The position numbers and the translations under genes were made by a program. A stretch of 64,000 nucleotides of DNA from an uncultured Candidatus Saccharibacteria bacterium. GTDB lineage: Bacteria > Patescibacteriota > Doudnabacteria > UBA920. The stretch is from the NCBI GenBank assembly GCA_964532005.1, contig CAZHER010000001.1, positions 55,502 through 119,501 on the forward strand, written 5' to 3'. Below are positions 1 through 64,000 of the stretch, piece after piece; the first letter of the stretch is position 1, and every line of letters starts with the position of its first letter. The notes below the pieces were generated by a model that ran no database searches, was not told the origin of the DNA, and saw nothing but the letters and a program-made list of their open reading frames with translations.

Positions 1-51
1 AGAGCAAAGTATGGAATAAACAAAGCATCGGATACAGGAGAGGTTAACACT

Positions 52-2691
52 TTGTATGTGATCCCGTTTTTGGGTTATGCCAGCTATTTGGTCCCTGGAA
101 CTACAAACGACGCAGCCTATTTCCCACCTAAAATCCCTGAGATAAGAGTAAAAGTATATGCAAACACTGATGCGGGTAGAGCAGCGTATTTAGCAGATAA
201 AGACAAACCACCAGAGGATAGTGACAACCAAGGAGGCACAAGTACCGCAGCCACTGGCGGCTCAGCAATTGGTGATATAATCAATCAATTTGTTACGATA
301 CAAATTCTGATATTTACCCGAATTATTTACTGGCTGTTTGCAAATGTTTTGGCCCCGTTGATTGAAGCTTTACTGCAAGTCCACCCATACAAAGACATTT
401 TTGTTGAGGTTATTTATTTAGGTTGGCAGTTGATCCGCAACCTTTGTAACATATTCTTTATTGTTGTTTTGCTTGTAATCGGTCTAGGAACTTTGTTCCG
501 GGTAGAAAACTATAATTATAAGCATTTGTTGGTTAAGGTTGTTATAGCAGCTTTGTTAGTCAACTTTAGCTTGGTATTTGGTCAAGCTATTCTAGGTGTT
601 GCCGATACAGTGCAAGCACAGTTTTTACCCGACAGTGCCAATGTTATTCGCGCTTTGGGCAGCAAGCTCATGGTAGATCCGATAAATACTCTTACTCAAG
701 ATGAAAATTTTAGAGTAGGAAACTCAACGAGCGCTGGGGCGTCTTTTGCCAATATCGCCCGTCCAATGTTTGCTTTTGCTTTGGCTTTAGGTGCATTTTT
801 TGCATTTATTGCTATTGCAGCATTTTTAGTGATTCGGTTAGTGGCTTTGTGGGTGTTGCTTTTGGTATCCCCAATTGCTTATGTGGCAAACATACTTCCA
901 ATGACCAGCAATTACGGCAAAGAGTGGTGGAATAAGTTTTTAAAATATGCTTTTATGACCCCTGTGCTGGCATTTTTCTTGAATTTAGCCGCTGTGTTTG
1001 CCACCACATTTTTAAAGGACCAAGCAAGCTTTCAGAAATTGATGAGCGCACAGAATGTTGAAGGAACTATTAGCGAGTTTGTTTTTCTTGCCGGTAGCCA
1101 AATTTTGGTAATTCTGTTTATTCTAGTGGGTCTAAAAGCTGCCGCCAGTTCAGGTACCTATGGTGCCGCTGCAGTTACAGAATTTGCCGAGAAAGGGATG
1201 AAGAAGCCGTTTCAATGGGCTGGTAGCAAAGCTTTGGCAGGGACCAAAGCCGGAGCTGAAAGAGGATTTGAGGCCATACAGAATAGAGCTGGAATTACCT
1301 TAGATCCGCGGTTGTTAAAAAAAGCTGGTTCAGAATATTTTGCCGAGCAAAAAGCAAAGCGCTTGCAAGCCAGAGCCACGCGTAATTTTATGGGTATGAA
1401 GCACGGCCCCAAACTAGGAGATGCTAAAAGTAATTTTGAAGCTTATGCCAATTGGCGCGGGTTCAAAAGAGCTGTTTCGAGCGGTCCTTTGGGTTGGCGC
1501 GGTGCTGGGTATTACCAAAAAAAATATAACGAGGCTTCACCTTATGCCAGCCTAAAGACCGATGCAGAAAGAAAGCTCATGACAGATAAACGTTTTTATA
1601 ATAATAAAGCTTTGAAAAATAGAGAACCAGACAAACAACGATTGGAAATAGAGCTTAAAACTGCTGAATCGGACTATAATGCAAATCCCAAAGATGATGC
1701 TAAAAGAGCAGCGTTCGAAGATAAGCAAAACGAGTACAAGCAGTTTATGAGAACCAAGATCAATCCGTTGACTGAAGAAAATGAAAAAATAACAGCTGAA
1801 TTGGACAAAGACGAGCAATTAAAAAAAGATCTTATTGACCCAAGGACAAAACAAAAAGGGATTGCGAGTTGGGATGACGATATGCAAAAAGAGTGGCGCG
1901 AAAAAAAGGAATCTTACGACAAAAAAATTACTGAAAGAAAAAGGCCGGAAGGCTATGCAGCTATTGCTGCTCACCACCACTTATTGAGCGATGAAGAAAA
2001 GAAAATTTCTCATATTGACGACTCCGATCGCTTAGTGCAGTTGTATAAAGATGCGTTTGCTCAAGGGGATAGATATAAAGCAGAAGCAGTACTTCACAAA
2101 CTTGCTAAAGATACCAATTTTAACGAAATTACCACAGAACTATATGGCGGGATGAGCAGGGATCATAGCAAAAGACTTTTTGAAGATTTTGGGGAGCATT
2201 TTGGAGTAGATGAACATGGGGTTTTAGAACTGGCTTCGGAAGTTGGGTATATAAATGAAGGGGTTAATATGTATAATGGCGCGCGTTTAACTACCGTGGA
2301 TAAGCATGGTCATATGAAATGGGCAGAAAAACAACAACATGAAGCTGCCATAGAAGCCCAAATGAAAAAGGTTGAGCCGCAAGGACAAGCTAGGAATTTT
2401 TGGCGAGGATCTTTTGTGGATGAGCAGCAAAACGACAAGGGCGGTAAAGATTTTACATTGCACGGTGCAGGTATCAAAATTCTTGAAGATTCATTGTCAA
2501 AAGGAGCAGGTTTGAGAGGCGTAGCCGAACGTATGCAAGAATATAACAGAAATGCTATTGCAAAAGCCATCAGAGACGAAGTAGAAAAAAATCCAGCCGC
2601 AGCACGTGAAAGTGTTAAAAAGCTATACAACAATAAAGATTTAATGAGAGCTCTAGAAATGGGTAAATATGATTCTAATGTTTCCAAATAA
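52..2691 (+). CDS. VirB6/TrbL-like polytopic membrane protein with a ~500-aa K/E/D-rich C-terminal extension; may be 5'-truncated by the window edge
   Basis: The N-terminal ~350 aa hold 6-7 predicted hydrophobic helices, as in TrbL/VirB6 proteins. It lies immediately upstream of PrgI-like and VirB4 genes. The reading frame is open upstream of the TTG at 52 to position 1, with a GGAGAGG RBS at 37-43. Confidence 0.55.
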   Translation: MYVIPFLGYASYLVPGTTNDAAYFPPKIPEIRVKVYANTDAGRAAYLADKDKPPEDSDNQGGTSTAATGGSAIGDIINQFVTIQILIFTRIIYWLFANVLAPLIEALLQVHPYKDIFVEVIYLGWQLIRNLCNIFFIVVLLVIGLGTLFRVENYNYKHLLVKVVIAALLVNFSLVFGQAILGVADTVQAQFLPDSANVIRALGSKLMVDPINTLTQDENFRVGNSTSAGASFANIARPMFAFALALGAFFAFIAIAAFLVIRLVALWVLLLVSPIAYVANILPMTSNYGKEWWNKFLKYAFMTPVLAFFLNLAAVFATTFLKDQASFQKLMSAQNVEGTISEFVFLAGSQILVILFILVGLKAAASSGTYGAAAVTEFAEKGMKKPFQWAGSKALAGTKAGAERGFEAIQNRAGITLDPRLLKKAGSEYFAEQKAKRLQARATRNFMGMKHGPKLGDAKSNFEAYANWRGFKRAVSSGPLGWRGAGYYQKKYNEASPYASLKTDAERKLMTDKRFYNNKALKNREPDKQRLEIELKTAESDYNANPKDDAKRAAFEDKQNEYKQFMRTKINPLTEENEKITAELDKDEQLKKDLIDPRTKQKGIASWDDDMQKEWREKKESYDKKITERKRPEGYAAIAAHHHLLSDEEKKISHIDDSDRLVQLYKDAFAQGDRYKAEAVLHKLAKDTNFNEITTELYGGMSRDHSKRLFEDFGEHFGVDEHGVLELASEVGYINEGVNMYNGARLTTVDKHGHMKWAEKQQHEAAIEAQMKKVEPQGQARNFWRGSFVDEQQNDKGGKDFTLHGAGIKILEDSLSKGAGLRGVAERMQEYNRNAIAKAIRDEVEKNPAAARESVKKLYNNKDLMRALEMGKYDSNVSK

Positions 2692-2701
2692 GATATTGTA
2701 A

Positions 2702-4000
2702 ATGGCTTTAGATTTAACAGCACAATCTACAAAGGAATTTGTTCTTGAAAGGATCAAGGATGCTATTGAGTATGATGATCAGCAAGCTGCCGGAGAGGTG
2801 TTGAAAATTTTTCGGGAAGAAATGGTTGGGCAGTTGAGCAGGGTCGAAGCAGATCCAGAGTTATATAATTTATATAGGCAGTCGTGGATCACCGCTCAAT
2901 TTATCAAGTTATCCAGTATTCCCGAAGATGAGTTTTTCGATTTGATAAAAGAACACTTAATAGATGGGTTGAAGTTAAAAGATTACGATATAGTCGAGAA
3001 GATCGGTTTAAGAATATCTTTTATCCAAATTGAGGAAGATCAAGTAGTTTTTATGGAAAATCTTCTGGAGATAATACAGAAGAATAGCGGCGTTTTGGGT
3101 AGTAATAATTTGAAGTTAGGTGGTCGTACAGTTTTACCCACTATTGCAAACTGGTTATTGGACTACGACAATTACCCCTCGCAGTCAGCGCAAAAGTCAG
3201 ATTATGAGCAAATTGCCTATTTAAGTAAAAGCCCAAATGTCGCCGCGCTTTCCGATGAAGAAAAAAGGATTTTAATGGACATTCTTGACTGTTATGATTC
3301 ATTAAGAAATCTTTTAGCATATTATAAAAAATTGCCGGAAGTTGAGGATGATGAGATAAAGCCAGAAGATTTGCATTTGTATTACCCCGGAGCAATTTTC
3401 GTGGATGATTTAGAGAGCAACGGGCCTGCTGGTCCCGTAGAAAGTAGTACGAAAACAGGTGCTGAGACTGTTAAACCTGTTCCTGCTGTTGTACCCAAAA
3501 TAGAAACTCCGGCACCAAAATATCAACCCCCACTTGAACCTAAGCCAGCAGTGAAGCAGGACAGCTATGTTTTAGAAAAAACAGAGCCAAAACCCGAGCC
3601 TGCAAAAAGCGTGGCCGAACAAGTAAAAGAAGCGGTAGAGAAAAATGAGTATAAAGCGCCAGCAAGACCGTTGTTAAATATTCAGGATTTTTTGAACGAG
3701 CGGCATAATAAAAATAACAACCGGGGCGGTTTGGTGTTCGACGCCGCCGCGGTTCCAGTTTCGGGTTCGCATCAATCTGAAAAGCCCAAAGTCCCTCTTA
3801 CGTCAAAATCAGAACCCACACCAACTAATCCCAAAGTTAGTACAGAACCTGCTTTGCCAAAGGTCCCAGAAAATTTGCCAGTCAAAGCAGAATTAGCAAG
3901 AGCCTCTGCCACTCAACCATCAGCAGTTTCCAATCAGTCAGGCAAAACAGAAGAAATAGCAAAAAAATTAGAAGAGCTGAGAAAGCGCAAGAAAACATAA
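2702..4000 (+). CDS. hypothetical protein with a Pro/Lys/Glu-rich low-complexity C-terminal half, T4SS-associated
   Basis: Long ORF tightly linked between the VirB6-like and VirB4 genes. PEPKPAVK-type proline-rich repeats. No recognisable catalytic motifs. Confidence 0.5.
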   Translation: MALDLTAQSTKEFVLERIKDAIEYDDQQAAGEVLKIFREEMVGQLSRVEADPELYNLYRQSWITAQFIKLSSIPEDEFFDLIKEHLIDGLKLKDYDIVEKIGLRISFIQIEEDQVVFMENLLEIIQKNSGVLGSNNLKLGGRTVLPTIANWLLDYDNYPSQSAQKSDYEQIAYLSKSPNVAALSDEEKRILMDILDCYDSLRNLLAYYKKLPEVEDDEIKPEDLHLYYPGAIFVDDLESNGPAGPVESSTKTGAETVKPVPAVVPKIETPAPKYQPPLEPKPAVKQDSYVLEKTEPKPEPAKSVAEQVKEAVEKNEYKAPARPLLNIQDFLNERHNKNNNRGGLVFDAAAVPVSGSHQSEKPKVPLTSKSEPTPTNPKVSTEPALPKVPENLPVKAELARASATQPSAVSNQSGKTEEIAKKLEELRKRKKT

Positions 4001-4003
4001 AAT

Positions 4004-4762
4004 ATGCAGCCTCAACAAGCAGAGCGACTTAAAAGAATGATTAGCACTTCCACTATCCTGTCTCAGCAGGAAAAACAAGAGTGGATGGATTTGCTAATAG
4101 TGATGAACGACAAGCAAGTTTCGGAATTGGAAACTATTTTGACTGCGCCAGAAGAGCAAAAATCCAATTTGAGCCATATTTCAAATCTACCTTCTTCTGT
4201 TGCCCAAACAGTTTTAAAATCAAGTCCCGTACCAGTAGCCAAATATCCTTTATCTAAGCCGAGAATTGTAAAACCAACAGCGTTTAAAGATTGGGAAGCT
4301 AAATTAAGAAGAACTTTGCAGGAAAAAGAGTTGAGTTCCGGGCCAGATGAGAAAACTTTACCAGCACACGTGTTAGGCAATGCAATCCCCACCAAACGAG
4401 AAATAACTCAACCTAGATCCCAGGAAGCAACCCCTTTGCACAAGAGCGCTTTAGTTCATACGGAGCCAACAGTAAAAATAGTTGAACCTAAAGATGTTCA
4501 GAATTTGAATGTGGCGACTATGAAAGCAATGGGATCTCAACTAAACGAAGTGCTGAAAAAAGCTGTTTTGGCCTCAAATTATTTTGAAGTTTTATTTTAT
4601 TTAGAGAAAAGCCCCCTATATCAGGCATATTTGGCAACAGGACGGGAAGCCCTGAAAGATCCGGCTAATACTTTTCCTGCAACTTTGGATGGTAAACAGC
4701 TTTTGACAAAAGCTGAATTTGAAGCTTTTTCTGACCTGTTAAAATCGATGCAAACGGGGTAG
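4004..4762 (+). CDS. hypothetical protein, T4SS-associated
   Basis: ORF starts 4 nt after the previous stop. No motif recognised. Confidence 0.45.
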   Translation: MQPQQAERLKRMISTSTILSQQEKQEWMDLLIVMNDKQVSELETILTAPEEQKSNLSHISNLPSSVAQTVLKSSPVPVAKYPLSKPRIVKPTAFKDWEAKLRRTLQEKELSSGPDEKTLPAHVLGNAIPTKREITQPRSQEATPLHKSALVHTEPTVKIVEPKDVQNLNVATMKAMGSQLNEVLKKAVLASNYFEVLFYLEKSPLYQAYLATGREALKDPANTFPATLDGKQLLTKAEFEAFSDLLKSMQTG

Positions 4763-4788
4763 TTTTATGGTATAATTGAGGGGAAGAT

Positions 4789-5247
4789 ATGCAATATAAT
4801 GTTCCCCAATTTACTGATGTAGAAGACAAGCTGGTAGCCGGCTTGGGATTTAAGCAGTTTGGGATCTTGTTCGGAGTAGGGGTCCTGATGTTTTTAACTT
4901 GGAACATTACAAAAAGCGTAGCTTTGCTAATTATTGTTGGCGTATTTTTAGGACTTCCTGCTTTGGCCATAGTGTTTATTAAGGTTAACGGGCGTCCTTT
5001 ATACAATTCGTTGTTTGCCTTGGCAGGTTCCGCTTTTGAAGCAAAACATTTTGTTTTTCACAAGCAGGGCATGACGTTGGCCGAAAATAAAGAGACTGCG
5101 GTAATTAAAGAAGAGACGCCAGCCCAAGCCACTGGCACGGCAATGGTAAGAATAAAACAGCTAAATTATTTGTTACAGCAACAAGCATCAGAAGAACAAC
5201 TGCTCATTCAACATATAGCAGATGGAAACAAAACAAAAGAAACATAA
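4789..5247 (+). CDS. PrgI/TcpE-family (VirB3-like) small membrane protein
   Basis: About 150 aa with two adjacent TM helices (GILFGVGVLMFLTW... LLIIVGVFLGLPALAIVFI) directly upstream of VirB4. It has the size, topology and position of PrgI/VirB3. RBS GAGGGGA sits upstream of the ATG. Confidence 0.55.
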   Translation: MQYNVPQFTDVEDKLVAGLGFKQFGILFGVGVLMFLTWNITKSVALLIIVGVFLGLPALAIVFIKVNGRPLYNSLFALAGSAFEAKHFVFHKQGMTLAENKETAVIKEETPAQATGTAMVRIKQLNYLLQQQASEEQLLIQHIADGNKTKET

Positions 5248-5911
5248 TAAATCCGTAAATCCGACCCAGTCGTTTTTACGTACCAAAGAGATCAAAGGGG
5301 ACACCATGATCATGGATGACGGTACTTTGCGTGCTGTTTTAGCCGTGTCCTCAACTAATTTTGATCTGAAAAGTCAGAGCGAGCAAGATGCACTAATTTT
5401 TGCGTACCAAAGATTTTTAAATTCATTAGACTTTTCCATTCAAATATTAATGCAAAGCAGGCGAATGGATATCGCCAGTTATACCGAAAAGATTAAGGAT
5501 ATAATGGAGAAACAAACCAATGAATTGCTTCGGATGCAAACCGCAGAATATATTGAATTCGTTAACCGCTTGGTGGAAACTGGAAATATCATGAACAAGA
5601 ATTTTTATTGCATTATTTCGTATAATGAAAGTATTGGATCTGACAAGGTGGGGTTTTTTGCATCGTTATTTACTAAAAGCCGAGCCAAGGCCATTGCCCA
5701 AAGAGAAGCCAATTTTGAACACCATAAAGCAATGTTGGAAGAACGGGTGACCAGCGTTTCCAGCAATCTCAATGGCATGGGCTTGCGTGCTGTGAAACTC
5801 AACACAGAGCAGATAATAGAGTTGATTTATAACTCATATAATTTTGAATCAGCTCCACAGATCGATGCCAGCCAGCTGGAAAATGTCACTTTAACAGAAG
5901 AAACAAAATAA
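5222..5911 (+). CDS. VirB4/TrbE-family N-terminal domain, encoded as a separate ORF (split VirB4)
   Basis: The segment DGTLRAVLAVSSTNFDLKSQSEQDALIFAYQRFLNSLDFSIQI resembles the N-terminal region of VirB4/TraC/TrbE. Its stop lies 1 nt before the ATG of the ATPase ORF, in a different frame. Confidence 0.55.
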   Translation: METKQKKHNKSVNPTQSFLRTKEIKGDTMIMDDGTLRAVLAVSSTNFDLKSQSEQDALIFAYQRFLNSLDFSIQILMQSRRMDIASYTEKIKDIMEKQTNELLRMQTAEYIEFVNRLVETGNIMNKNFYCIISYNESIGSDKVGFFASLFTKSRAKAIAQREANFEHHKAMLEERVTSVSSNLNGMGLRAVKLNTEQIIELIYNSYNFESAPQIDASQLENVTLTEETK

Positions 5912-5912
5912 A

Positions 5913-7754
5913 ATGGGATTATTTGATTTAAACGAAGAACAATTAAAGAAAAAGAAAGAAGAGCTGGGAAAGCTGAAGGGAACTCTGGATGAGAATGCCC
6001 GTCTGGCTGAAGTGGAAAAGAACTACCGAGAAGGGCTCACTACGTTAAAAGATCTACTGGCCCCTTCGGCTTTACATTTTGAAAGCAACAGGTTTCAGCT
6101 GAACAACAAGTATGCCAGAACTTTTTTCGTGCTCGCATATCCCAGAATGCTTTCTACTAACTGGCTGTCCTTTATTATCAACTCTGAGGGTGAGTTGGAT
6201 GTATCAATGTTTATTTACCCGATTGACTCAGCTGTTATTTTAAAAAAACTTAAGTCAAAAGTTGGAGAAATCGGTTCACAAATAAGCATAAACCAGGAAA
6301 AAGGAATGGTCAGGGATCCAATGCTGGAAACGGCGTATAAAGATGTCGAAAGCTTGCGCGATGACCTTTCGCAAGGCACAGAAAAATATTTCCGCTTCGC
6401 TTTATATTTCACTATTTATGCAGAAGATGAAAAGGAATTGGAGAAAAATTCTACAATCTTAGAAAGCTCCCTTGGCGCTAAACTTGTTGTCACCAAGAGG
6501 GCATTGTTTCAGACCGAGGCCGGGTTTAACTCCTCTTTACCTCTTGGGCTAGATGAATTGGACATTGCAAACAATTTAAATACCTCGCCGCTGTCCACAA
6601 CATTTCCCTTTGTATCTTCCGATTTAACAGGAAATGACGGAATTTTGTACGGAATAAACAGACACAACAACAGTTTGATTCTGTTTGATCGGTTTAAAAT
6701 GGAAAATGCGAACTTTGTTGTTTTTGCAAAATCTGGTGCTGGAAAATCATATGCTATTAAGCTCGAAGTTTTGCGTTCATTAATGGTAGGTACTGAAGTT
6801 ATTATAATTGACCCAGAAAATGAGTATAAGCATTTGTCCGACGCAGTGGGAGGCACCTACTTAGGAATTTCGCTAAACTCCGACTTCCGCATTAACCCTT
6901 TTGACCTGCCATCTGCAATAGAAGACGAAGATACCGCAGATATTTTACGCAGCGGCATTATTAACCTATTAGGCTTGTTTAACCTCATTCTAGGCAAGCT
7001 AGACCCTACAGAAGAGGCTCTGTTGGACAAGGCCCTATGGCAGACGTATGCTAAAAAAGACATCACTGAAGCTAGCGATTTACGCACTGTAGAGCCTCCT
7101 GTGATGGCAGATCTTATTGAAGTTTTGAACGATATAGTTGGGGCGGAAAGCTTGTCTCAGCGGTTGACCAAATTTACTGAGGGGACTTTTGCGGGACTGC
7201 TAAACCAACCAACTAATGTTACCTTAAACAATCAGTTGCTTACTTTTTCTATACGCGACTTGGAAGAAGAACTTCGCCCTATTGCTATGTATATTATTTT
7301 GGGGCATATATGGAACTTGGTTAGAAGCGAATTAAAGCGCCGAATTTTGGTTTTGGACGAAGCTTGGATTATGATGCAACACGAAGATTCCGCCAGGTTT
7401 GTATTTGGAATTGCCAAGAGATGTAGAAAGTATTATTTAGGACTGACCACCATAACCCAGGACGTAGCTGACTTTATGAGCAGCCCGTATGGTAAGCCGA
7501 TCGTGACGAACTCATCTATCCAGCTTCTATTAAAGCAAAGCCCGGCAGCTATCGAGGTTATTGCTGAAACATTTTTCCTAACCGAAGGAGAAAAATATTT
7601 GCTTCTGGAAAGCGAAGTCGGCGAAGGTATCTTCTTCGCCGGCCTAAAGCACGCCGCTATTAAAATATACGGCTCATACGTAGAGGACCAGATTATCACA
7701 ACAGATCCAAAACAGCTCTTGGAGATTAAGCAGAGCAAAGAAGAGGTAATTTAA
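5913..7754 (+). CDS. virB4: VirB4-like type IV secretion ATPase (C-terminal ATPase domain)
   Basis: Walker A FAKSGAGKSYAIK and Walker B RILVLDEAWIMMQ. Overall VirB4/TraE-like organisation. Confidence 0.8.
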   Translation: MGLFDLNEEQLKKKKEELGKLKGTLDENARLAEVEKNYREGLTTLKDLLAPSALHFESNRFQLNNKYARTFFVLAYPRMLSTNWLSFIINSEGELDVSMFIYPIDSAVILKKLKSKVGEIGSQISINQEKGMVRDPMLETAYKDVESLRDDLSQGTEKYFRFALYFTIYAEDEKELEKNSTILESSLGAKLVVTKRALFQTEAGFNSSLPLGLDELDIANNLNTSPLSTTFPFVSSDLTGNDGILYGINRHNNSLILFDRFKMENANFVVFAKSGAGKSYAIKLEVLRSLMVGTEVIIIDPENEYKHLSDAVGGTYLGISLNSDFRINPFDLPSAIEDEDTADILRSGIINLLGLFNLILGKLDPTEEALLDKALWQTYAKKDITEASDLRTVEPPVMADLIEVLNDIVGAESLSQRLTKFTEGTFAGLLNQPTNVTLNNQLLTFSIRDLEEELRPIAMYIILGHIWNLVRSELKRRILVLDEAWIMMQHEDSARFVFGIAKRCRKYYLGLTTITQDVADFMSSPYGKPIVTNSSIQLLLKQSPAAIEVIAETFFLTEGEKYLLLESEVGEGIFFAGLKHAAIKIYGSYVEDQIITTDPKQLLEIKQSKEEVI

Positions 7755-7770
7755 AAGGAAAGCCGCAGAC

Positions 7771-9834
7771 ATGCTTTTACTAGACGGCTCCAATAACAAA
7801 TCTGGGGGTGATTCATTCAAAAAATATTTGGCAGACCAGGCTAAAAGAGAAGTTTTGAATCGCTCTCAAGATTACTTAAACGAAAACTTCTCCGACAGCG
7901 GAGATGATTTTGATTTTTCTGACGCTTTAGACGGAGGGTCGATTAAGGATTCCTTAAAATCCAACTTGAAGAAGCGGGCGAAAAAAGAAATAATTGGCCG
8001 TTCCCAAGATTACTTAAACAAAAATCTCTCCGACAGCGGAGATGATTTTGATTTTTCTGCATTAGATCAAGGGAGCTCGGTAAAAGATGTTCTAAAAGAT
8101 AATTTGAAGAAGCGGGCGAAAAAAGAGTTACTGCAAAGATCCCAAGACTATTTAAATGAAAAAAATCCTTTTGGTGAAGAAGGGGGAGGAAAGTTTGATT
8201 TTGCAGATAATGCCGGTGATAAGTCTCTAAAACAAATTTTTAAGGACAACGCAAAGGATATAGCTAAAGATCAATTGGCAAAACAAGGAGAAAGACTTTT
8301 TGATTATGCTCAAGAACAAAATCCCAGACTAGGAGGTTTGCGAGAAGCGTTTTATGATCCCAAAAATGACGACTTTTCCAAAAGATTTGCTGGAATTAAA
8401 GGCACAAATAAAGAAAAAATAAAAAAGCAGGTAGAACAAATACTGGACGAAGAGGGTAAAGAAGCTTTAAAGAAAAGGATTAAAAAAGAGATTGAACAGT
8501 ATTTAGAAAAATATGGAAAAAGGACTGCAACTGAGGAGGCACAACATTTAGCTAACAAAGGATTAAAGTATGGGGTCAGGAGAGGTGTTACCAAAACTGC
8601 AAAAACTGCTGTTAAGACAGGTATAGAATCAGCTGCAAAAACTGGAATCAAAGCCGGAGCCAATGTTGGTGCCAAGGTTGGGGCTACGGCAACAGCAGAA
8701 GTCGGCTTGGAAGCAGGTGCAGAATTCTTAGGAGCAGCCGGTGCTGTAGAAACTTTCGGCATCAGCGAAATACTTGCACAGCTAATTGTTATTGCAATAA
8801 GTTTGGGTATATCAGATGCAATTGATGGTGCGGAATGTTTATTGAAAAGGGATTACAAGCAAGCTTTTCATTTTTTCTTGCGAGCCGCAACTAAAATAGG
8901 AGTTTTTATTTTATTTATAGTAATTACAATAATAAGTTTTGCTATTTTAAATATTTTTGGTTTATTAATACCAGTTATCTTAATCGATCTGTATTGGTCG
9001 CTTAGTGCTATTCCTTTTGTACAAGATATGGCTTTGGCTCAAGGTTTAGTTTGGTGGGAAAAGCTAATTATAGTGTTAATGAACCTGTTAATAATTTTTG
9101 CCATAGGTTTGTATACCCTAATGGGCTTGTATATTTGGTGTAATATAGGGTCATTGGCAGGTACTACTGTTGGGGGACCTGTTGGCACAGTGATCGGGGG
9201 AGTAATAGATACGGCAACAACAGCAAAAGGGTCTTATTGTGAAGCGTTTCAAAAAGTGGGCTCCAGCACAGGAGGTTCAGGAGGGGGTCAAACTGGGGAT
9301 GGAGGCGGAGGCCAGACTGGCGGCCAGATCCCATCGGGAATGGTAGATGCTAAAACCGTGGTGCCGGACTTAGTGGTGGAAATGCGTTATGCCACGACCA
9401 ACAATTTCATGAACAAAGTTTTGTATAAAGCAGAGGGCACGCCAGGAAACAGGTGTTTGCTCAAAAGTTCGGTTGCTGATAATTTAAAGAAAGCACAAAC
9501 TGCCCTGGCGCAAAAAACCCCTGCAGGAATGAAGTTAAAGGTTTTGGATTGCTACAGGCCTGTTGAAGTACAACAAGAAATGTATGACTGGGGCAAGCCG
9601 TTGGGACATGTCCCAAAATACATTGCTGAACCAGGAAGCGGCAAGCATCCAAAAGGTGAAGCTATTGACTTAACTATAGTAGACAGTAGCGGAAAAGAAC
9701 TTTCTATGCCTTCAGATTTTGACGAGTTTTCTTCTAGAGCAGGCGGTTCAAATGCCAACTCACGCATTTTGGAACAGGTTATGGGAGCGGGCGGATTGAG
9801 CCGTATAGCCAGCGAGTGGTGGCACTTTAATTAA
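7771..9834 (+). CDS. membrane-embedded cell-wall hydrolase fusion: N-terminal acidic tandem repeats, polytopic TM segment, Gly-rich linker, C-terminal peptidase M15 (VanX/D-Ala-D-Ala dipeptidase-like) domain
   Basis: Three ~47-aa repeats (RSQDYLN.N.SDSGDDFDFS...). Three to four hydrophobic helices. A GGSGGGQTGDGGGGQTGG linker. The C-terminal EMRYATTNNF...EAIDLTIVD region resembles VanX-type M15 zinc peptidases. Confidence 0.6.
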   Translation: MLLLDGSNNKSGGDSFKKYLADQAKREVLNRSQDYLNENFSDSGDDFDFSDALDGGSIKDSLKSNLKKRAKKEIIGRSQDYLNKNLSDSGDDFDFSALDQGSSVKDVLKDNLKKRAKKELLQRSQDYLNEKNPFGEEGGGKFDFADNAGDKSLKQIFKDNAKDIAKDQLAKQGERLFDYAQEQNPRLGGLREAFYDPKNDDFSKRFAGIKGTNKEKIKKQVEQILDEEGKEALKKRIKKEIEQYLEKYGKRTATEEAQHLANKGLKYGVRRGVTKTAKTAVKTGIESAAKTGIKAGANVGAKVGATATAEVGLEAGAEFLGAAGAVETFGISEILAQLIVIAISLGISDAIDGAECLLKRDYKQAFHFFLRAATKIGVFILFIVITIISFAILNIFGLLIPVILIDLYWSLSAIPFVQDMALAQGLVWWEKLIIVLMNLLIIFAIGLYTLMGLYIWCNIGSLAGTTVGGPVGTVIGGVIDTATTAKGSYCEAFQKVGSSTGGSGGGQTGDGGGGQTGGQIPSGMVDAKTVVPDLVVEMRYATTNNFMNKVLYKAEGTPGNRCLLKSSVADNLKKAQTALAQKTPAGMKLKVLDCYRPVEVQQEMYDWGKPLGHVPKYIAEPGSGKHPKGEAIDLTIVDSSGKELSMPSDFDEFSSRAGGSNANSRILEQVMGAGGLSRIASEWWHFN
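7858..8290 (+). repeat. in-frame tandem DNA repeats (about 3 x ~140 bp) inside the CDS 7771-9834
   Basis: Near-identical nucleotide blocks: cgttcccaagattacttaaac...gacagcggagatgattttgatttttctg...ttgaagaagcgggcgaaaaaag. Confidence 0.7.
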
Positions 9835-9848
9835 CAGCAATAAAGATT

Positions 9849-10667
9849 ATGGATAATTTACCACATAACAACCCAGAAGCGGTTACTGAGTCAGAATCGG
9901 AACAAGATTACAAACATGATTATCGGGATAGGGAAATCGGCCGACAGTATTTTCCTATTGCTGCCTATGTTGGAATTATTGTAGCAATATTGGTGGGAGC
10001 TCTGATTATCGGTTTTAGTATTATAATTTCTTCAGGAAAGTATCCTCAATTGGCTGGCGATCGAGATAGTAAGCTGGCCGGGCCATCTGTCAACACAGGC
10101 TCGCAAATACAAAACGTTCCCCCAAATGCTGAAATAAAATTATTAGATGAGTACCCGTTTATGGGTTCAAAAGACGCCCCTATTACCATGGTGGAATTTG
10201 CAGATTTTCAGTGCCCATTCTGCAAGGAGTTTCATGATAAAGCTTTGGGGAAAATAAAGTCGGAGTATGTTGATTCAGGAATTGTTAAATTTTATTTTTT
10301 ACATTTTCCTTTTCTCGGGTCTGAATCGAACGCAGCAGCTGCCGCAGCCGAGTGCGCCAGACAGCAAAATAAGTTTTGGGAATTTCACGATCTATTGTAC
10401 AAGAATCAAGGGATGGAAAACGGCGGAGCTTTTGAAGATAAAGCTTTGTTAAAATTGGCAGGCCAATTAGAGTTAAATCTGGACAAATTTAATTCTTGCA
10501 GGGCCAACCCCAAAACAGCGGAAGCAGTAAAACAGCAACTAGATATAGGCCAGCAGCATGGGGTTGAGGCCACACCCACGGTTTTCATCAATGGAGCAAA
10601 ATATGAAGGTTCTAATCCTTTTTCAGCTTATCAGAGCTTAATAGAGGTGCTGAAAAGTAAAAAATAA
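9849..10667 (+). CDS. membrane-anchored DsbA-like thiol-disulfide oxidoreductase (thioredoxin fold)
   Basis: N-terminal TM helix. CPFC active site in the context FADFQCPFCKEFHDK. Confidence 0.7.
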   Translation: MDNLPHNNPEAVTESESEQDYKHDYRDREIGRQYFPIAAYVGIIVAILVGALIIGFSIIISSGKYPQLAGDRDSKLAGPSVNTGSQIQNVPPNAEIKLLDEYPFMGSKDAPITMVEFADFQCPFCKEFHDKALGKIKSEYVDSGIVKFYFLHFPFLGSESNAAAAAAECARQQNKFWEFHDLLYKNQGMENGGAFEDKALLKLAGQLELNLDKFNSCRANPKTAEAVKQQLDIGQQHGVEATPTVFINGAKYEGSNPFSAYQSLIEVLKSKK

Positions 10668-10673
10668 AATTGC

Positions 10674-10699
10674 TTGACCGGGCATAAATATGTTATAAT
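10674..10699 (+). promoter_or_regulatory. putative sigma70-type promoter with extended -10 (TGtTATAAT) and a TTGACC -35-like hexamer
   Basis: ttgacc at 10674-10679 and tgttataat at 10691-10699, about 35 nt upstream of the ATG at 10733. The spacer is short (14 nt) but is compensated by the extended -10. Confidence 0.4.
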
Positions 10700-10732
10700 T
10701 TAGCCAGTAATTATTCTTTAGAAACAAAAATA

Positions 10733-11893
10733 ATGAATAAAAAAGCTATAGCCATACTCGGGGGAATATTCCTTTTGATTGTATTGGCTCTGGGTTTGCT
10801 TATATTCCTAAGGTCACGAAATTCCAGCGACAACACAAATCAGAATTCTAATGATCAAGTTCAGGTTCCTGACCCTCAAAATAATACTGAACCAGAACCT
10901 GAACCAGAACAGCCTAGTGTCAACAGGGCAGAAAAACTTACCGACGGCGATGTTGTGGCTCCTGCGTTGTATTACAACGGACAAGGGATTTCTTATTTTG
11001 ACCAGCAGGGCCGTTTGTTTACCACCGACCTAGAAACTTCCGGCGATAAGGTATTGCTCAGCAACAAACGAGAAATTACCATCCCTTTGAAAGCCAACAT
11101 GATTAATGTTTATTGGGCACCGTCGGGACAAAATTTTATTGCTGAGTTGCAGTCCGGTGGAAAATCTATTTGGAGCTATTATGACGGCACCAAAGGATCA
11201 TATGTAGATATACCGTCACAAGTTCAGTCATTGGATTGGTTTGGCACAAGCGGAAAAATTTTGTTTGTCTGGCAGGATGAAACAGGAAAAGCTTATCTCA
11301 ATTCAGGAAACCCAGATACTACTGAATATCAAGTCTTAACTGACTTGTACGAGGCAGACAATAAGATTGTTGTTTCCCCTAACGGACGCAGTGTTTTATT
11401 TTACCGCTTTAACAATGCCGGAACCCAAAATTCTATCAATTTTGTTTCCCCTGACGGCAAAGTGTTCAAATCCATTGTAAAAGAAGGATATAATACGGGT
11501 GTAAAATGGTCTCCTGACAGCAACAAGTTCTTGTTCAATAGAAGAGATCCCGCAACTCAAAAGTTAGCACTATGGGTAGGAGATCTGACTTCAGGTGAGA
11601 TAAAAAGCTTGAACGTTGAAACTACTTTAGAAAAAACGGTATGGTCACGAGACGGACAAAATGTGTACGCCGCTGTGCCGAATAAAGGAATAGCCGGACA
11701 AGGCTTAACAGAAGACGTGCTATATAAAATAACAGTTTCCAGCACCCTGAGACAGCAATATGATTTCGGTGTGCCTGCTGACGCCAGAAATATGTTTGTT
11801 GACCAATCCGAGAGTAAGATTTTCTTCAAAAATTATCAAGATCAATATTTGTACTATTTCAACGTTCAAAATAGTTCAAACTCAGGACAGTAG
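10733..11893 (+). CDS. secreted/membrane-anchored beta-propeller (PD40/TolB-like repeat) protein
   Basis: N-terminal TM/signal. Repeated WAPSGQ / SPNGRS / WSPDSN motifs typical of PD40-like propeller blades. Confidence 0.45.
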   Translation: MNKKAIAILGGIFLLIVLALGLLIFLRSRNSSDNTNQNSNDQVQVPDPQNNTEPEPEPEQPSVNRAEKLTDGDVVAPALYYNGQGISYFDQQGRLFTTDLETSGDKVLLSNKREITIPLKANMINVYWAPSGQNFIAELQSGGKSIWSYYDGTKGSYVDIPSQVQSLDWFGTSGKILFVWQDETGKAYLNSGNPDTTEYQVLTDLYEADNKIVVSPNGRSVLFYRFNNAGTQNSINFVSPDGKVFKSIVKEGYNTGVKWSPDSNKFLFNRRDPATQKLALWVGDLTSGEIKSLNVETTLEKTVWSRDGQNVYAAVPNKGIAGQGLTEDVLYKITVSSTLRQQYDFGVPADARNMFVDQSESKIFFKNYQDQYLYYFNVQNSSNSGQ

Positions 11894-11909
11894 TAATTTT
11901 TAAAATATT

Positions 11910-11950
11910 CACCCCTTCTTTCTTTTAAGAAGGGGTGTTATTATTTATTT
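11910..11950 (+). terminator. rho-independent terminator
   Basis: 9-bp perfect stem caccccttc/gaaggggtg with a 10-nt loop, followed by ttattatttattt. Confidence 0.6.
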
Positions 11951-13297
11951 ATGAAAGAAAAAACAGTATATTTTTGTACAAATTGCAATTTTCAAACTCC
12001 TAGATGGCAGGGAAAATGTTCTGAATGTGGTGAATGGAACACTTTTGAAGAAAGAGTCATAACAACCTCTAAATCAAAAAATTCCTCTTATTCAAGCTTG
12101 AATTCGGGAAAGATTGTATCTTTAAGCCAGGTGGGCGATATGAAATTCGAGCGTTTAAGTTCTGGAATAGGAGAACTGGATAATGTGCTGGGTGGAGGCA
12201 TAGTTCCCGGAAGCTTGTTGCTATTGGGGGGAGACCCAGGAATTGGCAAGTCCACCTTGGCTTTGCAAGTGGCTTTGAACATGGGTTCTGCCAACGGAAC
12301 CGTTTTATATATATCTGGGGAAGAATCAGCACAGCAAATAAAAATGAGGAGCAGAAGAATTCCAAGCGGAACCGATATACAAATTTTAGGGGAAACTAAC
12401 TTGGAGACTATCCTAGATGTTTTGGTGAATACTAAGCCTAGTATAGCAATTATAGATTCCATTCAAACGTTGAACTCCCAAGAAATTGGCGGTGTGGTCG
12501 GCGGGGTAAGCCAACTTAGTTATTGCACCAATGCTTTAATGCGAGTAGCAAAAGAGAACCATATTGCAATTTTGCTTATTGGGCACGTAACCAAAGAGGG
12601 AATGCTGGCAGGGCCAAAAACAATTGAACATATGGTGGATACGGTTTTGTATTTGGAAGGGGATCGTTTTTTAACTTTGCGTCTACTGCGTAGCAGTAAA
12701 AATAGATTCGGAAGTGTCGGAGAAGTTGGTGTGTTCGAGATGACTGAACAGGGGTTGAAAGAAGTAGTCAATCCATCATTGCTGTTTTTGGAAAACCGGG
12801 GATCGGCACTGCCCGGAAGTTGCGTCGCAGCAGTACTAGAAGGGAATAAGACACTGTTTCTAGAAGTACAAGCACTGACCAGTCCCTCTTCTTTCGGCTA
12901 TCCAAAGCGTGCTACGTCAGGCTTCGATGTAAACAGACTACAGTTGCTTTTGGCTATCCTGCAAAAAAGCTTAAAACTCGAACTGAATGCCCACGATGTG
13001 TACATAAATGTTGCAGGAGGTTTTAAAATCCAGGAAAGAGCAGCAGACCTAGCAGTGGTGATGGCAGTGCTCTCATCTTTTAAAAACAGAGCTTTACCTG
13101 AAGATTTGGTTGCTTTTGGTGAAATTGGCCTACTTGGAGAATTGCGCGCTGTTAGCCAATCAGATCGTAGGCTAAAAGAAGCTCAAAAATTATCTTTTAA
13201 AAACATTATTATAGGAGGACAGGCAAAAGGGGTCTCAAAAGATAAATCAGTGTTTTCGGTTTCAAAAATACAAGAGTTGGTGAAGTTTTTAGGATAA
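11951..13297 (+). CDS. radA: DNA repair protein RadA/Sms
   Basis: N-terminal C4 zinc finger (CTNCNFQTPRWQGKCSECGEW). RecA-like Walker A GDPGIGKST. Lon-like C-terminal domain. Confidence 0.9.
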   Translation: MKEKTVYFCTNCNFQTPRWQGKCSECGEWNTFEERVITTSKSKNSSYSSLNSGKIVSLSQVGDMKFERLSSGIGELDNVLGGGIVPGSLLLLGGDPGIGKSTLALQVALNMGSANGTVLYISGEESAQQIKMRSRRIPSGTDIQILGETNLETILDVLVNTKPSIAIIDSIQTLNSQEIGGVVGGVSQLSYCTNALMRVAKENHIAILLIGHVTKEGMLAGPKTIEHMVDTVLYLEGDRFLTLRLLRSSKNRFGSVGEVGVFEMTEQGLKEVVNPSLLFLENRGSALPGSCVAAVLEGNKTLFLEVQALTSPSSFGYPKRATSGFDVNRLQLLLAILQKSLKLELNAHDVYINVAGGFKIQERAADLAVVMAVLSSFKNRALPEDLVAFGEIGLLGELRAVSQSDRRLKEAQKLSFKNIIIGGQAKGVSKDKSVFSVSKIQELVKFLG

Positions 13298-13300
13298 GTC

Positions 13301-15355
13301 TCATTCTTGGTGAGTAACTGATATTATAGGCTCTATTTTTTGAAGAAGAAGTGGGAAGCGAGCAAGGCTTTTGTCCTGTTTAAACAGAGCTGTTGCTGCG
13401 ATTTGGGCTATTTCAGCCATTTCTGAAGTGAAATATCTGGAAAATTGGAAAGAAAATCCACTTTGTTCAGTTCCAAACAGATTACCAAAACCTCTTTGCT
13501 TCAGATCTTGTTCTGCTAAAGCAAATCCGTCCAAACAGTTGGCGAAAAATTTCAATCTTTCATAATTTTTGGCATCTCCAGAGCTCGAAAACAATGCACA
13601 AAAACTTTTTTGTCCTGCACGGCCAACCCTGCCTCTTAGTTGGTGGAGTTGGGCAAGTCCAAATCTTTCTGCTCCTTCAATAATAATCCAGCTTGCCCGT
13701 GGAATATCTATGCCAATTTCAATGACCGAAGTTGCTACTAATATTTTTATTTTTCCTTGACTGAATTCTGACATCACTTGCTCTTTATCAACTCCTTTCA
13801 TTGATCCATATAGCAGCCCCATCGGAATATTTTTAAATGGTCCCGATTTTAGTTTTTCATATTCTTCCTTTACGGATTTAATTTGCGAAGTCTCACTATC
13901 TTCAACTCTAGGTGTGACAATGAATGCCTGCTCGCCATTCTTGATGGCATCGATTAGTACTGAATAAATTTTTTGTCGGTCACTTTCTTGAGCAAGAAGA
14001 GTGGAAATTTTTTTTGTCCCAGAGGGTATAGTGTAGAGAGTTGAAATTTTTAAGTTACCGTAAAACGACAACGCTAGGGTTCTGGGAATTGGTGTTGCCG
14101 ACATGGATAGAAGATGAGGGACAAGTTTTTGATACTGCACTTGCTTAAGCACAAAAGATCGTTGGTTTACTCCAAACCTGTGCTGCTCGTCAATAATTGC
14201 CAATCCCAACTTGTTAAAACTTACTTCTTTTTGGAGAATTGCGTGTGTACCAATTAAAATTTGTATTGATCCTGACGCGGTTTTTTCCAATAGCTCCGCT
14301 TTGTTTTTTACATTGGTACCGTTGGATTCAGCGAAATTCTTAGTTAAAAATCCGATAGAGCATTCTGGTAGAAATTTTTTAAAATATGTATAGTGCTGGG
14401 AAGCAAGTATTTCCGTCGGTGCAAGAACACAGGTTTGCCAACCGGAAATTGCATTGTTTAACGCTGCCAAGACCGCCACCAAAGTTTTTCCACTACCAAC
14501 ATCGCCTTGTAACAGACGAACCATTTGTTCGCCTGACGATAGGTCTTGCATAATGTCCCACAAAGCTCTTTTTTGGCTAGCAGTAAGCTGGAACGGCAAA
14601 GTTTTTAGAGTTTTGGCAACCTGTTCGGTTTGCAATTCTATTGGCGGTGCAGACACTTTTGCTTGTCTGGATTGCTGTAATCCAGCCGCCAATTGGTGTA
14701 CAAACAGCTCTTCAAAAGCTATTCGGTTTTTGGCCAGCTCCAGTTCTTGATCGTTGTCTGGAAAATGAAGGTCTAGTATTGTCTTATTTATATTGGGTAG
14801 GCGATATTTTTTTAATATTTTCTTTGGAAGTATTTCGGGTTCTTGCTCTGCATAAGGCAATGCTGAAGTAATGATGTTTCTCAGAGTTTTGTTTGAAATC
14901 ACCGAACTGCCCGAATAAACAGGTACAAGTCGACCTGTATGTACTGAATCGGAGCTCAGCTTTTCATAAATAGGATTCTGTAACTGCAAAACATTTTTGT
15001 AGTAAGTAGCGGTCCCAGCTAGGGCAATGTCGTCGCCGGCAGAAAGGGCTTTGGCAATATAGGGTTGGTTAAACCAAATTATTTTAATGGATCCTGTTTT
15101 ATCGGATACAACTGCTTCCGAGCGACTCATTCGTCCCCGGAAAGCAAAAGACGCTGAGACGGATTTTACCTGTCCCCGTATTGTCACAGCTTGCCCCGTT
15201 TTGATTTTTGAGATGGAAACTATTTGCCTAAAATCTAAATATCGCAAAGGAAAATGCCAAAGCAAATCCTTTATGGTATTAATTCCTATTTTTTCAAGAT
15301 TTTTGGCAACAGCAGGACCAACTTTGGGTAGAATTGTGACTGGATCGTGTGTCAT
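13301..15355 (-). CDS. recG: ATP-dependent DNA helicase RecG
   Basis: DVGSGKT Walker A, DEQHRFG, SATPIPRTL and the wedge/OB N-terminal region. Length is typical (684 aa). Confidence 0.9.
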   Translation of the reverse strand: MTHDPVTILPKVGPAVAKNLEKIGINTIKDLLWHFPLRYLDFRQIVSISKIKTGQAVTIRGQVKSVSASFAFRGRMSRSEAVVSDKTGSIKIIWFNQPYIAKALSAGDDIALAGTATYYKNVLQLQNPIYEKLSSDSVHTGRLVPVYSGSSVISNKTLRNIITSALPYAEQEPEILPKKILKKYRLPNINKTILDLHFPDNDQELELAKNRIAFEELFVHQLAAGLQQSRQAKVSAPPIELQTEQVAKTLKTLPFQLTASQKRALWDIMQDLSSGEQMVRLLQGDVGSGKTLVAVLAALNNAISGWQTCVLAPTEILASQHYTYFKKFLPECSIGFLTKNFAESNGTNVKNKAELLEKTASGSIQILIGTHAILQKEVSFNKLGLAIIDEQHRFGVNQRSFVLKQVQYQKLVPHLLSMSATPIPRTLALSFYGNLKISTLYTIPSGTKKISTLLAQESDRQKIYSVLIDAIKNGEQAFIVTPRVEDSETSQIKSVKEEYEKLKSGPFKNIPMGLLYGSMKGVDKEQVMSEFSQGKIKILVATSVIEIGIDIPRASWIIIEGAERFGLAQLHQLRGRVGRAGQKSFCALFSSSGDAKNYERLKFFANCLDGFALAEQDLKQRGFGNLFGTEQSGFSFQFSRYFTSEMAEIAQIAATALFKQDKSLARFPLLLQKIEPIISVTHQE

Positions 15356-15398
15356 ATAAAATAAAATAACCTCGCCGTTGTGTTCGAGGTTTTCTTAG

Positions 15399-15474
15399 TG
15401 GTGCTCCCGGCAGGGATCGAACCTACGGCCTTCTCCTCCGGAGGGAGACGCTCTATCCACTGAGCTACGGAAGC
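15399..15474 (-). tRNA. tRNA-Arg (anticodon CCG)
   Basis: Reverse complement GCTTCCGTAGCTCAGTGGATAGAGCGTCTCCCTCCGGAGGAGAAGGCCGTAGGTTCGATCCCTGCCGGGAGCACCA folds as a cloverleaf. The anticodon loop CTCCGGA gives CCG. The 3' CCA is encoded. Confidence 0.85.
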
Positions 15475-15482
15475 CGATTCTT

Positions 15483-15950
15483 CTAAAACCGGAGTTTATG
15501 AATTAGCCGCTGTACAAAAGTTTCTTCTGTGCTGGAATGTTCCGGTACCTCTCTTAGTAAGATTTCCCTAACTGCATCAGGATTTTGGGTTTCTAGTTCT
15601 ACAAGAATAGTGCGGTTAATGTAAGCCGTGGTTTCAATATTTAAAGTTTTGTGATTTTCGTTATCTACAATCCAAAAGTATTTCATTTGGGCGTAGGGGA
15701 TAAAACTCCGCTCTATTCTTATTCCTTCCGATGTCAGACTAATATTAACTTTTCCAGGTTGGTGCATAGCAAAAATTAAAATAAAAATCGCTATAATGCC
15801 TAGACTGATTGCACCAAAATAGTCTTTCTGAAATATTTCAAAAGCAATAATTAGGACCACTATGATCCCCAAAGTCCCATACCAAGCTATATTTTTGGGA
15901 TAGTGTCTAAATTCAGCTGCCTCCCATGACAAGAATGTTGTTTCAGCCAT
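15483..15950 (-). CDS. hypothetical membrane protein (two TM helices plus a small C-terminal domain)
   Basis: ORF with hydrophobic segments GTLGIIVVLIIAFEIF and AISLGIIAIFILIFA. No recognised motif. Confidence 0.45.
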   Translation of the reverse strand: MAETTFLSWEAAEFRHYPKNIAWYGTLGIIVVLIIAFEIFQKDYFGAISLGIIAIFILIFAMHQPGKVNISLTSEGIRIERSFIPYAQMKYFWIVDNENHKTLNIETTAYINRTILVELETQNPDAVREILLREVPEHSSTEETFVQRLIHKLRF

Positions 15951-16083
15951 TTTTATTTCTTAGCTTCTTTCTTAGGTTTTTTCTTGTTCCTATTCTTTTT
16001 TTGAGCGTTATTTCCTTTGGCCATACAGATATTGTTTACATTTATATTATAACACAGGCTAGAAGTAATCTTGCCAGCCAGAC

Positions 16084-16171
<88 letters not shown>

Positions 16172-16334
16172 TAAAAATTCATAGTATTAGCTATATTATA
16201 ACAGTAATTTTATGTATACAAAAACGGCCTTATCTCTAGAATTCGGCCGTTGTTTGTTTTATTTTTCTTTCCGTATTTCAATCATTCCGGAGTGGCTGAC
16301 CAATTTGGTTGGGCAACCAGCCAAGAAAGATGAT

Positions 16335-17474
16335 TTATTCTGGCTGTTCTGCTATATATCCGCCGGTCAAGGTTCCTGATTCTACCGGTTCAGTTTCTTC
16401 CGGGTTCGGTTCCACAGGCTTTTGAGTTTGCCCGGTTACGGATGGTTTTGTAGTGTTTGCGCTCTTTACTTGTCCCGAAGTTGCAGTAGCTGCAGTTGTT
16501 GCGACCTCAACTGTTTGTGCAATGAGTAAGCCGTCTTTTTTTACAGCTGACACGGAAACTTGAGCTTTCAAGGGGAGAGAACCAAGTTTAAGAATATTAT
16601 CGCCCTGCTTAATTTGTGTCTCTTCAGTGATGGAGAGATATTCTGAGCCTACTAAAATCTGGTGCTTGTTTAAACTAATATACTGGACAGTGCCTGATAC
16701 ATTAATTATCTGTTCTACCAGTTCCATCAGTTCGGGATCATTTACTGCTGTTATTAAAGTTGCCAATGTTTTTTCTTGGTCTTCGGTTGCCTGCAAGGTG
16801 CTGTCTGCTATTTCTTTTGTTGCTTCTTGTTCAGGAACGGTTTTAAGCAAATCTTTTTGTTGATTGTTAACAGCAATTAACTCTTTAAATAGAGTTGAGT
16901 CATTATTAGCGATGGCATCTGTGGCTGCTACTGAAGGCACCAGCGCAAATGTTTTTTCCGTCTGCTCCTTAAGTACATTCAGTGCTTCTGCTTGCTGGTC
17001 CGGTGTACTGTCTTTGTTCAGTACGGTAGATACTTCTTCTATGCGCTTTTGGGAATATGATAACTCCAACTTTGCTTTTTTAGTCTGATCGGTTGTTATT
17101 GCCACCCTGGTTCGTTCAGCTGCTAGTTTGAACTTGTACAAACTGTCTCCCGGCAAACTGTGCTGAGCTGCTACTACAAACTGAGTTCCACCAATAAATA
17201 AGAACACCGCGGTCATAGGAATAATGGCAATCTTGAAAATGTTTTGAAGCTTTTGCTGCCAGGGTACATGTATCGCATAAACGTATTTGTTGCGTTTTAC
17301 TGGTACAGGCACGCTGTTTTTTGGCAAAGATATTGCAGGCTGTATAGTGCTTAAAAGTTCTGAAAGTTCTTCTTTATGCTCCGGATGCATCGCTAAAACG
17401 GCTTTCAGAGTTTTACCACGTGAAAGTTCAAAAATGCTGCTATCTAATATTTCTTCAATTGATTGTTTTTCCAT
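16335..17474 (-). CDS. putative anti-sigma factor / single-pass membrane protein cotranscribed with the ECF sigma factor
   Basis: Starts 8 nt after the sigma factor stop on the same strand. One TM helix (IAIIPMTAVFLFIGGTQFVVAA) divides a cytoplasmic N-terminus from a large extracytoplasmic region. Confidence 0.5.
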   Translation of the reverse strand: MEKQSIEEILDSSIFELSRGKTLKAVLAMHPEHKEELSELLSTIQPAISLPKNSVPVPVKRNKYVYAIHVPWQQKLQNIFKIAIIPMTAVFLFIGGTQFVVAAQHSLPGDSLYKFKLAAERTRVAITTDQTKKAKLELSYSQKRIEEVSTVLNKDSTPDQQAEALNVLKEQTEKTFALVPSVAATDAIANNDSTLFKELIAVNNQQKDLLKTVPEQEATKEIADSTLQATEDQEKTLATLITAVNDPELMELVEQIINVSGTVQYISLNKHQILVGSEYLSITEETQIKQGDNILKLGSLPLKAQVSVSAVKKDGLLIAQTVEVATTAATATSGQVKSANTTKPSVTGQTQKPVEPNPEETEPVESGTLTGGYIAEQPE

Positions 17475-17481
17475 TTTAGCT

Positions 17482-18084
17482 TTATTCCTGATTTAGATTC
17501 AGAGAGTCGATTATACTTTTCAGCTTTGTTATTGCTCGATGTTGGACTACTCGTACTGCCCCTTCGGTTTTTCCTGTCATTTCGGCAATTTCAGCATTTG
17601 TAAGGTCTTCATAAAATTTTAGTCTTATAACAGTTTGCTGTTCCGCTGGTAGTTCTCGGAGAATTTTAAGAAGAATTTTTTGATCGAACTGGAGATTTAC
17701 ACTATCTACAACATTGGTTTCATACTCCAACGTATTTTCCAGATCGTCTAGAGGCAAAAGTTGTTTTTTGACCCTGTAATAATCTATAACCCTATTTCTT
17801 GCTATCTGGTAGATCCAAGATTCGAAGGATTTGGCTTTATCTAAAGAAGATAGAGAGGTAAAAGCTCTGATAAACACTTCTTCTGTTATGTCCTCGGCGA
17901 CTTCCTGATGGCTAACTCGGAAATATACAAATCTATATATTTTATCAAAATAAAGATCGTATATTTTGGCGAAAGCTGAATCTTTGCCGCTTTTTGCCTC
18001 ATTTAAGAGATTTTCCAAACGGTCTGACCCAGATCCAAAAATTGATTTTAAGCTACCGTTATTATAGACGAGATTGTTAGACAT
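17482..18084 (-). CDS. RNA polymerase sigma-70 family ECF-type sigma factor
   Basis: Region 2 (IYRFVYFRVSHQEVAEDITEEVFIRAF...WIYQIARNRVIDYYR). Region 4 HTH (LTNAEIAEMTGKTEGAVRVVQHRAITKLK). Confidence 0.8.
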   Translation of the reverse strand: MSNNLVYNNGSLKSIFGSGSDRLENLLNEAKSGKDSAFAKIYDLYFDKIYRFVYFRVSHQEVAEDITEEVFIRAFTSLSSLDKAKSFESWIYQIARNRVIDYYRVKKQLLPLDDLENTLEYETNVVDSVNLQFDQKILLKILRELPAEQQTVIRLKFYEDLTNAEIAEMTGKTEGAVRVVQHRAITKLKSIIDSLNLNQE

Positions 18085-18147
18085 ATGTTACAGGTTCAGA
18101 ATTAGCACAAAACCACCTAATGGTGGTTTTATTCTAGCACAATTCTT

Positions 18148-18241
<94 letters not shown>

Positions 18242-18293
18242 AAATACTGGTATATATTATCATAAACACATTTTCATTTCCAGGGCTATTGGT

Positions 18294-18899
18294 CTAGTCT
18301 TTGGCCAGTACAAATGCCCATATTTTGTTTACACCTTGGAGTTTGAGGATATGCGCGGCAGATTCTAGGGTTGAGCCTGTCGTTGCCACATCATCGATCA
18401 AAATAATATTTTTGGCTTTGATGGCAAGTGAAAGTTTTTGGTTTATTGCAAAACAATTTTTCATGTTTTTTGCACGATCTTTGGCAGTTAAGTCTTTTTG
18501 GGTTTTTGTATTTTTATGTCTGGTAATCAAATTTATACAAGGTATCTTTAAAAGATCACCTAAAGTTTTGGCTATTAGCGTACTTTGATTAAAGCCGCGC
18601 CAACGAATCCTTCGTTTGTGTAAAGGTATGGGGCACAAAATGAAATCTTTCATTATGTTTTTGAAACGGTCATCCATAGCATTGAAGGAAATATTACTTA
18701 GACTAGCAAAAATTTCAGGCATAAACAGATACTTTCCCGTAATTATCAAATTATTTATGGGTTCTTTATATTCAAAAATGTAAATTAGAGCTTCAATATT
18801 TGGTGTGAATGGACTAGTCATGGAGCCAGACGTCGTAAGTTTAGCAACTTTGCTTAATCCAATCGTACATTTAGGGCACAAAAAACTCCCTTCCTTCAT
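18294..18899 (-). CDS. comFC: ComF-family (ComFC-like) phosphoribosyltransferase-domain protein
   Basis: N-terminal Cys pairs (CPKCTIG...). C-terminal PRTase motif IILIDDVATTGSTL. Confidence 0.7.
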   Translation of the reverse strand: MKEGSFLCPKCTIGLSKVAKLTTSGSMTSPFTPNIEALIYIFEYKEPINNLIITGKYLFMPEIFASLSNISFNAMDDRFKNIMKDFILCPIPLHKRRIRWRGFNQSTLIAKTLGDLLKIPCINLITRHKNTKTQKDLTAKDRAKNMKNCFAINQKLSLAIKAKNIILIDDVATTGSTLESAAHILKLQGVNKIWAFVLAKD

Positions 18900-18982
18900 G
18901 CATTGAATACATTTGAGAGGGAAGAGAGCTTTTAGAACCTGACTAAGTAATTTTTTAACTGTTGAAATCAGATGCTTCCTTT

Positions 18983-21541
18983 TTATGCCGGCACAGGGAT
19001 TTTATTCTTTTTAATTTGCACGTTAATAGCCAGTTCATGCTTTTTTACTTCTACGGTCACAACAGCGCCCTGTCTGAGATTTTGTGAAATTATCATTTCT
19101 GCTAACGGATCGCTGATAAGGTCTTGAATGTTCTTACGAATAAACCTTGCTCCTTGCGCCTTGTCAAAACTTCTTTCAGCTATAAATTTGGATACTGCTG
19201 AACTCGTTTTTAATTCAACATTTTGAGGTTGTAACCGTTTTGCTAGATCTGAGATCTGCATACTGGCTATTTTTTTGAGCTGAGCAAAACCAAGAGGTTG
19301 GAATACAAGAACTTTGTCTATACGGTTAAGCAGTTCTGGTCGTAGCTCTTTTTTTAGGCTCTCCATGACACTTCCTTTAATTGTTTCGTATTCTTTTTCA
19401 AGCTTTAACTTTTCCGGTACTTGTTCATTTTGATCGGCAAAACCAATTTTTGCAGCTTGAAGTGTCAGTTCGCGCATTCCAATGTTTGAAGTCATGATAA
19501 TTACAGTGTTGGCGAAATTTACTCGCTTTCCGCCTGCATCGGTAAGTTGTCCGTCTTCCAGTATTTGTAATAGGATATTGAACACATCGGGATGTGCTTT
19601 TTCAATTTCGTCAAAAAGAATTACTGCATAAGGCCTTCGGCGTACTGCTTCGGTTAGTCTTCCGCCTTCTTCATACCCCACGTAACCAGCAGGGGCGCCG
19701 ATTAACCTTGCAACATTATGGCGTTCCATAAATTCAGACATATCAACTCGAATTAAAGCTTCAGGATCTCCAAATACTTCCTGTGCAATTACTTTGGCTG
19801 TTTCTGTTTTTCCAACACCGGTAGGACCCAAAAATACAAATGATCCTATAGGACGGTGTGGGTCGGTAATGCCGGCTCTGCTCCGTCTTATGGTTTTGGC
19901 AATTTCTATAATTGCTTCGTCTTGACCTACAATGCGAGATTTTAGCGTTTTTTCAAGATTGACTAGTTTTCCAATCTCGTTGTGAGAAAGCCTTTGCAGT
20001 GGAATTTTTGTCATAAGAGAAACAGTGTTGGCTATATCTTCTGCAGAAATGGATTGGGTTGGTTTGAATTCCTGTTCCGATTCGCTTTTTTCAATTTCGG
20101 CTTTCTGTTTTAACAATTTTTCCTCTTGGGTTCGTAAGTGAAGCGCAGTGTTAAAATCTTGAGCCAAAACCGCCTTGGTTTTCTCTTCTTCCAGAGCTTT
20201 GAGATCGTGTTCAATCTTCTTTTTGTTGCGCAGCGCTTTTGATATCCCTTGGCTACTGCGGAGGAAAGCCGCAGTTTCGTCTACTAGATCAACAGCTTTA
20301 TCAGGCAGGAAGTGGTCTTGAATGTACCTGCTTGAAAGTTCAACAGCCGCCAAAATTGCTTCGTCGGAAATGGAGATGTTATGATGTCGTTCGTAATTGG
20401 GCCGCAAGCCTTTTAGAATTTCTACCGATTCTTCTTTGCTCGGCTCTTCAACTAGTATTGGCTGGAATCGGCGTTCTAATGCAGCATCGTGTTCAATATG
20501 TTTTTTGTATTCTGCCAGCGTAGTTGCACCGATTGCTCTAAGCTCGCCGCGAGCTAAAGCTGGCTTTAAAATATTGGCCGCATCCAAGCTCCCTGTTGTT
20601 GCGCCGGCGCCCACCATGGTATGAAGCTCGTCGATAAACAAGATGATGTCCGGATTTGCTTTAACTTCGTCTATGATTTGTTTCAACCTGTTTTCAAATT
20701 CCCCCCTGAACATTGAACCTGCGACAATAAGAGCAAGATCTAGATCAAGAATTTTTTTGTCTAACAAACTGTCGGGAACTTCTCTTTTACTAATGGCTAA
20801 GGCCAGTCCTTCTACTATGGCAGTTTTTCCAACACCTGCTTCGCCAATTAATACCGGATTGTTTTTAGTGCGTCTGCCCAGAATGCTAATTAGGCGTTCA
20901 ATTTCTTTTTTTCGGCCTATGACCGGGTCCACTTGTCCTTGTGCAGCCTTTTTTGTTAAGTCGGTAGTGAAGTATTCCAGCATGTTACCCTTTTTCATAT
21001 CTATGTTTTGAGGCATTCCTTGTTGTTGTCCCTGAGAGCCTGCTGGATGGTTGTGTCCAGGTTCGTTTGGAGAAATTTCAGGGAATTTTGAAATATTCTC
21101 AAACACTGCTAGCAGATTTTGCTCCAATTCCGCAGTATCAATTCCTAATTTAGAAAGAATAACTTTTGCTTTATTGTTTTGTGCAGTTATGAGGCCATAT
21201 AAGAAATGTTCGGTTCCGATAAACTGATAACCATATTGACTTGCAATAATAGCAGATTTTTCTATTGCCAATTTAAGATTTTCTGACAAAATTGGTTTCC
21301 AAGTCGCTGTATGGTTATTGTAATCAATTATTTCTATTTCTTGTCGTACTATTGCCGGAGAAATTTTTGCCTTTATTAAAATTTCTGCTGCAAATGAACT
21401 TTTTTCAGCGATAACTCCATACAAAAGATGTTCCGTTCCAATGTGATCGTGTTGAAGCTCTTCTGATATTAACTGCGCTGAAATAAGCGCATTTTTTGCT
21501 CTGCTTGATAAACGTTCAAGAATAAATGTAAAGTTGTTCAT
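18983..21541 (-). CDS. clpC: Clp/Hsp100 family ATPase with two AAA+ modules and N-terminal Clp_N repeats (ClpC/ClpB-like)
   Basis: Walker [11 protein letters not shown] and [12 protein letters not shown]. Clp N-domain repeats. Short middle domain. 852 aa. Confidence 0.85.
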
Positions 21542-21653
21542 AAAGTAATTTTGGGCAAATTGTGATGCCTAATATACGTTATTATAACATATTTGTCAAG
21601 ACAAGTCTTATTGTTTGATATACTACTTCTGTAATTATAAACGGATACAGTTC

Positions 21654-22148
21654 ATGATTAGTTCCAGAAAACCTAAAAAAAATTTAAAAGAACCAGATTC
21701 ATTAGATCATGGATATGACTATGCCATTTTTTTGCTGGGGCTTCGTATGAGAACTCAGGGCGAGATCGAGTTTAAAATGAGAGAACGAGGGTATTCGCCG
21801 AAAGTAATTGTCAATGTGACAGAACGTCTCCTAGAAAATAAATACATAGACGACGAAGAGTATCTTGAAGTTTATCTGAACAACTTTAAAAATTATGGTA
21901 CATACGGATTGTACATGATAAAAAAGAAATGTATTGAACGCAGGTTGCCTAAAGATTTAGTGGACAAAAAATTGACCCAACTTTTAACTGAAGAAGATGA
22001 GATGATTATTGCCAAACGCTATGCTGAAAAGACACTGGGTACCAGTACAGGAATAAAAAAATTGCCTTATGAACAAAGGCAAAAATTTTTAAGAAAACTT
22101 CTTACTAGAGGTATAAGAATAAGTGTTGGCAAAAAGCTTGCTGGTTAG
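21654..22148 (+). CDS. recX: RecX family regulatory protein
   Basis: Three-helical-repeat RecX signature (YAIFLLGLRMRTQGEIEFKMRERGYSPKVI...). The start was moved to the internal ATG at 21654; the track ORF begins at 21615. Confidence 0.65.
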   Translation: MISSRKPKKNLKEPDSLDHGYDYAIFLLGLRMRTQGEIEFKMRERGYSPKVIVNVTERLLENKYIDDEEYLEVYLNNFKNYGTYGLYMIKKKCIERRLPKDLVDKKLTQLLTEEDEMIIAKRYAEKTLGTSTGIKKLPYEQRQKFLRKLLTRGIRISVGKKLAG

Positions 22149-23045
22149 TTATGTTCCCATCTGGCGAAGCCTTTTAACACGCTCTTCGATAGGTGGATGG
22201 GTATTGAACAAGTTGGCTAACCAAGATATCTTTCCATCCCTGCCCTTTAAGGGGTTAACAATATAGAGATGGGCTGTTGCTTTATTCGCTGCCTCTAAAG
22301 GCTCTTTGTCAGAACTAATCTTTTCCAAGGCAGAAGCTAAAGCCTCTGGGTATCGGGTAAGCAGTGCTCCCGACGCATCTGCTAAAAACTCCCTTTTCCT
22401 ACTTACTGCTAATTTGATTAGAGTTGCCACTATTGGTGAAAGAATTGCCAGGATAATCCCAATAAGCAGAAAAATTTGATTACCTTTTCCATTGTCGCTA
22501 TCCTTATCGCCCCAAATTGAGATTCGAACAAACCAATCGGCAATGAGAGTGACAATTCCGACAAGTACAACGACCAGGGTCATGAAACGGATATCATAGT
22601 TGCCAATATGTGATAGTTCGTGGGCTGTAACTGCTTCCAGCTCGGATTTATTAAGTTTTTCTAAAATCCCGGTTGTGTAACATATAACAGCATGCTTCGG
22701 GTCACGGCCAGTAGCAAAAGCGTTTGGGGCGCTGTCATTTATTATATAAATCTTAGGCATGGGTAATCCAGCAGTTATTGCCAGGTTTTCTACTGTTCTG
22801 TAGAGTTCTTGATTTGTCTGGCTGGTTACAGGGTGTGCCTTAGAAATTGCCAGGGTTATGGAATCAGAAAAATAATATGAGAAAAGTGATGAAATACTGC
22901 TGAACAGAACTGCAACAACAAGCAGCGCCGGTTCATTGTAGGCAACAGAAAATATCCAGCCTAATCCAATTATAAAAATTAGGAAAACGAAAATGAGCAA
23001 TGCAGAATATGCTCTATTTTTTGATATTTCAGTGTAAGTGAGCAT
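22149..23045 (-). CDS. htpX: HtpX-like M48 zinc metalloprotease
   Basis: HELSHI zinc-binding motif. Four TM helices. Typical HtpX length. Confidence 0.85.
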   Translation of the reverse strand: MLTYTEISKNRAYSALLIFVFLIFIIGLGWIFSVAYNEPALLVVAVLFSSISSLFSYYFSDSITLAISKAHPVTSQTNQELYRTVENLAITAGLPMPKIYIINDSAPNAFATGRDPKHAVICYTTGILEKLNKSELEAVTAHELSHIGNYDIRFMTLVVVLVGIVTLIADWFVRISIWGDKDSDNGKGNQIFLLIGIILAILSPIVATLIKLAVSRKREFLADASGALLTRYPEALASALEKISSDKEPLEAANKATAHLYIVNPLKGRDGKISWLANLFNTHPPIEERVKRLRQMGT

Positions 23046-23048
23046 TAG

Positions 23049-23597
23049 TTAGAACTTGACTTCAACAGGCTTGCTTTCAGCACCATTGTCATCGATGTCA
23101 AAAAATTGCCGTGCAGTAAATCCCAGCATCTTGGCAAACAAGTTGGTTGGAAAAACTTGGACTTTGGTGTTGAAATCTCTGACATTACCATTGTAGAAAC
23201 GGCGAGCAGCCTGAATTTTGTCTTCAGTATCGGTCAGATCTGACTGAAGCTGCATGAAATTTTGGTTGGATTTAAGATCTGGATAGTTTTCCGCCACCGC
23301 AAACAAACTTTTTAAAGTTCCAGAAAGAATGTTTTCGTCTTTCAGTTTTTCATCCATATTTTGTGCTCCCATGGCTTGGGTTCGGGCTTCGGTAACTTTT
23401 TGTAGCACACCAGATTCCTGGGCAGCATAACCCTTTACGGTATTTACCAAGTTAGGAATTAGATCATAACGACGCTTTAATTGCACTTCAATGTCGCTCC
23501 ATGCTTCGTCTACGCGATTACGGGAAGACACTAAAGAATTATAGATGAACACCAGTATGGCAATAATGGCCACTATTACTATTATTGGTATTAACAT
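23049..23597 (-). CDS. lemA: LemA family protein
   Basis: N-terminal TM helix followed by the conserved LemA region (NRVDEAWSDIEVQLKRRYDLIPNLVNTV). Confidence 0.8.
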   Translation of the reverse strand: MLIPIIVIVAIIAILVFIYNSLVSSRNRVDEAWSDIEVQLKRRYDLIPNLVNTVKGYAAQESGVLQKVTEARTQAMGAQNMDEKLKDENILSGTLKSLFAVAENYPDLKSNQNFMQLQSDLTDTEDKIQAARRFYNGNVRDFNTKVQVFPTNLFAKMLGFTARQFFDIDDNGAESKPVEVKF

Positions 23598-23671
23598 TGT
23601 GTTTAATTAATTTTAATGACTAAGCCAGTAAATCTAGTATATCATGTTAGGGAAAAGATATAAAAATTTGT

Positions 23672-23700
23672 TTGACAAACATCTCCCCTGTAAGTATAAT
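23672..23700 (+). promoter_or_regulatory. consensus sigma70 promoter (TTGACA-17 nt-TATAAT)
   Basis: Exact TTGACA at 23672-23677, a 17-nt spacer and exact TATAAT at 23695-23700 on the + strand. No ORF with an RBS follows for ~250 nt. Confidence 0.6.
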
Positions 23701-23706
23701 ATCTTT

Positions 23707-23879
23707 AATATGTTCAATTTTGCTATTCAAGCCATTTCTATCCGTCCAATTTTGACCAAGAATATTGGTCTCCTTGCAGATGGCCTAAGAGTAGCAAAAA
23801 TTACTACATAGAACATAAATCTTCTATATAAACGTAAAACCGCTACTAGGGCCAAGCCACAGCAGCGGTTTTTCTTTTG
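23707..23879 (+). ncRNA. candidate small RNA transcription unit (consensus promoter to intrinsic terminator, ~170 nt), identity unknown
   Basis: Bounded by the consensus promoter at 23672-23700 and the hairpin ccgctact/agcagcgg plus T-run at 23840-23879. The only internal ORF (33 codons) lacks an RBS. Confidence 0.35.
23840..23879 (+). terminator. rho-independent terminator-like hairpin with T-run
   Basis: ccgctact..(13-nt loop)..agcagcgg forms an 8-bp stem with one mismatch, followed by tttttctttt. Confidence 0.5.
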
Positions 23880-23955
23880 TAAGGAAGAAATTCTGAGCAA
23901 ACCGGCTATTTATAGCCAAAAAGAACAAGGGGGAATACTAACATAAGGAGACGTT

Positions 23956-24132
23956 ATGGACGGACATCATTGGTTAGAAAAGTTTCCGGGCAGCAGAAGC
24001 GCGGAATCCAAGAACAGTGAGCCCGAAGCTGTGGAAGAAACTCCGGCAGCTGAGGAAAACAAGGTGGAAAGCACGGTTCCGCAACACCGTTCTTTCTTTG
24101 GCGACCCTGACACAAATTGGGGCATGGAATAA
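23956..24132 (+). CDS. small acidic hypothetical protein (58 aa) in a GC-rich island
   Basis: AAGGAG RBS 5 nt upstream of the ATG. The ORF is missing from the supplied track (below the length cutoff). Local GC is clearly above background. Confidence 0.35.
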   Translation: MDGHHWLEKFPGSRSAESKNSEPEAVEETPAAEENKVESTVPQHRSFFGDPDTNWGME

Positions 24133-24165
24133 CAACTTCGGTTGAATAAAGAGGAGAGAGATTGT

Positions 24166-24405
24166 ATGGATGAAAAATTGCCGCTTGGATTTGTGGTCCA
24201 CAAAAGCCACAAAACCTTCTACGACACACCATCAGGTGCAAGAGGTTATAATCAACCTCGGCTTCGATGCAGGTGTTGTCGAAAAACCGGGCTCGGATTA
24301 AAATTTGCTTGCAAAAAAGCAACAGAGATCCAGCCTGTCCAGCCGCCGAGCAGCCAGCTCAATGAAACCGCCGAAAATGCCACAGCGATCGCCGTGGCAT
24401 TATAA
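24166..24405 (+). CDS. small Cys-rich hypothetical protein (79 aa; CRCCRKTGLGLKFACKK) in a GC-rich island
   Basis: GAGGAG RBS 7-9 nt upstream of the ATG at 24166. The track lists the longer TTG-initiated form (24142..24405). A terminator follows. Confidence 0.4.
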   Translation: MDEKLPLGFVVHKSHKTFYDTPSGARGYNQPRLRCRCCRKTGLGLKFACKKATEIQPVQPPSSQLNETAENATAIAVAL

Positions 24406-24425
24406 GCTCCCTAAATAACTACATT

Positions 24426-24474
24426 AGCGCAACAAGTTTACTCCCACGTAATACTTTTGCGCTTTTTTTTTTTT
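24426..24474 (+). terminator. rho-independent terminator (7-bp stem agcgcaa/ttgcgct, long loop, T11)
   Basis: The stem is followed by a run of 11 T residues just upstream of gatC. Confidence 0.5.
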
Positions 24475-24499
24475 GCTTTTATTTATATATAATTAGTTC

Positions 24500-24781
24500 A
24501 TGTTAACTGATGAAGAGGTATTAAAAATAGCAGATCTAGCACGTATCGAATTACAGCCGGAAGAAGTAGAAAAGTTCAAAGCCGGACTTTCTACGGTTTT
24601 AGATTATGTTGCCGATTTGCAAAAAGTAGATACTGAACATTTGGAAATTGTAAGTTCGGTTACCGGGTTGGAAAATATTCAACGGGAGGATGCTCCGATA
24701 GTAGCCGAAAACAGGGGTCAAATTTTGTCCGGGGCCCCAGAAACCAAAGATGGGCTGTATAAAGTTAAATCAATTTTGTAA
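24500..24781 (+). CDS. gatC: Asp-tRNA(Asn)/Glu-tRNA(Gln) amidotransferase subunit C
   Basis: 93 aa with GatC-like sequence, immediately upstream of gatA and gatB. Confidence 0.85.
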   Translation: MLTDEEVLKIADLARIELQPEEVEKFKAGLSTVLDYVADLQKVDTEHLEIVSSVTGLENIQREDAPIVAENRGQILSGAPETKDGLYKVKSIL

Positions 24782-24783
24782 CT

Positions 24784-26253
24784 ATGGAGCGATTAAGCCT
24801 TTCGGAATTTAGGAAGAATTTGGATGCCAAAGAAGTTTCGTCAAAAGAATTGGCGGAATATTTTTTAGGGCAGGTTAAAAATCAAAATCCAGAGTTAAAC
24901 GCATTTATTACAATTACCGAAGAACAAGCACTGGCACAAGCAAAGGAGGCGGATGAGTACATGTCTTCGGGGGGATCTAATCCTGCATTATGCGGAATAC
25001 CATACGCTGTAAAAGATCTTTTTTGCACAGCCGGAGTACGTTCTACTGCTGCTTCTAAAATTTTGGACCAGTATCTTCCTCCCTATGACAGTACCGCTGT
25101 GGTAAAAGCCAAAGAGCAGAAAGCAGTAATGTTAGGAAAAACTAACTTAGATGAATTTGCACATGGTTCTTCTGGCGAAACTTCTGCGTACGGACCGACG
25201 AAAAATCCATGGGACAAAACTAGAATGCCTGGAGGGTCTTCCAGCGGTTCGGCAAGTGCAGTGGCGGGGGGTTTAGTCCCATGGGCATTAGCAACGGAGA
25301 CGGGCGGTAGTATCAGACAGCCCGCATCGCTTACTGGTGTTTCTGGGTGGAAACCAACATATGGCAGAGTGAGTCGCTATGGTGTGATTGCTATGGGTTC
25401 TTCATTAGATAGTCCAGGAGCCATGGCTCGCTCTGTAGAAGACTTGGCAATTGTTGCAGAAGCTATTTCCGGAGAAGATGTCAAAGACGGGACCACAGGC
25501 AAAATATCCGTCCCTTCCTACTTTTCTAATCTTTCCGAAAATGTTAAAGGATTAAAAATAGGTATTCCAGATGAGTACTTTATAGACGGCATGGAATCGG
25601 ACGTCAAGCAGATGGTAATGGAAGGAGTCAAAGAATTGGAAAAATTGGGAGCCCACCTAGTTCCCGTAAGCTTGCCAAACACTAAATACGGCTCTTTAGT
25701 ATATGCTATTGTTTGTCCGAGCGAAGTGAGTTCGAATTTGGCAAGATATGACGGTATACGATACGGTCATGTCAGTGCCGAAGCCAAGGATTTACTGGAA
25801 ATATATATGAAAAGCAGAGCAGAAGGTTTTGGAGATGAGGCAAAACGCAGAATCATGACAGGTACTTATGTTTTGTCAGCTGGGTACTACGATGCATATT
25901 ACAAAAAAGCTCAAAAAGTGCGCCGTTTGATACTAAATGAATTCGAGGAAGTTTTCAAAAAAGTGGATGTGCTGGCAGCCCCATCTAGCCCCAACGTAGC
26001 TCTGCAGCTGGGAACAGCAGCCAATGACCCATTGTTTGGTTATATTGCCGATCAATTAAATATTCCGTCCTCGCTCGCTGGGCTTCCAGGAGTTTCCATG
26101 CCATGTGGTTTTGGTAAGCCGGCGGATGGCGCCGATGTGTTTTTACCGGTTGGATTGCAAATTATGGGCAAGCAGTGGGATGAACAGAAAGTTTTCAATG
26201 TTGGTTACGCGTTTCAAAAAGTAACAGACTGGCATCTTAAGTTTGCACAATAA
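24784..26253 (+). CDS. gatA: Asp-tRNA(Asn)/Glu-tRNA(Gln) amidotransferase subunit A (amidase)
   Basis: Amidase signature GGSSSGSASAVA. 489 aa. Operon position. Confidence 0.9.
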   Translation: MERLSLSEFRKNLDAKEVSSKELAEYFLGQVKNQNPELNAFITITEEQALAQAKEADEYMSSGGSNPALCGIPYAVKDLFCTAGVRSTAASKILDQYLPPYDSTAVVKAKEQKAVMLGKTNLDEFAHGSSGETSAYGPTKNPWDKTRMPGGSSSGSASAVAGGLVPWALATETGGSIRQPASLTGVSGWKPTYGRVSRYGVIAMGSSLDSPGAMARSVEDLAIVAEAISGEDVKDGTTGKISVPSYFSNLSENVKGLKIGIPDEYFIDGMESDVKQMVMEGVKELEKLGAHLVPVSLPNTKYGSLVYAIVCPSEVSSNLARYDGIRYGHVSAEAKDLLEIYMKSRAEGFGDEAKRRIMTGTYVLSAGYYDAYYKKAQKVRRLILNEFEEVFKKVDVLAAPSSPNVALQLGTAANDPLFGYIADQLNIPSSLAGLPGVSMPCGFGKPADGADVFLPVGLQIMGKQWDEQKVFNVGYAFQKVTDWHLKFAQ

Positions 26254-26255
26254 TT

Positions 26256-27779
26256 ATGGAAATCAAATCAGGCTACAAACCGGTTATAGGATTAGAAATA
26301 CACGTACAACTTGCTACTAAGAGCAAGATGTTTTCACCAGCGCCAAATAACCCTAACGAAAAAGTTCCGAACACCAACATAGATGAAATTGTCACCGCTG
26401 AACCAGGAACTTTGCCAGTGGTAAACAAAGAAGCTGTTCGCCTTGGTGTTATGGTAGGAATGGCTTTAAATTGTGAAATTCCTGAGTTTTCAAAATTTGA
26501 CCGAAAACATTATTTTTATCCCGACCTTCCCAAAGGTTATCAAATTTCTCAGTACGATGAGCCTGTTGCACAGAATGGCTATGTGGACATTGCAATACCT
26601 GACACATCTGCTGAAAGTGGTCAAAGGATAAAAAGAGTTCGTATTACTCGGGCTCATTTGGAGGAGGATGCTGGAAAGAATGTTCATCCAGAAGGGTTGC
26701 CGTATTCCTTGGTTGACTACAATCGCGCCGGAGCGCCGTTGCTTGAAATAGTAACGGAACCAGATATTGAAAGCGCCGAAGAAGCAAAGCTATTTTTGCA
26801 GGAATTACGTAATATTGTTCGTTATGTGGGGGCTAGCGATGCAGATATGGAAAAAGGAACTATGCGCTGTGAGCCGAACATCTCTGTCAGGAAACCTGGC
26901 CAAACCGAATTGCCCAACTATAAGGTTGAGGTGAAAAATATTAACTCTTTTAAGTTTGCTGAAGCTGCAATTAATTATGAAATTCCGAGACAGATTGAAA
27001 TGCTTGAATCAGGCCAAACTCCGAAACAGGTAACAATGGGGTGGAATGAAAAGTTGAATCAAACCGTTGAGCAACGAAGCAAAGAGGAGGCTAATGATTA
27101 CAGATATTTTCCCGATCCAGACTTACCGGTAATGCATTTTATATCGGATTATTTAGAAGATTTACGCGGAAAGTTGCCAGAGCTTCCCGCTGCAAAGCGA
27201 GCGAGGTTTAAAGAAGAATATGGTCTACCCAGTGCCGACATTGAAAATTTAATTTCGTGGAAAGAACTTACATATTATTTTGAAGACACTGTAAGCGAGA
27301 TCAAAGCCTGGCTCGAAGCGGACAGCTCTGCAGGTCAAGTTGAGCAGGACACAACAAAGCTTATTAAGCTTGCAGCCAACTGGTGCTTGCAGGATTTTTC
27401 CGCTTTGTTAAATGCGCAGTCCATTAGTCCTATTGATGCAAAAGTTAGTCCCGAAAACATGGCAGAGTTGATAAAACTCATCAGTGCTGGAACAATTTCG
27501 GCTTCCGCCGCAAAGCAGGTGTTTAAGGTGATGTTTGAAAAGGGCGGGGAACCAGACAATATTGTGCAGGATTTAGGTTTATCGCAAGTCAGTGATGAAA
27601 GCGCAATCACTGCCGCAATACAGAAGGTAGTTACTGACAATGAAAAAGCTGTTGTCGACTTTAAATCTGGCCATGAAAAATCTTTTGGCTTTTTGGTAGG
27701 GATGGTAATGAAAGAAATGAAGGGCCAGGGTAATCCTCAAGTTGTGAATGAGCTGTTGAGGAAAAAACTGTCTGAATAA
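26256..27779 (+). CDS. gatB: Asp-tRNA(Asn)/Glu-tRNA(Gln) amidotransferase subunit B
   Basis: GatB/GatE catalytic region. C-terminal GatB/YqeY domain. Confidence 0.9.
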   Translation: MEIKSGYKPVIGLEIHVQLATKSKMFSPAPNNPNEKVPNTNIDEIVTAEPGTLPVVNKEAVRLGVMVGMALNCEIPEFSKFDRKHYFYPDLPKGYQISQYDEPVAQNGYVDIAIPDTSAESGQRIKRVRITRAHLEEDAGKNVHPEGLPYSLVDYNRAGAPLLEIVTEPDIESAEEAKLFLQELRNIVRYVGASDADMEKGTMRCEPNISVRKPGQTELPNYKVEVKNINSFKFAEAAINYEIPRQIEMLESGQTPKQVTMGWNEKLNQTVEQRSKEEANDYRYFPDPDLPVMHFISDYLEDLRGKLPELPAAKRARFKEEYGLPSADIENLISWKELTYYFEDTVSEIKAWLEADSSAGQVEQDTTKLIKLAANWCLQDFSALLNAQSISPIDAKVSPENMAELIKLISAGTISASAAKQVFKVMFEKGGEPDNIVQDLGLSQVSDESAITAAIQKVVTDNEKAVVDFKSGHEKSFGFLVGMVMKEMKGQGNPQVVNELLRKKLSE

Positions 27780-27784
27780 TGAAT

Positions 27785-28711
27785 TTAAAAGTTTATCTGT
27801 TCGGTAGGTTTTGACAACCAAATAATATTCTTGTTTCTTTTCCACCACGTCATTTGCCTTTTTGAATATTGGTTGATTGCGATTTCCAGTTTTGTTTCGG
27901 TTTCTTTTTTATCCATTTTATTCTGCAAATACAAACTTCCAAATCTATATTCAAGGCCAAGGTTCCACATTCTTTGCCAAGAAACCCCTTGTTTATGCAA
28001 GATTTTGATTTCGTGAAACATGCCGTTTTTTATTCTTTGAGCAAGTCTAAGTTTAATCTTATTTCGTAGTGTCTCAGGTTCGGTTTTTATCCCAATCCAT
28101 TTTACGGTATAAGGACTGCCATGCTTCACTTTCGGAATTGACTTACCGGTGCTTGTAATAATTTCTATGGCCCGTATGAGTCGGCGCGGATTTTTTGCAT
28201 CAATTTTTTTTGCCCTAGCAGGGTCTAGTTTTGTTAGCTTGGCATACAGCTGCTTAGCAGTAAGTTTTTCAAGTTTTCGTCTTAGTGTATGATTTGGTTT
28301 GACTTTAGGGAACCGTTGTTCGTATATGACAGCATCTAGCCAATGTGCTGTGCCACCGCAAAGAATCGGAACTTTTTTTCTTTTTAGAATTGCTGTTATG
28401 ACCTTTTTCCCATACTTTTGGAATTGGGCAACGCTATACTGCCTTTTAGGACTGGCAATGTCTATTCCGTAATGGACAACTCCTTTGTACAGGTAGATTG
28501 TTTTTCCATCTTTTTTTGTCCATCGACCGCTAATTTTGCCAGTGCCTATGTCCATGCCACGGTAAATTTGCCTGCTGTCTACTGATAACACTTCACCTCC
28601 CAGTTTTTTAGCCAATTTTACAGCCAATTCGCTCTTACCGCTTGCAGTAGGGCCGACTACAGCAATTATTTTTGGTTTCATGTCCATGGTGCTATAATTT
28701 GAGAAAAGCAT
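27785..28711 (-). CDS. miaA: tRNA dimethylallyltransferase
   Basis: P-loop GPTASGKS and the MiaA core (LSVDSRQIYRGMDIGTGK). Confidence 0.85.
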   Translation of the reverse strand: MLFSNYSTMDMKPKIIAVVGPTASGKSELAVKLAKKLGGEVLSVDSRQIYRGMDIGTGKISGRWTKKDGKTIYLYKGVVHYGIDIASPKRQYSVAQFQKYGKKVITAILKRKKVPILCGGTAHWLDAVIYEQRFPKVKPNHTLRRKLEKLTAKQLYAKLTKLDPARAKKIDAKNPRRLIRAIEIITSTGKSIPKVKHGSPYTVKWIGIKTEPETLRNKIKLRLAQRIKNGMFHEIKILHKQGVSWQRMWNLGLEYRFGSLYLQNKMDKKETETKLEIAINQYSKRQMTWWKRNKNIIWLSKPTEQINF

Positions 28712-28740
28712 ACCATATTTGAAAATTAATTTCTAAGCTT

Positions 28741-29298
28741 ATGCAAAACAAAATTTTATATACAATACTGGCGGTTCTAGTAGTCGCTCTTATTGGTTTG
28801 TATATCTACGGTAAAAACCAGGCACAAGCGCCGACAGTTGAGACTCATAACGAAAATCAAAACACTGCATCGTTGCTCACAGCCCCAGAAAATATTAATT
28901 CCAATCCGTCTGCAAATAATGCTAGCACTCAAGCTAATGCTGAAACTGAAAATAACCAAAACTCAAATTCTAACAGTCAAGGACAGTATTCCGATGAGTC
29001 GGACATACAAGGGAATGACGCTGCCGTGCAGGAGATTATATACGACGGTTCCAAGTTCAGCCCCTCTTCTATGACAGTAAAAAAAGGGGACATAGTAATT
29101 TTTAAAAATAACAGCGATGGCGGGTTTTGGCCTGCTTCCGGACCTCACCCTTCCCACACCAATTACCCTGAATTTGATGCAAAATCTTCAGTGGGGGCAG
29201 GAAAAACTTTTCAATTCAAATTTAACAAGGTTGGAAATTGGCCATTTCATGACCATTTAAATCCATCAGCAACAGGCAGCATCAAAGTCACTGAATAA
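28741..29298 (+). CDS. secreted cupredoxin-like domain protein
   Basis: N-terminal TM/signal, N/Q-rich linker, and a C-terminal beta-sandwich-like region with His-rich motifs (GPHPSHTNYPEFD, FHDHLNP). It lacks the canonical type-1 copper Cys ligand, so this is a fold-level guess only. Confidence 0.4.
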   Translation: MQNKILYTILAVLVVALIGLYIYGKNQAQAPTVETHNENQNTASLLTAPENINSNPSANNASTQANAETENNQNSNSNSQGQYSDESDIQGNDAAVQEIIYDGSKFSPSSMTVKKGDIVIFKNNSDGGFWPASGPHPSHTNYPEFDAKSSVGAGKTFQFKFNKVGNWPFHDHLNPSATGSIKVTE

Positions 29299-29313
29299 AG
29301 GATTTAGTAAAAG

Positions 29314-29349
29314 AACTCTCTAATTTTTTAAGTTTAGAGAGTTTTTTTG
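29314..29349 (+). terminator. rho-independent terminator
   Basis: Perfect 10-bp stem aactctctaa/ttagagagtt with a 10-nt loop, followed by T6. Confidence 0.7.
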
Positions 29350-29399
29350 GTTAGTATGGAAAAAATGTTATAATTTATTGGTAATTGGGAGAAGTTAGC

Positions 29400-30215
29400 A
29401 TGGAAAATAGCCAAATTTATGGACATTCAGCCATACAAAAAACTTTGTCAGCAGAGCTGGAAAAAGGTGATTTATCTCATGCGTATTTATTTTTTGGACC
29501 CGAGGGGGTAGGGAAGTTTAGTTTGGCGAAGCAATTTGCAAAGCAAATCGCTAACAACAGCCCTGCCGATATCTTTGAGCTTGATTTGTCTGAGAATGGA
29601 ACTATAGGTGATTTGCGGCAATTCTTGTCCACCATTTCAGTTAAGCCAGTTTTGGCTAATCGTAAAGTTGCCATTATTAACAATTTCGAATTAGCTTCTG
29701 ATCTTTTGGGCAACGCAATGCTAAAAACTTTAGAAGATCCTACACCCAGCACCGTAATAATTCTAGTATCATCAAGACAAGTGCTTCCAACAATAATTTC
29801 TCGTTGCCGAGTTTTAAGTTTTGGCAGACTTCAGCCGGAAGAAATTAAACAGTTAGCTGGTGCGTTGCAGTTAAATGTGACAAATGAACAGATATTACTT
29901 ACTGCCGGCTCACCCGCCAGACTAATAAAATTGTTTGACACAGGGGACCTGCGGAAAAAAGTTTCAGATTGGAGTAGTAAAATGGTTGATGCTCAAAATT
30001 TTGAAATCAGTAGCAAGCTGTTGTTGATCTCCGAGCTCGGTACAGAAGATACGGAAGTTTTGCGACAAGTTTTGCTTGCTTTTATAGAACGGTTGCGTCA
30101 AAGGTTGTCTGCATCCCCTCAGTTGGCCGAACAGATCAGAAAGGCAATGGAGGGATTGGATTTATTAAGATTTAATTTAAATAAAAAACTAGTTTTGCAG
30201 CGGGTGCTGCTCTAA
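29400..30215 (+). CDS. holB: DNA polymerase III delta-prime subunit-like (AAA+ clamp loader subunit)
   Basis: P-loop-like FFGPEGVGKFSLAKQFAKQI and clamp-loader-like organisation. Start taken at the ATG at 29400, preceded by GGGAG. Confidence 0.7.
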   Translation: MENSQIYGHSAIQKTLSAELEKGDLSHAYLFFGPEGVGKFSLAKQFAKQIANNSPADIFELDLSENGTIGDLRQFLSTISVKPVLANRKVAIINNFELASDLLGNAMLKTLEDPTPSTVIILVSSRQVLPTIISRCRVLSFGRLQPEEIKQLAGALQLNVTNEQILLTAGSPARLIKLFDTGDLRKKVSDWSSKMVDAQNFEISSKLLLISELGTEDTEVLRQVLLAFIERLRQRLSASPQLAEQIRKAMEGLDLLRFNLNKKLVLQRVLL

Positions 30216-30224
30216 ACAAAAAAT

Positions 30225-31280
30225 ATGAAAATATTAAAAACAATTTCAATATTTGCAGTGATAGTATTTTTGGGTGCTTCATGTAATTTGTTCGGAGGCG
30301 GCGGAAGCGACAACTCTAAAACCAACAAGCAAGCAGGTGTTTTGCGTTCCGCCAACGGCGGGACTGACTGGCAAGCCGCCAACTCTATTAAAGACAAAGC
30401 AGATGCAACTTTGGCAGGAACAAACGTATCTGGTATGAAGTTCAAGCCAAACTCAACAGATGTTATTTACATGTCCAGCTCTAACAAAGGAATGTTTGTT
30501 TCTGAGGACGGTGGTAATTCTTGGCGCTCAATTTTGTCTGATTTCAGCGTTTACGATTTTACTTTTGACCCATACAATGCCGATATTATCTATATCGCAG
30601 GGATGTCTTTAAATTATGGGCGCGTGTTGGTTACAAAGGATGCCGGGAAAACATGGCAAGAAATTTATAACGAAGGTGTTACTGGAAATCCGGTGAAGTC
30701 TATTTTGGCCGAAACCAGCCAAAGATTATATATTGGTTTAGAGTCTGGAAATTTAGTGAAAAGCGAGGATAGTGGGTTGAGTTGGAAGCTGGTCCACAAT
30801 TTTAAAAATCGGGTAGGCCCGATCAAAACTTATAATGGCAGTTTGTATGTTATGACCAAGAAACAAGGTTTGTACAAAAGCGCTGACGGACTAAACTTTA
30901 CAGGGGTGACATATGACGTGGGTCAAGAAAAAACTTTGGTTGTATTTAACAAATCCGGCGATTTTAACAATTTTGTATTAGGACTAAATACTATATACTT
31001 AGCTACAGCCAATGGGTTGTTTCATAGCCTAGATCAAGGCGCAACCTGGGCCAAACTTGTTTTGCCGGTTCAGGACCAGTCAGCCACAATACTTGCTTTA
31101 GGGGTTAGCCCGGCAACCGACAGTGTAGTGTATACTGCAGTTAAGTCTACTATATATAAGACAACGGACGGTGGTAGTACTTGGCAAACTCAAAACGCCA
31201 ATACACAATCTCAAATCGGATCGATATTGGTTCACCCTCAAAACCAGCAAGTAGTTTATGCCGGAGCATTTAATAAGTAA
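30225..31280 (+). CDS. lipoprotein with BNR/Asp-box repeats (sialidase/Ycf48-like beta-propeller)
   Basis: Lipobox LGASC. Repeated SxDxGxTW motifs (SEDGGNSW, TKDAGKTW, SEDSGLSW, TTDGGSTW). Confidence 0.6.
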   Translation: MKILKTISIFAVIVFLGASCNLFGGGGSDNSKTNKQAGVLRSANGGTDWQAANSIKDKADATLAGTNVSGMKFKPNSTDVIYMSSSNKGMFVSEDGGNSWRSILSDFSVYDFTFDPYNADIIYIAGMSLNYGRVLVTKDAGKTWQEIYNEGVTGNPVKSILAETSQRLYIGLESGNLVKSEDSGLSWKLVHNFKNRVGPIKTYNGSLYVMTKKQGLYKSADGLNFTGVTYDVGQEKTLVVFNKSGDFNNFVLGLNTIYLATANGLFHSLDQGATWAKLVLPVQDQSATILALGVSPATDSVVYTAVKSTIYKTTDGGSTWQTQNANTQSQIGSILVHPQNQQVVYAGAFNK

Positions 31281-31301
31281 ACGAAACTTAATCAATAGCC
31301 A

Positions 31302-31847
31302 ATGTTAGAACAGAGTAAACCACAATTTGATAAGGCGATAGAACATTTTCACCATGAACTATCTAGCGTCAGAACAGGCAGAGCTAATCCCGCTTTGCTT
31401 TCAACAGTTATGGTGGACAGCTATGGGGTCAAAGTTCCTATTGCTCAGGTTGCCAATGTTACTGTTAGCGATGCAAAAACTTTAACTATCAGCCCATGGG
31501 ATAAAAGTCAGTTGCAGGAAATCGAAAAAGGCATTATTTCAGCCAATTTGGGATTCATGCCCGGCAACGATGGAAATGTAATAAGAATAAATCTCCCCCC
31601 TTTAACCGAAGACCGCCGCAAAGAGATGGTAAAGTTGGTAGGGCAAATGGCAGAAAGTGCCCGCATTGCAGTAAGGCAGGTTAGAGAAGAAGTAATGAAA
31701 GAATTGAAGCGTGGGGAATCCGCAGGAGATATTACCAAAGACGACTTGGTGCATCAGCAGAAAAAATTGCAAGATATGGTTGATGATTATAACAACCAGA
31801 TCAAAGTTGGTGCTGATGAAAAAGAGCAAGAATTAATGACAATTTAA
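31302..31847 (+). CDS. frr: ribosome recycling factor
   Basis: 181 aa with typical Frr sequence (VRTGRANPALLSTVMVDSYG...). Confidence 0.9.
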   Translation: MLEQSKPQFDKAIEHFHHELSSVRTGRANPALLSTVMVDSYGVKVPIAQVANVTVSDAKTLTISPWDKSQLQEIEKGIISANLGFMPGNDGNVIRINLPPLTEDRRKEMVKLVGQMAESARIAVRQVREEVMKELKRGESAGDITKDDLVHQQKKLQDMVDDYNNQIKVGADEKEQELMTI

Positions 31848-31854
31848 ACTAAGA

Positions 31855-32991
31855 ATGTTAATTACTATACTAATTTTTGTAATAGTTTTAGGGCTACTGG
31901 TATTTGTTCATGAAGCAGGCCATTTCATTGCAGCTAAGCGTAGTGGAATGCAGGTTCACGAATTTGGCTTCGGTTTCCCCCCACGGCTTATTGGTTTGCA
32001 AAAAGTGGAAGGGCAATGGCGCGTGGTATGGCGTAAAACTCCGGCAGAATCCGAAAATACCATTTATTCCATCAACTGGATTCCTTTAGGCGGGTTTGTA
32101 AAAATTCTCGGAGAAAATAATGATTCAGTTGAAGACCCGAAAAGTTTTATTAATCGACCTTTTTGGCCTCGGCTGTTGACTTTGGCCGCCGGAGTCCTAA
32201 TGAATGTTTTGCTGGCCTGGGTATTGCTGTCTGCGGGGTTTATGATAGGGATGCCGGTTGCCAGCGAAGGCGATGATTTACCTAAAGGAGCAGTATTAAG
32301 TGACGAAAAGGTTGCGGTACTGGATATAATTCCTGATTCACCAGCGGCAAAAGCAGGACTGCAGTCTGGTGACACAATCTTAAGATTAGATGGGAATGAG
32401 ATTAAAAATATAGAATCGGTTCGTGATTATATATACAACAATAAAGGGAAAAAAATAGTTTTTGAAGTTCAGCGTTTAGATAAATCTATTAGTGCCGAAG
32501 TGCAGTCCGATGCCAATCCACCAGCTAATTCTGGTCCAACCGGGGTGGGTTTAGCTACGGTCGGAGAGCTAACTTTGCCTTGGTACAATGCTTTGTGGCA
32601 AGGTGCTGTAACAACGTTTAATCAACTTCGAGCAATAGTTGAAGGTTTGATTGGATTATTCAGCACTGGCGACGGTTTGCAAAATATTGGCGGTCCAGTC
32701 AAAATAGCCCAGTTGACCGGCCAGGTAGCGAGAATAGGATTTATTCCGCTTTTGCAATTTGTAGCTTTCCTGTCTTTGAATCTGGCTTTATTAAACAGCT
32801 TGCCAATTCCCGCTTTGGACGGTGGCCGTATGCTTTTCCTTGTTATTGAAAAAATCCGCGGCAAGCGCAATAATCCGCAGTGGGAACAAAGTGCAAACGC
32901 CATTGGGTTTATACTTCTTTTACTACTAATGGTGGTAGTGACTGCGCGAGATGTAATTTCAACAACGTTATTTAAGAACATTATTGGATAA
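31855..32991 (+). CDS. rseP: RseP-like site-2 protease (peptidase M50) with PDZ domain
   Basis: HEAGH zinc motif in TM1. Central PDZ domain. C-terminal LDGG motif. Confidence 0.85.
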   Translation: MLITILIFVIVLGLLVFVHEAGHFIAAKRSGMQVHEFGFGFPPRLIGLQKVEGQWRVVWRKTPAESENTIYSINWIPLGGFVKILGENNDSVEDPKSFINRPFWPRLLTLAAGVLMNVLLAWVLLSAGFMIGMPVASEGDDLPKGAVLSDEKVAVLDIIPDSPAAKAGLQSGDTILRLDGNEIKNIESVRDYIYNNKGKKIVFEVQRLDKSISAEVQSDANPPANSGPTGVGLATVGELTLPWYNALWQGAVTTFNQLRAIVEGLIGLFSTGDGLQNIGGPVKIAQLTGQVARIGFIPLLQFVAFLSLNLALLNSLPIPALDGGRMLFLVIEKIRGKRNNPQWEQSANAIGFILLLLLMVVVTARDVISTTLFKNIIG

Positions 32992-34450
32992 TATGGACAA
33001 ATCATTTGAAAAAAAGGGGTTAACCAAAAAATCGGAAAATATCTCCGATTGGTATCATGACGTGGTTCTGAGAGCGGAGTTGGCGGAATATTCAGAAGTA
33101 AAAGGATGCATGATACTGCGCCCAAATGGGTATGGTTTATGGGAAAAAGCCCAAAGCGTTTTGGATACTTGGTTTAAAGAGGGCGGGGTTCAAAATGTCT
33201 ATTTTCCTTTATTTGTCCCGATGAGTTTATTTGAAAAAGAAAAAGAGCATGTTGAAGGTTTTGCCCCCGAACTTGCTGTGGTTACTCACGGTGGAGGAGA
33301 AGAATTGGCCGAGCCTTTGGCCATTCGCCCAACTTCAGAAACCGTCATTACGCAAAAATTTGCAGAGTGGATTTCCAGTTACCGGGATCTTCCAATGAAG
33401 CTAAATCAATGGTGTAACGTGGTGCGTTGGGAAAGGCGAACGTATCCTTTCATGCGCACTTCAGAGTTTTTATGGCAAGAGGGACATACCGCACATGCTA
33501 ATACCGAAGATTCTATGAAAATGGTGAGAGAAGCTTTGGAGTGGTACAGGAAGTTTTATGAAGAATATTTTGCAATTTCTGCATATGTCGGACTTAAGAG
33601 CGAAAACGAAAAATTTGCTGGCGCTGACGCTACTTATTCCATAGAATTGGTTATGCCGGATGGAAAAGCTTTGCAAGCAGCCACCTCTCATTATTTAGGA
33701 ACCAATTTTGGAAAGGCTTTCAACGTAACTTATTTGGATGATAAAGGAGAAAAACAGTTAGTGCATCAGACCTCTTGGGGTTTTTCTACTCGTTCTATTG
33801 GCGGTTTGGTCCTGACCCACGGTGACGATTCGGGTCTTGTTTTGCCCCCTCAAGTAGCCTTAACTCAAGTTGTTGTTATTGTTTTGGGAACCAAAAACGA
33901 AGAAGAACAGAATCAATTAGCTGAGTATGCTGAACAGATCGTTGCCAGTCTAAAACGTAAAGGAATACGAGTCAGGCTCGACGCCGATACCCAACGTAGC
34001 CTGGGCAATAGAATCAATAATTGGGAATTAAAAGGCGTGCCACTAAGAATAGAGATAGGAGTAAAAGAATTTGAGAAAAGAGAAGTAAAACTGGCTCGGC
34101 GCGATAACTTTGAAAAATCTTTTATCTCTATAGACGGAATAGAAAATTCGGTTGCCGATATACTTACTTCAATACAGGCCAGCTTGTTGGAAAAATCAAA
34201 ATCGGAAAAAGATCGACTGACAACAACCGCAAGTAACTTCGATGAATTTAAAAAAATCATGGCTGAAAGCAAAATGTTCATCCGAGCTTTTTGGTGCGAA
34301 GATCCGGCATGCGAGATGAAAATTAAAGAGCAGACCAAGGCGGTTACAAGAGTTCTAGAATTGGACCAGATAGATACAAATGAGCAGAATACTTGCGTGC
34401 ATTGTGGGAAATCAGCCAAGCGCAAGTGGCTTTTTGCCCAAAGTTATTAG
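32984..34450 (+). CDS. proS: prolyl-tRNA synthetase, archaeal/eukaryal-type (class II, C-terminal Zn-binding domain)
   Basis: 488 aa. Class II motifs. No bacterial-type insertion (editing) domain. C-terminal Cys cluster CEDPACE...CVHCG. Confidence 0.85.
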   Translation: MDNMDKSFEKKGLTKKSENISDWYHDVVLRAELAEYSEVKGCMILRPNGYGLWEKAQSVLDTWFKEGGVQNVYFPLFVPMSLFEKEKEHVEGFAPELAVVTHGGGEELAEPLAIRPTSETVITQKFAEWISSYRDLPMKLNQWCNVVRWERRTYPFMRTSEFLWQEGHTAHANTEDSMKMVREALEWYRKFYEEYFAISAYVGLKSENEKFAGADATYSIELVMPDGKALQAATSHYLGTNFGKAFNVTYLDDKGEKQLVHQTSWGFSTRSIGGLVLTHGDDSGLVLPPQVALTQVVVIVLGTKNEEEQNQLAEYAEQIVASLKRKGIRVRLDADTQRSLGNRINNWELKGVPLRIEIGVKEFEKREVKLARRDNFEKSFISIDGIENSVADILTSIQASLLEKSKSEKDRLTTTASNFDEFKKIMAESKMFIRAFWCEDPACEMKIKEQTKAVTRVLELDQIDTNEQNTCVHCGKSAKRKWLFAQSY

Positions 34451-34492
34451 ATAATTTACAGAAACCAGCAATTGCTTTAATATACTAGAATA

Positions 34493-35545
34493 ATGTTTGA
34501 TTCAGTTTTTAAAAGGTTTTCAAAAGATCTGGGGATAGATCTTGGAACGGCAAATACCCTCGTCTATGTAAAAGGCAAGGGTATTGTTATCAATGAACCT
34601 TCGGTTGTGGCAGTAAATCAAAGAACTAAGCAAATTTTGGCGATTGGAACTGAAGCCCAAAGAATGGTTGGTCGTACACCTGCTCACATTGTTGCTAATA
34701 GACCTTTGGTTTCGGGGGTTATTTCCGATTTTGAAGTGACCGAACAGATGCTCAGGTATTTTATAGACAAAGTTCACAATGAAACATATTCATTTCTCCG
34801 CCGTCCGCGCGTTGTCATTGGAATACCTTCCGGCGTAACCGAAGTAGAAAAGCGCGCCGTGCAAGATGCTGCTATTAATGCAGGGGCCAGACAAGCTTTT
34901 TTGATAGAAGAGCCAATGGCAGCTTCTATCGGAGCGCGTCTTCCTGTTCAAGAGGCACAAGGCTCAATGATAGTTGACATAGGTGGCGGAACTTCAGAAA
35001 TAGCGGTACTGTCCTTGGGTGGGGTTGTAATTTCTAGAAGTGTACGCGTGGCAGGAGACGAAATGAATAATAATATAGTTCAATACGTCCGCGATAATTT
35101 CAATTTACTTATCGGGGTTCGTAGTGCCGAAGAAGTCAAAATTAGTATTGGCTCTGCTTATCCTTTGTCAGAGCCAATGCAAGCCCGTTTGCGCGGCCGC
35201 GATTTAATTTCCGGGTTGCCAAAAGAAATCACAGTCAACGATACCCATATCCGAGACGCTTTGAAGCAGTCCGTGAGAACTATTGTCAATAACGTAAAAG
35301 CTGTAATTGAAGAAATTCCGCCAGAGATTATTTCGGATATTATGAGTCGAGGAATTATTTTGGCAGGCGGCGGCGCTTTATTACGAGGTTTGGATGCCTT
35401 ACTTTCGGAAGAGACCCAGATGCCAGTAACTATTGCGGACGATCCTCTCACCGCTGTTGTTCGGGGCGCTGGTATAGTAGTTGAAGATTTAGAGCATCTC
35501 TCCGAAGTTTTGCTCGTCACCGATTACAGCAGGATTCCCCGCTAA
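34493..35545 (+). CDS. mreB: rod shape-determining protein MreB
   Basis: Actin-fold motifs IDLGTANT and DIGGGTSE. Confidence 0.9.
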   Translation: MFDSVFKRFSKDLGIDLGTANTLVYVKGKGIVINEPSVVAVNQRTKQILAIGTEAQRMVGRTPAHIVANRPLVSGVISDFEVTEQMLRYFIDKVHNETYSFLRRPRVVIGIPSGVTEVEKRAVQDAAINAGARQAFLIEEPMAASIGARLPVQEAQGSMIVDIGGGTSEIAVLSLGGVVISRSVRVAGDEMNNNIVQYVRDNFNLLIGVRSAEEVKISIGSAYPLSEPMQARLRGRDLISGLPKEITVNDTHIRDALKQSVRTIVNNVKAVIEEIPPEIISDIMSRGIILAGGGALLRGLDALLSEETQMPVTIADDPLTAVVRGAGIVVEDLEHLSEVLLVTDYSRIPR

Positions 35546-35564
35546 ATTCTAAACATCAAAACAA

Positions 35565-36371
35565 ATGCGTTTTATCTACACCAAAGTATTTATGTGGTTC
35601 AGTATCTGCCTGGTGGTTTTGGTTGTTTTGTTGTTTTTGCAGTACAGAGGCTGGCTTTCTCCCGTGGAATACGTAATTGCACAAGCACCACGCCCTTTGG
35701 CAAGACTGGTGAGCGGGGTAGTGGTTCCAGTCAAAAATTTTACCGGCACAATATTCTCTTTAAAAAAATTGGCTAGTGAGAACACCAGACTTGAAAGTGA
35801 GTTAATGCAAGCAAAACTCAAGGTCGCTGAAAATGAAAGACTTTCTTCTGAAAACAGCTTATTGAGGCAAGAATTGGGATTTAAGAATAAAAGCGCTTTG
35901 CAACTCCAGCCGTGTTCCGTGTTGTCACGGGATCCCGAACAGTTGGCAGATGCTTTGGTAATAGATTGCGGAGAAAATCATCAGGTCAAGGAAGGCCAGG
36001 CTGTAATGTCCCAAGGATATTTGGTTGGAAAAGTTTTCCACGTAGGAAAATTCAGCAGCACTGTATTTTTAATTACCAATGCTGAGTCTTCCGTAGACGC
36101 ACAAATATTAAATCCCGGCTCAGAGCGGGTAACTGGTGTTATTAAAGGATCTTATGGATCAGGGATTGTGATTGATTTCGTTTCGCAGAACAGCAAACTT
36201 AACAAAGGAGATCTTGTTACTACTGCAGGGATTTCCGGAATAATACCCAAGGATATTTTGATCGGCGACGTTGGCCAGGAGCTGTCTAGGCCGGAGGATT
36301 TGTTTAAAAAATCCAGTATCGCTTCCCCGATAGATTTTAGAAATCTAGATTTTGTGTTTGTTGTAAAATAA
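35565..36371 (+). CDS. mreC: rod shape-determining protein MreC
   Basis: N-terminal TM and coiled coil, then a beta-rich domain. Position after mreB. Confidence 0.75.
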   Translation: MRFIYTKVFMWFSICLVVLVVLLFLQYRGWLSPVEYVIAQAPRPLARLVSGVVVPVKNFTGTIFSLKKLASENTRLESELMQAKLKVAENERLSSENSLLRQELGFKNKSALQLQPCSVLSRDPEQLADALVIDCGENHQVKEGQAVMSQGYLVGKVFHVGKFSSTVFLITNAESSVDAQILNPGSERVTGVIKGSYGSGIVIDFVSQNSKLNKGDLVTTAGISGIIPKDILIGDVGQELSRPEDLFKKSSIASPIDFRNLDFVFVVK

Positions 36372-36379
36372 AGTCGCGC

Positions 36380-36916
36380 ATGAGATATTTGATTTATACA
36401 GCAGTTATTATAGTTAATTTTGTTTTGGCCAAAGATCTTTTTGGACATTTTACCTTTGCCGGCGCAATTCCCAACTTAAATCTGCTTCTGATTATAATAA
36501 CTGCAAGCGAATCCGAAAAACTTGATTTTTTGTTTATTTCGGTTATCGCCGGACTTATTACTGACATTGGTTTTGGTTTGCCTATAGGTACTTTTTCTTT
36601 GGGGTTTTTGTTGACCGGGCTCCTGGTCTATTATCTTTTTCATGGTCCTTTATCGATCAGTCTTAGTTGGAAAAATTTTGGTTTGGTGGCAGTAGCAGGT
36701 GTTGTATTTACATATCTTTGGACCGTAACATTTAGCAAGTTAGCCATGATAATGGGGGTACTACCGTTTTCTTTTTCTTATGCGCAGTTCACAAAATTGA
36801 TCTTTTTTATTGTTTTATATAATCTGACATTGGCTTTTCCCATGTTCCTTACCTATGCTTATATAACCAGCAGAATTGATTCGAGATCAGTCAAGAAATC
36901 GCAGTATATATCATAA
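36380..36916 (+). CDS. mreD: rod shape-determining protein MreD-like polytopic membrane protein
   Basis: Hydrophobic 178-aa protein between mreC and PBP2. Confidence 0.55.
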   Translation: MRYLIYTAVIIVNFVLAKDLFGHFTFAGAIPNLNLLLIIITASESEKLDFLFISVIAGLITDIGFGLPIGTFSLGFLLTGLLVYYLFHGPLSISLSWKNFGLVAVAGVVFTYLWTVTFSKLAMIMGVLPFSFSYAQFTKLIFFIVLYNLTLAFPMFLTYAYITSRIDSRSVKKSQYIS

Positions 36917-36918
36917 CC

Positions 36919-38892
36919 ATGACGCACGACGACCCATTTGAAATTTACCAAGATGCAAAAACCCGACCCCGGGCCGGCCGGAGTTTAGATTGGGAAGAAT
37001 CTGCACTGGATTCCGAAAGCGAAGTCGAAGGATTTGTCAATAATCAGGCAGAAGGGCAGAGTTCTCGCAGGTCAGCTTGGTCTTTGTATGCCGGAATTAC
37101 AGCAGTATGTTTCATACTTGTTGCCAAGCTATTTAGTCTCCAGATAGTGCAAGGTGAGCATATGCGCGAATTGGCAGAAGGCAACCGACTCCGCAACAGG
37201 ATTATATTAGCCCCACGGGGATATATCACCGATCGGACCGGTTCGGTCATTGCCCGAAATACGGCTAGTTTTAGTTTGGTGGCAATTCCAGCCGATTTGC
37301 CAAAAGAGGGTTGGCGCGATGAAGTTGAAAAATTGTCCATACTCCTGCCGATAAACAAAGATGAGGTCATTCAAAAATTGGACAACGCAGATAAAAGATC
37401 TCTGCAGCCAATACCGTTGAAGCAAGATTTGTCCCAAGAACAAAGTATTTTGTTCCAAACCAGGGCTAATGAATTTTATGGATTTTCCGTTGAGAGCATA
37501 CCGATTCGCGAATACCCAAATCCTTTAGTGTTCTCCCATTTACTAGGTTATACTGGAATAATTTCTCCTGAAGAATTGGCTGAAAAAAAAGACAAGGACT
37601 ATGTTTTGAACGACTTTATTGGCAAGTCAGGGATTGAACTAACGTACGAGGACTATATCCGCGGAACTAACGGAGTAACTCAAACTGAAGTTGATGCGAC
37701 CGGCAAGTCAGTAAAAGTTATTGGCACCAATGACCCCAAGCCCGGAAATACCGTTGTTCTGAACATAAACCAAGGATTACAAGAAGCTTTGTATCAAGCG
37801 TTTCAGAAAATTTCCCCCAATGCTAAAGGTGCGGCTGTTGCAATGAATCCAAAAACAGGGGAAGTTTTAGCTTATTTATCACTGCCAGGATATGATAATA
37901 ATTTGTTTGCTCCCGGAATTTCCACCGCAGACTACCAAAAATTAACTAATGATCCAGCTTTGCCTTTGTTTAACCGGCCTATTGCGGGAACATATCCGCC
38001 CGGTTCAACAGTCAAACCAATGGTTGCCGCCGCTGTATTGCAGGAAAAAATCGTTACCGAAAATACAGTAATTGTAGACAAAGGATCTTTGGTCATCCCG
38101 AACCAATTTAATCCCAATATTAATTACACTTTTCGTGGTTGGAATTTGGCAGGGCTAGGACCAATGACCGTCCGCAGTGCAATTGCAAAAAGTAGCGACA
38201 TATATTTTTATACCGTGACCGGCGGACACTATTCCAGCTCCATAAAGGGACTTGGCGCAGAAAAGTTGGCTGAGTATTACAGAAAGTTTAATTTGGGCCA
38301 GCCAACCGGAATAGATTTAAAAGGAGAAAAAAGTGGGCTTGTTGCAGATCCAACATGGAAACAGCGCTATTTCAAGGATGATGCAGTAATGTCTAAGTGG
38401 TATTTGGGAGACACATATCACATTGGCATAGGACAAGGGGATATGTTGGTTACTCCGATGCAGGCGACATTATGGACATCTACAATTGCCAATAATGGTC
38501 AAGGTATGAAACCGGTCTTGATCCGGCAAGTGACCGACAGTAAAGGCAATATTATTTTTAAATTTTCCCCGCAAGTAATTTCCAATCCGGGCATTGAACC
38601 TGCATATATGAAAATAGTTCAAGAAGGGATGAGAGAAACTGTAACATCAGGTTCGGGGAGATCTTTAGACTCCTTGTCGGTCCCGGTTGCCGGAAAAACA
38701 GGAACATCACAATTCGACGGATCAGATCCTAGCCGAACCCATGCTTGGTTCGTATCTTATGCTCCGTATAACGATCCTAAAATTGTTTTGACTGTGCTTG
38801 TGGAAGCTGGCGGCGGCGGCGACACAGCAGCTGTTCCAATTGCCAAACAAGCCTACTCATGGTGCATACAAAATAATTGTTTTGATAAATAA
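36919..38892 (+). CDS. mrdA: penicillin-binding protein 2 (peptidoglycan D,D-transpeptidase)
   Basis: N-terminal TM, PBP dimerisation domain, and the transpeptidase motifs STVKP, SSD and KTGT. Confidence 0.85.
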   Translation: MTHDDPFEIYQDAKTRPRAGRSLDWEESALDSESEVEGFVNNQAEGQSSRRSAWSLYAGITAVCFILVAKLFSLQIVQGEHMRELAEGNRLRNRIILAPRGYITDRTGSVIARNTASFSLVAIPADLPKEGWRDEVEKLSILLPINKDEVIQKLDNADKRSLQPIPLKQDLSQEQSILFQTRANEFYGFSVESIPIREYPNPLVFSHLLGYTGIISPEELAEKKDKDYVLNDFIGKSGIELTYEDYIRGTNGVTQTEVDATGKSVKVIGTNDPKPGNTVVLNINQGLQEALYQAFQKISPNAKGAAVAMNPKTGEVLAYLSLPGYDNNLFAPGISTADYQKLTNDPALPLFNRPIAGTYPPGSTVKPMVAAAVLQEKIVTENTVIVDKGSLVIPNQFNPNINYTFRGWNLAGLGPMTVRSAIAKSSDIYFYTVTGGHYSSSIKGLGAEKLAEYYRKFNLGQPTGIDLKGEKSGLVADPTWKQRYFKDDAVMSKWYLGDTYHIGIGQGDMLVTPMQATLWTSTIANNGQGMKPVLIRQVTDSKGNIIFKFSPQVISNPGIEPAYMKIVQEGMRETVTSGSGRSLDSLSVPVAGKTGTSQFDGSDPSRTHAWFVSYAPYNDPKIVLTVLVEAGGGGDTAAVPIAKQAYSWCIQNNCFDK

Positions 38893-38899
38893 TTTAGCA

Positions 38900-39739
38900 A
38901 TGGAATTAATTAACGGCCGAAAAATAGCAAAGCAAATTTACGAAACCTTTCCATCTCGGTTGAGCCGGCTTGGTTTTGTTCCGGTTTTGGCAGATATCAT
39001 AGTGGGGAATGATCCGGTTTCCATGTCTTATGTAAAAATAAAAAACCGGACCGCGAAAGCCCACGGCCTAGGTTTTCATACCGAGCACCTGCCAATAGAT
39101 TCAGCGCTTGAGCAGATACAAGACTCAATCCGCCGTATCCAAAATGACAATCAGGTATCGGGTTTGATAGTTCAGCTGCCTTTACCAAGCACAGTGGATC
39201 AAAACGTTGCTTTGGACATTATCGATCCTGACATAGACGTAGACTGCATTGGACCAAAGATGAACCAAATGTTTTACGACAATAAGTCCCCTTGGCTTCC
39301 ACCTACCGCAGGGGCAATCTGGGAAATTCTACAAAGCTTACCCAATGACTTCAGTAATAAAAAAATTGGTGTTGTCGGACAAGGAGAGTTGGTTGGCAAG
39401 CCGATTACGCATTTATTGCGTCAGGCCGAGTGCAATGTTGTAGTGGCAACCCAGTTGGATACTGACCTAAAAAGCGTTATAGACACCTGCGACATTGTAA
39501 TTTCCGGTACGGGCAAGGGAGGTCTTATTACAGGAGAGATGCTAAAGCCAGGAGTTGTTCTTATCGATGCAGGTACTTCTGAGTCGGGGAGTAGTATTGT
39601 TGGGGATGTAGACAGCGCATCGGTGGGCCAAATTGCTGCTATGTTGTCTCCGGTCCCAGGCGGCGTTGGTCCGGTAACAGTTGCCAAATTATTGGATAAT
39701 GTAATTGCTGCTGCCGAAAAAAAGTTCCAAAAAAATTAG
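38900..39739 (+). CDS. folD: bifunctional methylenetetrahydrofolate dehydrogenase/cyclohydrolase
   Basis: FolD catalytic and NAD(P)-binding regions (GVVGQGELVGKP). Start taken at the ATG at 38900, since the track ORF overlaps mrdA. Confidence 0.8.
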   Translation: MELINGRKIAKQIYETFPSRLSRLGFVPVLADIIVGNDPVSMSYVKIKNRTAKAHGLGFHTEHLPIDSALEQIQDSIRRIQNDNQVSGLIVQLPLPSTVDQNVALDIIDPDIDVDCIGPKMNQMFYDNKSPWLPPTAGAIWEILQSLPNDFSNKKIGVVGQGELVGKPITHLLRQAECNVVVATQLDTDLKSVIDTCDIVISGTGKGGLITGEMLKPGVVLIDAGTSESGSSIVGDVDSASVGQIAAMLSPVPGGVGPVTVAKLLDNVIAAAEKKFQKN

Positions 39740-39813
39740 ATTAAAACAACAGTCCCGCCACGACTGTTGACATATTGTAAATTTTCCTTATACTTAACCC
39801 CAGACTTAACATA

Positions 39814-40281
39814 TTGAACATGAATAAAAAATATTTACTTACCCAAGAAGGATTGGTCAAACTGAACGAAGAATTGAAGCATTTGGTTAATGATAAGAGA
39901 AAAGAAGTAATTGAAAGAATTCGCGAAGCAGTGGCTCACGGTGACTTGTCTGAGAATGCTGACTATGCTCAGGCTCGCGAAGAGCAGTCATTTATAGAAG
40001 GCCGCATTGAAGAAATAGAGGACATGATCAAAAATGCAGAAATTATCAGTACTAGTCAAAAGCACAATGCAGTAAGTATTGGTTCAACGATCAAGGTAAA
40101 AGTAGAAGGGGAACAGAAAGAGTACACCATTGTGGGAACGAATGAAGCCAATCCCATGGAAGGCAAGATTTCCAATGAATCTTTGGTAGGCAGCGCCTTG
40201 TTAGGTAAAAGGGTAGGAGACAAAGCTATTGTACAAACCCCGGCAGGAGACAAAGAGTACGAAATAGTGAGTATTGGCTAG
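39814..40281 (+). CDS. greA: transcription elongation factor GreA
   Basis: 155 aa with an N-terminal coiled coil bearing acidic tip residues and a C-terminal FKBP-like domain. Confidence 0.85.
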   Translation: MNMNKKYLLTQEGLVKLNEELKHLVNDKRKEVIERIREAVAHGDLSENADYAQAREEQSFIEGRIEEIEDMIKNAEIISTSQKHNAVSIGSTIKVKVEGEQKEYTIVGTNEANPMEGKISNESLVGSALLGKRVGDKAIVQTPAGDKEYEIVSIG

Positions 40282-40297
40282 CTAAAAATAACAAAAT

Positions 40298-40320
40298 AAC
40301 CGCCCTTTTGGGCGGTTTTA
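40298..40320 (+). terminator. rho-independent terminator
   Basis: aaccgccc-tttt-gggcggtt followed by a T-run. Confidence 0.75.
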
Positions 40321-40447
40321 ATATTGAAAATTTACACACATATATCATATATTATAGCAGATTTTTGATATTTTGTCAAGCATGTCAAAAATCAATAAAT
40401 TTGGTATAATTATAGGTACTAAATCCTAATTTTTTGAATTTTTATTT

Positions 40448-41935
40448 ATGAACGACAGGCTTGAAGATATTGTTTCGTTCCGTCGTAAAAAACTGGAAAA
40501 TTTTGTGGCTGCTGGGCACAATCCATTCCCTTCAACTACTAAACGAACCCATACAAACCAACAGGTGCAAGACAGCTTTGATAGTTTGGAGAGCTCCAAA
40601 GCTTCTGTTACCGTTGTCGGCAGAATTCGCAGTTTGCGGAATATTGGCAAGCTTTGCTTCGTAAGTATTGAGGACGGTACTGGTCGTATTCAAACTTTGG
40701 TGAAGTCAGATGTTGTCGGCGATGAAAAGTTTAATTTCTTTGTGGATAATTTTGACATTGGCGATTTTGTAGAATTTACAGGAACCTTGTTTGTAACTAA
40801 GACCGGAGAAAAAACCGTCCAAGTTGCTGACTATGCTGTTTTAGCAAAATCGCTCTTACCGCTTCCTTCAGAACATTACGGCTTGGAAGATTTAGAACAG
40901 AAATTGCGGAAGCGCTATTTAGATATTTTGTTAAACCCAGAAAATAAAGAATTGTTTGTTAGGAAGAACAAGTTCTGGTCTTCCATGCGTCAGTTTTTAG
41001 TTTCAAAAGGATTTTTAGAATTGGAAATGCCAGTTCTGGAGCCAACCCCAGGTGGTGCTGAGGCAGAGCCGTTTGTTACCCATCACAATGCTTTGGATCG
41101 CGATTTTTTCCTCCGCATTTCCTTGGAGCTGCCTTTAAAAAAAATGCTGGTGGCGGGGTATGAAAAAGTTTTTGAAATCGGACGAATTTTTCGGAACGAA
41201 GGTATTTCCACAACTCACTTACAAGACTACACGCAAATGGAATTTTATTGGGCTTACGGCGATTTTCAAAAACTTATGGACTTTGTCCGAGATATGTACC
41301 AATATGTCATTCAGGAAACTTTTGGCAGTTTGCAGATTACTTCTGGCGGCGCAACCGTGGATTGGAGCGGTGAATGGAGCAAAGTCGACTACATTGCTTT
41401 GTTCAAAGAGCATACGGGAATTGACTTGGAAACTGCGGGAGATGATGAGTTGAAAAAGTATGCTGACACCCAAGGGATTAAGTATGAAAATTTTGCCCGC
41501 CGTGGCAGATTGATAGATTTGATTTTCAAAAAGGTGCGCGGCAACATTCCAACAGGCAAGCCGGTTTTTTTGATAAACCAGCCTATTGAGCTTGAGCCGC
41601 TAGCCAAGCGCGATCCTAATAACCCCAAGGTTGTCCAGAGAATGCAGATTATTGCTTACGGTACAGAATTAGGCAAGGGGTTTGGTGAGTTGAATGACCC
41701 TATTGACCAGAGGAAACGGTTTGAAGAACAAATGGAGCTGCGTGCGGCCGGAGACAGCGAAGCCCAGCAACTTGATGAAGATTATGTTGAAGCTATGGAA
41801 TACGGAATGCCACCAGCAGCTGGATTTGGTTTGAGCGAACGTTTGTTTGCCGTGTTGGCCGATCGGTCCATTCGTGAGACAGTAATTTTCCCGCCAATGA
41901 AGGCGGAATCGAAGCCAGAAGGGACCGAGAACTAA
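40448..41935 (+). CDS. lysS: lysyl-tRNA synthetase, class II
   Basis: N-terminal OB anticodon-binding domain. Class II motifs 1-3 (FRNEG, GFGLSERL). Confidence 0.9.
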   Translation: MNDRLEDIVSFRRKKLENFVAAGHNPFPSTTKRTHTNQQVQDSFDSLESSKASVTVVGRIRSLRNIGKLCFVSIEDGTGRIQTLVKSDVVGDEKFNFFVDNFDIGDFVEFTGTLFVTKTGEKTVQVADYAVLAKSLLPLPSEHYGLEDLEQKLRKRYLDILLNPENKELFVRKNKFWSSMRQFLVSKGFLELEMPVLEPTPGGAEAEPFVTHHNALDRDFFLRISLELPLKKMLVAGYEKVFEIGRIFRNEGISTTHLQDYTQMEFYWAYGDFQKLMDFVRDMYQYVIQETFGSLQITSGGATVDWSGEWSKVDYIALFKEHTGIDLETAGDDELKKYADTQGIKYENFARRGRLIDLIFKKVRGNIPTGKPVFLINQPIELEPLAKRDPNNPKVVQRMQIIAYGTELGKGFGELNDPIDQRKRFEEQMELRAAGDSEAQQLDEDYVEAMEYGMPPAAGFGLSERLFAVLADRSIRETVIFPPMKAESKPEGTEN

Positions 41936-41955
41936 GGAAATTAATTTTTTACAAA

Positions 41956-43305
41956 ATGTTGGACATAAAATTCATCAGGGAAAATGCTGAACTGGTCAAG
42001 AAAGCCATTACAGATAAAAGGGTAAATTTGGATTTGGATCAGTTGCTAGAAATTGACCAGCGTCGAAGAGCTTTAATGGCAGAAACCGAAACTTTGCAGG
42101 CAACAAAAAATGCTGTATCAAAAGAGATTCCAAATCTTGGCGAGGAAGAGCGCAAGGTAAAGATTTTGGAGATGAAGGAAGTTGATTCGAAACAGGAACT
42201 TTTGAATTCGCAGTTAAAAGAAGTTGATGTAGAATTTCAAAATCTGATGTTGTTGGTACCAAATATACCTTCGCCGTTGGTACCGGTTGGGGCGGATGAT
42301 ACCGCAAACGTTCCTTATACATACTGGTCTCCGGCTCTGGGTTCGATAGACGCAAAAGACGAATCTAAAGTTTCAGAAGTCCCGTCTAAGTTTGAATTTG
42401 AAGTCAAAGACCATGTTGAGCTGGGGAAAAATCTTGATCTTATCGATACTGAAAGAGGTGTAGAAACTTCCGGTTTCCGTGGTTATTATCTGAAAAACGA
42501 AGCAGTGCTAATGCAGTACGGTCTGCTTTGGCATGCCTTGAAAAAACTTCAGGAAAAAGGATTTACTTTGATGGTACCTCCTGTTTTAGTGAGGGAACAC
42601 GCTTTGGTTGGCAGCGGCCATTTTCCAACAGGCAAGGAGGAAATCTATCGGGCAGGCAATGCTGCCGCTTTTGAAGAAGAAGCCACCAAAGAGCCTATAT
42701 ACTTGGCGGGAACTTCTGAGCCTTCGTTGCTCGCGTATTACAAAGACATGGTACTTGACGAGTCCCAGCTGCCAATTCAGGTTTGTGGCATAACCCCATG
42801 CTATAGAAGTGAAATTGGTAGTTACGGCAAAGATACCAAAGGAATTTATAGGATTCATGAGTTTATGAAAGTTGAGCAGATGATTGTGTGCAAAGCGGAC
42901 GTTGCCGAGTCTGACGAGTGGTTGGAAAAATTGCGTGAAATAAGCCAAGAAATTTTGCAGGATCTAAAATTGCCCCACCGAGTTTTAAGTATTTGTACTG
43001 GCGACATGGGCGCTGGGAAATACAAAATGTATGATATTGAAACATGGATGCCTTCACGCGGAAGCTATGGCGAGACTCACAGTGATTCAAATCTTACCGA
43101 CTGGCAGTCAAGGCGGTTGAATATTCGCTATAAAGATAAGGAAGGGAATATTAAATTTGCTTACACATTAAACAACACAGCTATTGCCAGCCCGCGCATT
43201 CTTATTCCAATATTGGAAAATTATCAGCAAGCTGATGGGAGTGTGGTGGTGCCGGAAATTTTGAGACAGTATGTAGGCAAAGATGTAATTGTTCCGGTGA
43301 AATAA
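41956..43305 (+). CDS. serS: seryl-tRNA synthetase
   Basis: N-terminal coiled-coil arm and a class II core. Confidence 0.9.
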   Translation: MLDIKFIRENAELVKKAITDKRVNLDLDQLLEIDQRRRALMAETETLQATKNAVSKEIPNLGEEERKVKILEMKEVDSKQELLNSQLKEVDVEFQNLMLLVPNIPSPLVPVGADDTANVPYTYWSPALGSIDAKDESKVSEVPSKFEFEVKDHVELGKNLDLIDTERGVETSGFRGYYLKNEAVLMQYGLLWHALKKLQEKGFTLMVPPVLVREHALVGSGHFPTGKEEIYRAGNAAAFEEEATKEPIYLAGTSEPSLLAYYKDMVLDESQLPIQVCGITPCYRSEIGSYGKDTKGIYRIHEFMKVEQMIVCKADVAESDEWLEKLREISQEILQDLKLPHRVLSICTGDMGAGKYKMYDIETWMPSRGSYGETHSDSNLTDWQSRRLNIRYKDKEGNIKFAYTLNNTAIASPRILIPILENYQQADGSVVVPEILRQYVGKDVIVPVK

Positions 43306-43314
43306 TAATTGTAA

Positions 43315-44589
43315 ATGAATCAATTTTTGAAACAAAAATTAAAAAGCTATTTGGGTACGTTAACGAGAAGAATTATTGCCAAGTATAACCCCAAGATAGT
43401 TGGCATAACTGGAAGCGTAGGCAAAACTTCTACTAAAGAAGCTGTATATGTTGCTTTGAATCAAAAGTTCAGAGTTAGAAAGACAGAGCGAAATTATAAC
43501 AACGAGTTTGGGTTGCCGTTGACGGTAATAGGCGCGTCCAGCCCCGAGGGGAGTGCTTTAAAATGGATTTATGTTCTAGCCAAAGCCGTATCCTTGGTTT
43601 TGGTCAATCAAAAGTATCCGGATATTCTGGTTCTTGAGATGGGGATAGATCGCCCCAATGATATGGATTACCTAGTTTCTTTGGCCAGGCCGAATGTAGC
43701 AGTAGTTACTACAATCGGAATGTCCCACTACCAGTTTTTCAGTAATCTTGCTGAGATAGAACACGAAAAAGGCAAGATTGTAGAGGCGGTGGACCAAGCC
43801 GGGTTCGTAGTTTTGAATGCGGACAATGAGCCAGCGTTGAGACAGCGCAGCAAAACTCAAGCAAAAGTTATTACTTATGGACGTGATATTGAAGCCTCTG
43901 TAGTTTTGGATAGTTTTGTTGAGAATTTAGACAGCAAAGTTTCAACTCGTCTGGTTGTTAAATATGGCGGCGAGAGAAGCGAGATTGATATTCCTGCCGT
44001 AGGGGAAACCCATATTTCCGCAGTGCTTGCAGGAATAGCAGTTGCTAAGATTTTGGGTGTAGAGCAAAGCTTGCTTGCCAAAGGTATGTTGAATTATAGA
44101 CCAGCCCCGAGTCGCCTTAATGTGATCGGCGGTATTAAACATTCGGTCATTATTGACGACAGTTATAACGCAGCCCCTGATTCTATGAGAGAGGCTTTAG
44201 GTCTGTTGAAAAGAATGCCTCATGATCATAAGATGGCCGTTTTAGGAAGCATGCTTGAATTGGGTGGGATGTCAGAACAAGAGCACGTGAAAGTTGGAAA
44301 AGTGGTGGCAGAAATAAAACCAGACCATTTAATTACCATCGGGGAAGAAGGGAAAATTATTGCCGATAGCGCCAAAAGCTCTGGCATGGATTCAAATAGG
44401 GTTTTGGAATTTGATACTGCAGATGAAGCTCGTAAGACCGTGCAGAATTTGCTGGAGCCAGATTCGGTAATTTTGGTTAAGGGGTCACAGGGTGTGAGAA
44501 TGGAAAAAATTGTAACAGAAATTATGGCTGAACCGATGCGCGCCGGCGAATTAGTATGCCGTCAATACGGCGCATGGTTAAAAAGATAA
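43315..44589 (+). CDS. murF: UDP-N-acetylmuramoyl-tripeptide--D-alanyl-D-alanine ligase (Mur ligase family)
   Basis: Mur ligase P-loop GITGSVGKTSTKE. MurF-like N-terminal domain. Confidence 0.8.
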   Translation: MNQFLKQKLKSYLGTLTRRIIAKYNPKIVGITGSVGKTSTKEAVYVALNQKFRVRKTERNYNNEFGLPLTVIGASSPEGSALKWIYVLAKAVSLVLVNQKYPDILVLEMGIDRPNDMDYLVSLARPNVAVVTTIGMSHYQFFSNLAEIEHEKGKIVEAVDQAGFVVLNADNEPALRQRSKTQAKVITYGRDIEASVVLDSFVENLDSKVSTRLVVKYGGERSEIDIPAVGETHISAVLAGIAVAKILGVEQSLLAKGMLNYRPAPSRLNVIGGIKHSVIIDDSYNAAPDSMREALGLLKRMPHDHKMAVLGSMLELGGMSEQEHVKVGKVVAEIKPDHLITIGEEGKIIADSAKSSGMDSNRVLEFDTADEARKTVQNLLEPDSVILVKGSQGVRMEKIVTEIMAEPMRAGELVCRQYGAWLKR

Positions 44590-44592
44590 AGC

Positions 44593-45597
44593 ATGGAAAG
44601 AAGACGGTTGGATCCCAGAGCAAGATTTCAGCATGCGCATTTTACCCGCAAGCTCCAAAAAGCCAGAAATTACAAAAGAAATAATAGACCTAGATCCGAG
44701 GATAGATTGCAGGCCGGACTTCAAAAGATAGGCTTGGCAGGCTTGGCAACGCAAATTGGGTTGGCGGGGCTTTTGATTTTTTTGTGTTATGTGTTGTACG
44801 TTCCCAACCCTTTATTTGTAAGAAAAGTATATTTTGAGGGGATGAGTATACAGCATCAGACCGCAGCAGAAAACAGCGTCAAAAAATATTTTCTGCAAAA
44901 GCCTTGGTACAACCCGTCTTTTAACATGCTGTTTATCAACCAAAACAGCTTGGCAAATTTCGTGGCCAAGGAAGTGCCAGTTGTTTCTAAAATTGAAAAA
45001 ATTGATAAAAATTGGAAGGAGCGAACTATTGAAGTTGAGATCATCGAAAAATACGAGAGATACCTGGTTGTTAGACCGGAAGACAGGCTGGTACTGTACA
45101 ACGACGGTACTGTTGCGGGAAGTTTAGGAAAATTGGAAGGTGATTTACCTCAAAGCGGTTCGGTTGTGTCGGTAAGTGTGAATGACAGAAGCAAGGTAGA
45201 TATATCATCGCAATATTTCGATCAGAATATAATTGATTTTATAGAAAATTCTGCCGTCATGCTTCCTGAGTATACTGGACAAAATTTTATGTACTTCAAA
45301 GTGTTTTTGTCAGATCAGGAGCAAGGCGAATCTAATGAATTCTTCAAACTTTGGAATAAAGCAGCTTTGGAGGCGGTTTTGGCCAAAAAGCCGGAAGCAG
45401 GCAAAAGCAATCCTGCCGTGATGAGAATAGTTTTAGAGCCTGGTTTGGATCTTGCGTCTACAGCTGAGAGGCTGAAATTGCTATTGGAACAAACCACACC
45501 GGACAGGTACAGAAATATTTTGTATGTTGATATGCGTTTGCAAAATCGAGCATATTTGTGTTTAATTAATACTCCATGCGATAGTTCTAATCCTTAA
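44593..45597 (+). CDS. FtsQ/DivIB-like cell division protein (single TM + POTRA-like region)
   Basis: Basic N-terminus, one TM helix (LAGLLIFLCYVLYV), an extracytoplasmic domain, and a position immediately after murF. Confidence 0.4.
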   Translation: MERRRLDPRARFQHAHFTRKLQKARNYKRNNRPRSEDRLQAGLQKIGLAGLATQIGLAGLLIFLCYVLYVPNPLFVRKVYFEGMSIQHQTAAENSVKKYFLQKPWYNPSFNMLFINQNSLANFVAKEVPVVSKIEKIDKNWKERTIEVEIIEKYERYLVVRPEDRLVLYNDGTVAGSLGKLEGDLPQSGSVVSVSVNDRSKVDISSQYFDQNIIDFIENSAVMLPEYTGQNFMYFKVFLSDQEQGESNEFFKLWNKAALEAVLAKKPEAGKSNPAVMRIVLEPGLDLASTAERLKLLLEQTTPDRYRNILYVDMRLQNRAYLCLINTPCDSSNP

Positions 45598-45605
45598 ATA
45601 ATTTT

Positions 45606-46292
45606 ATGAAAAAAGAAACTTTTGTCCTATCGGTCGGCGGATCGGTTTTGGTTCCCAATGAAATAAACAATAAGTTCTTGAAAAGTTTTTTGGCTTTAAT
45701 CCGTCAGCAGGTGAAAAAGGGTAACCGTTTTATTTTGGTTGTGGGTGGCGGAGCGCCGGCAAGAAATTATCAAAATGCTCTCAAGTCGAGCATAAAGCCG
45801 GATAAGAGTGTACTTGATTGGATGGGCATTGCCGCAACCCATCTCAATGCCAATTTGATGCGTCATGCGTTGGGTGAACTGGCGGAAAAAGCCATAGTAA
45901 CAAATCCAGAAAAGCCTGGAAAAATGAATCGACCGGTGTTGGTTTCTGGAGGATGGAAACCAGGACGCAGTACAGACTACGAAGCTGTGATGTTGGCGGA
46001 TCATTTTGGTGCTTCGACAATAATAAATATGAGCAATATTGATTATGTGTATGATAAGGATCCAAGGAAGTTTAAAAACGCTAAAAAAATCCAGCTTATT
46101 GATTGGAGCTCATTTCAAAGAATTGTTGGTACTAAGTGGAACCCTGGAGCAAATGTGCCTTTTGATCCGACTGCAACAAAATACGCCAAAGCAAGAAACC
46201 AGAAGGTTATTATCTTAAATGGCAATGACATTCAAAATTTGGCGTTAGCTTTGAGCGGAAAAGGTAAATTTAAGGGAACGGTCGTAGCTTAG
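45606..46292 (+). CDS. pyrH: UMP kinase, archaeal-type (amino acid kinase family)
   Basis: SVGGSVLVP and VVGGGAPARNY motifs. The ~228-aa length matches archaeal-type PyrH rather than the ~240-aa bacterial type. Confidence 0.7.
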   Translation: MKKETFVLSVGGSVLVPNEINNKFLKSFLALIRQQVKKGNRFILVVGGGAPARNYQNALKSSIKPDKSVLDWMGIAATHLNANLMRHALGELAEKAIVTNPEKPGKMNRPVLVSGGWKPGRSTDYEAVMLADHFGASTIINMSNIDYVYDKDPRKFKNAKKIQLIDWSSFQRIVGTKWNPGANVPFDPTATKYAKARNQKVIILNGNDIQNLALALSGKGKFKGTVVA

Positions 46293-46294
46293 TT

Positions 46295-47815
46295 TTAATT
46301 GACTTTATACTGGGTTATATATATAGTTGTGCCCAGGTACGGCATCACATCCTCGTATTCGCGTTCTTGAATTTGTGTCCAATTAGACGGGGTCATTGGT
46401 TTGTCGCTACTATATGCTTTCGTCCAAACCAGCCACACAGTATCTTCCGCTAAAACTGATGTTTTTAGATCTGCGGCCAAATCGTTTTCTGCAAGAAGGG
46501 CGGTACCGTCATAATGTGCAAGTTCACTAACTTTGGCCCTTCCATTTGTATAAAGCTTGGGAGAGTTCTGGGTTTTTGAATAATATTTTAAGTTAAAGTA
46601 TTCAAAAGGAGTGCCAACAATAGTTTTGTCTTTGTTGCCGTTGGCGTATTGGTTTAAATATGCGGCAGCCCCTGCCATTCCAGGTTTGGTAGCAGCTCCT
46701 TGTTCGTACCAAAACCCGCCAAAAGCAATCAAGTTAAGCCCAACTACCAATACTGATATTGTCCTAAAACCAATACCCTGTTTCCACTGGGAAATCCACA
46801 GTGCCAAGGCTATTAAATATAGCGGGCCGATTAAAACAAAATATCGAATTAAATATACGGAGCTGGTGTGCCCTTGTAAGCGGTTGATCATTAAAAACAA
46901 GAGCGCTCCGGCAAACGGGGCAAGTATACCAAGTAAAATTAGCCATTTTTCTTTCTGTTTTATAGTCTTAGTGAACCCATATAGCATTGCCATGGCAAAT
47001 ACGGTTACGGCAATCAACATCCATTCAGTTGGAATTTTTCCGCTGTGCCAGCCAAATGTCAGATCCCAAAATGTATACGGAATACTCCATCGTGTCATTG
47101 CCCATATCCAAAATCCTTCTTGGACTTGGCCGAGCTGGAACAGAAACGGTTTCAGCCAAGGGATGTATAAAATAGCTACCGCAATAGTTGAACCAAGGAA
47201 AGGCAAATATTTACGCCAATCTTTCCCGTAAGTTTTTATTAAATATCCTAAGGCGTAAATCCCTAAAGCGATTAAATTGAAAGACAGATAGTAGTGTGTA
47301 TAAATTAAGCTTGCTCCAAAAACAGCAAACAGCATATACAAAATCCACATTCTTTTTACGTTGCCCCGGTAGTAAAGTGCGGCAAGTAGCGACGCGGTTG
47401 CAGCGAGTAACAACATCACTCCCAAAGTGTACATACGGGCTTCCAAACTCCCTCGGTGTATTTGGAAAAAATTAACGGCAAGAAACACGGCACTTAAGAT
47501 GGCAGCTTTCTTGCTGAAAAAATATTTTTCTACCAAGTAATAGGTGAGCCATATAGCAATGATCCCGCAAAAAACTGAGAATCCTCTGAGCCAGAAAACC
47601 GATTCGCCGAAAATTCCTACCCAGAATCTGAGTAATATATAGTACAACGGAGGGTGAACATCGGTTGCCAATCTTTGCATCATTTCCCCCCATGGGTAAC
47701 GAAGCATAAGTGCAGAAAAGGCTTCGTCGTGCCAGAGAGAAATTTTTGTCAGGCTGTATAGTCTCAGGATCAGACCCCCGGTCAAAATTCCTGTGAGCCA
47801 ATAATATTTTTTCAT
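46295..47815 (-). CDS. GT-C fold glycosyltransferase, ArnT/PMT-like (GT39/GT83 family)
   Basis: N-terminal loop DE motif (LWHDEAFS) after TM1. About 11 TM helices. C-terminal soluble domain. Confidence 0.7.
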   Translation of the reverse strand: MKKYYWLTGILTGGLILRLYSLTKISLWHDEAFSALMLRYPWGEMMQRLATDVHPPLYYILLRFWVGIFGESVFWLRGFSVFCGIIAIWLTYYLVEKYFFSKKAAILSAVFLAVNFFQIHRGSLEARMYTLGVMLLLAATASLLAALYYRGNVKRMWILYMLFAVFGASLIYTHYYLSFNLIALGIYALGYLIKTYGKDWRKYLPFLGSTIAVAILYIPWLKPFLFQLGQVQEGFWIWAMTRWSIPYTFWDLTFGWHSGKIPTEWMLIAVTVFAMAMLYGFTKTIKQKEKWLILLGILAPFAGALLFLMINRLQGHTSSVYLIRYFVLIGPLYLIALALWISQWKQGIGFRTISVLVVGLNLIAFGGFWYEQGAATKPGMAGAAAYLNQYANGNKDKTIVGTPFEYFNLKYYSKTQNSPKLYTNGRAKVSELAHYDGTALLAENDLAADLKTSVLAEDTVWLVWTKAYSSDKPMTPSNWTQIQEREYEDVMPYLGTTIYITQYKVN

Positions 47816-47838
47816 AGTCTCGTGGTTAATTTAAATTT

Positions 47839-49569
47839 TTATGGGATTTTATAAACTGCTAAAATGACTTGGCCGAATTTGTTTCGTCTTTCTAAGTTGA
47901 GCCTTGCCTGAGGCCAGTTCTCTTTGAATTTTTTTATATCGAACACTGTCGTGGTGGTGAATATTACCTCATCACCGGATTTTAGATTTTTTAGCTTCCA
48001 GATATCGGGAGGATTAACCTTCGTATAGGGCTGGTTTTTTCGATTACCAGGATTTGTTCCATCCACGGTTGTTAAATAGTCTACAGTTTGCAAAAAGAAT
48101 TCGTCTAATACCAAAAATGTATTCTCTCTGGTGTGACGGTTTGGAAAATTTGCAGGAATCTTGCCGGCCGGAATACTTTTTGAATCATTATCGAACCCGT
48201 TTAAATAATTGCTTACGCCGGTAAGGTCAGAACGAAAACTGAGATATTGTTCTGCACTGGCACTGCTCAAACCAAAGTATAAGTAATAACTTTGTAAAAT
48301 TAATGCACCGGCAAATACAGCAACCACAAGCCATGACATTGTTGTAAGAAGTTTTTGTTTAATTCCAGAAAGCCAGTTCCAGTATAAAGATCTTGTTTTT
48401 TGAACAAAGTCTACGGCAATTATTATTCCCCAAGCGCTTAAAATAAATACCGGTGGAATTACGCCTATGCTGCGTAAGCCGTGAGGGATCCCTTCTGCAG
48501 TGGTTACAGCAGGCAGCATCATACCCCAAAACCAACCTGCCAATAGAAAATGTTTCCAGTCATCACCGTGCTTGTTGGGGTAAAAAATATATCTTATAGC
48601 TAACAATGTTGAGAGTACTAGAGCTAAGGCAAAGAAAGGTGAAACCACAGCTGGCAGAAATGGTTGACCTGAAACATTGTGCCGCCAGTTTAAGTCGCCT
48701 TCATAAAAAAATCCCAATAAACTTTGTTTGGTCGTTTCACCTAGGGTGGCTAGAAGTTTCCCTTTGTTGAGATCTGGGTTAAATATACTAACTTGACTGC
48801 TTCTACCGACGAATGACCCAGGATGAGTATAAAAGTAGTGAGCTAGCGGAAAAATAACAATAATGAAAGTTATGATTAAGGTTATCGCCGGGGAGACAAA
48901 ACGCCTAGTCCAAAAGAACTGCGGTTTTCTAATAACATCAAAAATCCAAGGCCAGATTAAGGCGATACCCAAGATAGGAACCATTACTCTGTAAGCGATG
49001 TAAGTATAAAATCCGAGTGCAAAAACAGATCCTGTAAATATGGACCACAAAATTCTTTTCACTTTTGTGGGCGACGAATATAGACACAGTATTCCCCAAA
49101 CAACAGCAGCGGCAAATAGGGGAATGAGGTTGGCACGAAAAGCCGTGCGCGACAAGGTAATGTGCCAAGTGGACACAGCCATAAGGAAAGCGGACAACAA
49201 TCCAATGTATACTGCGCGCTTCGAGTTATCTGGGGAAGCAGTGTTAAATATTTTGAATAATTTTCGAGCCACAAGAAAGCATAATAATACGGCTATGACG
49301 CCGACAACTGCTGATACAATGTGGTGTTGCCATGGTCCTTTTCCGAAAAGCTCAACACTTCCCCAGAGCATGTAAAAAAATAGTGCTTCACGACCATTGC
49401 CTCTTTCGTAAAACGGTTGAAGCTGACCTTGTTGCATCAGATTGATATCTAACCCATTTGCTGCTTCGTCGGGAAACAATCCCCCTGGTAGTTCAGTTAT
49501 TTGGTAAAATCTGAAAAATATGGCCAATGCCACTATGAATATTAAGGTAAAAATTTGTTTTTTTGTCAT
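47839..49569 (-). CDS. GT-C fold glycosyltransferase, ArnT/PMT-like (GT39/GT83 family), paralog
   Basis: DE motif (FPDEAANG). Polytopic. Tandem to the previous GT-C gene. Confidence 0.7.
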   Translation of the reverse strand: MTKKQIFTLIFIVALAIFFRFYQITELPGGLFPDEAANGLDINLMQQGQLQPFYERGNGREALFFYMLWGSVELFGKGPWQHHIVSAVVGVIAVLLCFLVARKLFKIFNTASPDNSKRAVYIGLLSAFLMAVSTWHITLSRTAFRANLIPLFAAAVVWGILCLYSSPTKVKRILWSIFTGSVFALGFYTYIAYRVMVPILGIALIWPWIFDVIRKPQFFWTRRFVSPAITLIITFIIVIFPLAHYFYTHPGSFVGRSSQVSIFNPDLNKGKLLATLGETTKQSLLGFFYEGDLNWRHNVSGQPFLPAVVSPFFALALVLSTLLAIRYIFYPNKHGDDWKHFLLAGWFWGMMLPAVTTAEGIPHGLRSIGVIPPVFILSAWGIIIAVDFVQKTRSLYWNWLSGIKQKLLTTMSWLVVAVFAGALILQSYYLYFGLSSASAEQYLSFRSDLTGVSNYLNGFDNDSKSIPAGKIPANFPNRHTRENTFLVLDEFFLQTVDYLTTVDGTNPGNRKNQPYTKVNPPDIWKLKNLKSGDEVIFTTTTVFDIKKFKENWPQARLNLERRNKFGQVILAVYKIP

Positions 49570-49621
49570 GTTGGTTTCTAGCTTGAGACAGCAACCTTTT
49601 CTTGCTAAAATATATAGGAAT

Positions 49622-49993
49622 ATGGCAGATTTGGAAGCAAAACCCTCAATTTATCAAAAAATACTGGCCAGCTCAGGTTTGGTCTCTTTTTTATGGGCGG
49701 CGACAATTGTCACTATTATTATAACATTTATTATTACCTACTTTAAGGCAAGAAGCGGCTTATCTACGGTTGCCCTTCACTATAACGTTATTATAGGAGT
49801 TGATATGCTGGGAAAAAGTTGGGAACTCTTTTTTATACCTTTATCGTCAACAGGAATCGGAATAATAAATTATTTAGTTTATCGTTTTGCAATTCCCAAG
49901 GGAGATTTTTTGGGCACTTTAACCGCCTTATCTAGCTGGTTGGTAGCGCTAATTTTATGTACAGCTTTATTATTCTTATTTTCAGTGAATTAG
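49622..49993 (+). CDS. small polytopic membrane protein, unknown function
   Basis: Start moved to the ATG at 49622 (preceded by AGGAA); the track ORF start lies inside the upstream minus-strand gene. Three to four hydrophobic helices. Confidence 0.45.
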   Translation: MADLEAKPSIYQKILASSGLVSFLWAATIVTIIITFIITYFKARSGLSTVALHYNVIIGVDMLGKSWELFFIPLSSTGIGIINYLVYRFAIPKGDFLGTLTALSSWLVALILCTALLFLFSVN

Positions 49994-49996
49994 ATT

Positions 49997-51667
49997 ATGT
50001 TTCGTAAAAGATCTTTTAGGGAGCGATTATGGGAGATTTTGCCAGGGCTTCAAATATGGACTGTTTTTATTGGCGCTATTCTTTTATCTTATTATAAGCC
50101 AGTATGGGCAGCTTCTTTTATCGTTTGTTTTGATCTATATTGGCTTTTGAAAGCAGTAAATGTCTCTTTGCATTTAATTGCCAGTTATAGAAAATTTAGA
50201 TTTTTTGTCACCATAGACTGGCTTGATTATGTTGAACGTTTGGCAAATTTGTCCGATTATACAAAATTTTTAAAGGAGCAGGAAAATAAAAGTTCTATTA
50301 AGCTCCAGCGCAACTATTTTAAGGAAGAAAGAGAGCGCCTGCTTTCCGGAATTGCCCGACCTCTAATTAAAACCGATTATAGAGATTATTACCATTTAGT
50401 AATAATTCCCTTTGTTGATGAAAGCTTCGAAGTTCTTCAATCCACTTTAGACTCCTTGACTAAGTCGCGATATCCAATGGACAGAATAATGGTAATTTTG
50501 GCTACTGAAGAACGAGCCGGCGAGCCTGCACAAGAGGTTGCGGCGAAGATTCGGGAAATATATGCAAAATATTTTTATAAATTTTTCGTAACAGTACACC
50601 CGGATGGGTTACCTGGCGAGATAAAAGGCAAGAGCGCCAATGCTAGCTATTCCGTGCAGTCGGTAATGCCTGACCTAGAAGCAGACGGCATAGCAATTGA
50701 TCAAGTTTTGGTTGCAAATTTTGACAGCGATACGGTAATTCATCCTCAATATTTTGCTCGAGTAATATACGAATTTTTAACTTCGGAAAAGCCTTACAGA
50801 CGCAGTTATCAGCCAATTACTATATACAACAACAATATTTGGGACAGCCCAGCATTTATCCGCGTGGTATCAGTTTCTAATTCGTTCTGGCAATTTACTG
50901 AAGGATCCCGACCTGATCGACTTCGTACTTTCTCCTCTCATTCCATGACCTTGCGGTCTTTGGTAGATGTAGGTTTTTGGAAAAAAGATTTGATTAATGA
51001 AGATGGGTATATTTTTTGGCAGTGTTATTTACGGTACGATGGTGATTATGCCGTTGTTCCCTTATTGATCCCGGTTTCCTTAGATACTTGTTTGGCCGAA
51101 ACTTTTTGGCAAACCTTGAAAAATCAGTACAAACAAAAAAGACGATGGGCTTACAATGTCGAATATTATCCCCATTTGGTTCCGAAACTTTTAAAAAGCA
51201 AGGCGCCACTTTTTGACCGGATGTATAAGCTATGGCAATACGTAGAAGGTGATTTTAACTGGGCTGCTGCCAGTGTATTGATTTCTATTTTGGGGTGGCT
51301 TCCTTTAATGATTGGAGGACAGGAATTTTTACAAAGCGTCGTTGCTTTTAATTTACCACTGGTCACTAAAACTTTAATGACCACCGCAACCTTGTTTTTG
51401 ATAGCCAGTGTTTACATTAATTTAATCTTACTGCCGCCCCGACCTAAGAAATACGGAATTAGTAGGAGTATAATGATGTATTTACAATGGTTTTTGGTAC
51501 CAATTGTATCGGTTGTTTTTGGTAGTTTGCCTGCAATTGAAGCTCAGACACGGCTGATGCTCGGGTTTTACCTGGAATTTTTTGTGACTCCCAAAGCTCG
51601 CAAAGGTGAAAATACCGCATTGCAAATGAAGGAAATGCAAACTTCAGCCCCAGTAAAAGGAAACTAA
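49997..51667 (+). CDS. membrane-integrated processive family-2 glycosyltransferase (cellulose/chitin synthase-like)
   Basis: D,D,D and the QxxRW-like motif KQKRRW. TM helices at both termini. Confidence 0.65.
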   Translation: MFRKRSFRERLWEILPGLQIWTVFIGAILLSYYKPVWAASFIVCFDLYWLLKAVNVSLHLIASYRKFRFFVTIDWLDYVERLANLSDYTKFLKEQENKSSIKLQRNYFKEERERLLSGIARPLIKTDYRDYYHLVIIPFVDESFEVLQSTLDSLTKSRYPMDRIMVILATEERAGEPAQEVAAKIREIYAKYFYKFFVTVHPDGLPGEIKGKSANASYSVQSVMPDLEADGIAIDQVLVANFDSDTVIHPQYFARVIYEFLTSEKPYRRSYQPITIYNNNIWDSPAFIRVVSVSNSFWQFTEGSRPDRLRTFSSHSMTLRSLVDVGFWKKDLINEDGYIFWQCYLRYDGDYAVVPLLIPVSLDTCLAETFWQTLKNQYKQKRRWAYNVEYYPHLVPKLLKSKAPLFDRMYKLWQYVEGDFNWAAASVLISILGWLPLMIGGQEFLQSVVAFNLPLVTKTLMTTATLFLIASVYINLILLPPRPKKYGISRSIMMYLQWFLVPIVSVVFGSLPAIEAQTRLMLGFYLEFFVTPKARKGENTALQMKEMQTSAPVKGN

Positions 51668-51671
51668 GATT

Positions 51672-52754
51672 TTGATGTCAATACATTATTTAACCTATTT
51701 TTTTATAGCTCTGGCCTCAGCATTGGTTATAACACCACTAGTTCGTTTTTTAGCTGTGCGTTTGAGGTGTGTAGATATTCCCAGACCGCCACGGAACTTA
51801 CATTCCCGCCCAATTCCCAAGCTTGGTGGACTAGCACTGTTTATTGCTTTTGTTTTGTCGTTGTGTGCATATCTGGTGTATGGCAACCCCGATTTTAATA
51901 TTATCCCTTTAAAGTTTTTTGTCGCAATTATTGGCGGTGCAGCAGTCCTTATGATAGGAGGTTATTTGGATGACAGATATGATTTGTCCGCAAAGTATCT
52001 ATGGATTTTTCCTGCACTAGCATCGCTGGTAGGTGTGTATGCCGGTATTGGGGTAGGTATCACATTTATTACCAACCCATTTGGTGCGCCGATTTCTCTA
52101 GATTTCGGAGTGCTCGGAATACCAGCATCGGCAGTTTTTGTCTGGTTTTGGATGGTTGGAATGATGTTTACTACAAAATTTTTAGATGGTATAGACGGTT
52201 TGACTGGAGGGATTTCCTTCATTGCAGGGTTTGCTTTGTTTTTACTTTCGCTCGGTCCAACAGTTAACCAACCCATGACAGCAACTTTAGCAATTATATT
52301 TTGCGGAGCTTTGCTTGGTTACCTGGTCTATAGTTTTTATCCCGCAACTATTTTTTTCGGAGAGGGCGGCAGTACCCTAACCGGTTTTATCCTCGGGGCA
52401 TTGTCTATAATTTTAGGAGGAAAAATTGCCACCGCGCTTTTGGTTATGGGTATTCCTATTCTCGATGTGGCTTGGGTAATTACCCAGCGTATTTTTAGGG
52501 GTAAAAGCCCTTTTAAAGGAGATCGACTGCATTTGCATTTTCGTTTGTTGGATTTAGGGTTTTCCCAGCGCCAAACAGTTTTAATATTATACGCAATATC
52601 CGCTTTGTTTGGACTGACTGCAGTTTATTTGCAAAGCTTCGGTAAGCTAGTTGCGCTTTTGATTCTATTCACAGTAATGGTGGCGCTTGGCGTGGCAGTT
52701 GTTTCTTTGTACAAAAGGAGAGAGAATGCAAAGCCGATCCAAAAACCGGATTGA
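51672..52754 (+). CDS. glycosyltransferase family 4 polyprenyl-phosphate N-acetylhexosamine-1-phosphate transferase (WecA/TagO/MraY superfamily)
   Basis: About 10 TM helices. Motifs DDRYD, FLDGIDGLTGG and the C-terminal GDRLHLHFRLL. Confidence 0.7.
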   Translation: MMSIHYLTYFFIALASALVITPLVRFLAVRLRCVDIPRPPRNLHSRPIPKLGGLALFIAFVLSLCAYLVYGNPDFNIIPLKFFVAIIGGAAVLMIGGYLDDRYDLSAKYLWIFPALASLVGVYAGIGVGITFITNPFGAPISLDFGVLGIPASAVFVWFWMVGMMFTTKFLDGIDGLTGGISFIAGFALFLLSLGPTVNQPMTATLAIIFCGALLGYLVYSFYPATIFFGEGGSTLTGFILGALSIILGGKIATALLVMGIPILDVAWVITQRIFRGKSPFKGDRLHLHFRLLDLGFSQRQTVLILYAISALFGLTAVYLQSFGKLVALLILFTVMVALGVAVVSLYKRRENAKPIQKPD

Positions 52755-52847
52755 CAAAATTAAAATTTTTTGAGATAATGCCACACGGTAATTCCTATTC
52801 AGGGATTTTATTTTGCCCACGGGCATAAAACTAGGAGGATAAACAAA

Positions 52848-53192
52848 GTGGCAAAGAAAGTTGCCAAGAGTGCAAAGAAAAAAGTTCTTGCAGTAAAAAT
52901 TGAGCAACCCCCGACAATCTGCAAGGAACTGAAAATACAGGTTTACGCCCTGAATTGGATACGTGTAGAACGCCTGTTTCGCAAGAACAGCCATAGCCCA
53001 AAGGCAGAGTGGAAAGGAAAGAATATTTCCATTTTGGCAATTGAAGGTTATGGTCGCCGCCGCGACAGAATCAGACAGGATAAAACCATCACAGAGTCAG
53101 TCCGCCGAGCTAAGATCTACGATCTAGAGAAAGCCCTGGACCGGTTTGTGATAAACTACACCTGCTATATGGGCAAGTTAATCTGTAAGTAG
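52848..53192 (+). CDS. small basic hypothetical protein (GTG start)
   Basis: AGGAGG RBS 8 nt upstream of the GTG. 114 aa, Lys/Arg-rich. Followed by a hairpin plus T-run near 53204-53250. Confidence 0.45.
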   Translation: MAKKVAKSAKKKVLAVKIEQPPTICKELKIQVYALNWIRVERLFRKNSHSPKAEWKGKNISILAIEGYGRRRDRIRQDKTITESVRRAKIYDLEKALDRFVINYTCYMGKLICK

Positions 53193-53311
53193 CAACCTCA
53201 TTTCAGCGCCGGAGAACCCTCAATTCCCCGGCGCTTGTGTTTTATTGACATTTATTGGTATTTTTGGTAGAATTATTCAGTATTTATTTAAATAATCTTT
53301 ATATATAAATT

Positions 53312-53617
53312 ATGATCGCAATTATACAGACTGGCGGAAAGCAGTATTTGGTTTCCAAAGGAGATAAAATTCAGGTAGAAAAGTTGGCAGGGGAAAAGGA
53401 CACTGTTTTGATCTTTGATAAAGTGTTGGCTACTTTTGACGGTAGCAAATATCAGCTGGGAAAACCTTTTCTAGATGGAGCTAAAGTTGAAGGCAAAGTG
53501 TTAAGCCAGGGTCGTGGCGACAAGATCCGCGTTTTCAAGTATAAGGCTAAAAGCAAATATCGACGCACCCAAGGACATCGCCAGAGCTATACCGAAGTAG
53601 AAATTACTAAAATTTAG
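53312..53617 (+). CDS. rplU: 50S ribosomal protein L21
   Basis: MIAIIQTGGKQYLVSKGDKIQVEKL is a typical L21 N-terminus. 101 aa. Confidence 0.9.
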   Translation: MIAIIQTGGKQYLVSKGDKIQVEKLAGEKDTVLIFDKVLATFDGSKYQLGKPFLDGAKVEGKVLSQGRGDKIRVFKYKAKSKYRRTQGHRQSYTEVEITKI

Positions 53618-53668
53618 TTCTAGATTTCAAAACCCGCAACGGTGGGTTTTAAATTTACCCAATACAAA

Positions 53669-53700
53669 GACCTCCTGAATAAGGAGGTCTTTGTTTACTT
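53669..53700. terminator. bidirectional rho-independent terminator between rplU (+) and the GT2 gene (-)
   Basis: Perfect 10-bp stem aaagacctcc/ggaggtcttt with a 7-nt loop, flanked by A-run and T-run. Confidence 0.7.
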
Positions 53701-54600
53701 GCTAATAGACTTGTCGGTTTTAAAATGGTTCACAACCAGCTTCAACCAATATCTAGACCAGATTCCCAAATATACAAAAATAGTCATCAGAAGATTGGAC
53801 TTATGTCTGTAATGTTTATTGTAGTAGATCCACATGGCGTTGTGAAAATGGTATAGTGCAAATTTGGAAGCCTTTTTAGAAGACTGGCCTTTGTAGTGGT
53901 AGGAATAAGTTTTAGGGTAGTACCAAATTTTGTATCCTGCTTTGCGAGTTCTGTAGCAAAGATCTACATCTTCGCCGTACATAAAAAAATCTTCATCAAA
54001 TCCGCCAACTCTGCGGTAGCATTCGCGGGATATCATCATATATGCTCCAACAATGCAGTCAACTTGAGTTTCTTGGTCAACGTGTTTGTTTAGCACATTG
54101 TAAGCCCCAAACTTTTTCGGAAATAAATATTGCAATCCCGATAGTCTGTAGAAAGCAACTTTTGGGTTTGGTTCGCTACGTCTGGAGGCCCAGTCAATTT
54201 CTCCGTTGGCTTTAATGAGCTTACAGGAGGACATACCAATATTGGGATGGGCTTTCATGAAATCAACCATAACCTGGAAGATGTCTTCGGCAAGTTTTGT
54301 GTCTGGGTTCAATAGCAATAGGTAGTCGCCTTTAGCTATTGCCATCCCTTTGTTATTGCCTTTGCCAAACCCTTCATTTGTATTTTCAATAAGGGTAGTT
54401 TTTTCAGCAATTTCAGGGTTGCTTAAATACTGTTCGCGAATCATTTCTAGCGTTCCGTCGCGCGAGTCATTGTCCACTATTATTACTTCATAATTGTATT
54501 GTGTTTTAGACGCATAGACAGCATCCAAAGTGACGCGCATTTCGTCTTTAGCGCGGTAGGGAACTATGATAATTGACAGGTCGATATGTTTTGGATCCAT
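53695..54600 (-). CDS. family-2 glycosyltransferase
   Basis: GT-A N-terminus (IIIVPYRA...) and the DXD-like IIVDNDSRDGT. Confidence 0.75.
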   Translation of the reverse strand: MDPKHIDLSIIIVPYRAKDEMRVTLDAVYASKTQYNYEVIIVDNDSRDGTLEMIREQYLSNPEIAEKTTLIENTNEGFGKGNNKGMAIAKGDYLLLLNPDTKLAEDIFQVMVDFMKAHPNIGMSSCKLIKANGEIDWASRRSEPNPKVAFYRLSGLQYLFPKKFGAYNVLNKHVDQETQVDCIVGAYMMISRECYRRVGGFDEDFFMYGEDVDLCYRTRKAGYKIWYYPKTYSYHYKGQSSKKASKFALYHFHNAMWIYYNKHYRHKSNLLMTIFVYLGIWSRYWLKLVVNHFKTDKSISK

Positions 54601-54615
54601 AACAGTAATTTAATA

Positions 54616-55617
54616 TTATGTAAATAATTTGGCTAATTCAGTTTTTGAAATTTTACGGTTTTGGGCTATGGCTTTTCTTTTTCTCCACATTACCGGAAGT
54701 TGCTTGAGCATTTCCGGTATGGCAGCCAAAGTTGAAGTTTCAAAAAATAAAATAAATGCATGCATTGCCAGTTCTCGGATGAAGAATTGTGGATAAAACC
54801 AAGGCGTATTTTTTAAAAACAGGAATATATGGTTTTTATAGTTTAGTTTGCGCACCCGCGGATTTATGGATTTGTGAAATTTTAGGAATGAGAAAAATTT
54901 TTTATACCCACCTGGGCTGGAGCCAGCGGCGCGGCCATGGTAGGCCACGGCTTTGGGAACAAAAGCACATTTCCATCCAGCATTTGTCATACGAAAACCT
55001 AGGTCCACATCTTCCCAGTAAGAATGAAAATCTTCGTCATAGTATTCAAACCGGCCGTCCTCGCGCTTGAATTTCACATCTTCCAAAGCTGACTTTCGAT
55101 ACATTGGACCTGCTCCAGATACTGCAACTACAGAAATTTGGTTGTCATACTGGCCATCATCAACTTCATGTTGTCCTCTGTCCCGTCCGCGGCCCGATTT
55201 AGAATACACAACACCAGTGGTATCTATTATATTTAGAGGTTTATTGTTTTCAAAATCATAACGCAGAAGTTTGCCGGTTGCAGCCCCGACCTTAGGGTCT
55301 GCCCCGAACACTTTTAGCATTTCTTCTACGTATGTTGGTGTCATTATCAGGTCCGGATTAACCAGTTGGAAGAATTCAGAATTACTTTGTGCAAAATATT
55401 CATTGTGCCCGCGCGAGAAACCTATGTTGTATCCAGGGTCTATTATCTTTACCTGTGGAAAATGTTCTTTTATGTATTCTTTGCTGTTGTCGTCATTTCC
55501 AGCAATAACTGCAACGAATTCCGTGTCTTTGTAGGTTTGGTTGAGAGCTGCGGTAAAGACCGGCTGAATAAATTTTATACTGTTATACACAACTTGTATT
55601 AAGGTAACTCTGGGCAT
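54616..55617 (-). CDS. family-2 glycosyltransferase (possible rhamnosyltransferase, given rfb linkage)
   Basis: GT-A fold motifs (VTLIQVVYNS..., DDN, YYDEDF/EDVD). Confidence 0.65.
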   Translation of the reverse strand: MPRVTLIQVVYNSIKFIQPVFTAALNQTYKDTEFVAVIAGNDDNSKEYIKEHFPQVKIIDPGYNIGFSRGHNEYFAQSNSEFFQLVNPDLIMTPTYVEEMLKVFGADPKVGAATGKLLRYDFENNKPLNIIDTTGVVYSKSGRGRDRGQHEVDDGQYDNQISVVAVSGAGPMYRKSALEDVKFKREDGRFEYYDEDFHSYWEDVDLGFRMTNAGWKCAFVPKAVAYHGRAAGSSPGGYKKFFSFLKFHKSINPRVRKLNYKNHIFLFLKNTPWFYPQFFIRELAMHAFILFFETSTLAAIPEMLKQLPVMWRKRKAIAQNRKISKTELAKLFT

Positions 55618-55725
55618 AAAAATACTTAATTTAGCTTAATTATAGCAAAATTTGACTCAAAAAAAAGCAGGACAAACTGTGGGAGTTTGTCCGTACTTTA
55701 CCTGCTTTGTGCAGCATGAAATCAA

Positions 55726-56382
55726 TCAGACGCGGAACAGGGCAAATGCCAAGCATTCTGCAAGGTGTGGGTTGACATCGCCTTTGGTAAGAGCGATGTA
55801 CAGGTCGGCGAACGAAGCCCAAAATTCGTTATTGAGATTGCCGCCCTTGTAGGCATTAACCTCTTTTTTCTTGTATAGAACGCCGATCCGATTGGTTTTG
55901 TTGTGGTAACGCCCGCCATCTGCAGGCATAATACCCCAACTCACCCATTCGTTCCCATAGAGTTCTGCTCGCGGTGGCAGTTTGCCACCATGTGCTGCTC
56001 TCAAGTTGCTTTCGCTTGCCTGAAGAGTTGGACCAAGCAGAATGTGGTTTTTGTCGTAAGGGTTTCCCGGCTCTTCACGGGCGGTTACCAGACAGTGATG
56101 CCCATCTGTTACGAGAACCAGCACCCCTGGACCAGTCGTATCTTCCAGCATCGGCTGGTTCCACTCTGCAACTTCTCGGCTCCCGGTCTGGACATAAAAC
56201 CCTGCCAAGCGGAAAAACTTTCCATCGCTTCGGCTGTATTCCCACCGTCCGTCGTTGTTTCTGTATGCCCACGGCTCAATACCATCGAGCGAGCCTGGGC
56301 TTACAACCATTGTTGAATTGGCTCTTTGTTCTTCGAGCCATTTTTCCAATTGTGTTTTCATTATTACTGCAATTTCCTCCAA
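55726..56382 (-). CDS. single-domain NDP-hexose 2,3-dehydratase-like protein (Hexose_dehydrat family), GC-rich, likely horizontally acquired
   Basis: The motif REEPGNPYDKNHILLGPTLQASESNL resembles the conserved K/RxEPGN...PT.Q...SN core of EvaA/TylX3-type dehydratases. Local GC is well above neighbours. The start could instead be the ATG at 56361 (GGAGG upstream). Confidence 0.45.
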   Translation of the reverse strand: MEEIAVIMKTQLEKWLEEQRANSTMVVSPGSLDGIEPWAYRNNDGRWEYSRSDGKFFRLAGFYVQTGSREVAEWNQPMLEDTTGPGVLVLVTDGHHCLVTAREEPGNPYDKNHILLGPTLQASESNLRAAHGGKLPPRAELYGNEWVSWGIMPADGGRYHNKTNRIGVLYKKKEVNAYKGGNLNNEFWASFADLYIALTKGDVNPHLAECLAFALFRV

Positions 56383-56550
56383 ATGTTCTTTGTATTTACT
56401 TTACCCAAACCAAACTCAGGCTTGGGTTAAGCAGGCAGTTTTAAAAAGCAAAACTGGCTAAAAATTATCTCACAAAATATCTGTTTTGTCAACTCTGTGA
56501 GTCGTAGTTGTTGGTTAAAATAAATCTAAAATCTTGCTATAATTAACATT

Positions 56551-57567
56551 ATGAAATTACTTGTTACCGGTGCAGCCGGATTCATTGGTTCAAATTTTGC
56601 AAGGTATTGGGCAGAAAATTATCCTCAAGACGAAATGGTGGTTTTAGACAAGCTTACCTATGCAGGCAATCGCGCCAATCTAGAACCACAACCCCAAAAT
56701 CATACTTTTATTGAAGGCGATATTGCCGACGAAGCCATTGTAAGAAGGGCCATGCAAGGTTGTGATACTGTAGTCCATTTTGCCGCCGAAAGTCATGTCG
56801 ACCGAAGTATTACCGATCCTTATGTTTTTACGCGCACCAATGTGCTCGGAACCAATGTTTTACTCGAAGTAGCCAGACAGCTAGGTGTTAAAAGATTTCA
56901 TCATGTTTCAACCGATGAAGTTTTTGGAGCGATTCCTTTGGACCAAGCAGTTAAATTTAACGAAACCACCCCATACGACCCGAGCAGCGCTTACTCTGCC
57001 AGTAAAGCAGGAAGCGACCATTTAGTGCGTGCATATAGCAGAACATATGGTTTACCAGTTACCATAAGCAACTGTACTAACAATTATGGTCCTTACATGT
57101 ATCCAGAAAAATTTATACCGCGATCCATTATCCGGTTGCTTAATGGAGAAAATGTTCGATTGTATGCTCCAGGAAATCAAGTTCGCGACTGGTTGTTTGT
57201 CCGTGACCACTGTCGGGCCATTGACTTGATTTTGCAAAAAGGAAAAGTTGGTGAAACTTACTGCATCGGCGGGATGACCCAAGAAATTACCAACAAGCAA
57301 GTGGCAGAAACTATTATTCGTCTCATGGGTTTGCCAGAAAACAGGCTGGAAATGATTACCGACCGTCCTGGTCATGACGAAAAATATGCGTTGGACTGGA
57401 GCAAAATTAACACCGAACTTGATTGGAAACCAGAATACGACTTTGAGGCCGGCCTCAAAGAAACAATAGGTTGGTACACTAATAACCGCCAATGGTGGGA
57501 AGAAACTGCCCGAGAAAGCGAACAGTTTTACCAGAAAAAAGGCGAAGCTGTTATAGAACAAAAATAA
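56551..57567 (+). CDS. rfbB: dTDP-glucose 4,6-dehydratase
   Basis: GAAGFIGS Rossmann motif. YxxxK (YSASK). Typical 338-aa length. Confidence 0.9.
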   Translation: MKLLVTGAAGFIGSNFARYWAENYPQDEMVVLDKLTYAGNRANLEPQPQNHTFIEGDIADEAIVRRAMQGCDTVVHFAAESHVDRSITDPYVFTRTNVLGTNVLLEVARQLGVKRFHHVSTDEVFGAIPLDQAVKFNETTPYDPSSAYSASKAGSDHLVRAYSRTYGLPVTISNCTNNYGPYMYPEKFIPRSIIRLLNGENVRLYAPGNQVRDWLFVRDHCRAIDLILQKGKVGETYCIGGMTQEITNKQVAETIIRLMGLPENRLEMITDRPGHDEKYALDWSKINTELDWKPEYDFEAGLKETIGWYTNNRQWWEETARESEQFYQKKGEAVIEQK

Positions 57568-57577
57568 TTTTTTAGAA

Positions 57578-58144
57578 ATGAAAGAAGAAAATTCACAACC
57601 GGAAGATTTTATTACCAACACCGAACTTCAAGATGTATTGGTAATTTCCAGGCCAACATTTCCAGATGACCGCGGATTTTTCCGTGAGTCTTTCCGCAAA
57701 GCCGACTTGGAAGCCCGTCTAGGGGAAGCGGTGGAATTTGTTCAGGCCAACCATTCAAGGTCAGTAAAAAATACTTTGCGCGGGGTTCATATTGCTCCAT
57801 GGCATAAACTGGTAAGTGTAACGCGAGGTGAAGTGCAGGCGGTAATTGTAGATGCCCGTCCAGACTCACCGACTTTTGGCAAACATTTTTCTTTGGTGAT
57901 AGGCGACTCTAACCGGTCTTCGATATTTATTCCAGCTGGGTGTGGCAACTCATTTGCAGTTTTAAGCGACGAAGCAGACTATACATATTTAACAACTGAC
58001 TATTGGGCTCCAGGAAAAGAGCACAGCGTAAAATATAATGATCCAGACTTGGCAATACCTTGGCAAATCACAGAGCCCGTTGTGTCTGACCGCGACCAGT
58101 CATGCCCGTCTTTGCGCGAAGTATATCCCGATAAATTCAAATAA
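57578..58144 (+). CDS. rfbC: dTDP-4-dehydrorhamnose 3,5-epimerase
   Basis: Cupin-like RmlC sequence (RGVHIAPWHKLVSVTRGEV...), 188 aa. Confidence 0.85.
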   Translation: MKEENSQPEDFITNTELQDVLVISRPTFPDDRGFFRESFRKADLEARLGEAVEFVQANHSRSVKNTLRGVHIAPWHKLVSVTRGEVQAVIVDARPDSPTFGKHFSLVIGDSNRSSIFIPAGCGNSFAVLSDEADYTYLTTDYWAPGKEHSVKYNDPDLAIPWQITEPVVSDRDQSCPSLREVYPDKFK

Positions 58145-58148
58145 ACTA

Positions 58149-59072
58149 ATGAATAAAATTTCCGAAACAGGAGACAATTCTGTAATTTTGGGAGCTCATG
58201 GGACTTTGGGGCAGCAGCTGGCCAAAGTTTTTCCCAAAGCCTTGACTTTTGATCGGGCCGAGCTTGATGTAACCGATTTTTCAGCAGTGCGCGAAAAACT
58301 TTCCACAATCCCAAACTTGGCAACTGTTTTTAACTGTGTTGCATGGAATGATGTAGATGGTGCAGAAACCAATCGCGACGGAGCTTTTTTGTTAAATGAA
58401 ACTGTGCCTCGGTATTTAGCTGAAATATGTAAAGATTTAGGCGCCACACTTGTACATTACAGTACCGGCTTTGTTTTCGATGGCACAGAAGAAAGTTATA
58501 AAGAAGATGCACAGCCGAAGCCCCTTTCTGTCTACGCGGAGTCTAAATATAAAGGGGAACAGGCAGTAATAAATTCCGGAGCTGATTACTACTTAATTCG
58601 GACCAATGTTTTGTTTGGACCGAAGGGGAAAAGTGACGCCAGCAAACCGGCTTTTGTAGATATTATGATCGGCCTCAGCAAAAAAACCAACTTAATTAAA
58701 GTTGTGGAGGACGAAGTATATAGTATAACCTATGCTCCCGATCTGGCTTCAACAACTAAAAATTTGTTGCTCGAACAAAAGCCAGTAGGTGTTTATCATA
58801 TTGTAAACTCGGGTTATGCCAGTTGGTACGGCTTGGCCACGGAAATTTTTACAAAGCTCGGCTTTACCATTAGCACCACAGCTCCTGCCGAAGGCACGGA
58901 CACAACCCCCGATGGAAAGCATATTGCTTTATTGCCCGTTGCAGGAAAAGAATTTCCCCGACCGGCCAAGCGTCCTGCCAAAGTGGTTTTAGAAAACACC
59001 AAACTGCCCAGTTTGCGCATGTGGCAGGAAGCTTTGGCAGAATATTTATCAACTAACAATAGCAATTCTTAA
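58149..59072 (+). CDS. rfbD: dTDP-4-dehydrorhamnose reductase
   Basis: RmlD-like Rossmann protein. Start taken at the ATG at 58149, just after the rfbC stop. Confidence 0.8.
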   Translation: MNKISETGDNSVILGAHGTLGQQLAKVFPKALTFDRAELDVTDFSAVREKLSTIPNLATVFNCVAWNDVDGAETNRDGAFLLNETVPRYLAEICKDLGATLVHYSTGFVFDGTEESYKEDAQPKPLSVYAESKYKGEQAVINSGADYYLIRTNVLFGPKGKSDASKPAFVDIMIGLSKKTNLIKVVEDEVYSITYAPDLASTTKNLLLEQKPVGVYHIVNSGYASWYGLATEIFTKLGFTISTTAPAEGTDTTPDGKHIALLPVAGKEFPRPAKRPAKVVLENTKLPSLRMWQEALAEYLSTNNSNS

Positions 59073-59077
59073 TTTTT

Positions 59078-59830
59078 ATGAAAGGCATCATTCTCTCTGG
59101 CGGTGCAGGCACCAGGTTATTCCCGCTCACCAAGGTAACTTCAAAACAACTTTTGCCGATTTATGACAAACCGATGATTTATTATCCATTGGAAAAGTTG
59201 ATAAACGCAGGGATAAAAGAAATTTTGATCATAGTTGCACCAGACCATTGCGGCGATTATATGCGCGTTTTAGGCAGTGGCAAAGATTTTGGTCCGGGCG
59301 TTCGTTTTACTTACGAAATTCAAGACAAGCCCGAAGGCCTAGCCCAGGCTTTTATAATTGCAGAAAACTTTTTGGATGATGGCGACAGCTCAACTTTAAT
59401 TTTAGGGGACAATATTTTTGATGATGAAATTGTTGATGCTGTAAAAAACTTTGAGTCTGGGGCAACAATCTTTGTCACTAAAGTCCCCAAGGAAGATTTA
59501 ACCAGATTAGGCAATGTTGTTTTAGACAAAGATTGGAATGTGTTGGACATAGAAGAGAAACCCAAAAACCCGCGGTCGCCTTATGCCCAGCCGGGGATTT
59601 ATATCTATGATAATCAGGTAGTGGAAGCGGCCAAAAGTTTGAAGCCATCGGCAAGGGGAGAACTGGAAATAACCGACTTAAATAATTGGTATCGAACCAA
59701 TAGCAAGTTGAAAGCAGTTGAACTAAAAGGAACTTGGATAGATGCCGGTACTATAGATGCATATTTTGAAGCCAATTCCTGGGCTTACAAAAAATCCAAA
59801 TCAGATTTGGCCGCTAAAGGCTTAAGCTAG
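59078..59830 (+). CDS. rfbA: glucose-1-phosphate thymidylyltransferase (short form)
   Basis: GGAGTRLFPLT nucleotidyltransferase motif. 250 aa. Confidence 0.85.
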   Translation: MKGIILSGGAGTRLFPLTKVTSKQLLPIYDKPMIYYPLEKLINAGIKEILIIVAPDHCGDYMRVLGSGKDFGPGVRFTYEIQDKPEGLAQAFIIAENFLDDGDSSTLILGDNIFDDEIVDAVKNFESGATIFVTKVPKEDLTRLGNVVLDKDWNVLDIEEKPKNPRSPYAQPGIYIYDNQVVEAAKSLKPSARGELEITDLNNWYRTNSKLKAVELKGTWIDAGTIDAYFEANSWAYKKSKSDLAAKGLS

Positions 59831-59865
59831 AAAAAACCCCCAAAAATAGGGTATTAACCAAGGAC

Positions 59866-59894
59866 TTGACAAAAAGTCATTTTTGTGTTAATAT
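59866..59894 (+). promoter_or_regulatory. consensus-like sigma70 promoter (TTGACA-17-TAATAT) overlapped by a 9-bp inverted repeat
   Basis: ttgaca at 59866-59871, a 17-nt spacer and taatat at 59889-59894. The inverted repeat gtcattttt (59876-59884) / aaaaatgac (59907-59915) and a direct repeat aaagtcat flank the -10. Confidence 0.5.
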
Positions 59895-59945
59895 ATAAAG
59901 TCATATAAAAATGACACTTATAAATTACCCATTATATTAAATTTT

Positions 59946-61376
59946 ATGACCAATAACGTATCAAACAAGCAGAAAATAGAGTTCACTCCGGAAACGGCAG
60001 CTATGTTTGGCGTATCTGAGCACAAAGAAGCTACCCCAATAGATACAGAAACCATGGTTCCTGCTAATCTGCCAATCATCGATGCTGTGGGCACTACCGA
60101 AAAAAGCGAAGTTGCCGAACTGGCTGAATTGCCACATGAAAACCTTGATATGGAAGAAATCCAGCCAATTCCAGAGACTCCAGCTAATTCAAATTCAAAA
60201 GCTCGCGCAATATATATTGCCAAGTCCGTGGCGCCATATTTGGGAATTTTTCTTGTTGGTATTTTCTTGTATCAATACTTTTTTTCCGATTTTTCAGTAG
60301 GTAGTTTTATCAAAACCAACGACACTGCTACTGTTACCCAAACACAAGCCGAAGTCAACGAACGTTTGGTTGCGCTGAAGCAGGAAAAAGCTGGTGAATA
60401 CGCTAAGTGGATCAAGCAATTCTTTTATGAAGTTACAGATCCCGCAGTGATAGAAATGGACAATGATATTTCCGGCAACGGCTTGACTAATTTTGAAAAG
60501 TTCATGCTGAACTTAAACCCAAAGGCATATGACACTTTGGGGCTGGGTCAACCAGATGGACAAACAGTAATGGATGGAACTAACCCTTGGACCGGTAAAC
60601 CGATGACGGACAATCAGAAAAAAATTGTTGAACTATATTTTGACAGACAACTGATTTCTAACCGTCTTGCTGCAGGTAGTTTAAAGCTTGCTCAAAATAG
60701 TATTGCCAACGCCAGCGGTTCTCCAAACAACAACGGCTATGAAAATCCAAGTAACTATTCTTTTGTCGATGGCACGGGTACGGTGGGTGCAACTAATTCA
60801 GCTTCTAGTTCAGGCGGTGGTCAAGTTGCCGGAACTTACACCAACCAACCCCAGCAGATCTTGGGAACTTCTTCAACAGGATCTACGAGTACCGGTCAGG
60901 GAAGCGCTTTGCAGGGGCTGGATATTAACGCAGACATAGCCGGAGAGCTAAGCATTCCAGCAAATGGGATTAAAGCCCCTTTGGTTTTCACTAAGGACAC
61001 GAAGAATTTTGAATCTGATCTGACCAAAGGTGTGGTTCATTACCCTGGAACTGCAATGCCCGGTTCGGTAGGAACAGCATATATATCCGGCCACTCAAGT
61101 GGATATTCTTGGCAACGTAATGCATACAAAAATATTTTCCGCGGTTTGAACAATGTTAAAGATGGAACTTCATTTACCATTACAGTTACTTTAAAAGATA
61201 ATCGCAAAGCGACTATTCATTACGTGGTCCAGACCAGAAAAGAGTTTGCTCCAAATGACCAAGCTCAGTTTGTGCAAACTGCCGAGGCCAGAGTAGCTTT
61301 ATCTACTTGTTGGCCACTGGATACAACTTCTCGTCGTTTGGTTCTGTTTGCAAAACAGACCCAGGTAAGCTTCTAA
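59946..61376 (+). CDS. sortase-family transpeptidase with a long N-terminal extension and membrane anchor
   Basis: The C-terminal domain carries catalytic-triad-like H (YISGHSSG), C (ALSTCWP) and R (TSRRLV). N-terminal TM helix (LGIFLVGIFLY). Confidence 0.6.
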   Translation: MTNNVSNKQKIEFTPETAAMFGVSEHKEATPIDTETMVPANLPIIDAVGTTEKSEVAELAELPHENLDMEEIQPIPETPANSNSKARAIYIAKSVAPYLGIFLVGIFLYQYFFSDFSVGSFIKTNDTATVTQTQAEVNERLVALKQEKAGEYAKWIKQFFYEVTDPAVIEMDNDISGNGLTNFEKFMLNLNPKAYDTLGLGQPDGQTVMDGTNPWTGKPMTDNQKKIVELYFDRQLISNRLAAGSLKLAQNSIANASGSPNNNGYENPSNYSFVDGTGTVGATNSASSSGGGQVAGTYTNQPQQILGTSSTGSTSTGQGSALQGLDINADIAGELSIPANGIKAPLVFTKDTKNFESDLTKGVVHYPGTAMPGSVGTAYISGHSSGYSWQRNAYKNIFRGLNNVKDGTSFTITVTLKDNRKATIHYVVQTRKEFAPNDQAQFVQTAEARVALSTCWPLDTTSRRLVLFAKQTQVSF

Positions 61377-61402
61377 CACATAGATAAATGGGCTATAATA
61401 TT

Positions 61403-61434
61403 GGGATTCCGCTAATCTGGAATCCCTTTATTTT
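61403..61434 (+). terminator. rho-independent terminator
   Basis: Perfect 8-bp stem gggattcc/ggaatccc with an 8-nt loop, followed by tttatttt. Confidence 0.7.
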
Positions 61435-61495
61435 GGCTTATTTTAAAGAGTTTTTTGTGTGGGGCAGGCAGATTTATGAGGCTTTATTGGGGGTC

Positions 61496-61524
61496 TTGAC
61501 AAAATATAGGAAAAGTGATATAAT
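61496..61524 (+). promoter_or_regulatory. consensus sigma70 promoter (TTGACA-17 nt-TATAAT)
   Basis: Exact hexamers at 61496-61501 and 61519-61524. Confidence 0.65.
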
Positions 61525-61530
61525 ATTAAG

Positions 61531-61767
61531 TCATGGTTGAAAAGGGCAGAATTCAGGTTTTACAAGGGTTTCGGGTAGATTTTTGGCCAACTTCCTTAAG
61601 GAAATGGACAGAAATGTGCCCGGCATTCGCGCCGCGGCCTATACGTGTAGGCCGTGAGCGCAAGCTCAACGGCACGTAAGATATAAACGTTAACAGCAAA
61701 ACGTTTCTGGTTTTTTGACAAAGATGACCAATGCTGAGGTCGTCAGATGGATTGGAGGATCCAAAAA
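61531..61767 (+). promoter_or_regulatory. long (~240 nt) GC-rich structured 5' leader with an internal terminator-like hairpin (candidate attenuator/riboswitch, class unknown)
   Basis: Lies between the consensus promoter and the RBS/ATG at 61768. Contains the hairpin cggccta-tacgtg-taggccg. A 7-bp hairpin aaacgtt/aacgttt (61685-61706) is followed by ctgg and T6. Confidence 0.35.
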
Positions 61768-62565
61768 ATGAAAAAATTTTTCGCAACAATCGTAACATTG
61801 GCAATCGTTCTGTCTTTATTCGTTCCAGCCGTCGCACAGCGCGGTGGCACAGCTTCCGCGAAGACCTTTTTGGGTCAGGAAAAAAACGTTTCGATTCGGG
61901 TTGCCGGAGGCTTTGCCGATGGTAATTTGACCCGCCGTTTAGCGGCACAGGAATATCGAATGAAGTCAGGTAGCAAATGGGCGTTTACTGCTGAGGGTGA
62001 CGGCGAGGACTTTGTCATCGTCATTACCTGCAAGATTGTGAAGAATGGGTCGAGAACCCAGACGGACAATTTGCAGAAGGCAGTGAATAAGAACGCACGG
62101 GAGGAGATCAATCAGACGCGCCGGGCGACAGGCGAAGCAAAAGAAAACCTTCGCCGAAACATACCCCGTGGTCCTAACGGAATTCTCCGCGACCTCGGTG
62201 GCGAGCTAGGCGGTATCTGGATTGAACGGCAAGGCAACAAAAGAATTCAGCAACAGGAAGACAGGATGCAGTCGGATCGCTTTTCACAAGAACGCAATGA
62301 CGTAATTGTCACCGTTCAGTGGATCGTTCCGGGAACAACAAAGCCGACTCATGAATGGGTTGGTAGCGGTGTTTTACATCGTGGTACCCGTGACGAATTC
62401 GGGATTATTAAGACCAAAATCGCCGACAACACGTTGGCTGAAGATGGTCTGCCAGAAGGAACGGTCATAACTGACCGGTCCTATCAGGGCATTGCCGAGA
62501 TCGCTTTCAAAAGAGCAATCAAAGAAGAAGGCGGATCTTTCCCAAATCAAACAATCGGACGGTGA
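61768..62565 (+). CDS. secreted hypothetical protein (signal peptide), GC-rich, likely horizontally acquired
   Basis: GGAGG RBS 10 nt upstream of the ATG at 61768. Signal-peptide-like MKKFFATIVTLAIVLSLFVPAVA. Much higher GC3 than flanking genes. Confidence 0.55.
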   Translation: MKKFFATIVTLAIVLSLFVPAVAQRGGTASAKTFLGQEKNVSIRVAGGFADGNLTRRLAAQEYRMKSGSKWAFTAEGDGEDFVIVITCKIVKNGSRTQTDNLQKAVNKNAREEINQTRRATGEAKENLRRNIPRGPNGILRDLGGELGGIWIERQGNKRIQQQEDRMQSDRFSQERNDVIVTVQWIVPGTTKPTHEWVGSGVLHRGTRDEFGIIKTKIADNTLAEDGLPEGTVITDRSYQGIAEIAFKRAIKEEGGSFPNQTIGR

Positions 62566-62597
62566 CCGCCGTCCCAAACCACAGACTAGGAGATTAT

Positions 62598-63776
62598 ATG
62601 AAACAGATGAAACTAAGGGCGGTCATCACGATGTTGACTGCTTGGGCAATCGTTATGTCGTCGCTTTCGCCACTTATGGTGCGCGAGGTGTCGGCTCAGA
62701 CCAAGACTGCCGTCGTTGAAGGCGAGTTAGATCTAAATAAACTCAGAAAACTCAGCCCAGATGACCCGGCATACTACCGTTCGCCGAACGTGCGTTTTCT
62801 CTCAATGAATTTTAACAAGGCACAACGCGCGGATTTCACTTACCTTGTCGGTTCTTCGCCGCAGATTCGGGGTGGTGCAAAAACACAACCTCAAGCTGAC
62901 GAAGAGGATGTTCCGAACGACCGCGTTCGGGATATTGAGACAATGTCTAAGGGCATGACACTTTCCATTGTGAAATTGCCGACAGAAATGCCGGTTCGCG
63001 ATGCGGAAGGAAAGATTGTCCGTGCAAACGGCAAGGTTGTCATGGAACCAGTTATGGTTCGCCAAAAGAAAGGTTCGGGACAGTTACTCATGGTTTTGAA
63101 GTGTGCCAATTGGTCACGAGAGGTCGGATATGATCCGATCCCACCTCAACCAATTGACAACACCTGTAGAGACTTTAACCCAAACCCCACCCCGACGGCG
63201 AATCGAAACGATAAAGGTGAGATCATTTCCTATTCTTACGACTTCGGCTGTGGCAATAAAGCTACAGTCGCCGTTGAAGTGAGAAAAGAGAAAGAGGTTT
63301 GCAATTGCACTCCTGGGTCTTACACACCCACTCTTTTCAATCGCGGGAAGGGGGATGAAACCGCTAACGTGTCAAACATTGCCTCAATGAAGGAGTTGAA
63401 GAGCAGCCCTGCCTTTACGGTTAAGGAAGCTCTGATAGCTCGTTTCGGCGAAGCGACCATGACGAACGGCAAAGACAAGGATTGGGAGTTAATTCTCCGA
63501 GAAATGGATAAGTTCAAGCAAGGCATCGCAGATGTCCGGCTGAAATATTTATATCTTGAAGTTGACCTTTGTCCGACCGCGGCGGGAACGAACAATGTTC
63601 TCTTTCACGCCATTGCCGATGACGATCAGCCGCCGATCGTTAAAAAGCGGAATTGGGGAAAGATCCTTAAATGGGTCATTCCGATTATCGTCACGGTGGC
63701 GATAATTCTCATTGTGCGGGGTGGTGGAGGTTTGAAAAAGCCGATACCTATTCCACCGAGAATCACACCTCCGTGA
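62598..63776 (+). CDS. secreted Cys-rich hypothetical protein with signal peptide and C-terminal TM anchor, GC-rich
   Basis: AGGAG RBS upstream of the ATG at 62598. Signal peptide (MKLRAVITMLTAWAIVMSSLSPLM). About 10 Cys. C-terminal helix VIPIIVTVAIILIV followed by RGGGG. Confidence 0.55.
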   Translation: MKQMKLRAVITMLTAWAIVMSSLSPLMVREVSAQTKTAVVEGELDLNKLRKLSPDDPAYYRSPNVRFLSMNFNKAQRADFTYLVGSSPQIRGGAKTQPQADEEDVPNDRVRDIETMSKGMTLSIVKLPTEMPVRDAEGKIVRANGKVVMEPVMVRQKKGSGQLLMVLKCANWSREVGYDPIPPQPIDNTCRDFNPNPTPTANRNDKGEIISYSYDFGCGNKATVAVEVRKEKEVCNCTPGSYTPTLFNRGKGDETANVSNIASMKELKSSPAFTVKEALIARFGEATMTNGKDKDWELILREMDKFKQGIADVRLKYLYLEVDLCPTAAGTNNVLFHAIADDDQPPIVKKRNWGKILKWVIPIIVTVAIILIVRGGGGLKKPIPIPPRITPP

Positions 63777-63860
63777 TGGTTGATTTTCATTTTTTTGATA
63801 TAAAGTTCGCTCCTTGTTGTATGACCAGCAACAAAGGGTTACCCTCAGGGAGCGACTCTA

Positions 63861-63901
63861 GAACGCGTATGATCTTTCGAGGTTGTACGCGTTCTTTTTT
63901 T
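63861..63901 (+). terminator. rho-independent terminator
   Basis: 9-bp stem gaacgcgta/tacgcgttc followed by T8. Confidence 0.7.
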
Positions 63902-64000
63902 GATTTTGCTAGGTTTTGTAACAAAACTTGGGTTTAGGTCGTTCTATAATTATAGAGGGCAAGAGAAATCGCTTGCTTTAGGAATATTTGGTATAATATG

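What the first reader, a model, noticed from the sequence alone, without database searches (positions are those of the whole stretch)
55640..56460. GC-rich, single-domain NDP-hexose 2,3-dehydratase-like gene divergent from rfbBCDA
Canonical EvaA/TylX3/OleV dehydratases are ~470-aa two-domain proteins from high-GC actinomycetes that make 2,6-dideoxysugars. Here a ~210-aa single-domain version with the EPGN/PT-Q core motif sits head-to-head with the dTDP-rhamnose operon. Its GC content is clearly above the genome background, and long antisense ORFs appear on the opposite strand. That suggests recent horizontal acquisition and a possible modified deoxysugar (dideoxy-hexose) in the glycan made by this locus.
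Basis: partly seen in the sequence, partly recalled or inferred. Interest (0 to 1): 0.55.

Follow-up and report, generated by a model that had tools for sequence, protein, structure and literature searches.

The report
Half-size sugar 2,3-dehydratase gene in CPR
A real, conserved 211-residue "half" version of the sugar 2,3-dehydratases known from antibiotic pathways sits beside the rhamnose genes of an uncultured ultrasmall (Patescibacteria) bacterium; it belongs to an uncharacterised single-domain branch that looks like the form before the gene duplication, and it is old in this lineage, not a recent import.

Summary
Window 55726-56361 (-) encodes a 211-aa protein with one Pfam Hexose_dehydrat domain (E 4e-24). 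It is divergent from rmlB-C-D-A and is the most GC-rich of 55 ORFs (50.7% vs 41.2%).

The host is a Patescibacteria/CPR genome. The protein belongs to a distinct single-domain clade of at least 51 clusters at 50% identity. This clade lies outside both halves of the ~470-aa EvaA-type enzymes. It keeps residues that those enzymes conserve only in the N half or only in the C half.

In 12 loci the gene usually lies among NDP-6-deoxyhexose genes and GT2 glycosyltransferases. In all 10 loci checked it has its own promoter and terminator.

Most likely it is a homodimeric 2,3-dehydratase acting on RmlB's product. This is inferred. EvaA's second catalytic Glu is not conserved in position, and the window has no 3-ketoreductase.

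"Recent HGT" is not supported. Syntenic orthologues at 84% and 62% identity exist, with saturated synonymous sites in the flanking genes. The GC excess recurs in 9 of 12 single-domain loci and in none of 22 other loci (mostly two-domain), and it is unexplained. The antisense ORFs are not conserved.

Verdict: a new variant of a known kind, of moderate interest.

The parts
55726..56361 (-). CDS of the single-domain NDP-hexose 2,3-dehydratase-like protein (211 aa; an alternative TTG start at 56382 gives 218 aa)
   Evidence: ORF list. Pfam PF03559, 85.5 bits, one domain. Identical 211-aa public gene call P0001. EvaA is the only PDB sequence hit. AF2 model pLDDT 93 matches EvaA with TMq 0.66-0.72. 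dN/dS 0.10 vs the L002 orthologue.
56464..56492 (-). Sigma-70-type promoter of the dehydratase gene (TTGACA, 17 nt, TG-n-GATAAT)
   Evidence: 11 of 12 consensus match with extended -10. Both hexamers are invariant in L002 and L003. A TTGACA-type promoter at a similar distance is seen upstream of the gene in all 10 loci inspected. This is a consensus match only; the transcription start is not shown.
56362..56458 (-). Predicted ~97-nt 5' leader
   Evidence: Inferred from the promoter position. It folds with z -1.68, not significant. No Rfam match at E<=1. The 5' hairpin is retained in L002 and L003, read by eye.
55662..55692 (-). Intrinsic-terminator-like hairpin plus T-run between the dehydratase gene and the first GT2 gene
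   Evidence: 9-bp stem GGACAAACT/AGTTTGTCC followed by TGCTTTTTTT. An equivalent hairpin plus T-run follows the gene in all 10 loci inspected.
56551..57567 (+). rmlB (dTDP-glucose 4,6-dehydratase), presumed supplier of the substrate
   Evidence: PF16363 1.8e-79 and PF01370 3.5e-66. Same arrangement in L001-L004.
57578..58144 (+). rmlC (dTDP-4-dehydrorhamnose 3,5-epimerase)
   Evidence: PF00908 1e-53.
58149..59072 (+). rmlD (dTDP-4-dehydrorhamnose reductase); start placed at the Met that gives the 307-aa product called in L002
   Evidence: PF04321 1.1e-62. 307-aa orthologue in L002.
59078..59830 (+). rmlA (glucose-1-phosphate thymidylyltransferase)
   Evidence: PF00483 2.5e-59.
54616..55617 (-). 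GT2 glycosyltransferase a, first gene downstream on the same strand
   Evidence: PF00535 and PF13641. 66% identical to an L092 GT2 and 27-29% to GT2s next to the dehydratase gene in L086 and L005.
53695..54600 (-). GT2 glycosyltransferase b
   Evidence: PF00535 1.4e-20. 31-32% identical to the GT2 immediately downstream of the dehydratase gene in L086, L091 and L005.

Best explanation
SHOWN.
- The gene encodes a complete, selectively maintained 211-aa protein made of one EvaA-type (Nudix-fold) NDP-hexose 2,3-dehydratase domain.
- The genome is a Patescibacteria/CPR genome.
- The protein belongs to a distinct clade of single-domain proteins. This clade is equidistant from the N- and C-terminal halves of the classical ~470-aa enzymes.
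- The clade retains residues that the two-domain enzymes conserve in only one half or the other.
- The gene is a separate transcription unit with its own promoter, leader and terminator, inside a conserved cell-surface glycan module: rmlBCDA (or other NDP-6-deoxyhexose genes) plus two GT2 transferases.
- It was already at this position in the common ancestor of at least three lineages.

INFERRED.
- The protein acts as a homodimer that reproduces the pseudo-dimer formed by EvaA's two domains. It would have two equivalent active pockets instead of one live and one vestigial pocket.
- It takes dTDP-4-keto-6-deoxy-D-glucose from the adjacent RmlB.
- Using the invariant Glu97 (EvaA Glu139) and a nearby acid (Asp148), it removes the C2 hydroxyl to give a 3,4-diketo-2,6-dideoxy intermediate.
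- This diverts part of the rhamnose pathway to a 2-deoxygenated sugar that the downstream GT2 enzymes place in an envelope glycan.
- The high GC content marks an old foreign origin or a gene-specific pressure, not a recent transfer.
For: Family and fold.
- Pfam PF03559, 85.5 bits.
- PDB sequence search hits only EvaA, with both of its domains.
- The AF2 model (pLDDT 93.1) has EvaA as best Foldseek hit, E 1e-9, TMq 0.66-0.72, TMt 0.33-0.35, i.e. it covers one half of EvaA. The next hits are the Nudix NDP-sugar hydrolases GDP-mannose hydrolase and ADP-ribose pyrophosphatase.

A real single-domain clade.
- Of the 150 best representatives in an exhaustive search, 51 full-length proteins of 195-250 aa carry one domain, against 94 with two.
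- They are monophyletic in an NJ tree.
- hhalign scores: S-N 287, S-C 275, N-C 431.
- The window protein scores 91 bits on the N-half HMM and 86 bits on the C-half HMM.

Residues.
- Glu97 (= EvaA E139, essential according to PMC8987622) is invariant in 51/51.
- Q114, N119, H124, G126 and K155 are shared only with N halves.
- R62, E63, V64 and G150 are shared only with C halves.

Constraint.
- dN/dS is 0.10 vs L002.

Context in 12 loci.
- A 4,6-dehydratase gene lies near the gene in 6 loci (window, L001-L004, L086, L092).
- Across the loci, other recurrent neighbours are RmlD-like reductases, sugar-1-P nucleotidyltransferases and GT2s.
- An FdtA-like ketoisomerase follows the gene in L087.
- A GFO_IDH_MocA reductase, a DegT aminotransferase and a formyltransferase follow it in L115.

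Other.
- Own promoter and terminator in 10/10 loci.
- Old residence in the lineage.
- Host identity: ProRS is 68-69% identical to Candidatus Doudnabacteria proteins, and named single-domain homologues come from Patescibacteria and Magasanikbacteria.
Against: - No activity has been measured for any single-domain member.
- EvaA's second essential residue, E190, aligns with Ala147 in this protein and with Gln in most of the clade, both in MAFFT and in profile-profile alignments. The invariant Asp148 sits one position later. Only the pairwise HMMER alignment puts Asp on E190.
- His at position 44, conserved in both halves of the two-domain enzymes, is Arg in the clade.
- No canonical 3-ketoreductase (GFO_IDH_MocA or aldo-keto reductase) or 3-aminotransferase is encoded in the 64-kb window. 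The fate of an unstable 3,4-diketo product is therefore unexplained.
- The tree is NJ with midpoint rooting, and the search profile was built from single-domain sequences.
- Two loci (L089, L116) show no sugar context.
Confidence: 0.55

Rival explanations
1. The protein keeps the EvaA-type NDP-sugar-binding fold but does something other than 2,3-dehydration. It might perform another transformation of, or simply bind or sense, dTDP-4-keto-6-deoxyhexose and so tune flux between rhamnose synthesis and the GT2 enzymes.
For: - The EvaA E190 position is Ala here and Gln in most of the clade.
- There are clade-specific substitutions at positions conserved in both halves of the two-domain enzymes: H44R, Y/F131R, F/Y179E.
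- No 3-ketoreductase or aminotransferase is in the window.
- It is expressed from its own strong promoter and insulated by a terminator, as a regulator might be.
Against: - Glu97, N119, the HGG motif and K155 of the catalytic N half are invariant or nearly so.
- An invariant acid (D148) lies next to the E190 column.
- A deep single-domain subclade sits directly upstream of a GFO_IDH_MocA reductase and a DegT aminotransferase, the classical partners of a true 2,3-dehydratase.
- A hydrolase role is unlikely. PF00293 is not matched, and read directly from the sequence only E-x-G remains of the Nudix box.
Confidence: 0.25
2. The gene is one half of a split enzyme. Its partner half is encoded elsewhere, and the two form a heterodimer equivalent to EvaA.
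For: The protein has only one domain, while EvaA needs two. Only 64 kb of the genome could be examined.
Against: - A six-frame search of the window with single-domain, N-half and C-half HMMs finds only this gene; the next best hit has E 0.22.
- None of the 12 loci has a second PF03559 gene.
- The protein is equidistant from N and C halves and carries the conserved residues of both.
Confidence: 0.05
3. The gene is a truncated, decaying remnant of a two-domain dehydratase.
For: It is half the canonical length and has atypical composition.
Against: - Length is uniform at about 205-230 aa across at least 51 clusters, and the profile is covered end to end.
- dN/dS is 0.10.
- The promoter and terminator are conserved.
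- The confident compact fold has pLDDT 93.
Confidence: 0.02
4. On the composition only: the GC excess is the un-ameliorated trace of horizontal transfer from a high-GC donor. The transfer would be ancient in this lineage, with further transfers in other lineages.
For: - GC1, GC2 and GC3 are all raised.
- Many clade members have GARP-rich, FYMINK-poor compositions typical of high-GC proteomes.
- One member sits in a 56-64% GC contig (L090). Others, with GC3 of 0.74-0.90, sit in roughly 40-46% GC flanks (L005, L089, L091). L089 lies 200 nt from a tRNA gene.
- Three loci show no excess (L086, L115, L116), as expected if transfer histories differ.
- A rough decay estimate allows an ancestral GC3 of about 0.7-0.95 (my arithmetic).
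Against: - No high-GC donor carrying a close relative was found in GTDB representatives or JGI metagenomes. These were motif-limited scans.
- The excess is confined to the CDS.
- L002 has lower flank GC3 than the window but higher GC3 in this gene.
- dS of this gene (0.95) is lower than that of its neighbours (1.6 to saturated) while dN is not, which hints at constraint on synonymous sites.
- Two other genes of the locus (61747-63776) are also persistently GC-rich in all three relatives.
Confidence: 0.5
5. On the composition only: the GC excess results from recent horizontal acquisition by this particular genome.
For: The gene has the highest GC of 55 ORFs, and the composition changes sharply at its boundaries.
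Against: - Orthologues occupy the identical slot in L002 (84%) and L003/L004 (62%).
- Flanking genes are 82-98% and 66-88% identical.
- Four-fold sites are near saturation.
Confidence: 0.03

Closest known systems
EvaA (Amycolatopsis orientalis; PDB 4J7G/4J7H) and the other characterised dTDP-4-keto-6-deoxyglucose 2,3-dehydratases (TylX3, OleV, Gra-orf27, SpnO, UrdS)
   Same: - Same Pfam family, PF03559.
- Same Nudix-like fold: best Foldseek hit, TMq up to 0.72.
- The EPGN Glu (EvaA E139) and the PT-QA-SN and HGG motifs are retained.
- It lies next to the 4,6-dehydratase that makes the substrate.
   Different: - One domain of 211 aa instead of two tandem domains of about 470 aa.
- It lies outside both half-clades.
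- The E190 position is not acidic; an Asp sits one residue later.
- It is in a primary cell-surface glycan locus of a CPR bacterium, not a secondary-metabolite cluster.
- No 3-ketoreductase is nearby.
- According to the review PMC8987622, only EvaA is well characterised, and its second pocket is a relic of a gene duplication.
Homodimeric Nudix NDP-sugar hydrolases (E. coli GDP-mannose hydrolase YffH, PDB 3O52/3O69; ADP-ribose pyrophosphatases, PDB 1V8I/1G0S)
   Same: They are single Nudix-fold domains of about 150-200 aa that bind nucleoside-diphosphate sugars. They are the next-best structural matches, TMq 0.41-0.52. That they form dimers with sites built from both subunits is from my own knowledge. 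It is the model for how a single-domain dehydratase could work.
   Different: No PF00293 match, and the Nudix box is not retained (sequence read directly). Sequence identity is only 7-15%. Hydrolysis is therefore not expected.
Database entries 'NDP-hexose 2,3-dehydratase family protein' from Patescibacteria and Candidatus Magasanikbacteria MAGs
   Same: They are members of the same single-domain clade (P0018 at 38% identity, P0165 at 37%) and already carry this automatic name.
   Different: They are names only. No NCBIfam model matches. The full-text searches run here found no paper on single-domain members.

Membership tests
NDP-hexose 2,3-dehydratase family (Pfam PF03559, EvaA type) | Significant match to the family profile above the curated threshold | tested here: met
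   85.5 bits vs a cut-off of 25, E 4.4e-24. EvaA is the only PDB sequence hit, E 4.9e-18.
NDP-hexose 2,3-dehydratase family (Pfam PF03559, EvaA type) | Nudix-like fold of an EvaA domain | tested here: met
   AF2 model pLDDT 93.1. Foldseek top four hits are EvaA chains, E 1e-9, TMq 0.66-0.72, rmsd 3.2-5.5 A.
NDP-hexose 2,3-dehydratase family (Pfam PF03559, EvaA type) | Two tandem domains in one ~470-aa chain (one active pocket, one relic pocket) | tested here: not met
   One domain in 211 aa. No second copy in six frames of the window or in the 12 loci examined.
NDP-hexose 2,3-dehydratase family (Pfam PF03559, EvaA type) | Catalytic Glu of the EPGN motif (EvaA E139; mutation abolishes activity, PMC8987622) | tested here: met
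   Glu97 aligns with E139. It is invariant in 51 single-domain proteins, 94/94 N halves and 84/94 C halves.
NDP-hexose 2,3-dehydratase family (Pfam PF03559, EvaA type) | Second catalytic Glu (EvaA E190) | tested here: inconclusive
   In MAFFT and hhalign alignments the E190 column (Glu in 94/94 N halves) is Ala147 here and Gln in 29/51 of the clade. Asp148 (49/51) is one position later. Pairwise HMMER aligns Asp148 with E190. The geometry could not be inspected.
NDP-hexose 2,3-dehydratase family (Pfam PF03559, EvaA type) | Genomic coupling to an NDP-glucose 4,6-dehydratase that supplies the 4-keto-6-deoxy substrate | tested here: met
   rmlB is divergent at 189 bp. A 4,6-dehydratase gene lies close to the gene in 6 of 12 loci (window, L001-L004, L086, L092). 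L090 has an RmlD-like reductase and a sugar-1-P nucleotidyltransferase but no 4,6-dehydratase in the 4.2 kb held.
NDP-hexose 2,3-dehydratase family (Pfam PF03559, EvaA type) | Downstream partner that captures the 3-keto product (GFO_IDH_MocA or aldo-keto 3-ketoreductase, or 3-aminotransferase) | tested here: not met
   None among the ORFs of the 64-kb window scanned with Pfam. Such partners are present next to a member of a deep subclade in L115. The rest of the genome was not available.
NDP-hexose 2,3-dehydratase family (Pfam PF03559, EvaA type) | Conversion of dTDP-4-keto-6-deoxy-D-glucose to dTDP-3,4-diketo-2,6-dideoxy-D-glucose | not testable with these tools
   Needs an enzyme assay.
Canonical Nudix hydrolases (PF00293) | Nudix box GX5EX7REUXEEXGU with the metal-binding Glu cluster | tested here: not met
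   No PF00293 hit at E<=0.01. Read directly from the sequence, only E97-P-G99 remains in TAREEPGN, and E96 is variable in the clade.
Canonical Nudix hydrolases (PF00293) | Homodimer with composite substrate sites | not testable with these tools

The most novel reading that the evidence does not exclude
The single-domain clade is the surviving pre-duplication form of sugar 2,3-dehydratases. It would be a symmetric homodimer with two live active sites, widespread in Patescibacteria. There it would make a 2-deoxygenated 6-deoxyhexose for primary cell-envelope glycans rather than for antibiotics. Its persistently high GC in low-GC genomes would be maintained by a gene-specific pressure on synonymous sites and would not be a relic of transfer.
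Probability: 0.2. Interest if true: 0.65.

Novelty: new variant of a known kind. Interest (0 to 1): 0.45.

Why it matters
Sugar 2,3-dehydratases are the gateway to 2,6-dideoxy and trideoxy sugars of antibiotics. Only EvaA is well characterised, and its second, dead pocket was read as the scar of a gene duplication.

A natural single-domain branch that keeps the conserved residues of both halves would give three things:
- a direct test of that evolutionary story;
- a smaller, symmetric scaffold for glyco-engineering;
- a hint that ultrasmall CPR bacteria decorate their envelopes with 2-deoxygenated rhamnose-pathway sugars. The surface chemistry of these bacteria matters for attachment to hosts and is almost unknown.

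The recurrent GC-rich island formed by this one gene is a small but clean puzzle for anyone who uses composition as evidence of HGT.

Tried and rejected
1. Antisense ORFs as a second gene. Synonymous shuffles and orthologues show they are not conserved.
2. Partner half-gene. None in six frames of the window.
3. Riboswitch or leader RNA. No Rfam match at E<=1 in 55600-56560 and nothing near the gene in nine loci. The leader fold has z -1.68.
4. Homodimer modelling with a linker-fused alignment.
5. Finding close relatives and the organism in GTDB representative genomes and JGI metagenomes. Motif scans returned mostly two-domain relatives, none above 39% identity. They were still useful as a control for GC offset.
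6. Broader alignments for locus scans were rejected as too divergent.
7. Polarising synonymous changes with L003 as outgroup. There were too few informative sites in the gene: 3 and 8 changes.
9. The original EvaA paper (PMID 23473392) is not held. The catalytic residues are taken from the review PMC8987622. The pocket-B residue numbers given in that review (E352, D353) do not fit my count of the chain, so I did not use them.
10. NCBIfam has no model for the protein.
Full report
**1. Observation**

The ORF list shows a minus-strand ORF at 55726..56382, 218 aa from a TTG.
- The public gene call for the identical protein (P0001, 211 aa) and the orthologues P0002 and P0003 start at the Met encoded at 56361.
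- A GGAGG lies 14 nt upstream of that ATG. I therefore take 55726-56361 as the CDS.
- Pfam gives a single Hexose_dehydrat (PF03559) match: E 4.4e-24, 85.5 bits against a cut-off of 25, covering profile positions 3-181 of 203.
- NCBIfam has no model for it.
- On the other strand, across a 189-bp spacer, lie rmlB, rmlC, rmlD and rmlA, all with strong Pfam matches.
- Downstream on the same strand are two GT2 glycosyltransferase genes.

- The gene has the highest GC of 55 crude ORF calls: 50.7% vs a mean of 41.2%, z 3.2.
- Its GC3 of 0.518, against a mean of 0.387 (z 2.9), is joint second highest.
- The rise is confined to the CDS.

The two long antisense ORFs exist.
- One frame is longer than synonymous shuffles predict in the window (P 0.009).
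- It collapses to 59 and 57 codons in the 84% and 62% orthologues.
- The antisense ORFs are therefore a by-product of GC richness plus chance.

**2. Host and setting**

The window is ordinary chromosome. It carries aminoacyl-tRNA synthetases, MreB/MreC/PBP2, GreA, RRF, GatA/B, ClpB, RecG and type IV secretion-like genes.
- Its prolyl-tRNA synthetase is 90% identical to that of the L002 genome.
- It is 68-69% identical to proteins named Candidatus Doudnabacteria. Further hits are named Patescibacteria, Yanofskybacteria and Paceibacteria.
- The host is therefore a Patescibacteria (CPR) bacterium.

The gene lies in a glycan region. This holds two PMT_2-type transferases, a large GT2-like protein, a WecA-like GT4, the two GT2s, rmlBCDA and a sortase.

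**3. The family**

A word-based search found only 12 relatives, all single-domain.

An exhaustive profile search of 1.84 billion representatives found 1435 family members at E<=0.001.
- Among the best 150, 51 full-length proteins of 195-250 aa have one domain and 94 have two.
- The single-domain proteins (S) form one clade in an NJ tree, apart from both the N halves and the C halves of the two-domain proteins.
- Profile-profile scores agree: S-N 287, S-C 275, N-C 431.
- The window protein scores almost equally on the N-half HMM (91 bits) and the C-half HMM (86 bits).

Column by column:
- The S clade shares Q114, N119, H124, G126, K155 and P98 with N halves only.
- It shares R62, E63, V64 and G150 with C halves only.
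- It has some residues of its own, for example Arg44 where both halves have His, plus Arg131, Glu179 and His199.

A protein derived from a modern N half or a modern C half should lack one of the two shared sets. The simplest reading is that the S lineage separated before the two halves specialised. This is an inference from an NJ tree and conservation patterns, not a rooted likelihood analysis.

Named members of the clade are 'NDP-hexose 2,3-dehydratase family protein' from Patescibacteria and Candidatus Magasanikbacteria. The architecture is therefore already in the databases under an automatic name. I found no paper dealing with single-domain members.

**4. Structure and catalytic residues**

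- With 29 homologues the AF2 model reaches pLDDT 93.1 and pTM 0.88.
- Foldseek against the PDB puts the four EvaA chains first: E about 1e-9, TMq 0.66-0.72, TMt 0.33-0.35, i.e. half of EvaA.
- Next come GDP-mannose hydrolase and ADP-ribose pyrophosphatases, with TMq 0.41-0.52.
- According to the review PMC8987622, EvaA has two pockets. Pocket A is active and pocket B is a relic of a gene duplication. E139A and E190A abolish activity.
- E139 is the Glu of EPGN. It aligns with Glu97, which is invariant.
- E190 is less clear. Pairwise HMMER aligns it with Asp148. MAFFT and hhalign place Ala147 (Gln in most of the clade) in the E190 column and the invariant Asp148 one residue later, where N halves have Gln and C halves have an invariant Glu.
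- The Nudix box is not retained and PF00293 is not matched. A pyrophosphatase activity is therefore unlikely.

**5. Genomic context**

I examined 12 loci with single-domain genes.
- L001-L004 reproduce the window arrangement: rmlB, divergent from dehydratase-GT2-GT2.
- L092 is a more distant relative (neighbours 47-66% identical, dehydratase 40%). It has the gene beside L21, rmlA, rmlD, an rmlB-rmlC fusion and the same two GT2s.
- L086, a named Patescibacteria MAG, has a 4,6-dehydratase, an RmlD-like reductase, an HD protein, the dehydratase, four GT2s and a sugar-1-P nucleotidyltransferase, all on one strand.
- L005 and L091 are similar.
- L090 has the dehydratase, an RmlD-like reductase and a nucleotidyltransferase.
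- In L087 the gene is followed by an FdtA-like 3,4-ketoisomerase.
- In L115, from a deep 255-262-aa subclade, it is followed by a GFO_IDH_MocA reductase, DegT aminotransferase fragments and a formyltransferase fragment. These are the classical partners of a true 2,3-dehydratase.
- L089 and L116 show no sugar genes.

The window's two GT2s are the closest matches (27-32% identity) of two GT2s in the run immediately downstream of the dehydratase gene in L086 and L005, and of the single GT2 held in L091.

Guilt by association with NDP-4-keto-6-deoxyhexose chemistry is thus strong. However, the 64-kb window contains no 3-ketoreductase or aminotransferase.

**6. Expression unit**

- A near-consensus promoter (TTGACA, 17 nt, TG-n-GATAAT; 11/12 match) lies about 100 nt upstream of the start.
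- A hairpin plus T-run follows the stop.
- The promoter hexamers are invariant in L002 and L003.
- Reading the flanks of ten loci, every one has a TTGACA-type promoter 60-130 nt upstream and a terminator-like hairpin downstream. Several also have a terminator just before the promoter.
- The neighbouring genes are tightly packed, so the gene is consistently an insulated monocistronic unit.
- No Rfam family matches the leader, and its fold is not exceptional.

**7. Age and composition**

Age in this lineage:
- Between the window and L002 or L003, the dehydratase is 84% or 62% identical. The neighbours are 82-98% or 66-88% identical.
- Four-fold sites of the neighbours are only 31-51% identical, and dS is 1.6 to saturated.
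- The gene was therefore in place before these lineages split, and 'recent acquisition' is not tenable.
- It is under purifying selection (dN/dS 0.10) and is the fastest-evolving protein of the cluster.

The GC excess is not peculiar to this genome. It is present in nine of 12 single-domain loci. Values are the dehydratase gene vs its neighbours:

| Locus | GC % | GC3 |
|---|---|---|
| window | 50.7 vs 41.2 | 0.52 vs 0.39 |
| L002 | 51.6 vs 41.0 | 0.57 vs 0.35 |
| L003 | 49.2 vs 41.8 | 0.45 vs 0.34 |
| L005 | 64.8 vs 44.5 | 0.79 vs 0.45 |
| L087 | 52.8 vs 40.6 | 0.52 vs 0.38 |
| L089 | 61.3 vs 40.4 | 0.74 vs 0.39 |
| L090 | 69.4 vs 56-64 | 0.91 vs 0.74-0.81 |
| L091 | 69.6 vs 43-46 | 0.90 vs 0.40-0.51 |
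| L092 | 48.1 vs 34-42 | 0.47 vs 0.32-0.43 |

- The excess is absent in L086, L115 and L116.
- The 22 other homologue loci (mostly two-domain), on contigs of 27-74% GC, show offsets of only -0.05 to +0.05.

An old transfer from a donor with GC3 near 0.9, with slow amelioration and further transfers, can just about account for the numbers. Evidence on that side:
- the high-GC-like amino-acid composition of many members;
- the tRNA gene next to the gene in L089.

Evidence pointing instead to a gene-specific pressure:
- the lower dS of this gene (0.95) compared with its neighbours;
- the higher GC3 in L002 despite its lower background;
- two other persistently GC-rich genes in the same locus;
- the absence of any identified donor.

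I could not separate the two explanations, because polarised substitution counts were too few.

**8. Verdict**

- The feature is real and the annotation 'single-domain 2,3-dehydratase-like' is right.
- The best-supported mechanism is a homodimeric, EvaA-like dehydration of RmlB's product, feeding the adjacent GT2s. I put this at roughly 0.55, because the second catalytic residue and the downstream reductase are unresolved.
- The HGT reading is wrong as to timing and open as to cause.
- Relative to what is known, this is a new variant of a known enzyme kind. It is already auto-annotated but uncharacterised, and it has a credible claim to represent the pre-duplication form.

Noticed in passing
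window 61747-62565 and 62562-63776 (+); L002 580-2591; L003 204-2145: Two ORFs downstream of the sortase gene have signal-peptide-like N-termini, and one has a C-terminal membrane anchor. They have no Pfam match. They are also GC-rich (49-50% GC, GC3 0.51-0.53) and stay GC-rich in both relatives. The dehydratase gene is therefore not the only persistent GC-rich gene in this locus.
   Followed up: partly
L002, L003, L005, L086, L087, L089, L090, L091, L092 (flanks of the dehydratase gene) and window 55662-56492: In all ten loci inspected, the single-domain gene has its own TTGACA-type promoter 60-130 nt upstream and its own terminator hairpin, amid otherwise tightly packed genes. Several loci also have a terminator just upstream of the promoter.
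   Followed up: partly
L089 7726-7800: A tRNA gene ends about 200 nt upstream of a very GC-rich copy of the gene (61% vs 40%). The contig has no sugar genes but does have a PAS-GGDEF-EAL protein. This looks like an island insertion site.
   Followed up: no
L115 5494-9009: A 258-aa single-domain member is followed by a GFO_IDH_MocA reductase, DegT aminotransferase fragments and a formyltransferase fragment. This resembles a 3-amino or 3-keto deoxysugar pathway. The contig has about 1x coverage and several genes look frameshifted.
   Followed up: no
L087 8809-10487: In a Magasanikbacteria-type locus the gene is followed by an FdtA-like cupin (3,4-ketoisomerase family) and a protein with an MJ0043_C domain.
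   Followed up: no
L092 4273-5967: An apparent RmlB-RmlC fusion protein of 564 aa: 4,6-dehydratase plus 3,5-epimerase domains in one product.
   Followed up: no
window 56515-56551 (+): The promoter-like site for rmlB (TTAAAA, 17 nt, TATAAT, with TG) ends 8 nt before the rmlB ATG. This would give a leaderless or nearly leaderless mRNA.
   Followed up: no
window 52-7754 (+): A type IV secretion-like gene set: a TrbL/VirB6-like 879-aa protein, a PrgI-family protein and a VirB4/TraG-like ATPase. It is followed by a 687-aa protein with a C-terminal M15 D-Ala-D-Ala peptidase domain.
   Followed up: no
window 56420-56458 (-); L002 and L003 equivalents: A hairpin at the predicted 5' end of the dehydratase mRNA is retained in the three relatives. 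One position is mismatched in the window and paired in L002, read by eye. Three sequences are too few to test covariation.
   Followed up: partly
window vs L002/L003, genes 54616-61376: At conserved four-fold sites of the flanking genes the window has GC 0.41, against 0.29 in L002 and 0.21 in L003. Parsimony assigns 60 AT-to-GC but only 9 GC-to-AT changes to the window branch. The window genome seems to be drifting to higher GC than its relatives.
   Followed up: no
window 52848-53192 (+): A 114-aa lysine- and arginine-rich ORF upstream of rplU has GC3 0.518 and no family match. A 114-aa gene is called at the same place in L002.
   Followed up: no

Follow-up and report, generated by a model that had tools for sequence, protein, structure and literature searches.

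Two exported proteins and a candidate regulatory leader RNA in a probably conserved operon of one Saccharibacteria clade

Genes A and B, located near the end of the 64,000-nucleotide stretch of DNA analysed here (the window), probably form a fixed, vertically conserved operon of one Saccharibacteria clade. The sequence-only reading had described the pair as horizontally acquired and possibly recently imported. Recent import is contradicted because each of the seven related lineages found has both genes at the same position and shows the compositional anomaly, and because mobility hallmarks are lacking. The order rmlBCDA, sortase, A, B, GT2 and S8 peptidase is kept in these seven other Saccharibacteria lineages (L003, L002, L004, L005/L006, the Ca. 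Saccharibacteria MAG L007 and, in part, L065 and L128). The surrounding locus is an envelope-glycopolymer locus that contains GT4, GT2s, rmlBCDA, the sortase, A, B, GT2, the S8 peptidase, a Wzx-type flippase and a TagD-like enzyme. A more distant lineage, L131, carries a B-like gene in the same slot, and all A and B homologues found sit in Saccharibacteria-type loci. The A and B proteins of the related lineages share 22–54% identity with those of the window, compared with 60–98% for the flanking proteins, and the lineages rank in the same order of similarity for A and B as for the flanks. At the synonymous sites of the orthologues in the seven further lineages, divergence is saturated. No mobility gene, tRNA, att-like repeat or flanking direct repeat was found near A and B, and the region has no match to phage or plasmid sequences.

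The features of the unit described below all lie on the forward (+) strand. The upstream limit of the unit is the intrinsic terminator of the sortase gene (59946–61376, 5' of A and B), which is located at 61403–61436 and consists of a 9-bp stem with five GC pairs (hairpin at 61403–61426) and a T run; all relatives have a hairpin at this position (GGGATTCC...GGAATCCC). The downstream limit is a strong intrinsic terminator at 63860–63902, in which a 16-pair stem (63860–63895) is followed by a T7 run. A hairpin and T run are found here in every lineage, with differing stem sequences. The unit is thus delimited by a sortase terminator and a strong 3' terminator, as had been proposed. An extended sigma-70 promoter at 61496–61524 (TTGACA-17-TATAAT with an upstream TG, TG-n-TATAAT) matches the consensus at 12/12 positions, and its sequence (TTGACAAA...AAAAGTGnTATAATA) is invariant in 7/7 related lineages, while the DNA immediately 5' of it is not conserved. 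The consensus promoter claimed for the cassette therefore exists, but it does not adjoin A: a structured leader lies between the two, and the promoter is 237 nt 5' of the gene. By sequence inspection, the expected strong ribosome-binding sites are present as GGAGG (61754–61758), 9 nt before the ATG of A, and GGAG (62589–62592), 5 nt before the ATG of B. The assignment of A and B to a transcription unit of their own is supported.

Gene A (61768–62565) encodes a 265-residue protein with a signal peptide (AVA|Q), a mature size of ∼27 kDa, a pI of 9.6 and a conserved C-terminal ...IGR. The protein contains one cysteine and lacks a membrane anchor, and is probably a basic, soluble, exported protein. 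Six putative sequence differences in the window cluster at 62369–62403, within this gene. Gene B (62598–63776) encodes 392 residues with a signal peptide (VSA|Q) and an ectodomain that contains six conserved cysteines. The ectodomain is followed by a single, conserved C-terminal transmembrane helix (63675–63716) with the hydrophobic segment VIPIIVTVAIILIV, then RGGGG and a conserved Pro-rich cytoplasmic tail (LKKPIPIPPRITPP). These features predict that B is a basic membrane protein of type I, whose cysteines probably form three disulfides. On inspection, the N-termini of both proteins are signal-peptide-like, and the A-x-A|Q sites are kept in all homologues. The signal peptides and the C-terminal anchor with RGGGG had been read correctly from the sequence, whereas the ∼10 cysteines ascribed to B are in fact six, with one in A. 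Neither protein contains a lipobox, there being no cysteine near the cleavage site; LPXTG, LAXTG and NPXTG are found neither in A nor before the transmembrane helix of B, and no conserved sorting motif precedes that helix. A DsbA-like gene is located elsewhere in the window (9849–10667).

Family and structure searches placed neither protein in a known family or convincing fold. No match to A was detected in Pfam, NCBIfam, PHROG or PDB sequence profiles, and its homologues form three clusters, and no more, in 5.8 billion proteins. The AF2 model of A (pLDDT 55.8) gives only weak TraT/PelC/LptE-like matches in a Foldseek search of the PDB (E 3e-3 to 0.1; TM 0.21–0.29). Protein X of the distant locus L131 was considered as an A homologue and rejected (hhalign probability 0.7%). 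Likewise, B has no match in Pfam, NCBIfam, PHROGs or PDB sequence profiles, and Foldseek returned nothing from the PDB for its mainly β model (AF2 pLDDT 66.7). A search of 5.8 billion proteins yielded four clusters of B homologues, and one of 1.84 billion yielded 13 representatives. The B profile weakly matches PKD-repeat proteins at residues 201–262 (E ∼1e-4; no Pfam match), and B carries YDFGCG where the PKD motif is WDFGDG. A and B may be abundant basic envelope or surface proteins that act together, with B anchored in the membrane and A in a peripheral position, a partnership suggested by their co-conservation. The proposed role as a surface or host-interaction factor is retained insofar as both proteins are exported, one is membrane-anchored and the locus is devoted to the cell envelope; its qualification as recently imported is not.

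The promoter and gene A are separated by a candidate cis-regulatory 5' leader RNA of ∼237 nt (61531–61767; the start is placed from the −10 box). Its predicted structure includes P1 (61572–61622), a core closed by GUGCC/GGCAC (61616–61675) that holds P3 (61635–61654) and P4 (61656–61667), P6 (61685–61706), P7 (61723–61744) and the last hairpin, P8 (61749–61762), whose loop displays the Shine–Dalgarno sequence GGAGG. The minimum free energy is −87.5 kcal/mol, compared with −61.0 ± 4.4 kcal/mol in shuffled sequences (z −6.0; 0/200). In alignments of seven sequences from ∼5 independent lineages, an unfitted one included, 89–92% of the cells (at most 92.1%) are paired, versus 37–47% when the partners are slid. 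Compensatory double changes occur at 13–15 pairs in the seven sequences and at 0–6 after sliding, and the score is reached by 0/500 shuffles; this covariation comes from the variable pairs, since pairs in the invariant core cannot show it. Invariant blocks of the leader persist across lineages whose A proteins share 22% identity, and the conservation of the leader exceeds that of proteins A and B.

The leader is present in a single copy within the window. It reached no gathering score against 4227 Rfam families, giving noise only even at E ≤ 10, and a whole-window Rfam scan yielded three tRNAs and nothing else. A metagenome scan with the invariant motif of the leader returned at least 120 stretches, among which nhmmer recognized a true leader only in L065; the others are chance matches, the motif being a GC-rich pattern of 17 bases and the collection very large. 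An independent small RNA (6S, SRP or similar) was rejected because conservation is lacking over the first 40 nt, the leader matches no family and A is not preceded by a good terminator (P6 has two GC pairs, and the U run lies 4 nt later). A leader peptide at 61533–61679 was also discarded, as the open reading frame is not conserved. The leader has the features of a conserved, structured RNA of cis-regulatory type between promoter and start codon, and is a candidate for a previously undescribed regulatory element with no Rfam family. Like riboswitches and Rfam leaders, it is a long conserved 5' leader with a multi-helix junction, invariant unpaired nucleotides, covariation and a Shine–Dalgarno sequence in a hairpin. 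Unlike riboswitches, it has no clear terminator/antiterminator or Shine–Dalgarno-sequestering switch, and any ligand is putative; unlike Rfam families, it has been found in just one narrow clade. If it acts in regulation, it could be a rare example of RNA-based control among Candidate Phyla Radiation bacteria, whose genomes are reduced.

The 3' untranslated region of the unit contains an element (TTTTCATTTTTTTGAT; 63784–63799) with 15/16 positions complementary to the region where translation of A starts (61759–61774). The exact 12-mer of this element occurs in only three copies in the window. An equivalent element pairs with its own A start region in 7/7 lineages, with A:T to G:C covariation. 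An antisense open reading frame at 63626–63790 was considered and rejected because its frame relative to the conserved TTTTCAT varies between lineages. Base pairing between the 5' and 3' untranslated regions of one mRNA is described for icaR in Staphylococcus aureus (PMC3868564) and hbs in Bacillus subtilis (PMC5737220). As in these mRNAs, the A–B element could pair with the translation initiation region of its own mRNA, and as in hbs, a highly structured 5' untranslated region precedes a gene that is strongly expressed in hbs and presumed to be so in A–B. The predicted A–B duplex differs from both in that it covers the start codon rather than the Shine–Dalgarno sequence, is AU-only, measures 10–16 bp and spans a two-gene, 2-kb mRNA. 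The complementarity could also be read as inverted repeats at the DNA level.

The base composition of the unit stands out from the window, as had been claimed for GC content and codon usage; GC, GC3, CpG, TpA and RSCU are all outliers. The GC content is 0.501 in A (z 3.2) and 0.489 in B (z 2.8) versus 0.412 in the window, and the GC3 values of 0.508 (z 2.9) and 0.524 (z 3.3), respectively, deviate from the 0.383 ± 0.042 of the 53 other open reading frames. Two further window genes, at 52848–53192 (0.522) and 55726–56382 (0.516), match A and B in GC3. The observed/expected ratio in the unit is 1.25 versus 0.86 for CpG and 0.49 versus 0.75 for TpA, a shift that is confined to the transcription unit. 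In 2-kb steps, 62001–64000 is the window extreme for GC (0.48, next 0.44), CpG (1.23, next 1.04) and low TpA (0.56, next 0.62). The codon usage of A and B is uncorrelated with that found elsewhere in the window (RSCU r = 0.19), and NCG codons account for 31% of their codons versus 13%.

The relatives share this anomaly, in that A and B are rich in GC3, CpG and NCG codons relative to their own flanks in every related lineage. GC3 in A and B is 0.42–0.53 in the low-GC relatives versus 0.27–0.37 for most flank genes, 0.60–0.64 versus 0.50–0.53 in L128, and 0.64/0.70 versus ∼0.60 in L007. The NCG-codon share of the relatives' cassettes is 0.30–0.42 versus 0.05–0.13. The RSCU values of the cassettes correlate from one lineage to another (r 0.46–0.80), whereas each cassette is uncorrelated with its own genome (r −0.02 to 0.19). 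Because it is present in all related lineages, the odd composition is old and maintained and not a mark of recent arrival. Candidate forces that would keep GC high are selection on the mRNA and, if the locus is a hot spot of recombination, GC-biased gene conversion.

Comparison with L003, the closest distinct relative, points to allele exchange. Nucleotide identity is ∼0.80 in both flanks over 20 kb and 0.90–0.96 from promoter to terminator. The synonymous divergence pS is 0.66–0.81 in the flanks, 0.32 in A and 0.26 in B; the cassette is 4–5-fold less diverged at synonymous sites (dS), an estimate based on one close pair (window/L132 versus L003). At identical residues, the same codon is used at a fraction of 0.46–0.58 in the flanks, 0.76 in A and 0.82 in B; two blocks within the cassette are at the level of the flanks (A codons 81–120, 0.47; B codons 121–160, 0.57). 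Because the region from promoter to terminator is less diverged than its flanks, and in a mosaic, these data suggest homologous recombination between relatives rather than foreign import. The low-divergence block has the same extent as the transcription unit, a coincidence that recombination at random positions would not require, and constraint on the mRNA could account for part of the low synonymous divergence. The CpG/TpA shift is common to the old and young blocks of the cassette.

In the preferred reading of a conserved operon, the perfect-consensus promoter would drive a transcript that begins with the 237-nt leader of about eight helices, displays the Shine–Dalgarno sequence in the last hairpin loop and continues through A and B to the terminator, with the 3' element complementary to the A start region as part of the same RNA. 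The leader, perhaps together with the 5'–3' pairing, would set how stable the mRNA is or how it is translated, and might do so through a bound factor or ligand. The GC- and CpG-rich, TpA-poor composition would be kept as a property of the transcription unit in every lineage, and the block would also be swapped between related lineages through homologous recombination. A more elaborate version, which we regard as possible but unlikely, treats the unit as a self-contained expression module centred on a regulatory RNA of a new class. It would combine a multi-helix leader that senses a ligand or protein, a start-codon/3'-UTR duplex that closes the mRNA and two orphan proteins of the outer coat or host-contact layer of these epibiotic Saccharibacteria, in a setting where the GC/CpG island is the footprint of GC-biased gene conversion kept active through diversifying selection by hosts or phages.

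Similarly doubtful is an explanation by selection on the mRNA (stability, UA-site avoidance and structure), in which the leader and the 5'–3' complementarity belong to the same adaptation and recombination is incidental. It accommodates the TpA depletion and CpG excess that are confined to the unit and span its old and young blocks, the elaborate conserved 5' leader and 3' untranslated region, and the covarying complementarity, with precedents described for hbs (PMC5737220) and icaR (PMC3868564). Near-uniform codon usage, however, gives little reason for a 4–5-fold lower dS, and the mosaic blocks argue for recombination as well. Classical codon bias of highly expressed genes, acting on both composition and divergence with no recombination, is a less probable explanation. 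High expression would fit the perfect promoter, the strong Shine–Dalgarno sequences and the long leader, and the low-divergence block equals the transcription unit; moreover, C-ending codons rise from 0.35 to 0.50 in the two-fold boxes, and A and B are enriched in ATC, GTC, TTC and CTC and avoid ATA, GTA and AGR. The effective number of codons is nevertheless 57–59 in the cassette genes, above the window mean of 53.4; this near-uniform usage shows no strong bias, and classical codon bias is therefore unlikely to explain the composition. In addition, the biggest shifts are towards NCG, CGG and G-ending Lys, Glu and Gln codons, which are atypical as optimal codons, the ribosomal protein L21 gene is unshifted (window GC3 0.41, L003 GC3 0.29), and synonymous conservation is mosaic, with flank-level blocks in both genes.

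A recently acquired genomic islet, taken from an unrelated GC-richer donor and not yet ameliorated, is very improbable. Atypical composition and codon usage, an own promoter and terminators, and rarity in databases would fit such an origin, but the orthologues with saturated synonymous divergence in seven further lineages, the ranking congruent with the flanks, the anomaly in all lineages, the confinement of homologues to Saccharibacteria-type loci and the lack of mobility genes, tRNA, att repeats and phage or plasmid similarity speak against it. The unit resembles a classical genomic island in its atypical GC, dinucleotide and codon signature and its sharp borders, and differs in that it occupies the same site in all relatives found, lacks mobility functions and carries an ancient anomaly. 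A–B is thus a case in which atypical composition does not equal recent horizontal transfer, which calls for caution with composition-based island finders, and is a test bed for distinguishing GC-biased gene conversion from selection at the mRNA level. A chimeric contig end that joins DNA of a GC-richer organism at ∼61.4 kb, an idea to which the abrupt composition change at the window end lends itself, can practically be dismissed because independent assemblies carry identical junctions: L132, a 72-kb ENA scaffold of the population to which the window belongs, shows no difference across the junction and continues for another 8 kb of the conserved locus, the same B gene is found in L001 and in a 127.7-kb contig, and six other independently assembled lineages share the junctions.

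Saccharibacteria live attached to other bacteria, and their surface proteins are largely uncharacterised. The literature search returned no specific report on a Saccharibacteria S-layer or on sortase substrates. In the Clostridioides difficile S-layer cassette, a block of surface-protein genes occupies a fixed slot in a cell-wall locus, with divergent genes and conserved flanks. A–B resembles this slpA cassette in its fixed slot in a cell-wall locus, its divergent genes between conserved flanks and its signs of allele exchange. The slpA region is described as exchanged between lineages by homologous recombination (PMC7677006). Unlike the slpA products, A and B are much smaller proteins with no sequence or domain relationship to them and no CWB2 or SLH; B is anchored by a transmembrane helix and has six cysteines, and an S-layer in the window clade is putative. 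Pfam, NCBIfam and PDB searches detected no S-layer anchoring or lattice domain (SLH, CWB2 and others) and no S-layer homology in either protein, and the six conserved cysteines and the sizes of 27 and 40 kDa also set the pair apart from classical bacterial S-layer proteins.

In Sulfolobales, SlaB, a stalk anchored in the membrane, and SlaA, a soluble subunit on the outside, form two-component S-layers. The A–B unit is similar in that one operon, adjoining glycosylation genes, encodes an exported protein with an anchor and another without; the known examples differ in being archaeal, far larger and unrelated in sequence. A and B are two clade-specific exported proteins in an envelope-glycan locus, fast-evolving and apparently exchanged between lineages. 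They could serve as a coat, in attachment or as phage receptors. Indirect pointers to high abundance are the perfect promoter, the strong Shine–Dalgarno sequences, the long structured leader and the neighbouring glycosylation genes.

The A-B region is a putative surface-protein operon that carries a candidate cis-acting RNA and is made of orphan parts. The promoter, leader, gene A (61768-62565, + strand), gene B (62598-63776, + strand) and terminator are conserved as an operon in an envelope locus. A consensus scan located a perfect TTGACA-17-TATAAT promoter with an upstream TG (61496-61524) and two terminators (61403-61426 and 63860-63895). The promoter is unchanged in all lineages compared, and the terminator hairpin occupies the same place in each lineage with a differing sequence. 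Good Shine-Dalgarno sequences precede both genes. The sequence-only reading, which had described 61768-63901 as a GC-rich, horizontally acquired pair of genes for secreted proteins, correctly identified the consensus promoter, bounding terminators, ribosome-binding sites and signal peptides. The most interesting content lies partly outside that interval, in an undescribed leader (61531-61767) and a persistent compositional island. Past the terminator, an invariant palindrome, TTTTGTAACAAAA (63911-63923), is followed on its 3' side by a conserved extended -10 promoter of the downstream GT2 gene (TTTGGTATAAT, about 63985-63998). The palindrome may be an operator-like site because both elements are kept in every lineage, even those of 50% GC (12140-12230 in L132, a scaffold from the same population as the window).

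Neither A nor B matched any entry in Pfam, NCBIfam, PHROGs or PDB sequences. Both N-termini are signal peptide-like and end in A-x-A|Q, a predicted export signal. Mature A (about 27 kDa, pI 9.6) has homologues that are mostly basic as well (pI 7.1-9.6). AlphaFold predicts an α/β body with a long helical hairpin for A, and Foldseek returned only weak TraT/PelC/LptE-like matches to this model (E >= 3e-3, TM <= 0.29; model pLDDT 55.8), a likeness that is a lead and not a result. Mature B (about 40 kDa, pI 9.1) is predicted to be mainly β (pLDDT 66.7); its model gave no fold match, and its YDFGCG segment weakly resembles PKD repeats. A single predicted transmembrane helix near the C-terminus of B precedes RGGGG and a proline-rich tail, in agreement with the membrane anchor proposed earlier, and the cytoplasmic tail (LKKPxPxPPRITPP) is conserved. 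Neither a sortase sorting signal nor a lipobox was found in A or B. The earlier count of about ten cysteines in B is corrected to six, with one in A; the close family keeps all six B cysteines, and the wider family keeps five.

A and B would act jointly at the cell surface, where B would be the anchor and A a peripheral partner. Both proteins are probably abundant, given the perfect promoter, the strong Shine-Dalgarno sequences, the length and structure of the leader and the glycan genes nearby. These features recall S-layer glycoprotein loci and basic Lactobacillus S-layer proteins. The S-layer analogy did not pass the membership tests applied, and A and B are therefore not classed as S-layer proteins.

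The intergenic region between the sortase gene and A is conserved far more strongly than the coding sequences, with long invariant blocks downstream of the promoter (e.g. AATGTGCCCGGCA, GCGCCGCGG and ACGGCAC). Between the window and the relative L007, the leader core is 72% identical, compared with 22% for protein A. The 240-nt window sequence folds with an energy of -87.5 kcal/mol versus -61.0 ± 4.4 kcal/mol for shuffles (z -6.0), and single-sequence folds of every lineage yield the same hairpins. The leader alignments contain seven sequences from about five independent lineages. In the MAFFT alignment, 89.3% of cells are paired in an eight-helix structure, versus 37-47% with partners slid, and both sides change in 13 pairs. 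In the covariance-model alignment, which is model-fitted, 92.1% of cells are paired and both sides change in 15 pairs, versus 0-6 when slid; its score was reached by 0 of 500 shuffles. Compensatory support is best for the P1, P4, P6, P7 and P8 helices. In two lineages, P4 reads AGGC/GCCU instead of GAGC/GCUC, and its loops are mostly of the GNRA type. The Shine-Dalgarno GGAGG falls within P8, in its loop and 3' arm. Within the invariant core, whose sequence is beyond the reach of covariation, GUGCC can pair with GGCAC to close a junction, and UGCCCG can alternatively pair with an upstream CGGGUA; the two pairings could constitute a switch. The leader is single-copy in the window, was found only together with A and B and matches no Rfam family even at E <= 10. 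It is a conserved structured RNA, hitherto undescribed, that would govern how stable the mRNA is or how it is translated, possibly by way of a bound factor.

The opposite end of the transcript carries TTTTCATTTTTTTGAT (63784-63799), which begins eight nucleotides past the B stop codon and is complementary at 15 of 16 positions to the A start region, ATCCAAAAAATGAAAA (61759-61774). An equivalent 3' element is found in 7/7 lineages and is complementary over 10-16 nt to the A start region of the same lineage, with AAAAAATG pairing with CATTTTTT in four lineages and AAAAGATG with CATCTTTT in three; one position of the complementarity covaries across all seven. The exact 12-mer of the element, a low-complexity sequence, occurs three times in the window. 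The complementary segments may form a 5'-3' mRNA duplex or may be inverted repeats that bound the coding block; no assembly contains an inverted A-B block. The putative duplex would resemble those reported for icaR and hbs (PMC3868564, PMC5737220). Elsewhere in the B 3' UTR (63800-63850), a branched hairpin (GTTCGCTCC...GGGAGCGAC) encloses a conserved GACCAGCAAC. A similar CAGCAA occurs in the P6 loop of the leader, and the two may be a shared protein-binding motif.

The deviating composition and codon usage reported for both genes were borne out. The window has a GC content of 41.2%, and its 53 other ORFs have a GC3 of 0.383 ± 0.042. The GC and GC3 values are 0.501 and 0.508 for A and 0.489 and 0.524 for B (z scores of 2.8-3.3), and the raised GC3 is evenly distributed over both genes. 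The same GC3 level is also reached by two other window genes (52848-53192 and 55726-56382). In dinucleotides, unlike in GC3, the cassette is the sole outlier: in 2-kb steps, block 62001-64000 ranks highest in CpG o/e (1.23; next 1.04) and GC (0.48; next 0.44) and lowest in TpA o/e (0.56; next 0.62). Relative synonymous codon usage (RSCU) is practically uncorrelated with that of the remaining window (r = 0.19). Within the four-fold boxes of Ala, Pro, Ser and Thr, the NCG share is 31% versus 13%, and ATA, GTA, AGR and AGT codons are shunned. Classical translational selection explains this composition poorly, since the effective number of codons in the cassettes (57-59) exceeds the window mean (53.4), indicating near-uniform and not biased usage, and the L21 ribosomal-protein gene has no compositional shift.

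The compositional anomaly is conserved alongside the cassette and persists through deep divergence. A and B have a GC3 of 0.42-0.53 in each low-GC relative versus 0.27-0.37 in most flanking genes, 0.64 and 0.70 versus about 0.60 in L007 (a 50%-GC genome) and 0.60-0.64 versus 0.50-0.53 in L128. The NCG-codon share is 0.30-0.42 in the cassettes and 0.05-0.13 in their low-GC genomes, and cassette RSCU correlates between lineages at 0.46-0.80 despite saturated synonymous sites. A more distant locus (L131, 263-5023) encodes, in order, a sortase, an unrelated 389-aa exported protein, a B-like protein (27% identity) and GT2. None of these genes is GC-rich, and the locus lacks the leader; therefore, the anomaly travels with the leader-A-B unit. 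The L131 spacer between the sortase and 389-aa protein genes bears G/C-rich inverted repeats (CCCTCCCC.../GGGAGAGG). A short NDP-hexose 2,3-dehydratase-like gene (about 210 aa; 55726-56382, - strand) is a second persistent outlier of the locus, with a GC of 0.49-0.52 in every low-GC relative (L003:3956-4591, L005:1941-2570, L002:858-1289), and is absent from the equivalent place in L007. The 114-aa ORF at 52848-53192 (+ strand), directly upstream of rplU (L21), is conserved in L003 and L132, has a GC3 of 0.52 in the window and 0.45 in L003 and matched nothing in Pfam or NCBIfam.

The cassette is surrounded by a cell-envelope glycopolymer locus that encodes MreB, MreC, PBP2 and a Mur ligase, a PMT_2-type glycosyltransferase, GT2 enzymes and one GT4 enzyme, and RmlB, RmlC, RmlD and RmlA followed by the sortase. 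Past the window end, the 72-kb L132 scaffold, which matches the window at all but 9 positions of 12.2 kb, continues with GT2, an S8 peptidase (mycosin-like by NCBIfam TIGR03921, below cut-off), a 558-aa exported protein, a Wzx-type flippase and a TagD-like cytidylyltransferase. The S8 peptidase and the 558-aa protein (L132:12993-16557) have alike C-terminal segments (...NPTVY[WY]..DG...P...).

The contig end is not chimeric, since its junctions are common to independent assemblies. Recent import from outside, as proposed earlier, is contradicted by the slot, gene order, similarity ranking and anomaly, all of which are kept across relatives. B homologues comprise only four 90%-clusters among 5.8 billion proteins and 13 representatives among 1.84 billion proteins, and A homologues form three clusters. 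The order rml genes, sortase, A, B, GT2 and S8 peptidase recurs in every contig long enough for context. Identities to the window for B and A, respectively, are 94% and 91% in L003 (the closest distinct relative), 54% and 45% in L002, 46% and 22% in L004, 39% and 28% in the L005/L006 lineage and 34% and 22% in L007 and L065; B of L128 is 34% identical (A not available). Flanking proteins rank the lineages as A and B do, and those of L007, an uncultured Candidatus Saccharibacteria MAG from a species-representative collection, are 60-88% identical to the window. No tRNA, mobility gene or flanking direct repeat is present near the cassette, and phage and plasmid records showed no similarity to it. 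The cassette is resident and not recently imported.

Horizontal transfer is retained only in the narrower form of a probable exchange among relatives. Nucleotide identity of the window (or L132) to L003 is about 0.70-0.85 over 20 kb of flanks, compared with 0.90-0.96 from the promoter to just past the terminator. Across ten flanking genes, the proportion of synonymous differences (pS) is 0.66-0.81; it falls to 0.32 in A and 0.26 in B and is intermediate, at 0.54, in the hexose-dehydratase-like gene. This closeness does not reflect slow evolution because, in more distant comparisons, no proteins of the locus evolve faster than A and B. At residues identical in the window and L003, codon choice agrees in 46-58% of cases in the flanks, 76% in A and 82% in B, with flank-level stretches inside the genes (A codons 81-120, 47%; B codons 121-160, 57%). 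Homologous recombination leaves such a mosaic of young and old segments. The block is young and mosaic relative to this one relative, a pattern that we read as probable exchange of alleles at a conserved locus between related Saccharibacteria. Clostridioides difficile, in which S-layer and other surface loci are exchanged between lineages, provides a comparable case (PMC7677006). GC3 tends to be raised in bacterial genes that recombine, an effect ascribed to GC-biased gene conversion (PMC4450053), which would link allele exchange to the GC-rich composition. The main alternative, selection on the mRNA (UA avoidance, stability), would also account for the match between the low-divergence block and the transcription unit.

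The 9 window-L132 differences fall in two tight clusters, 62369-62403 (A codons 201-212) and 54281-54304. A 35-nt stretch of A contains six of them, at all of which the window has G or C and L132, L001 and L003 have T or A, changing VVLNLVTRE to GVLHRGTRD in the window. The window record may contain a sequencing or assembly error here, or the differences may mark a micro-conversion tract. At the other end of the window, the 52-7754 cluster (+ strand) encodes a PrgI-family protein (4789-5247) and a VirB4/TraG-type ATPase (5913-7754), adjoined by large ORFs without Pfam matches, and resembles a type IV secretion or conjugation-like system of the Gram-positive type. An M15 peptidase gene and then a DsbA-like gene (9849-10667) lie downstream.
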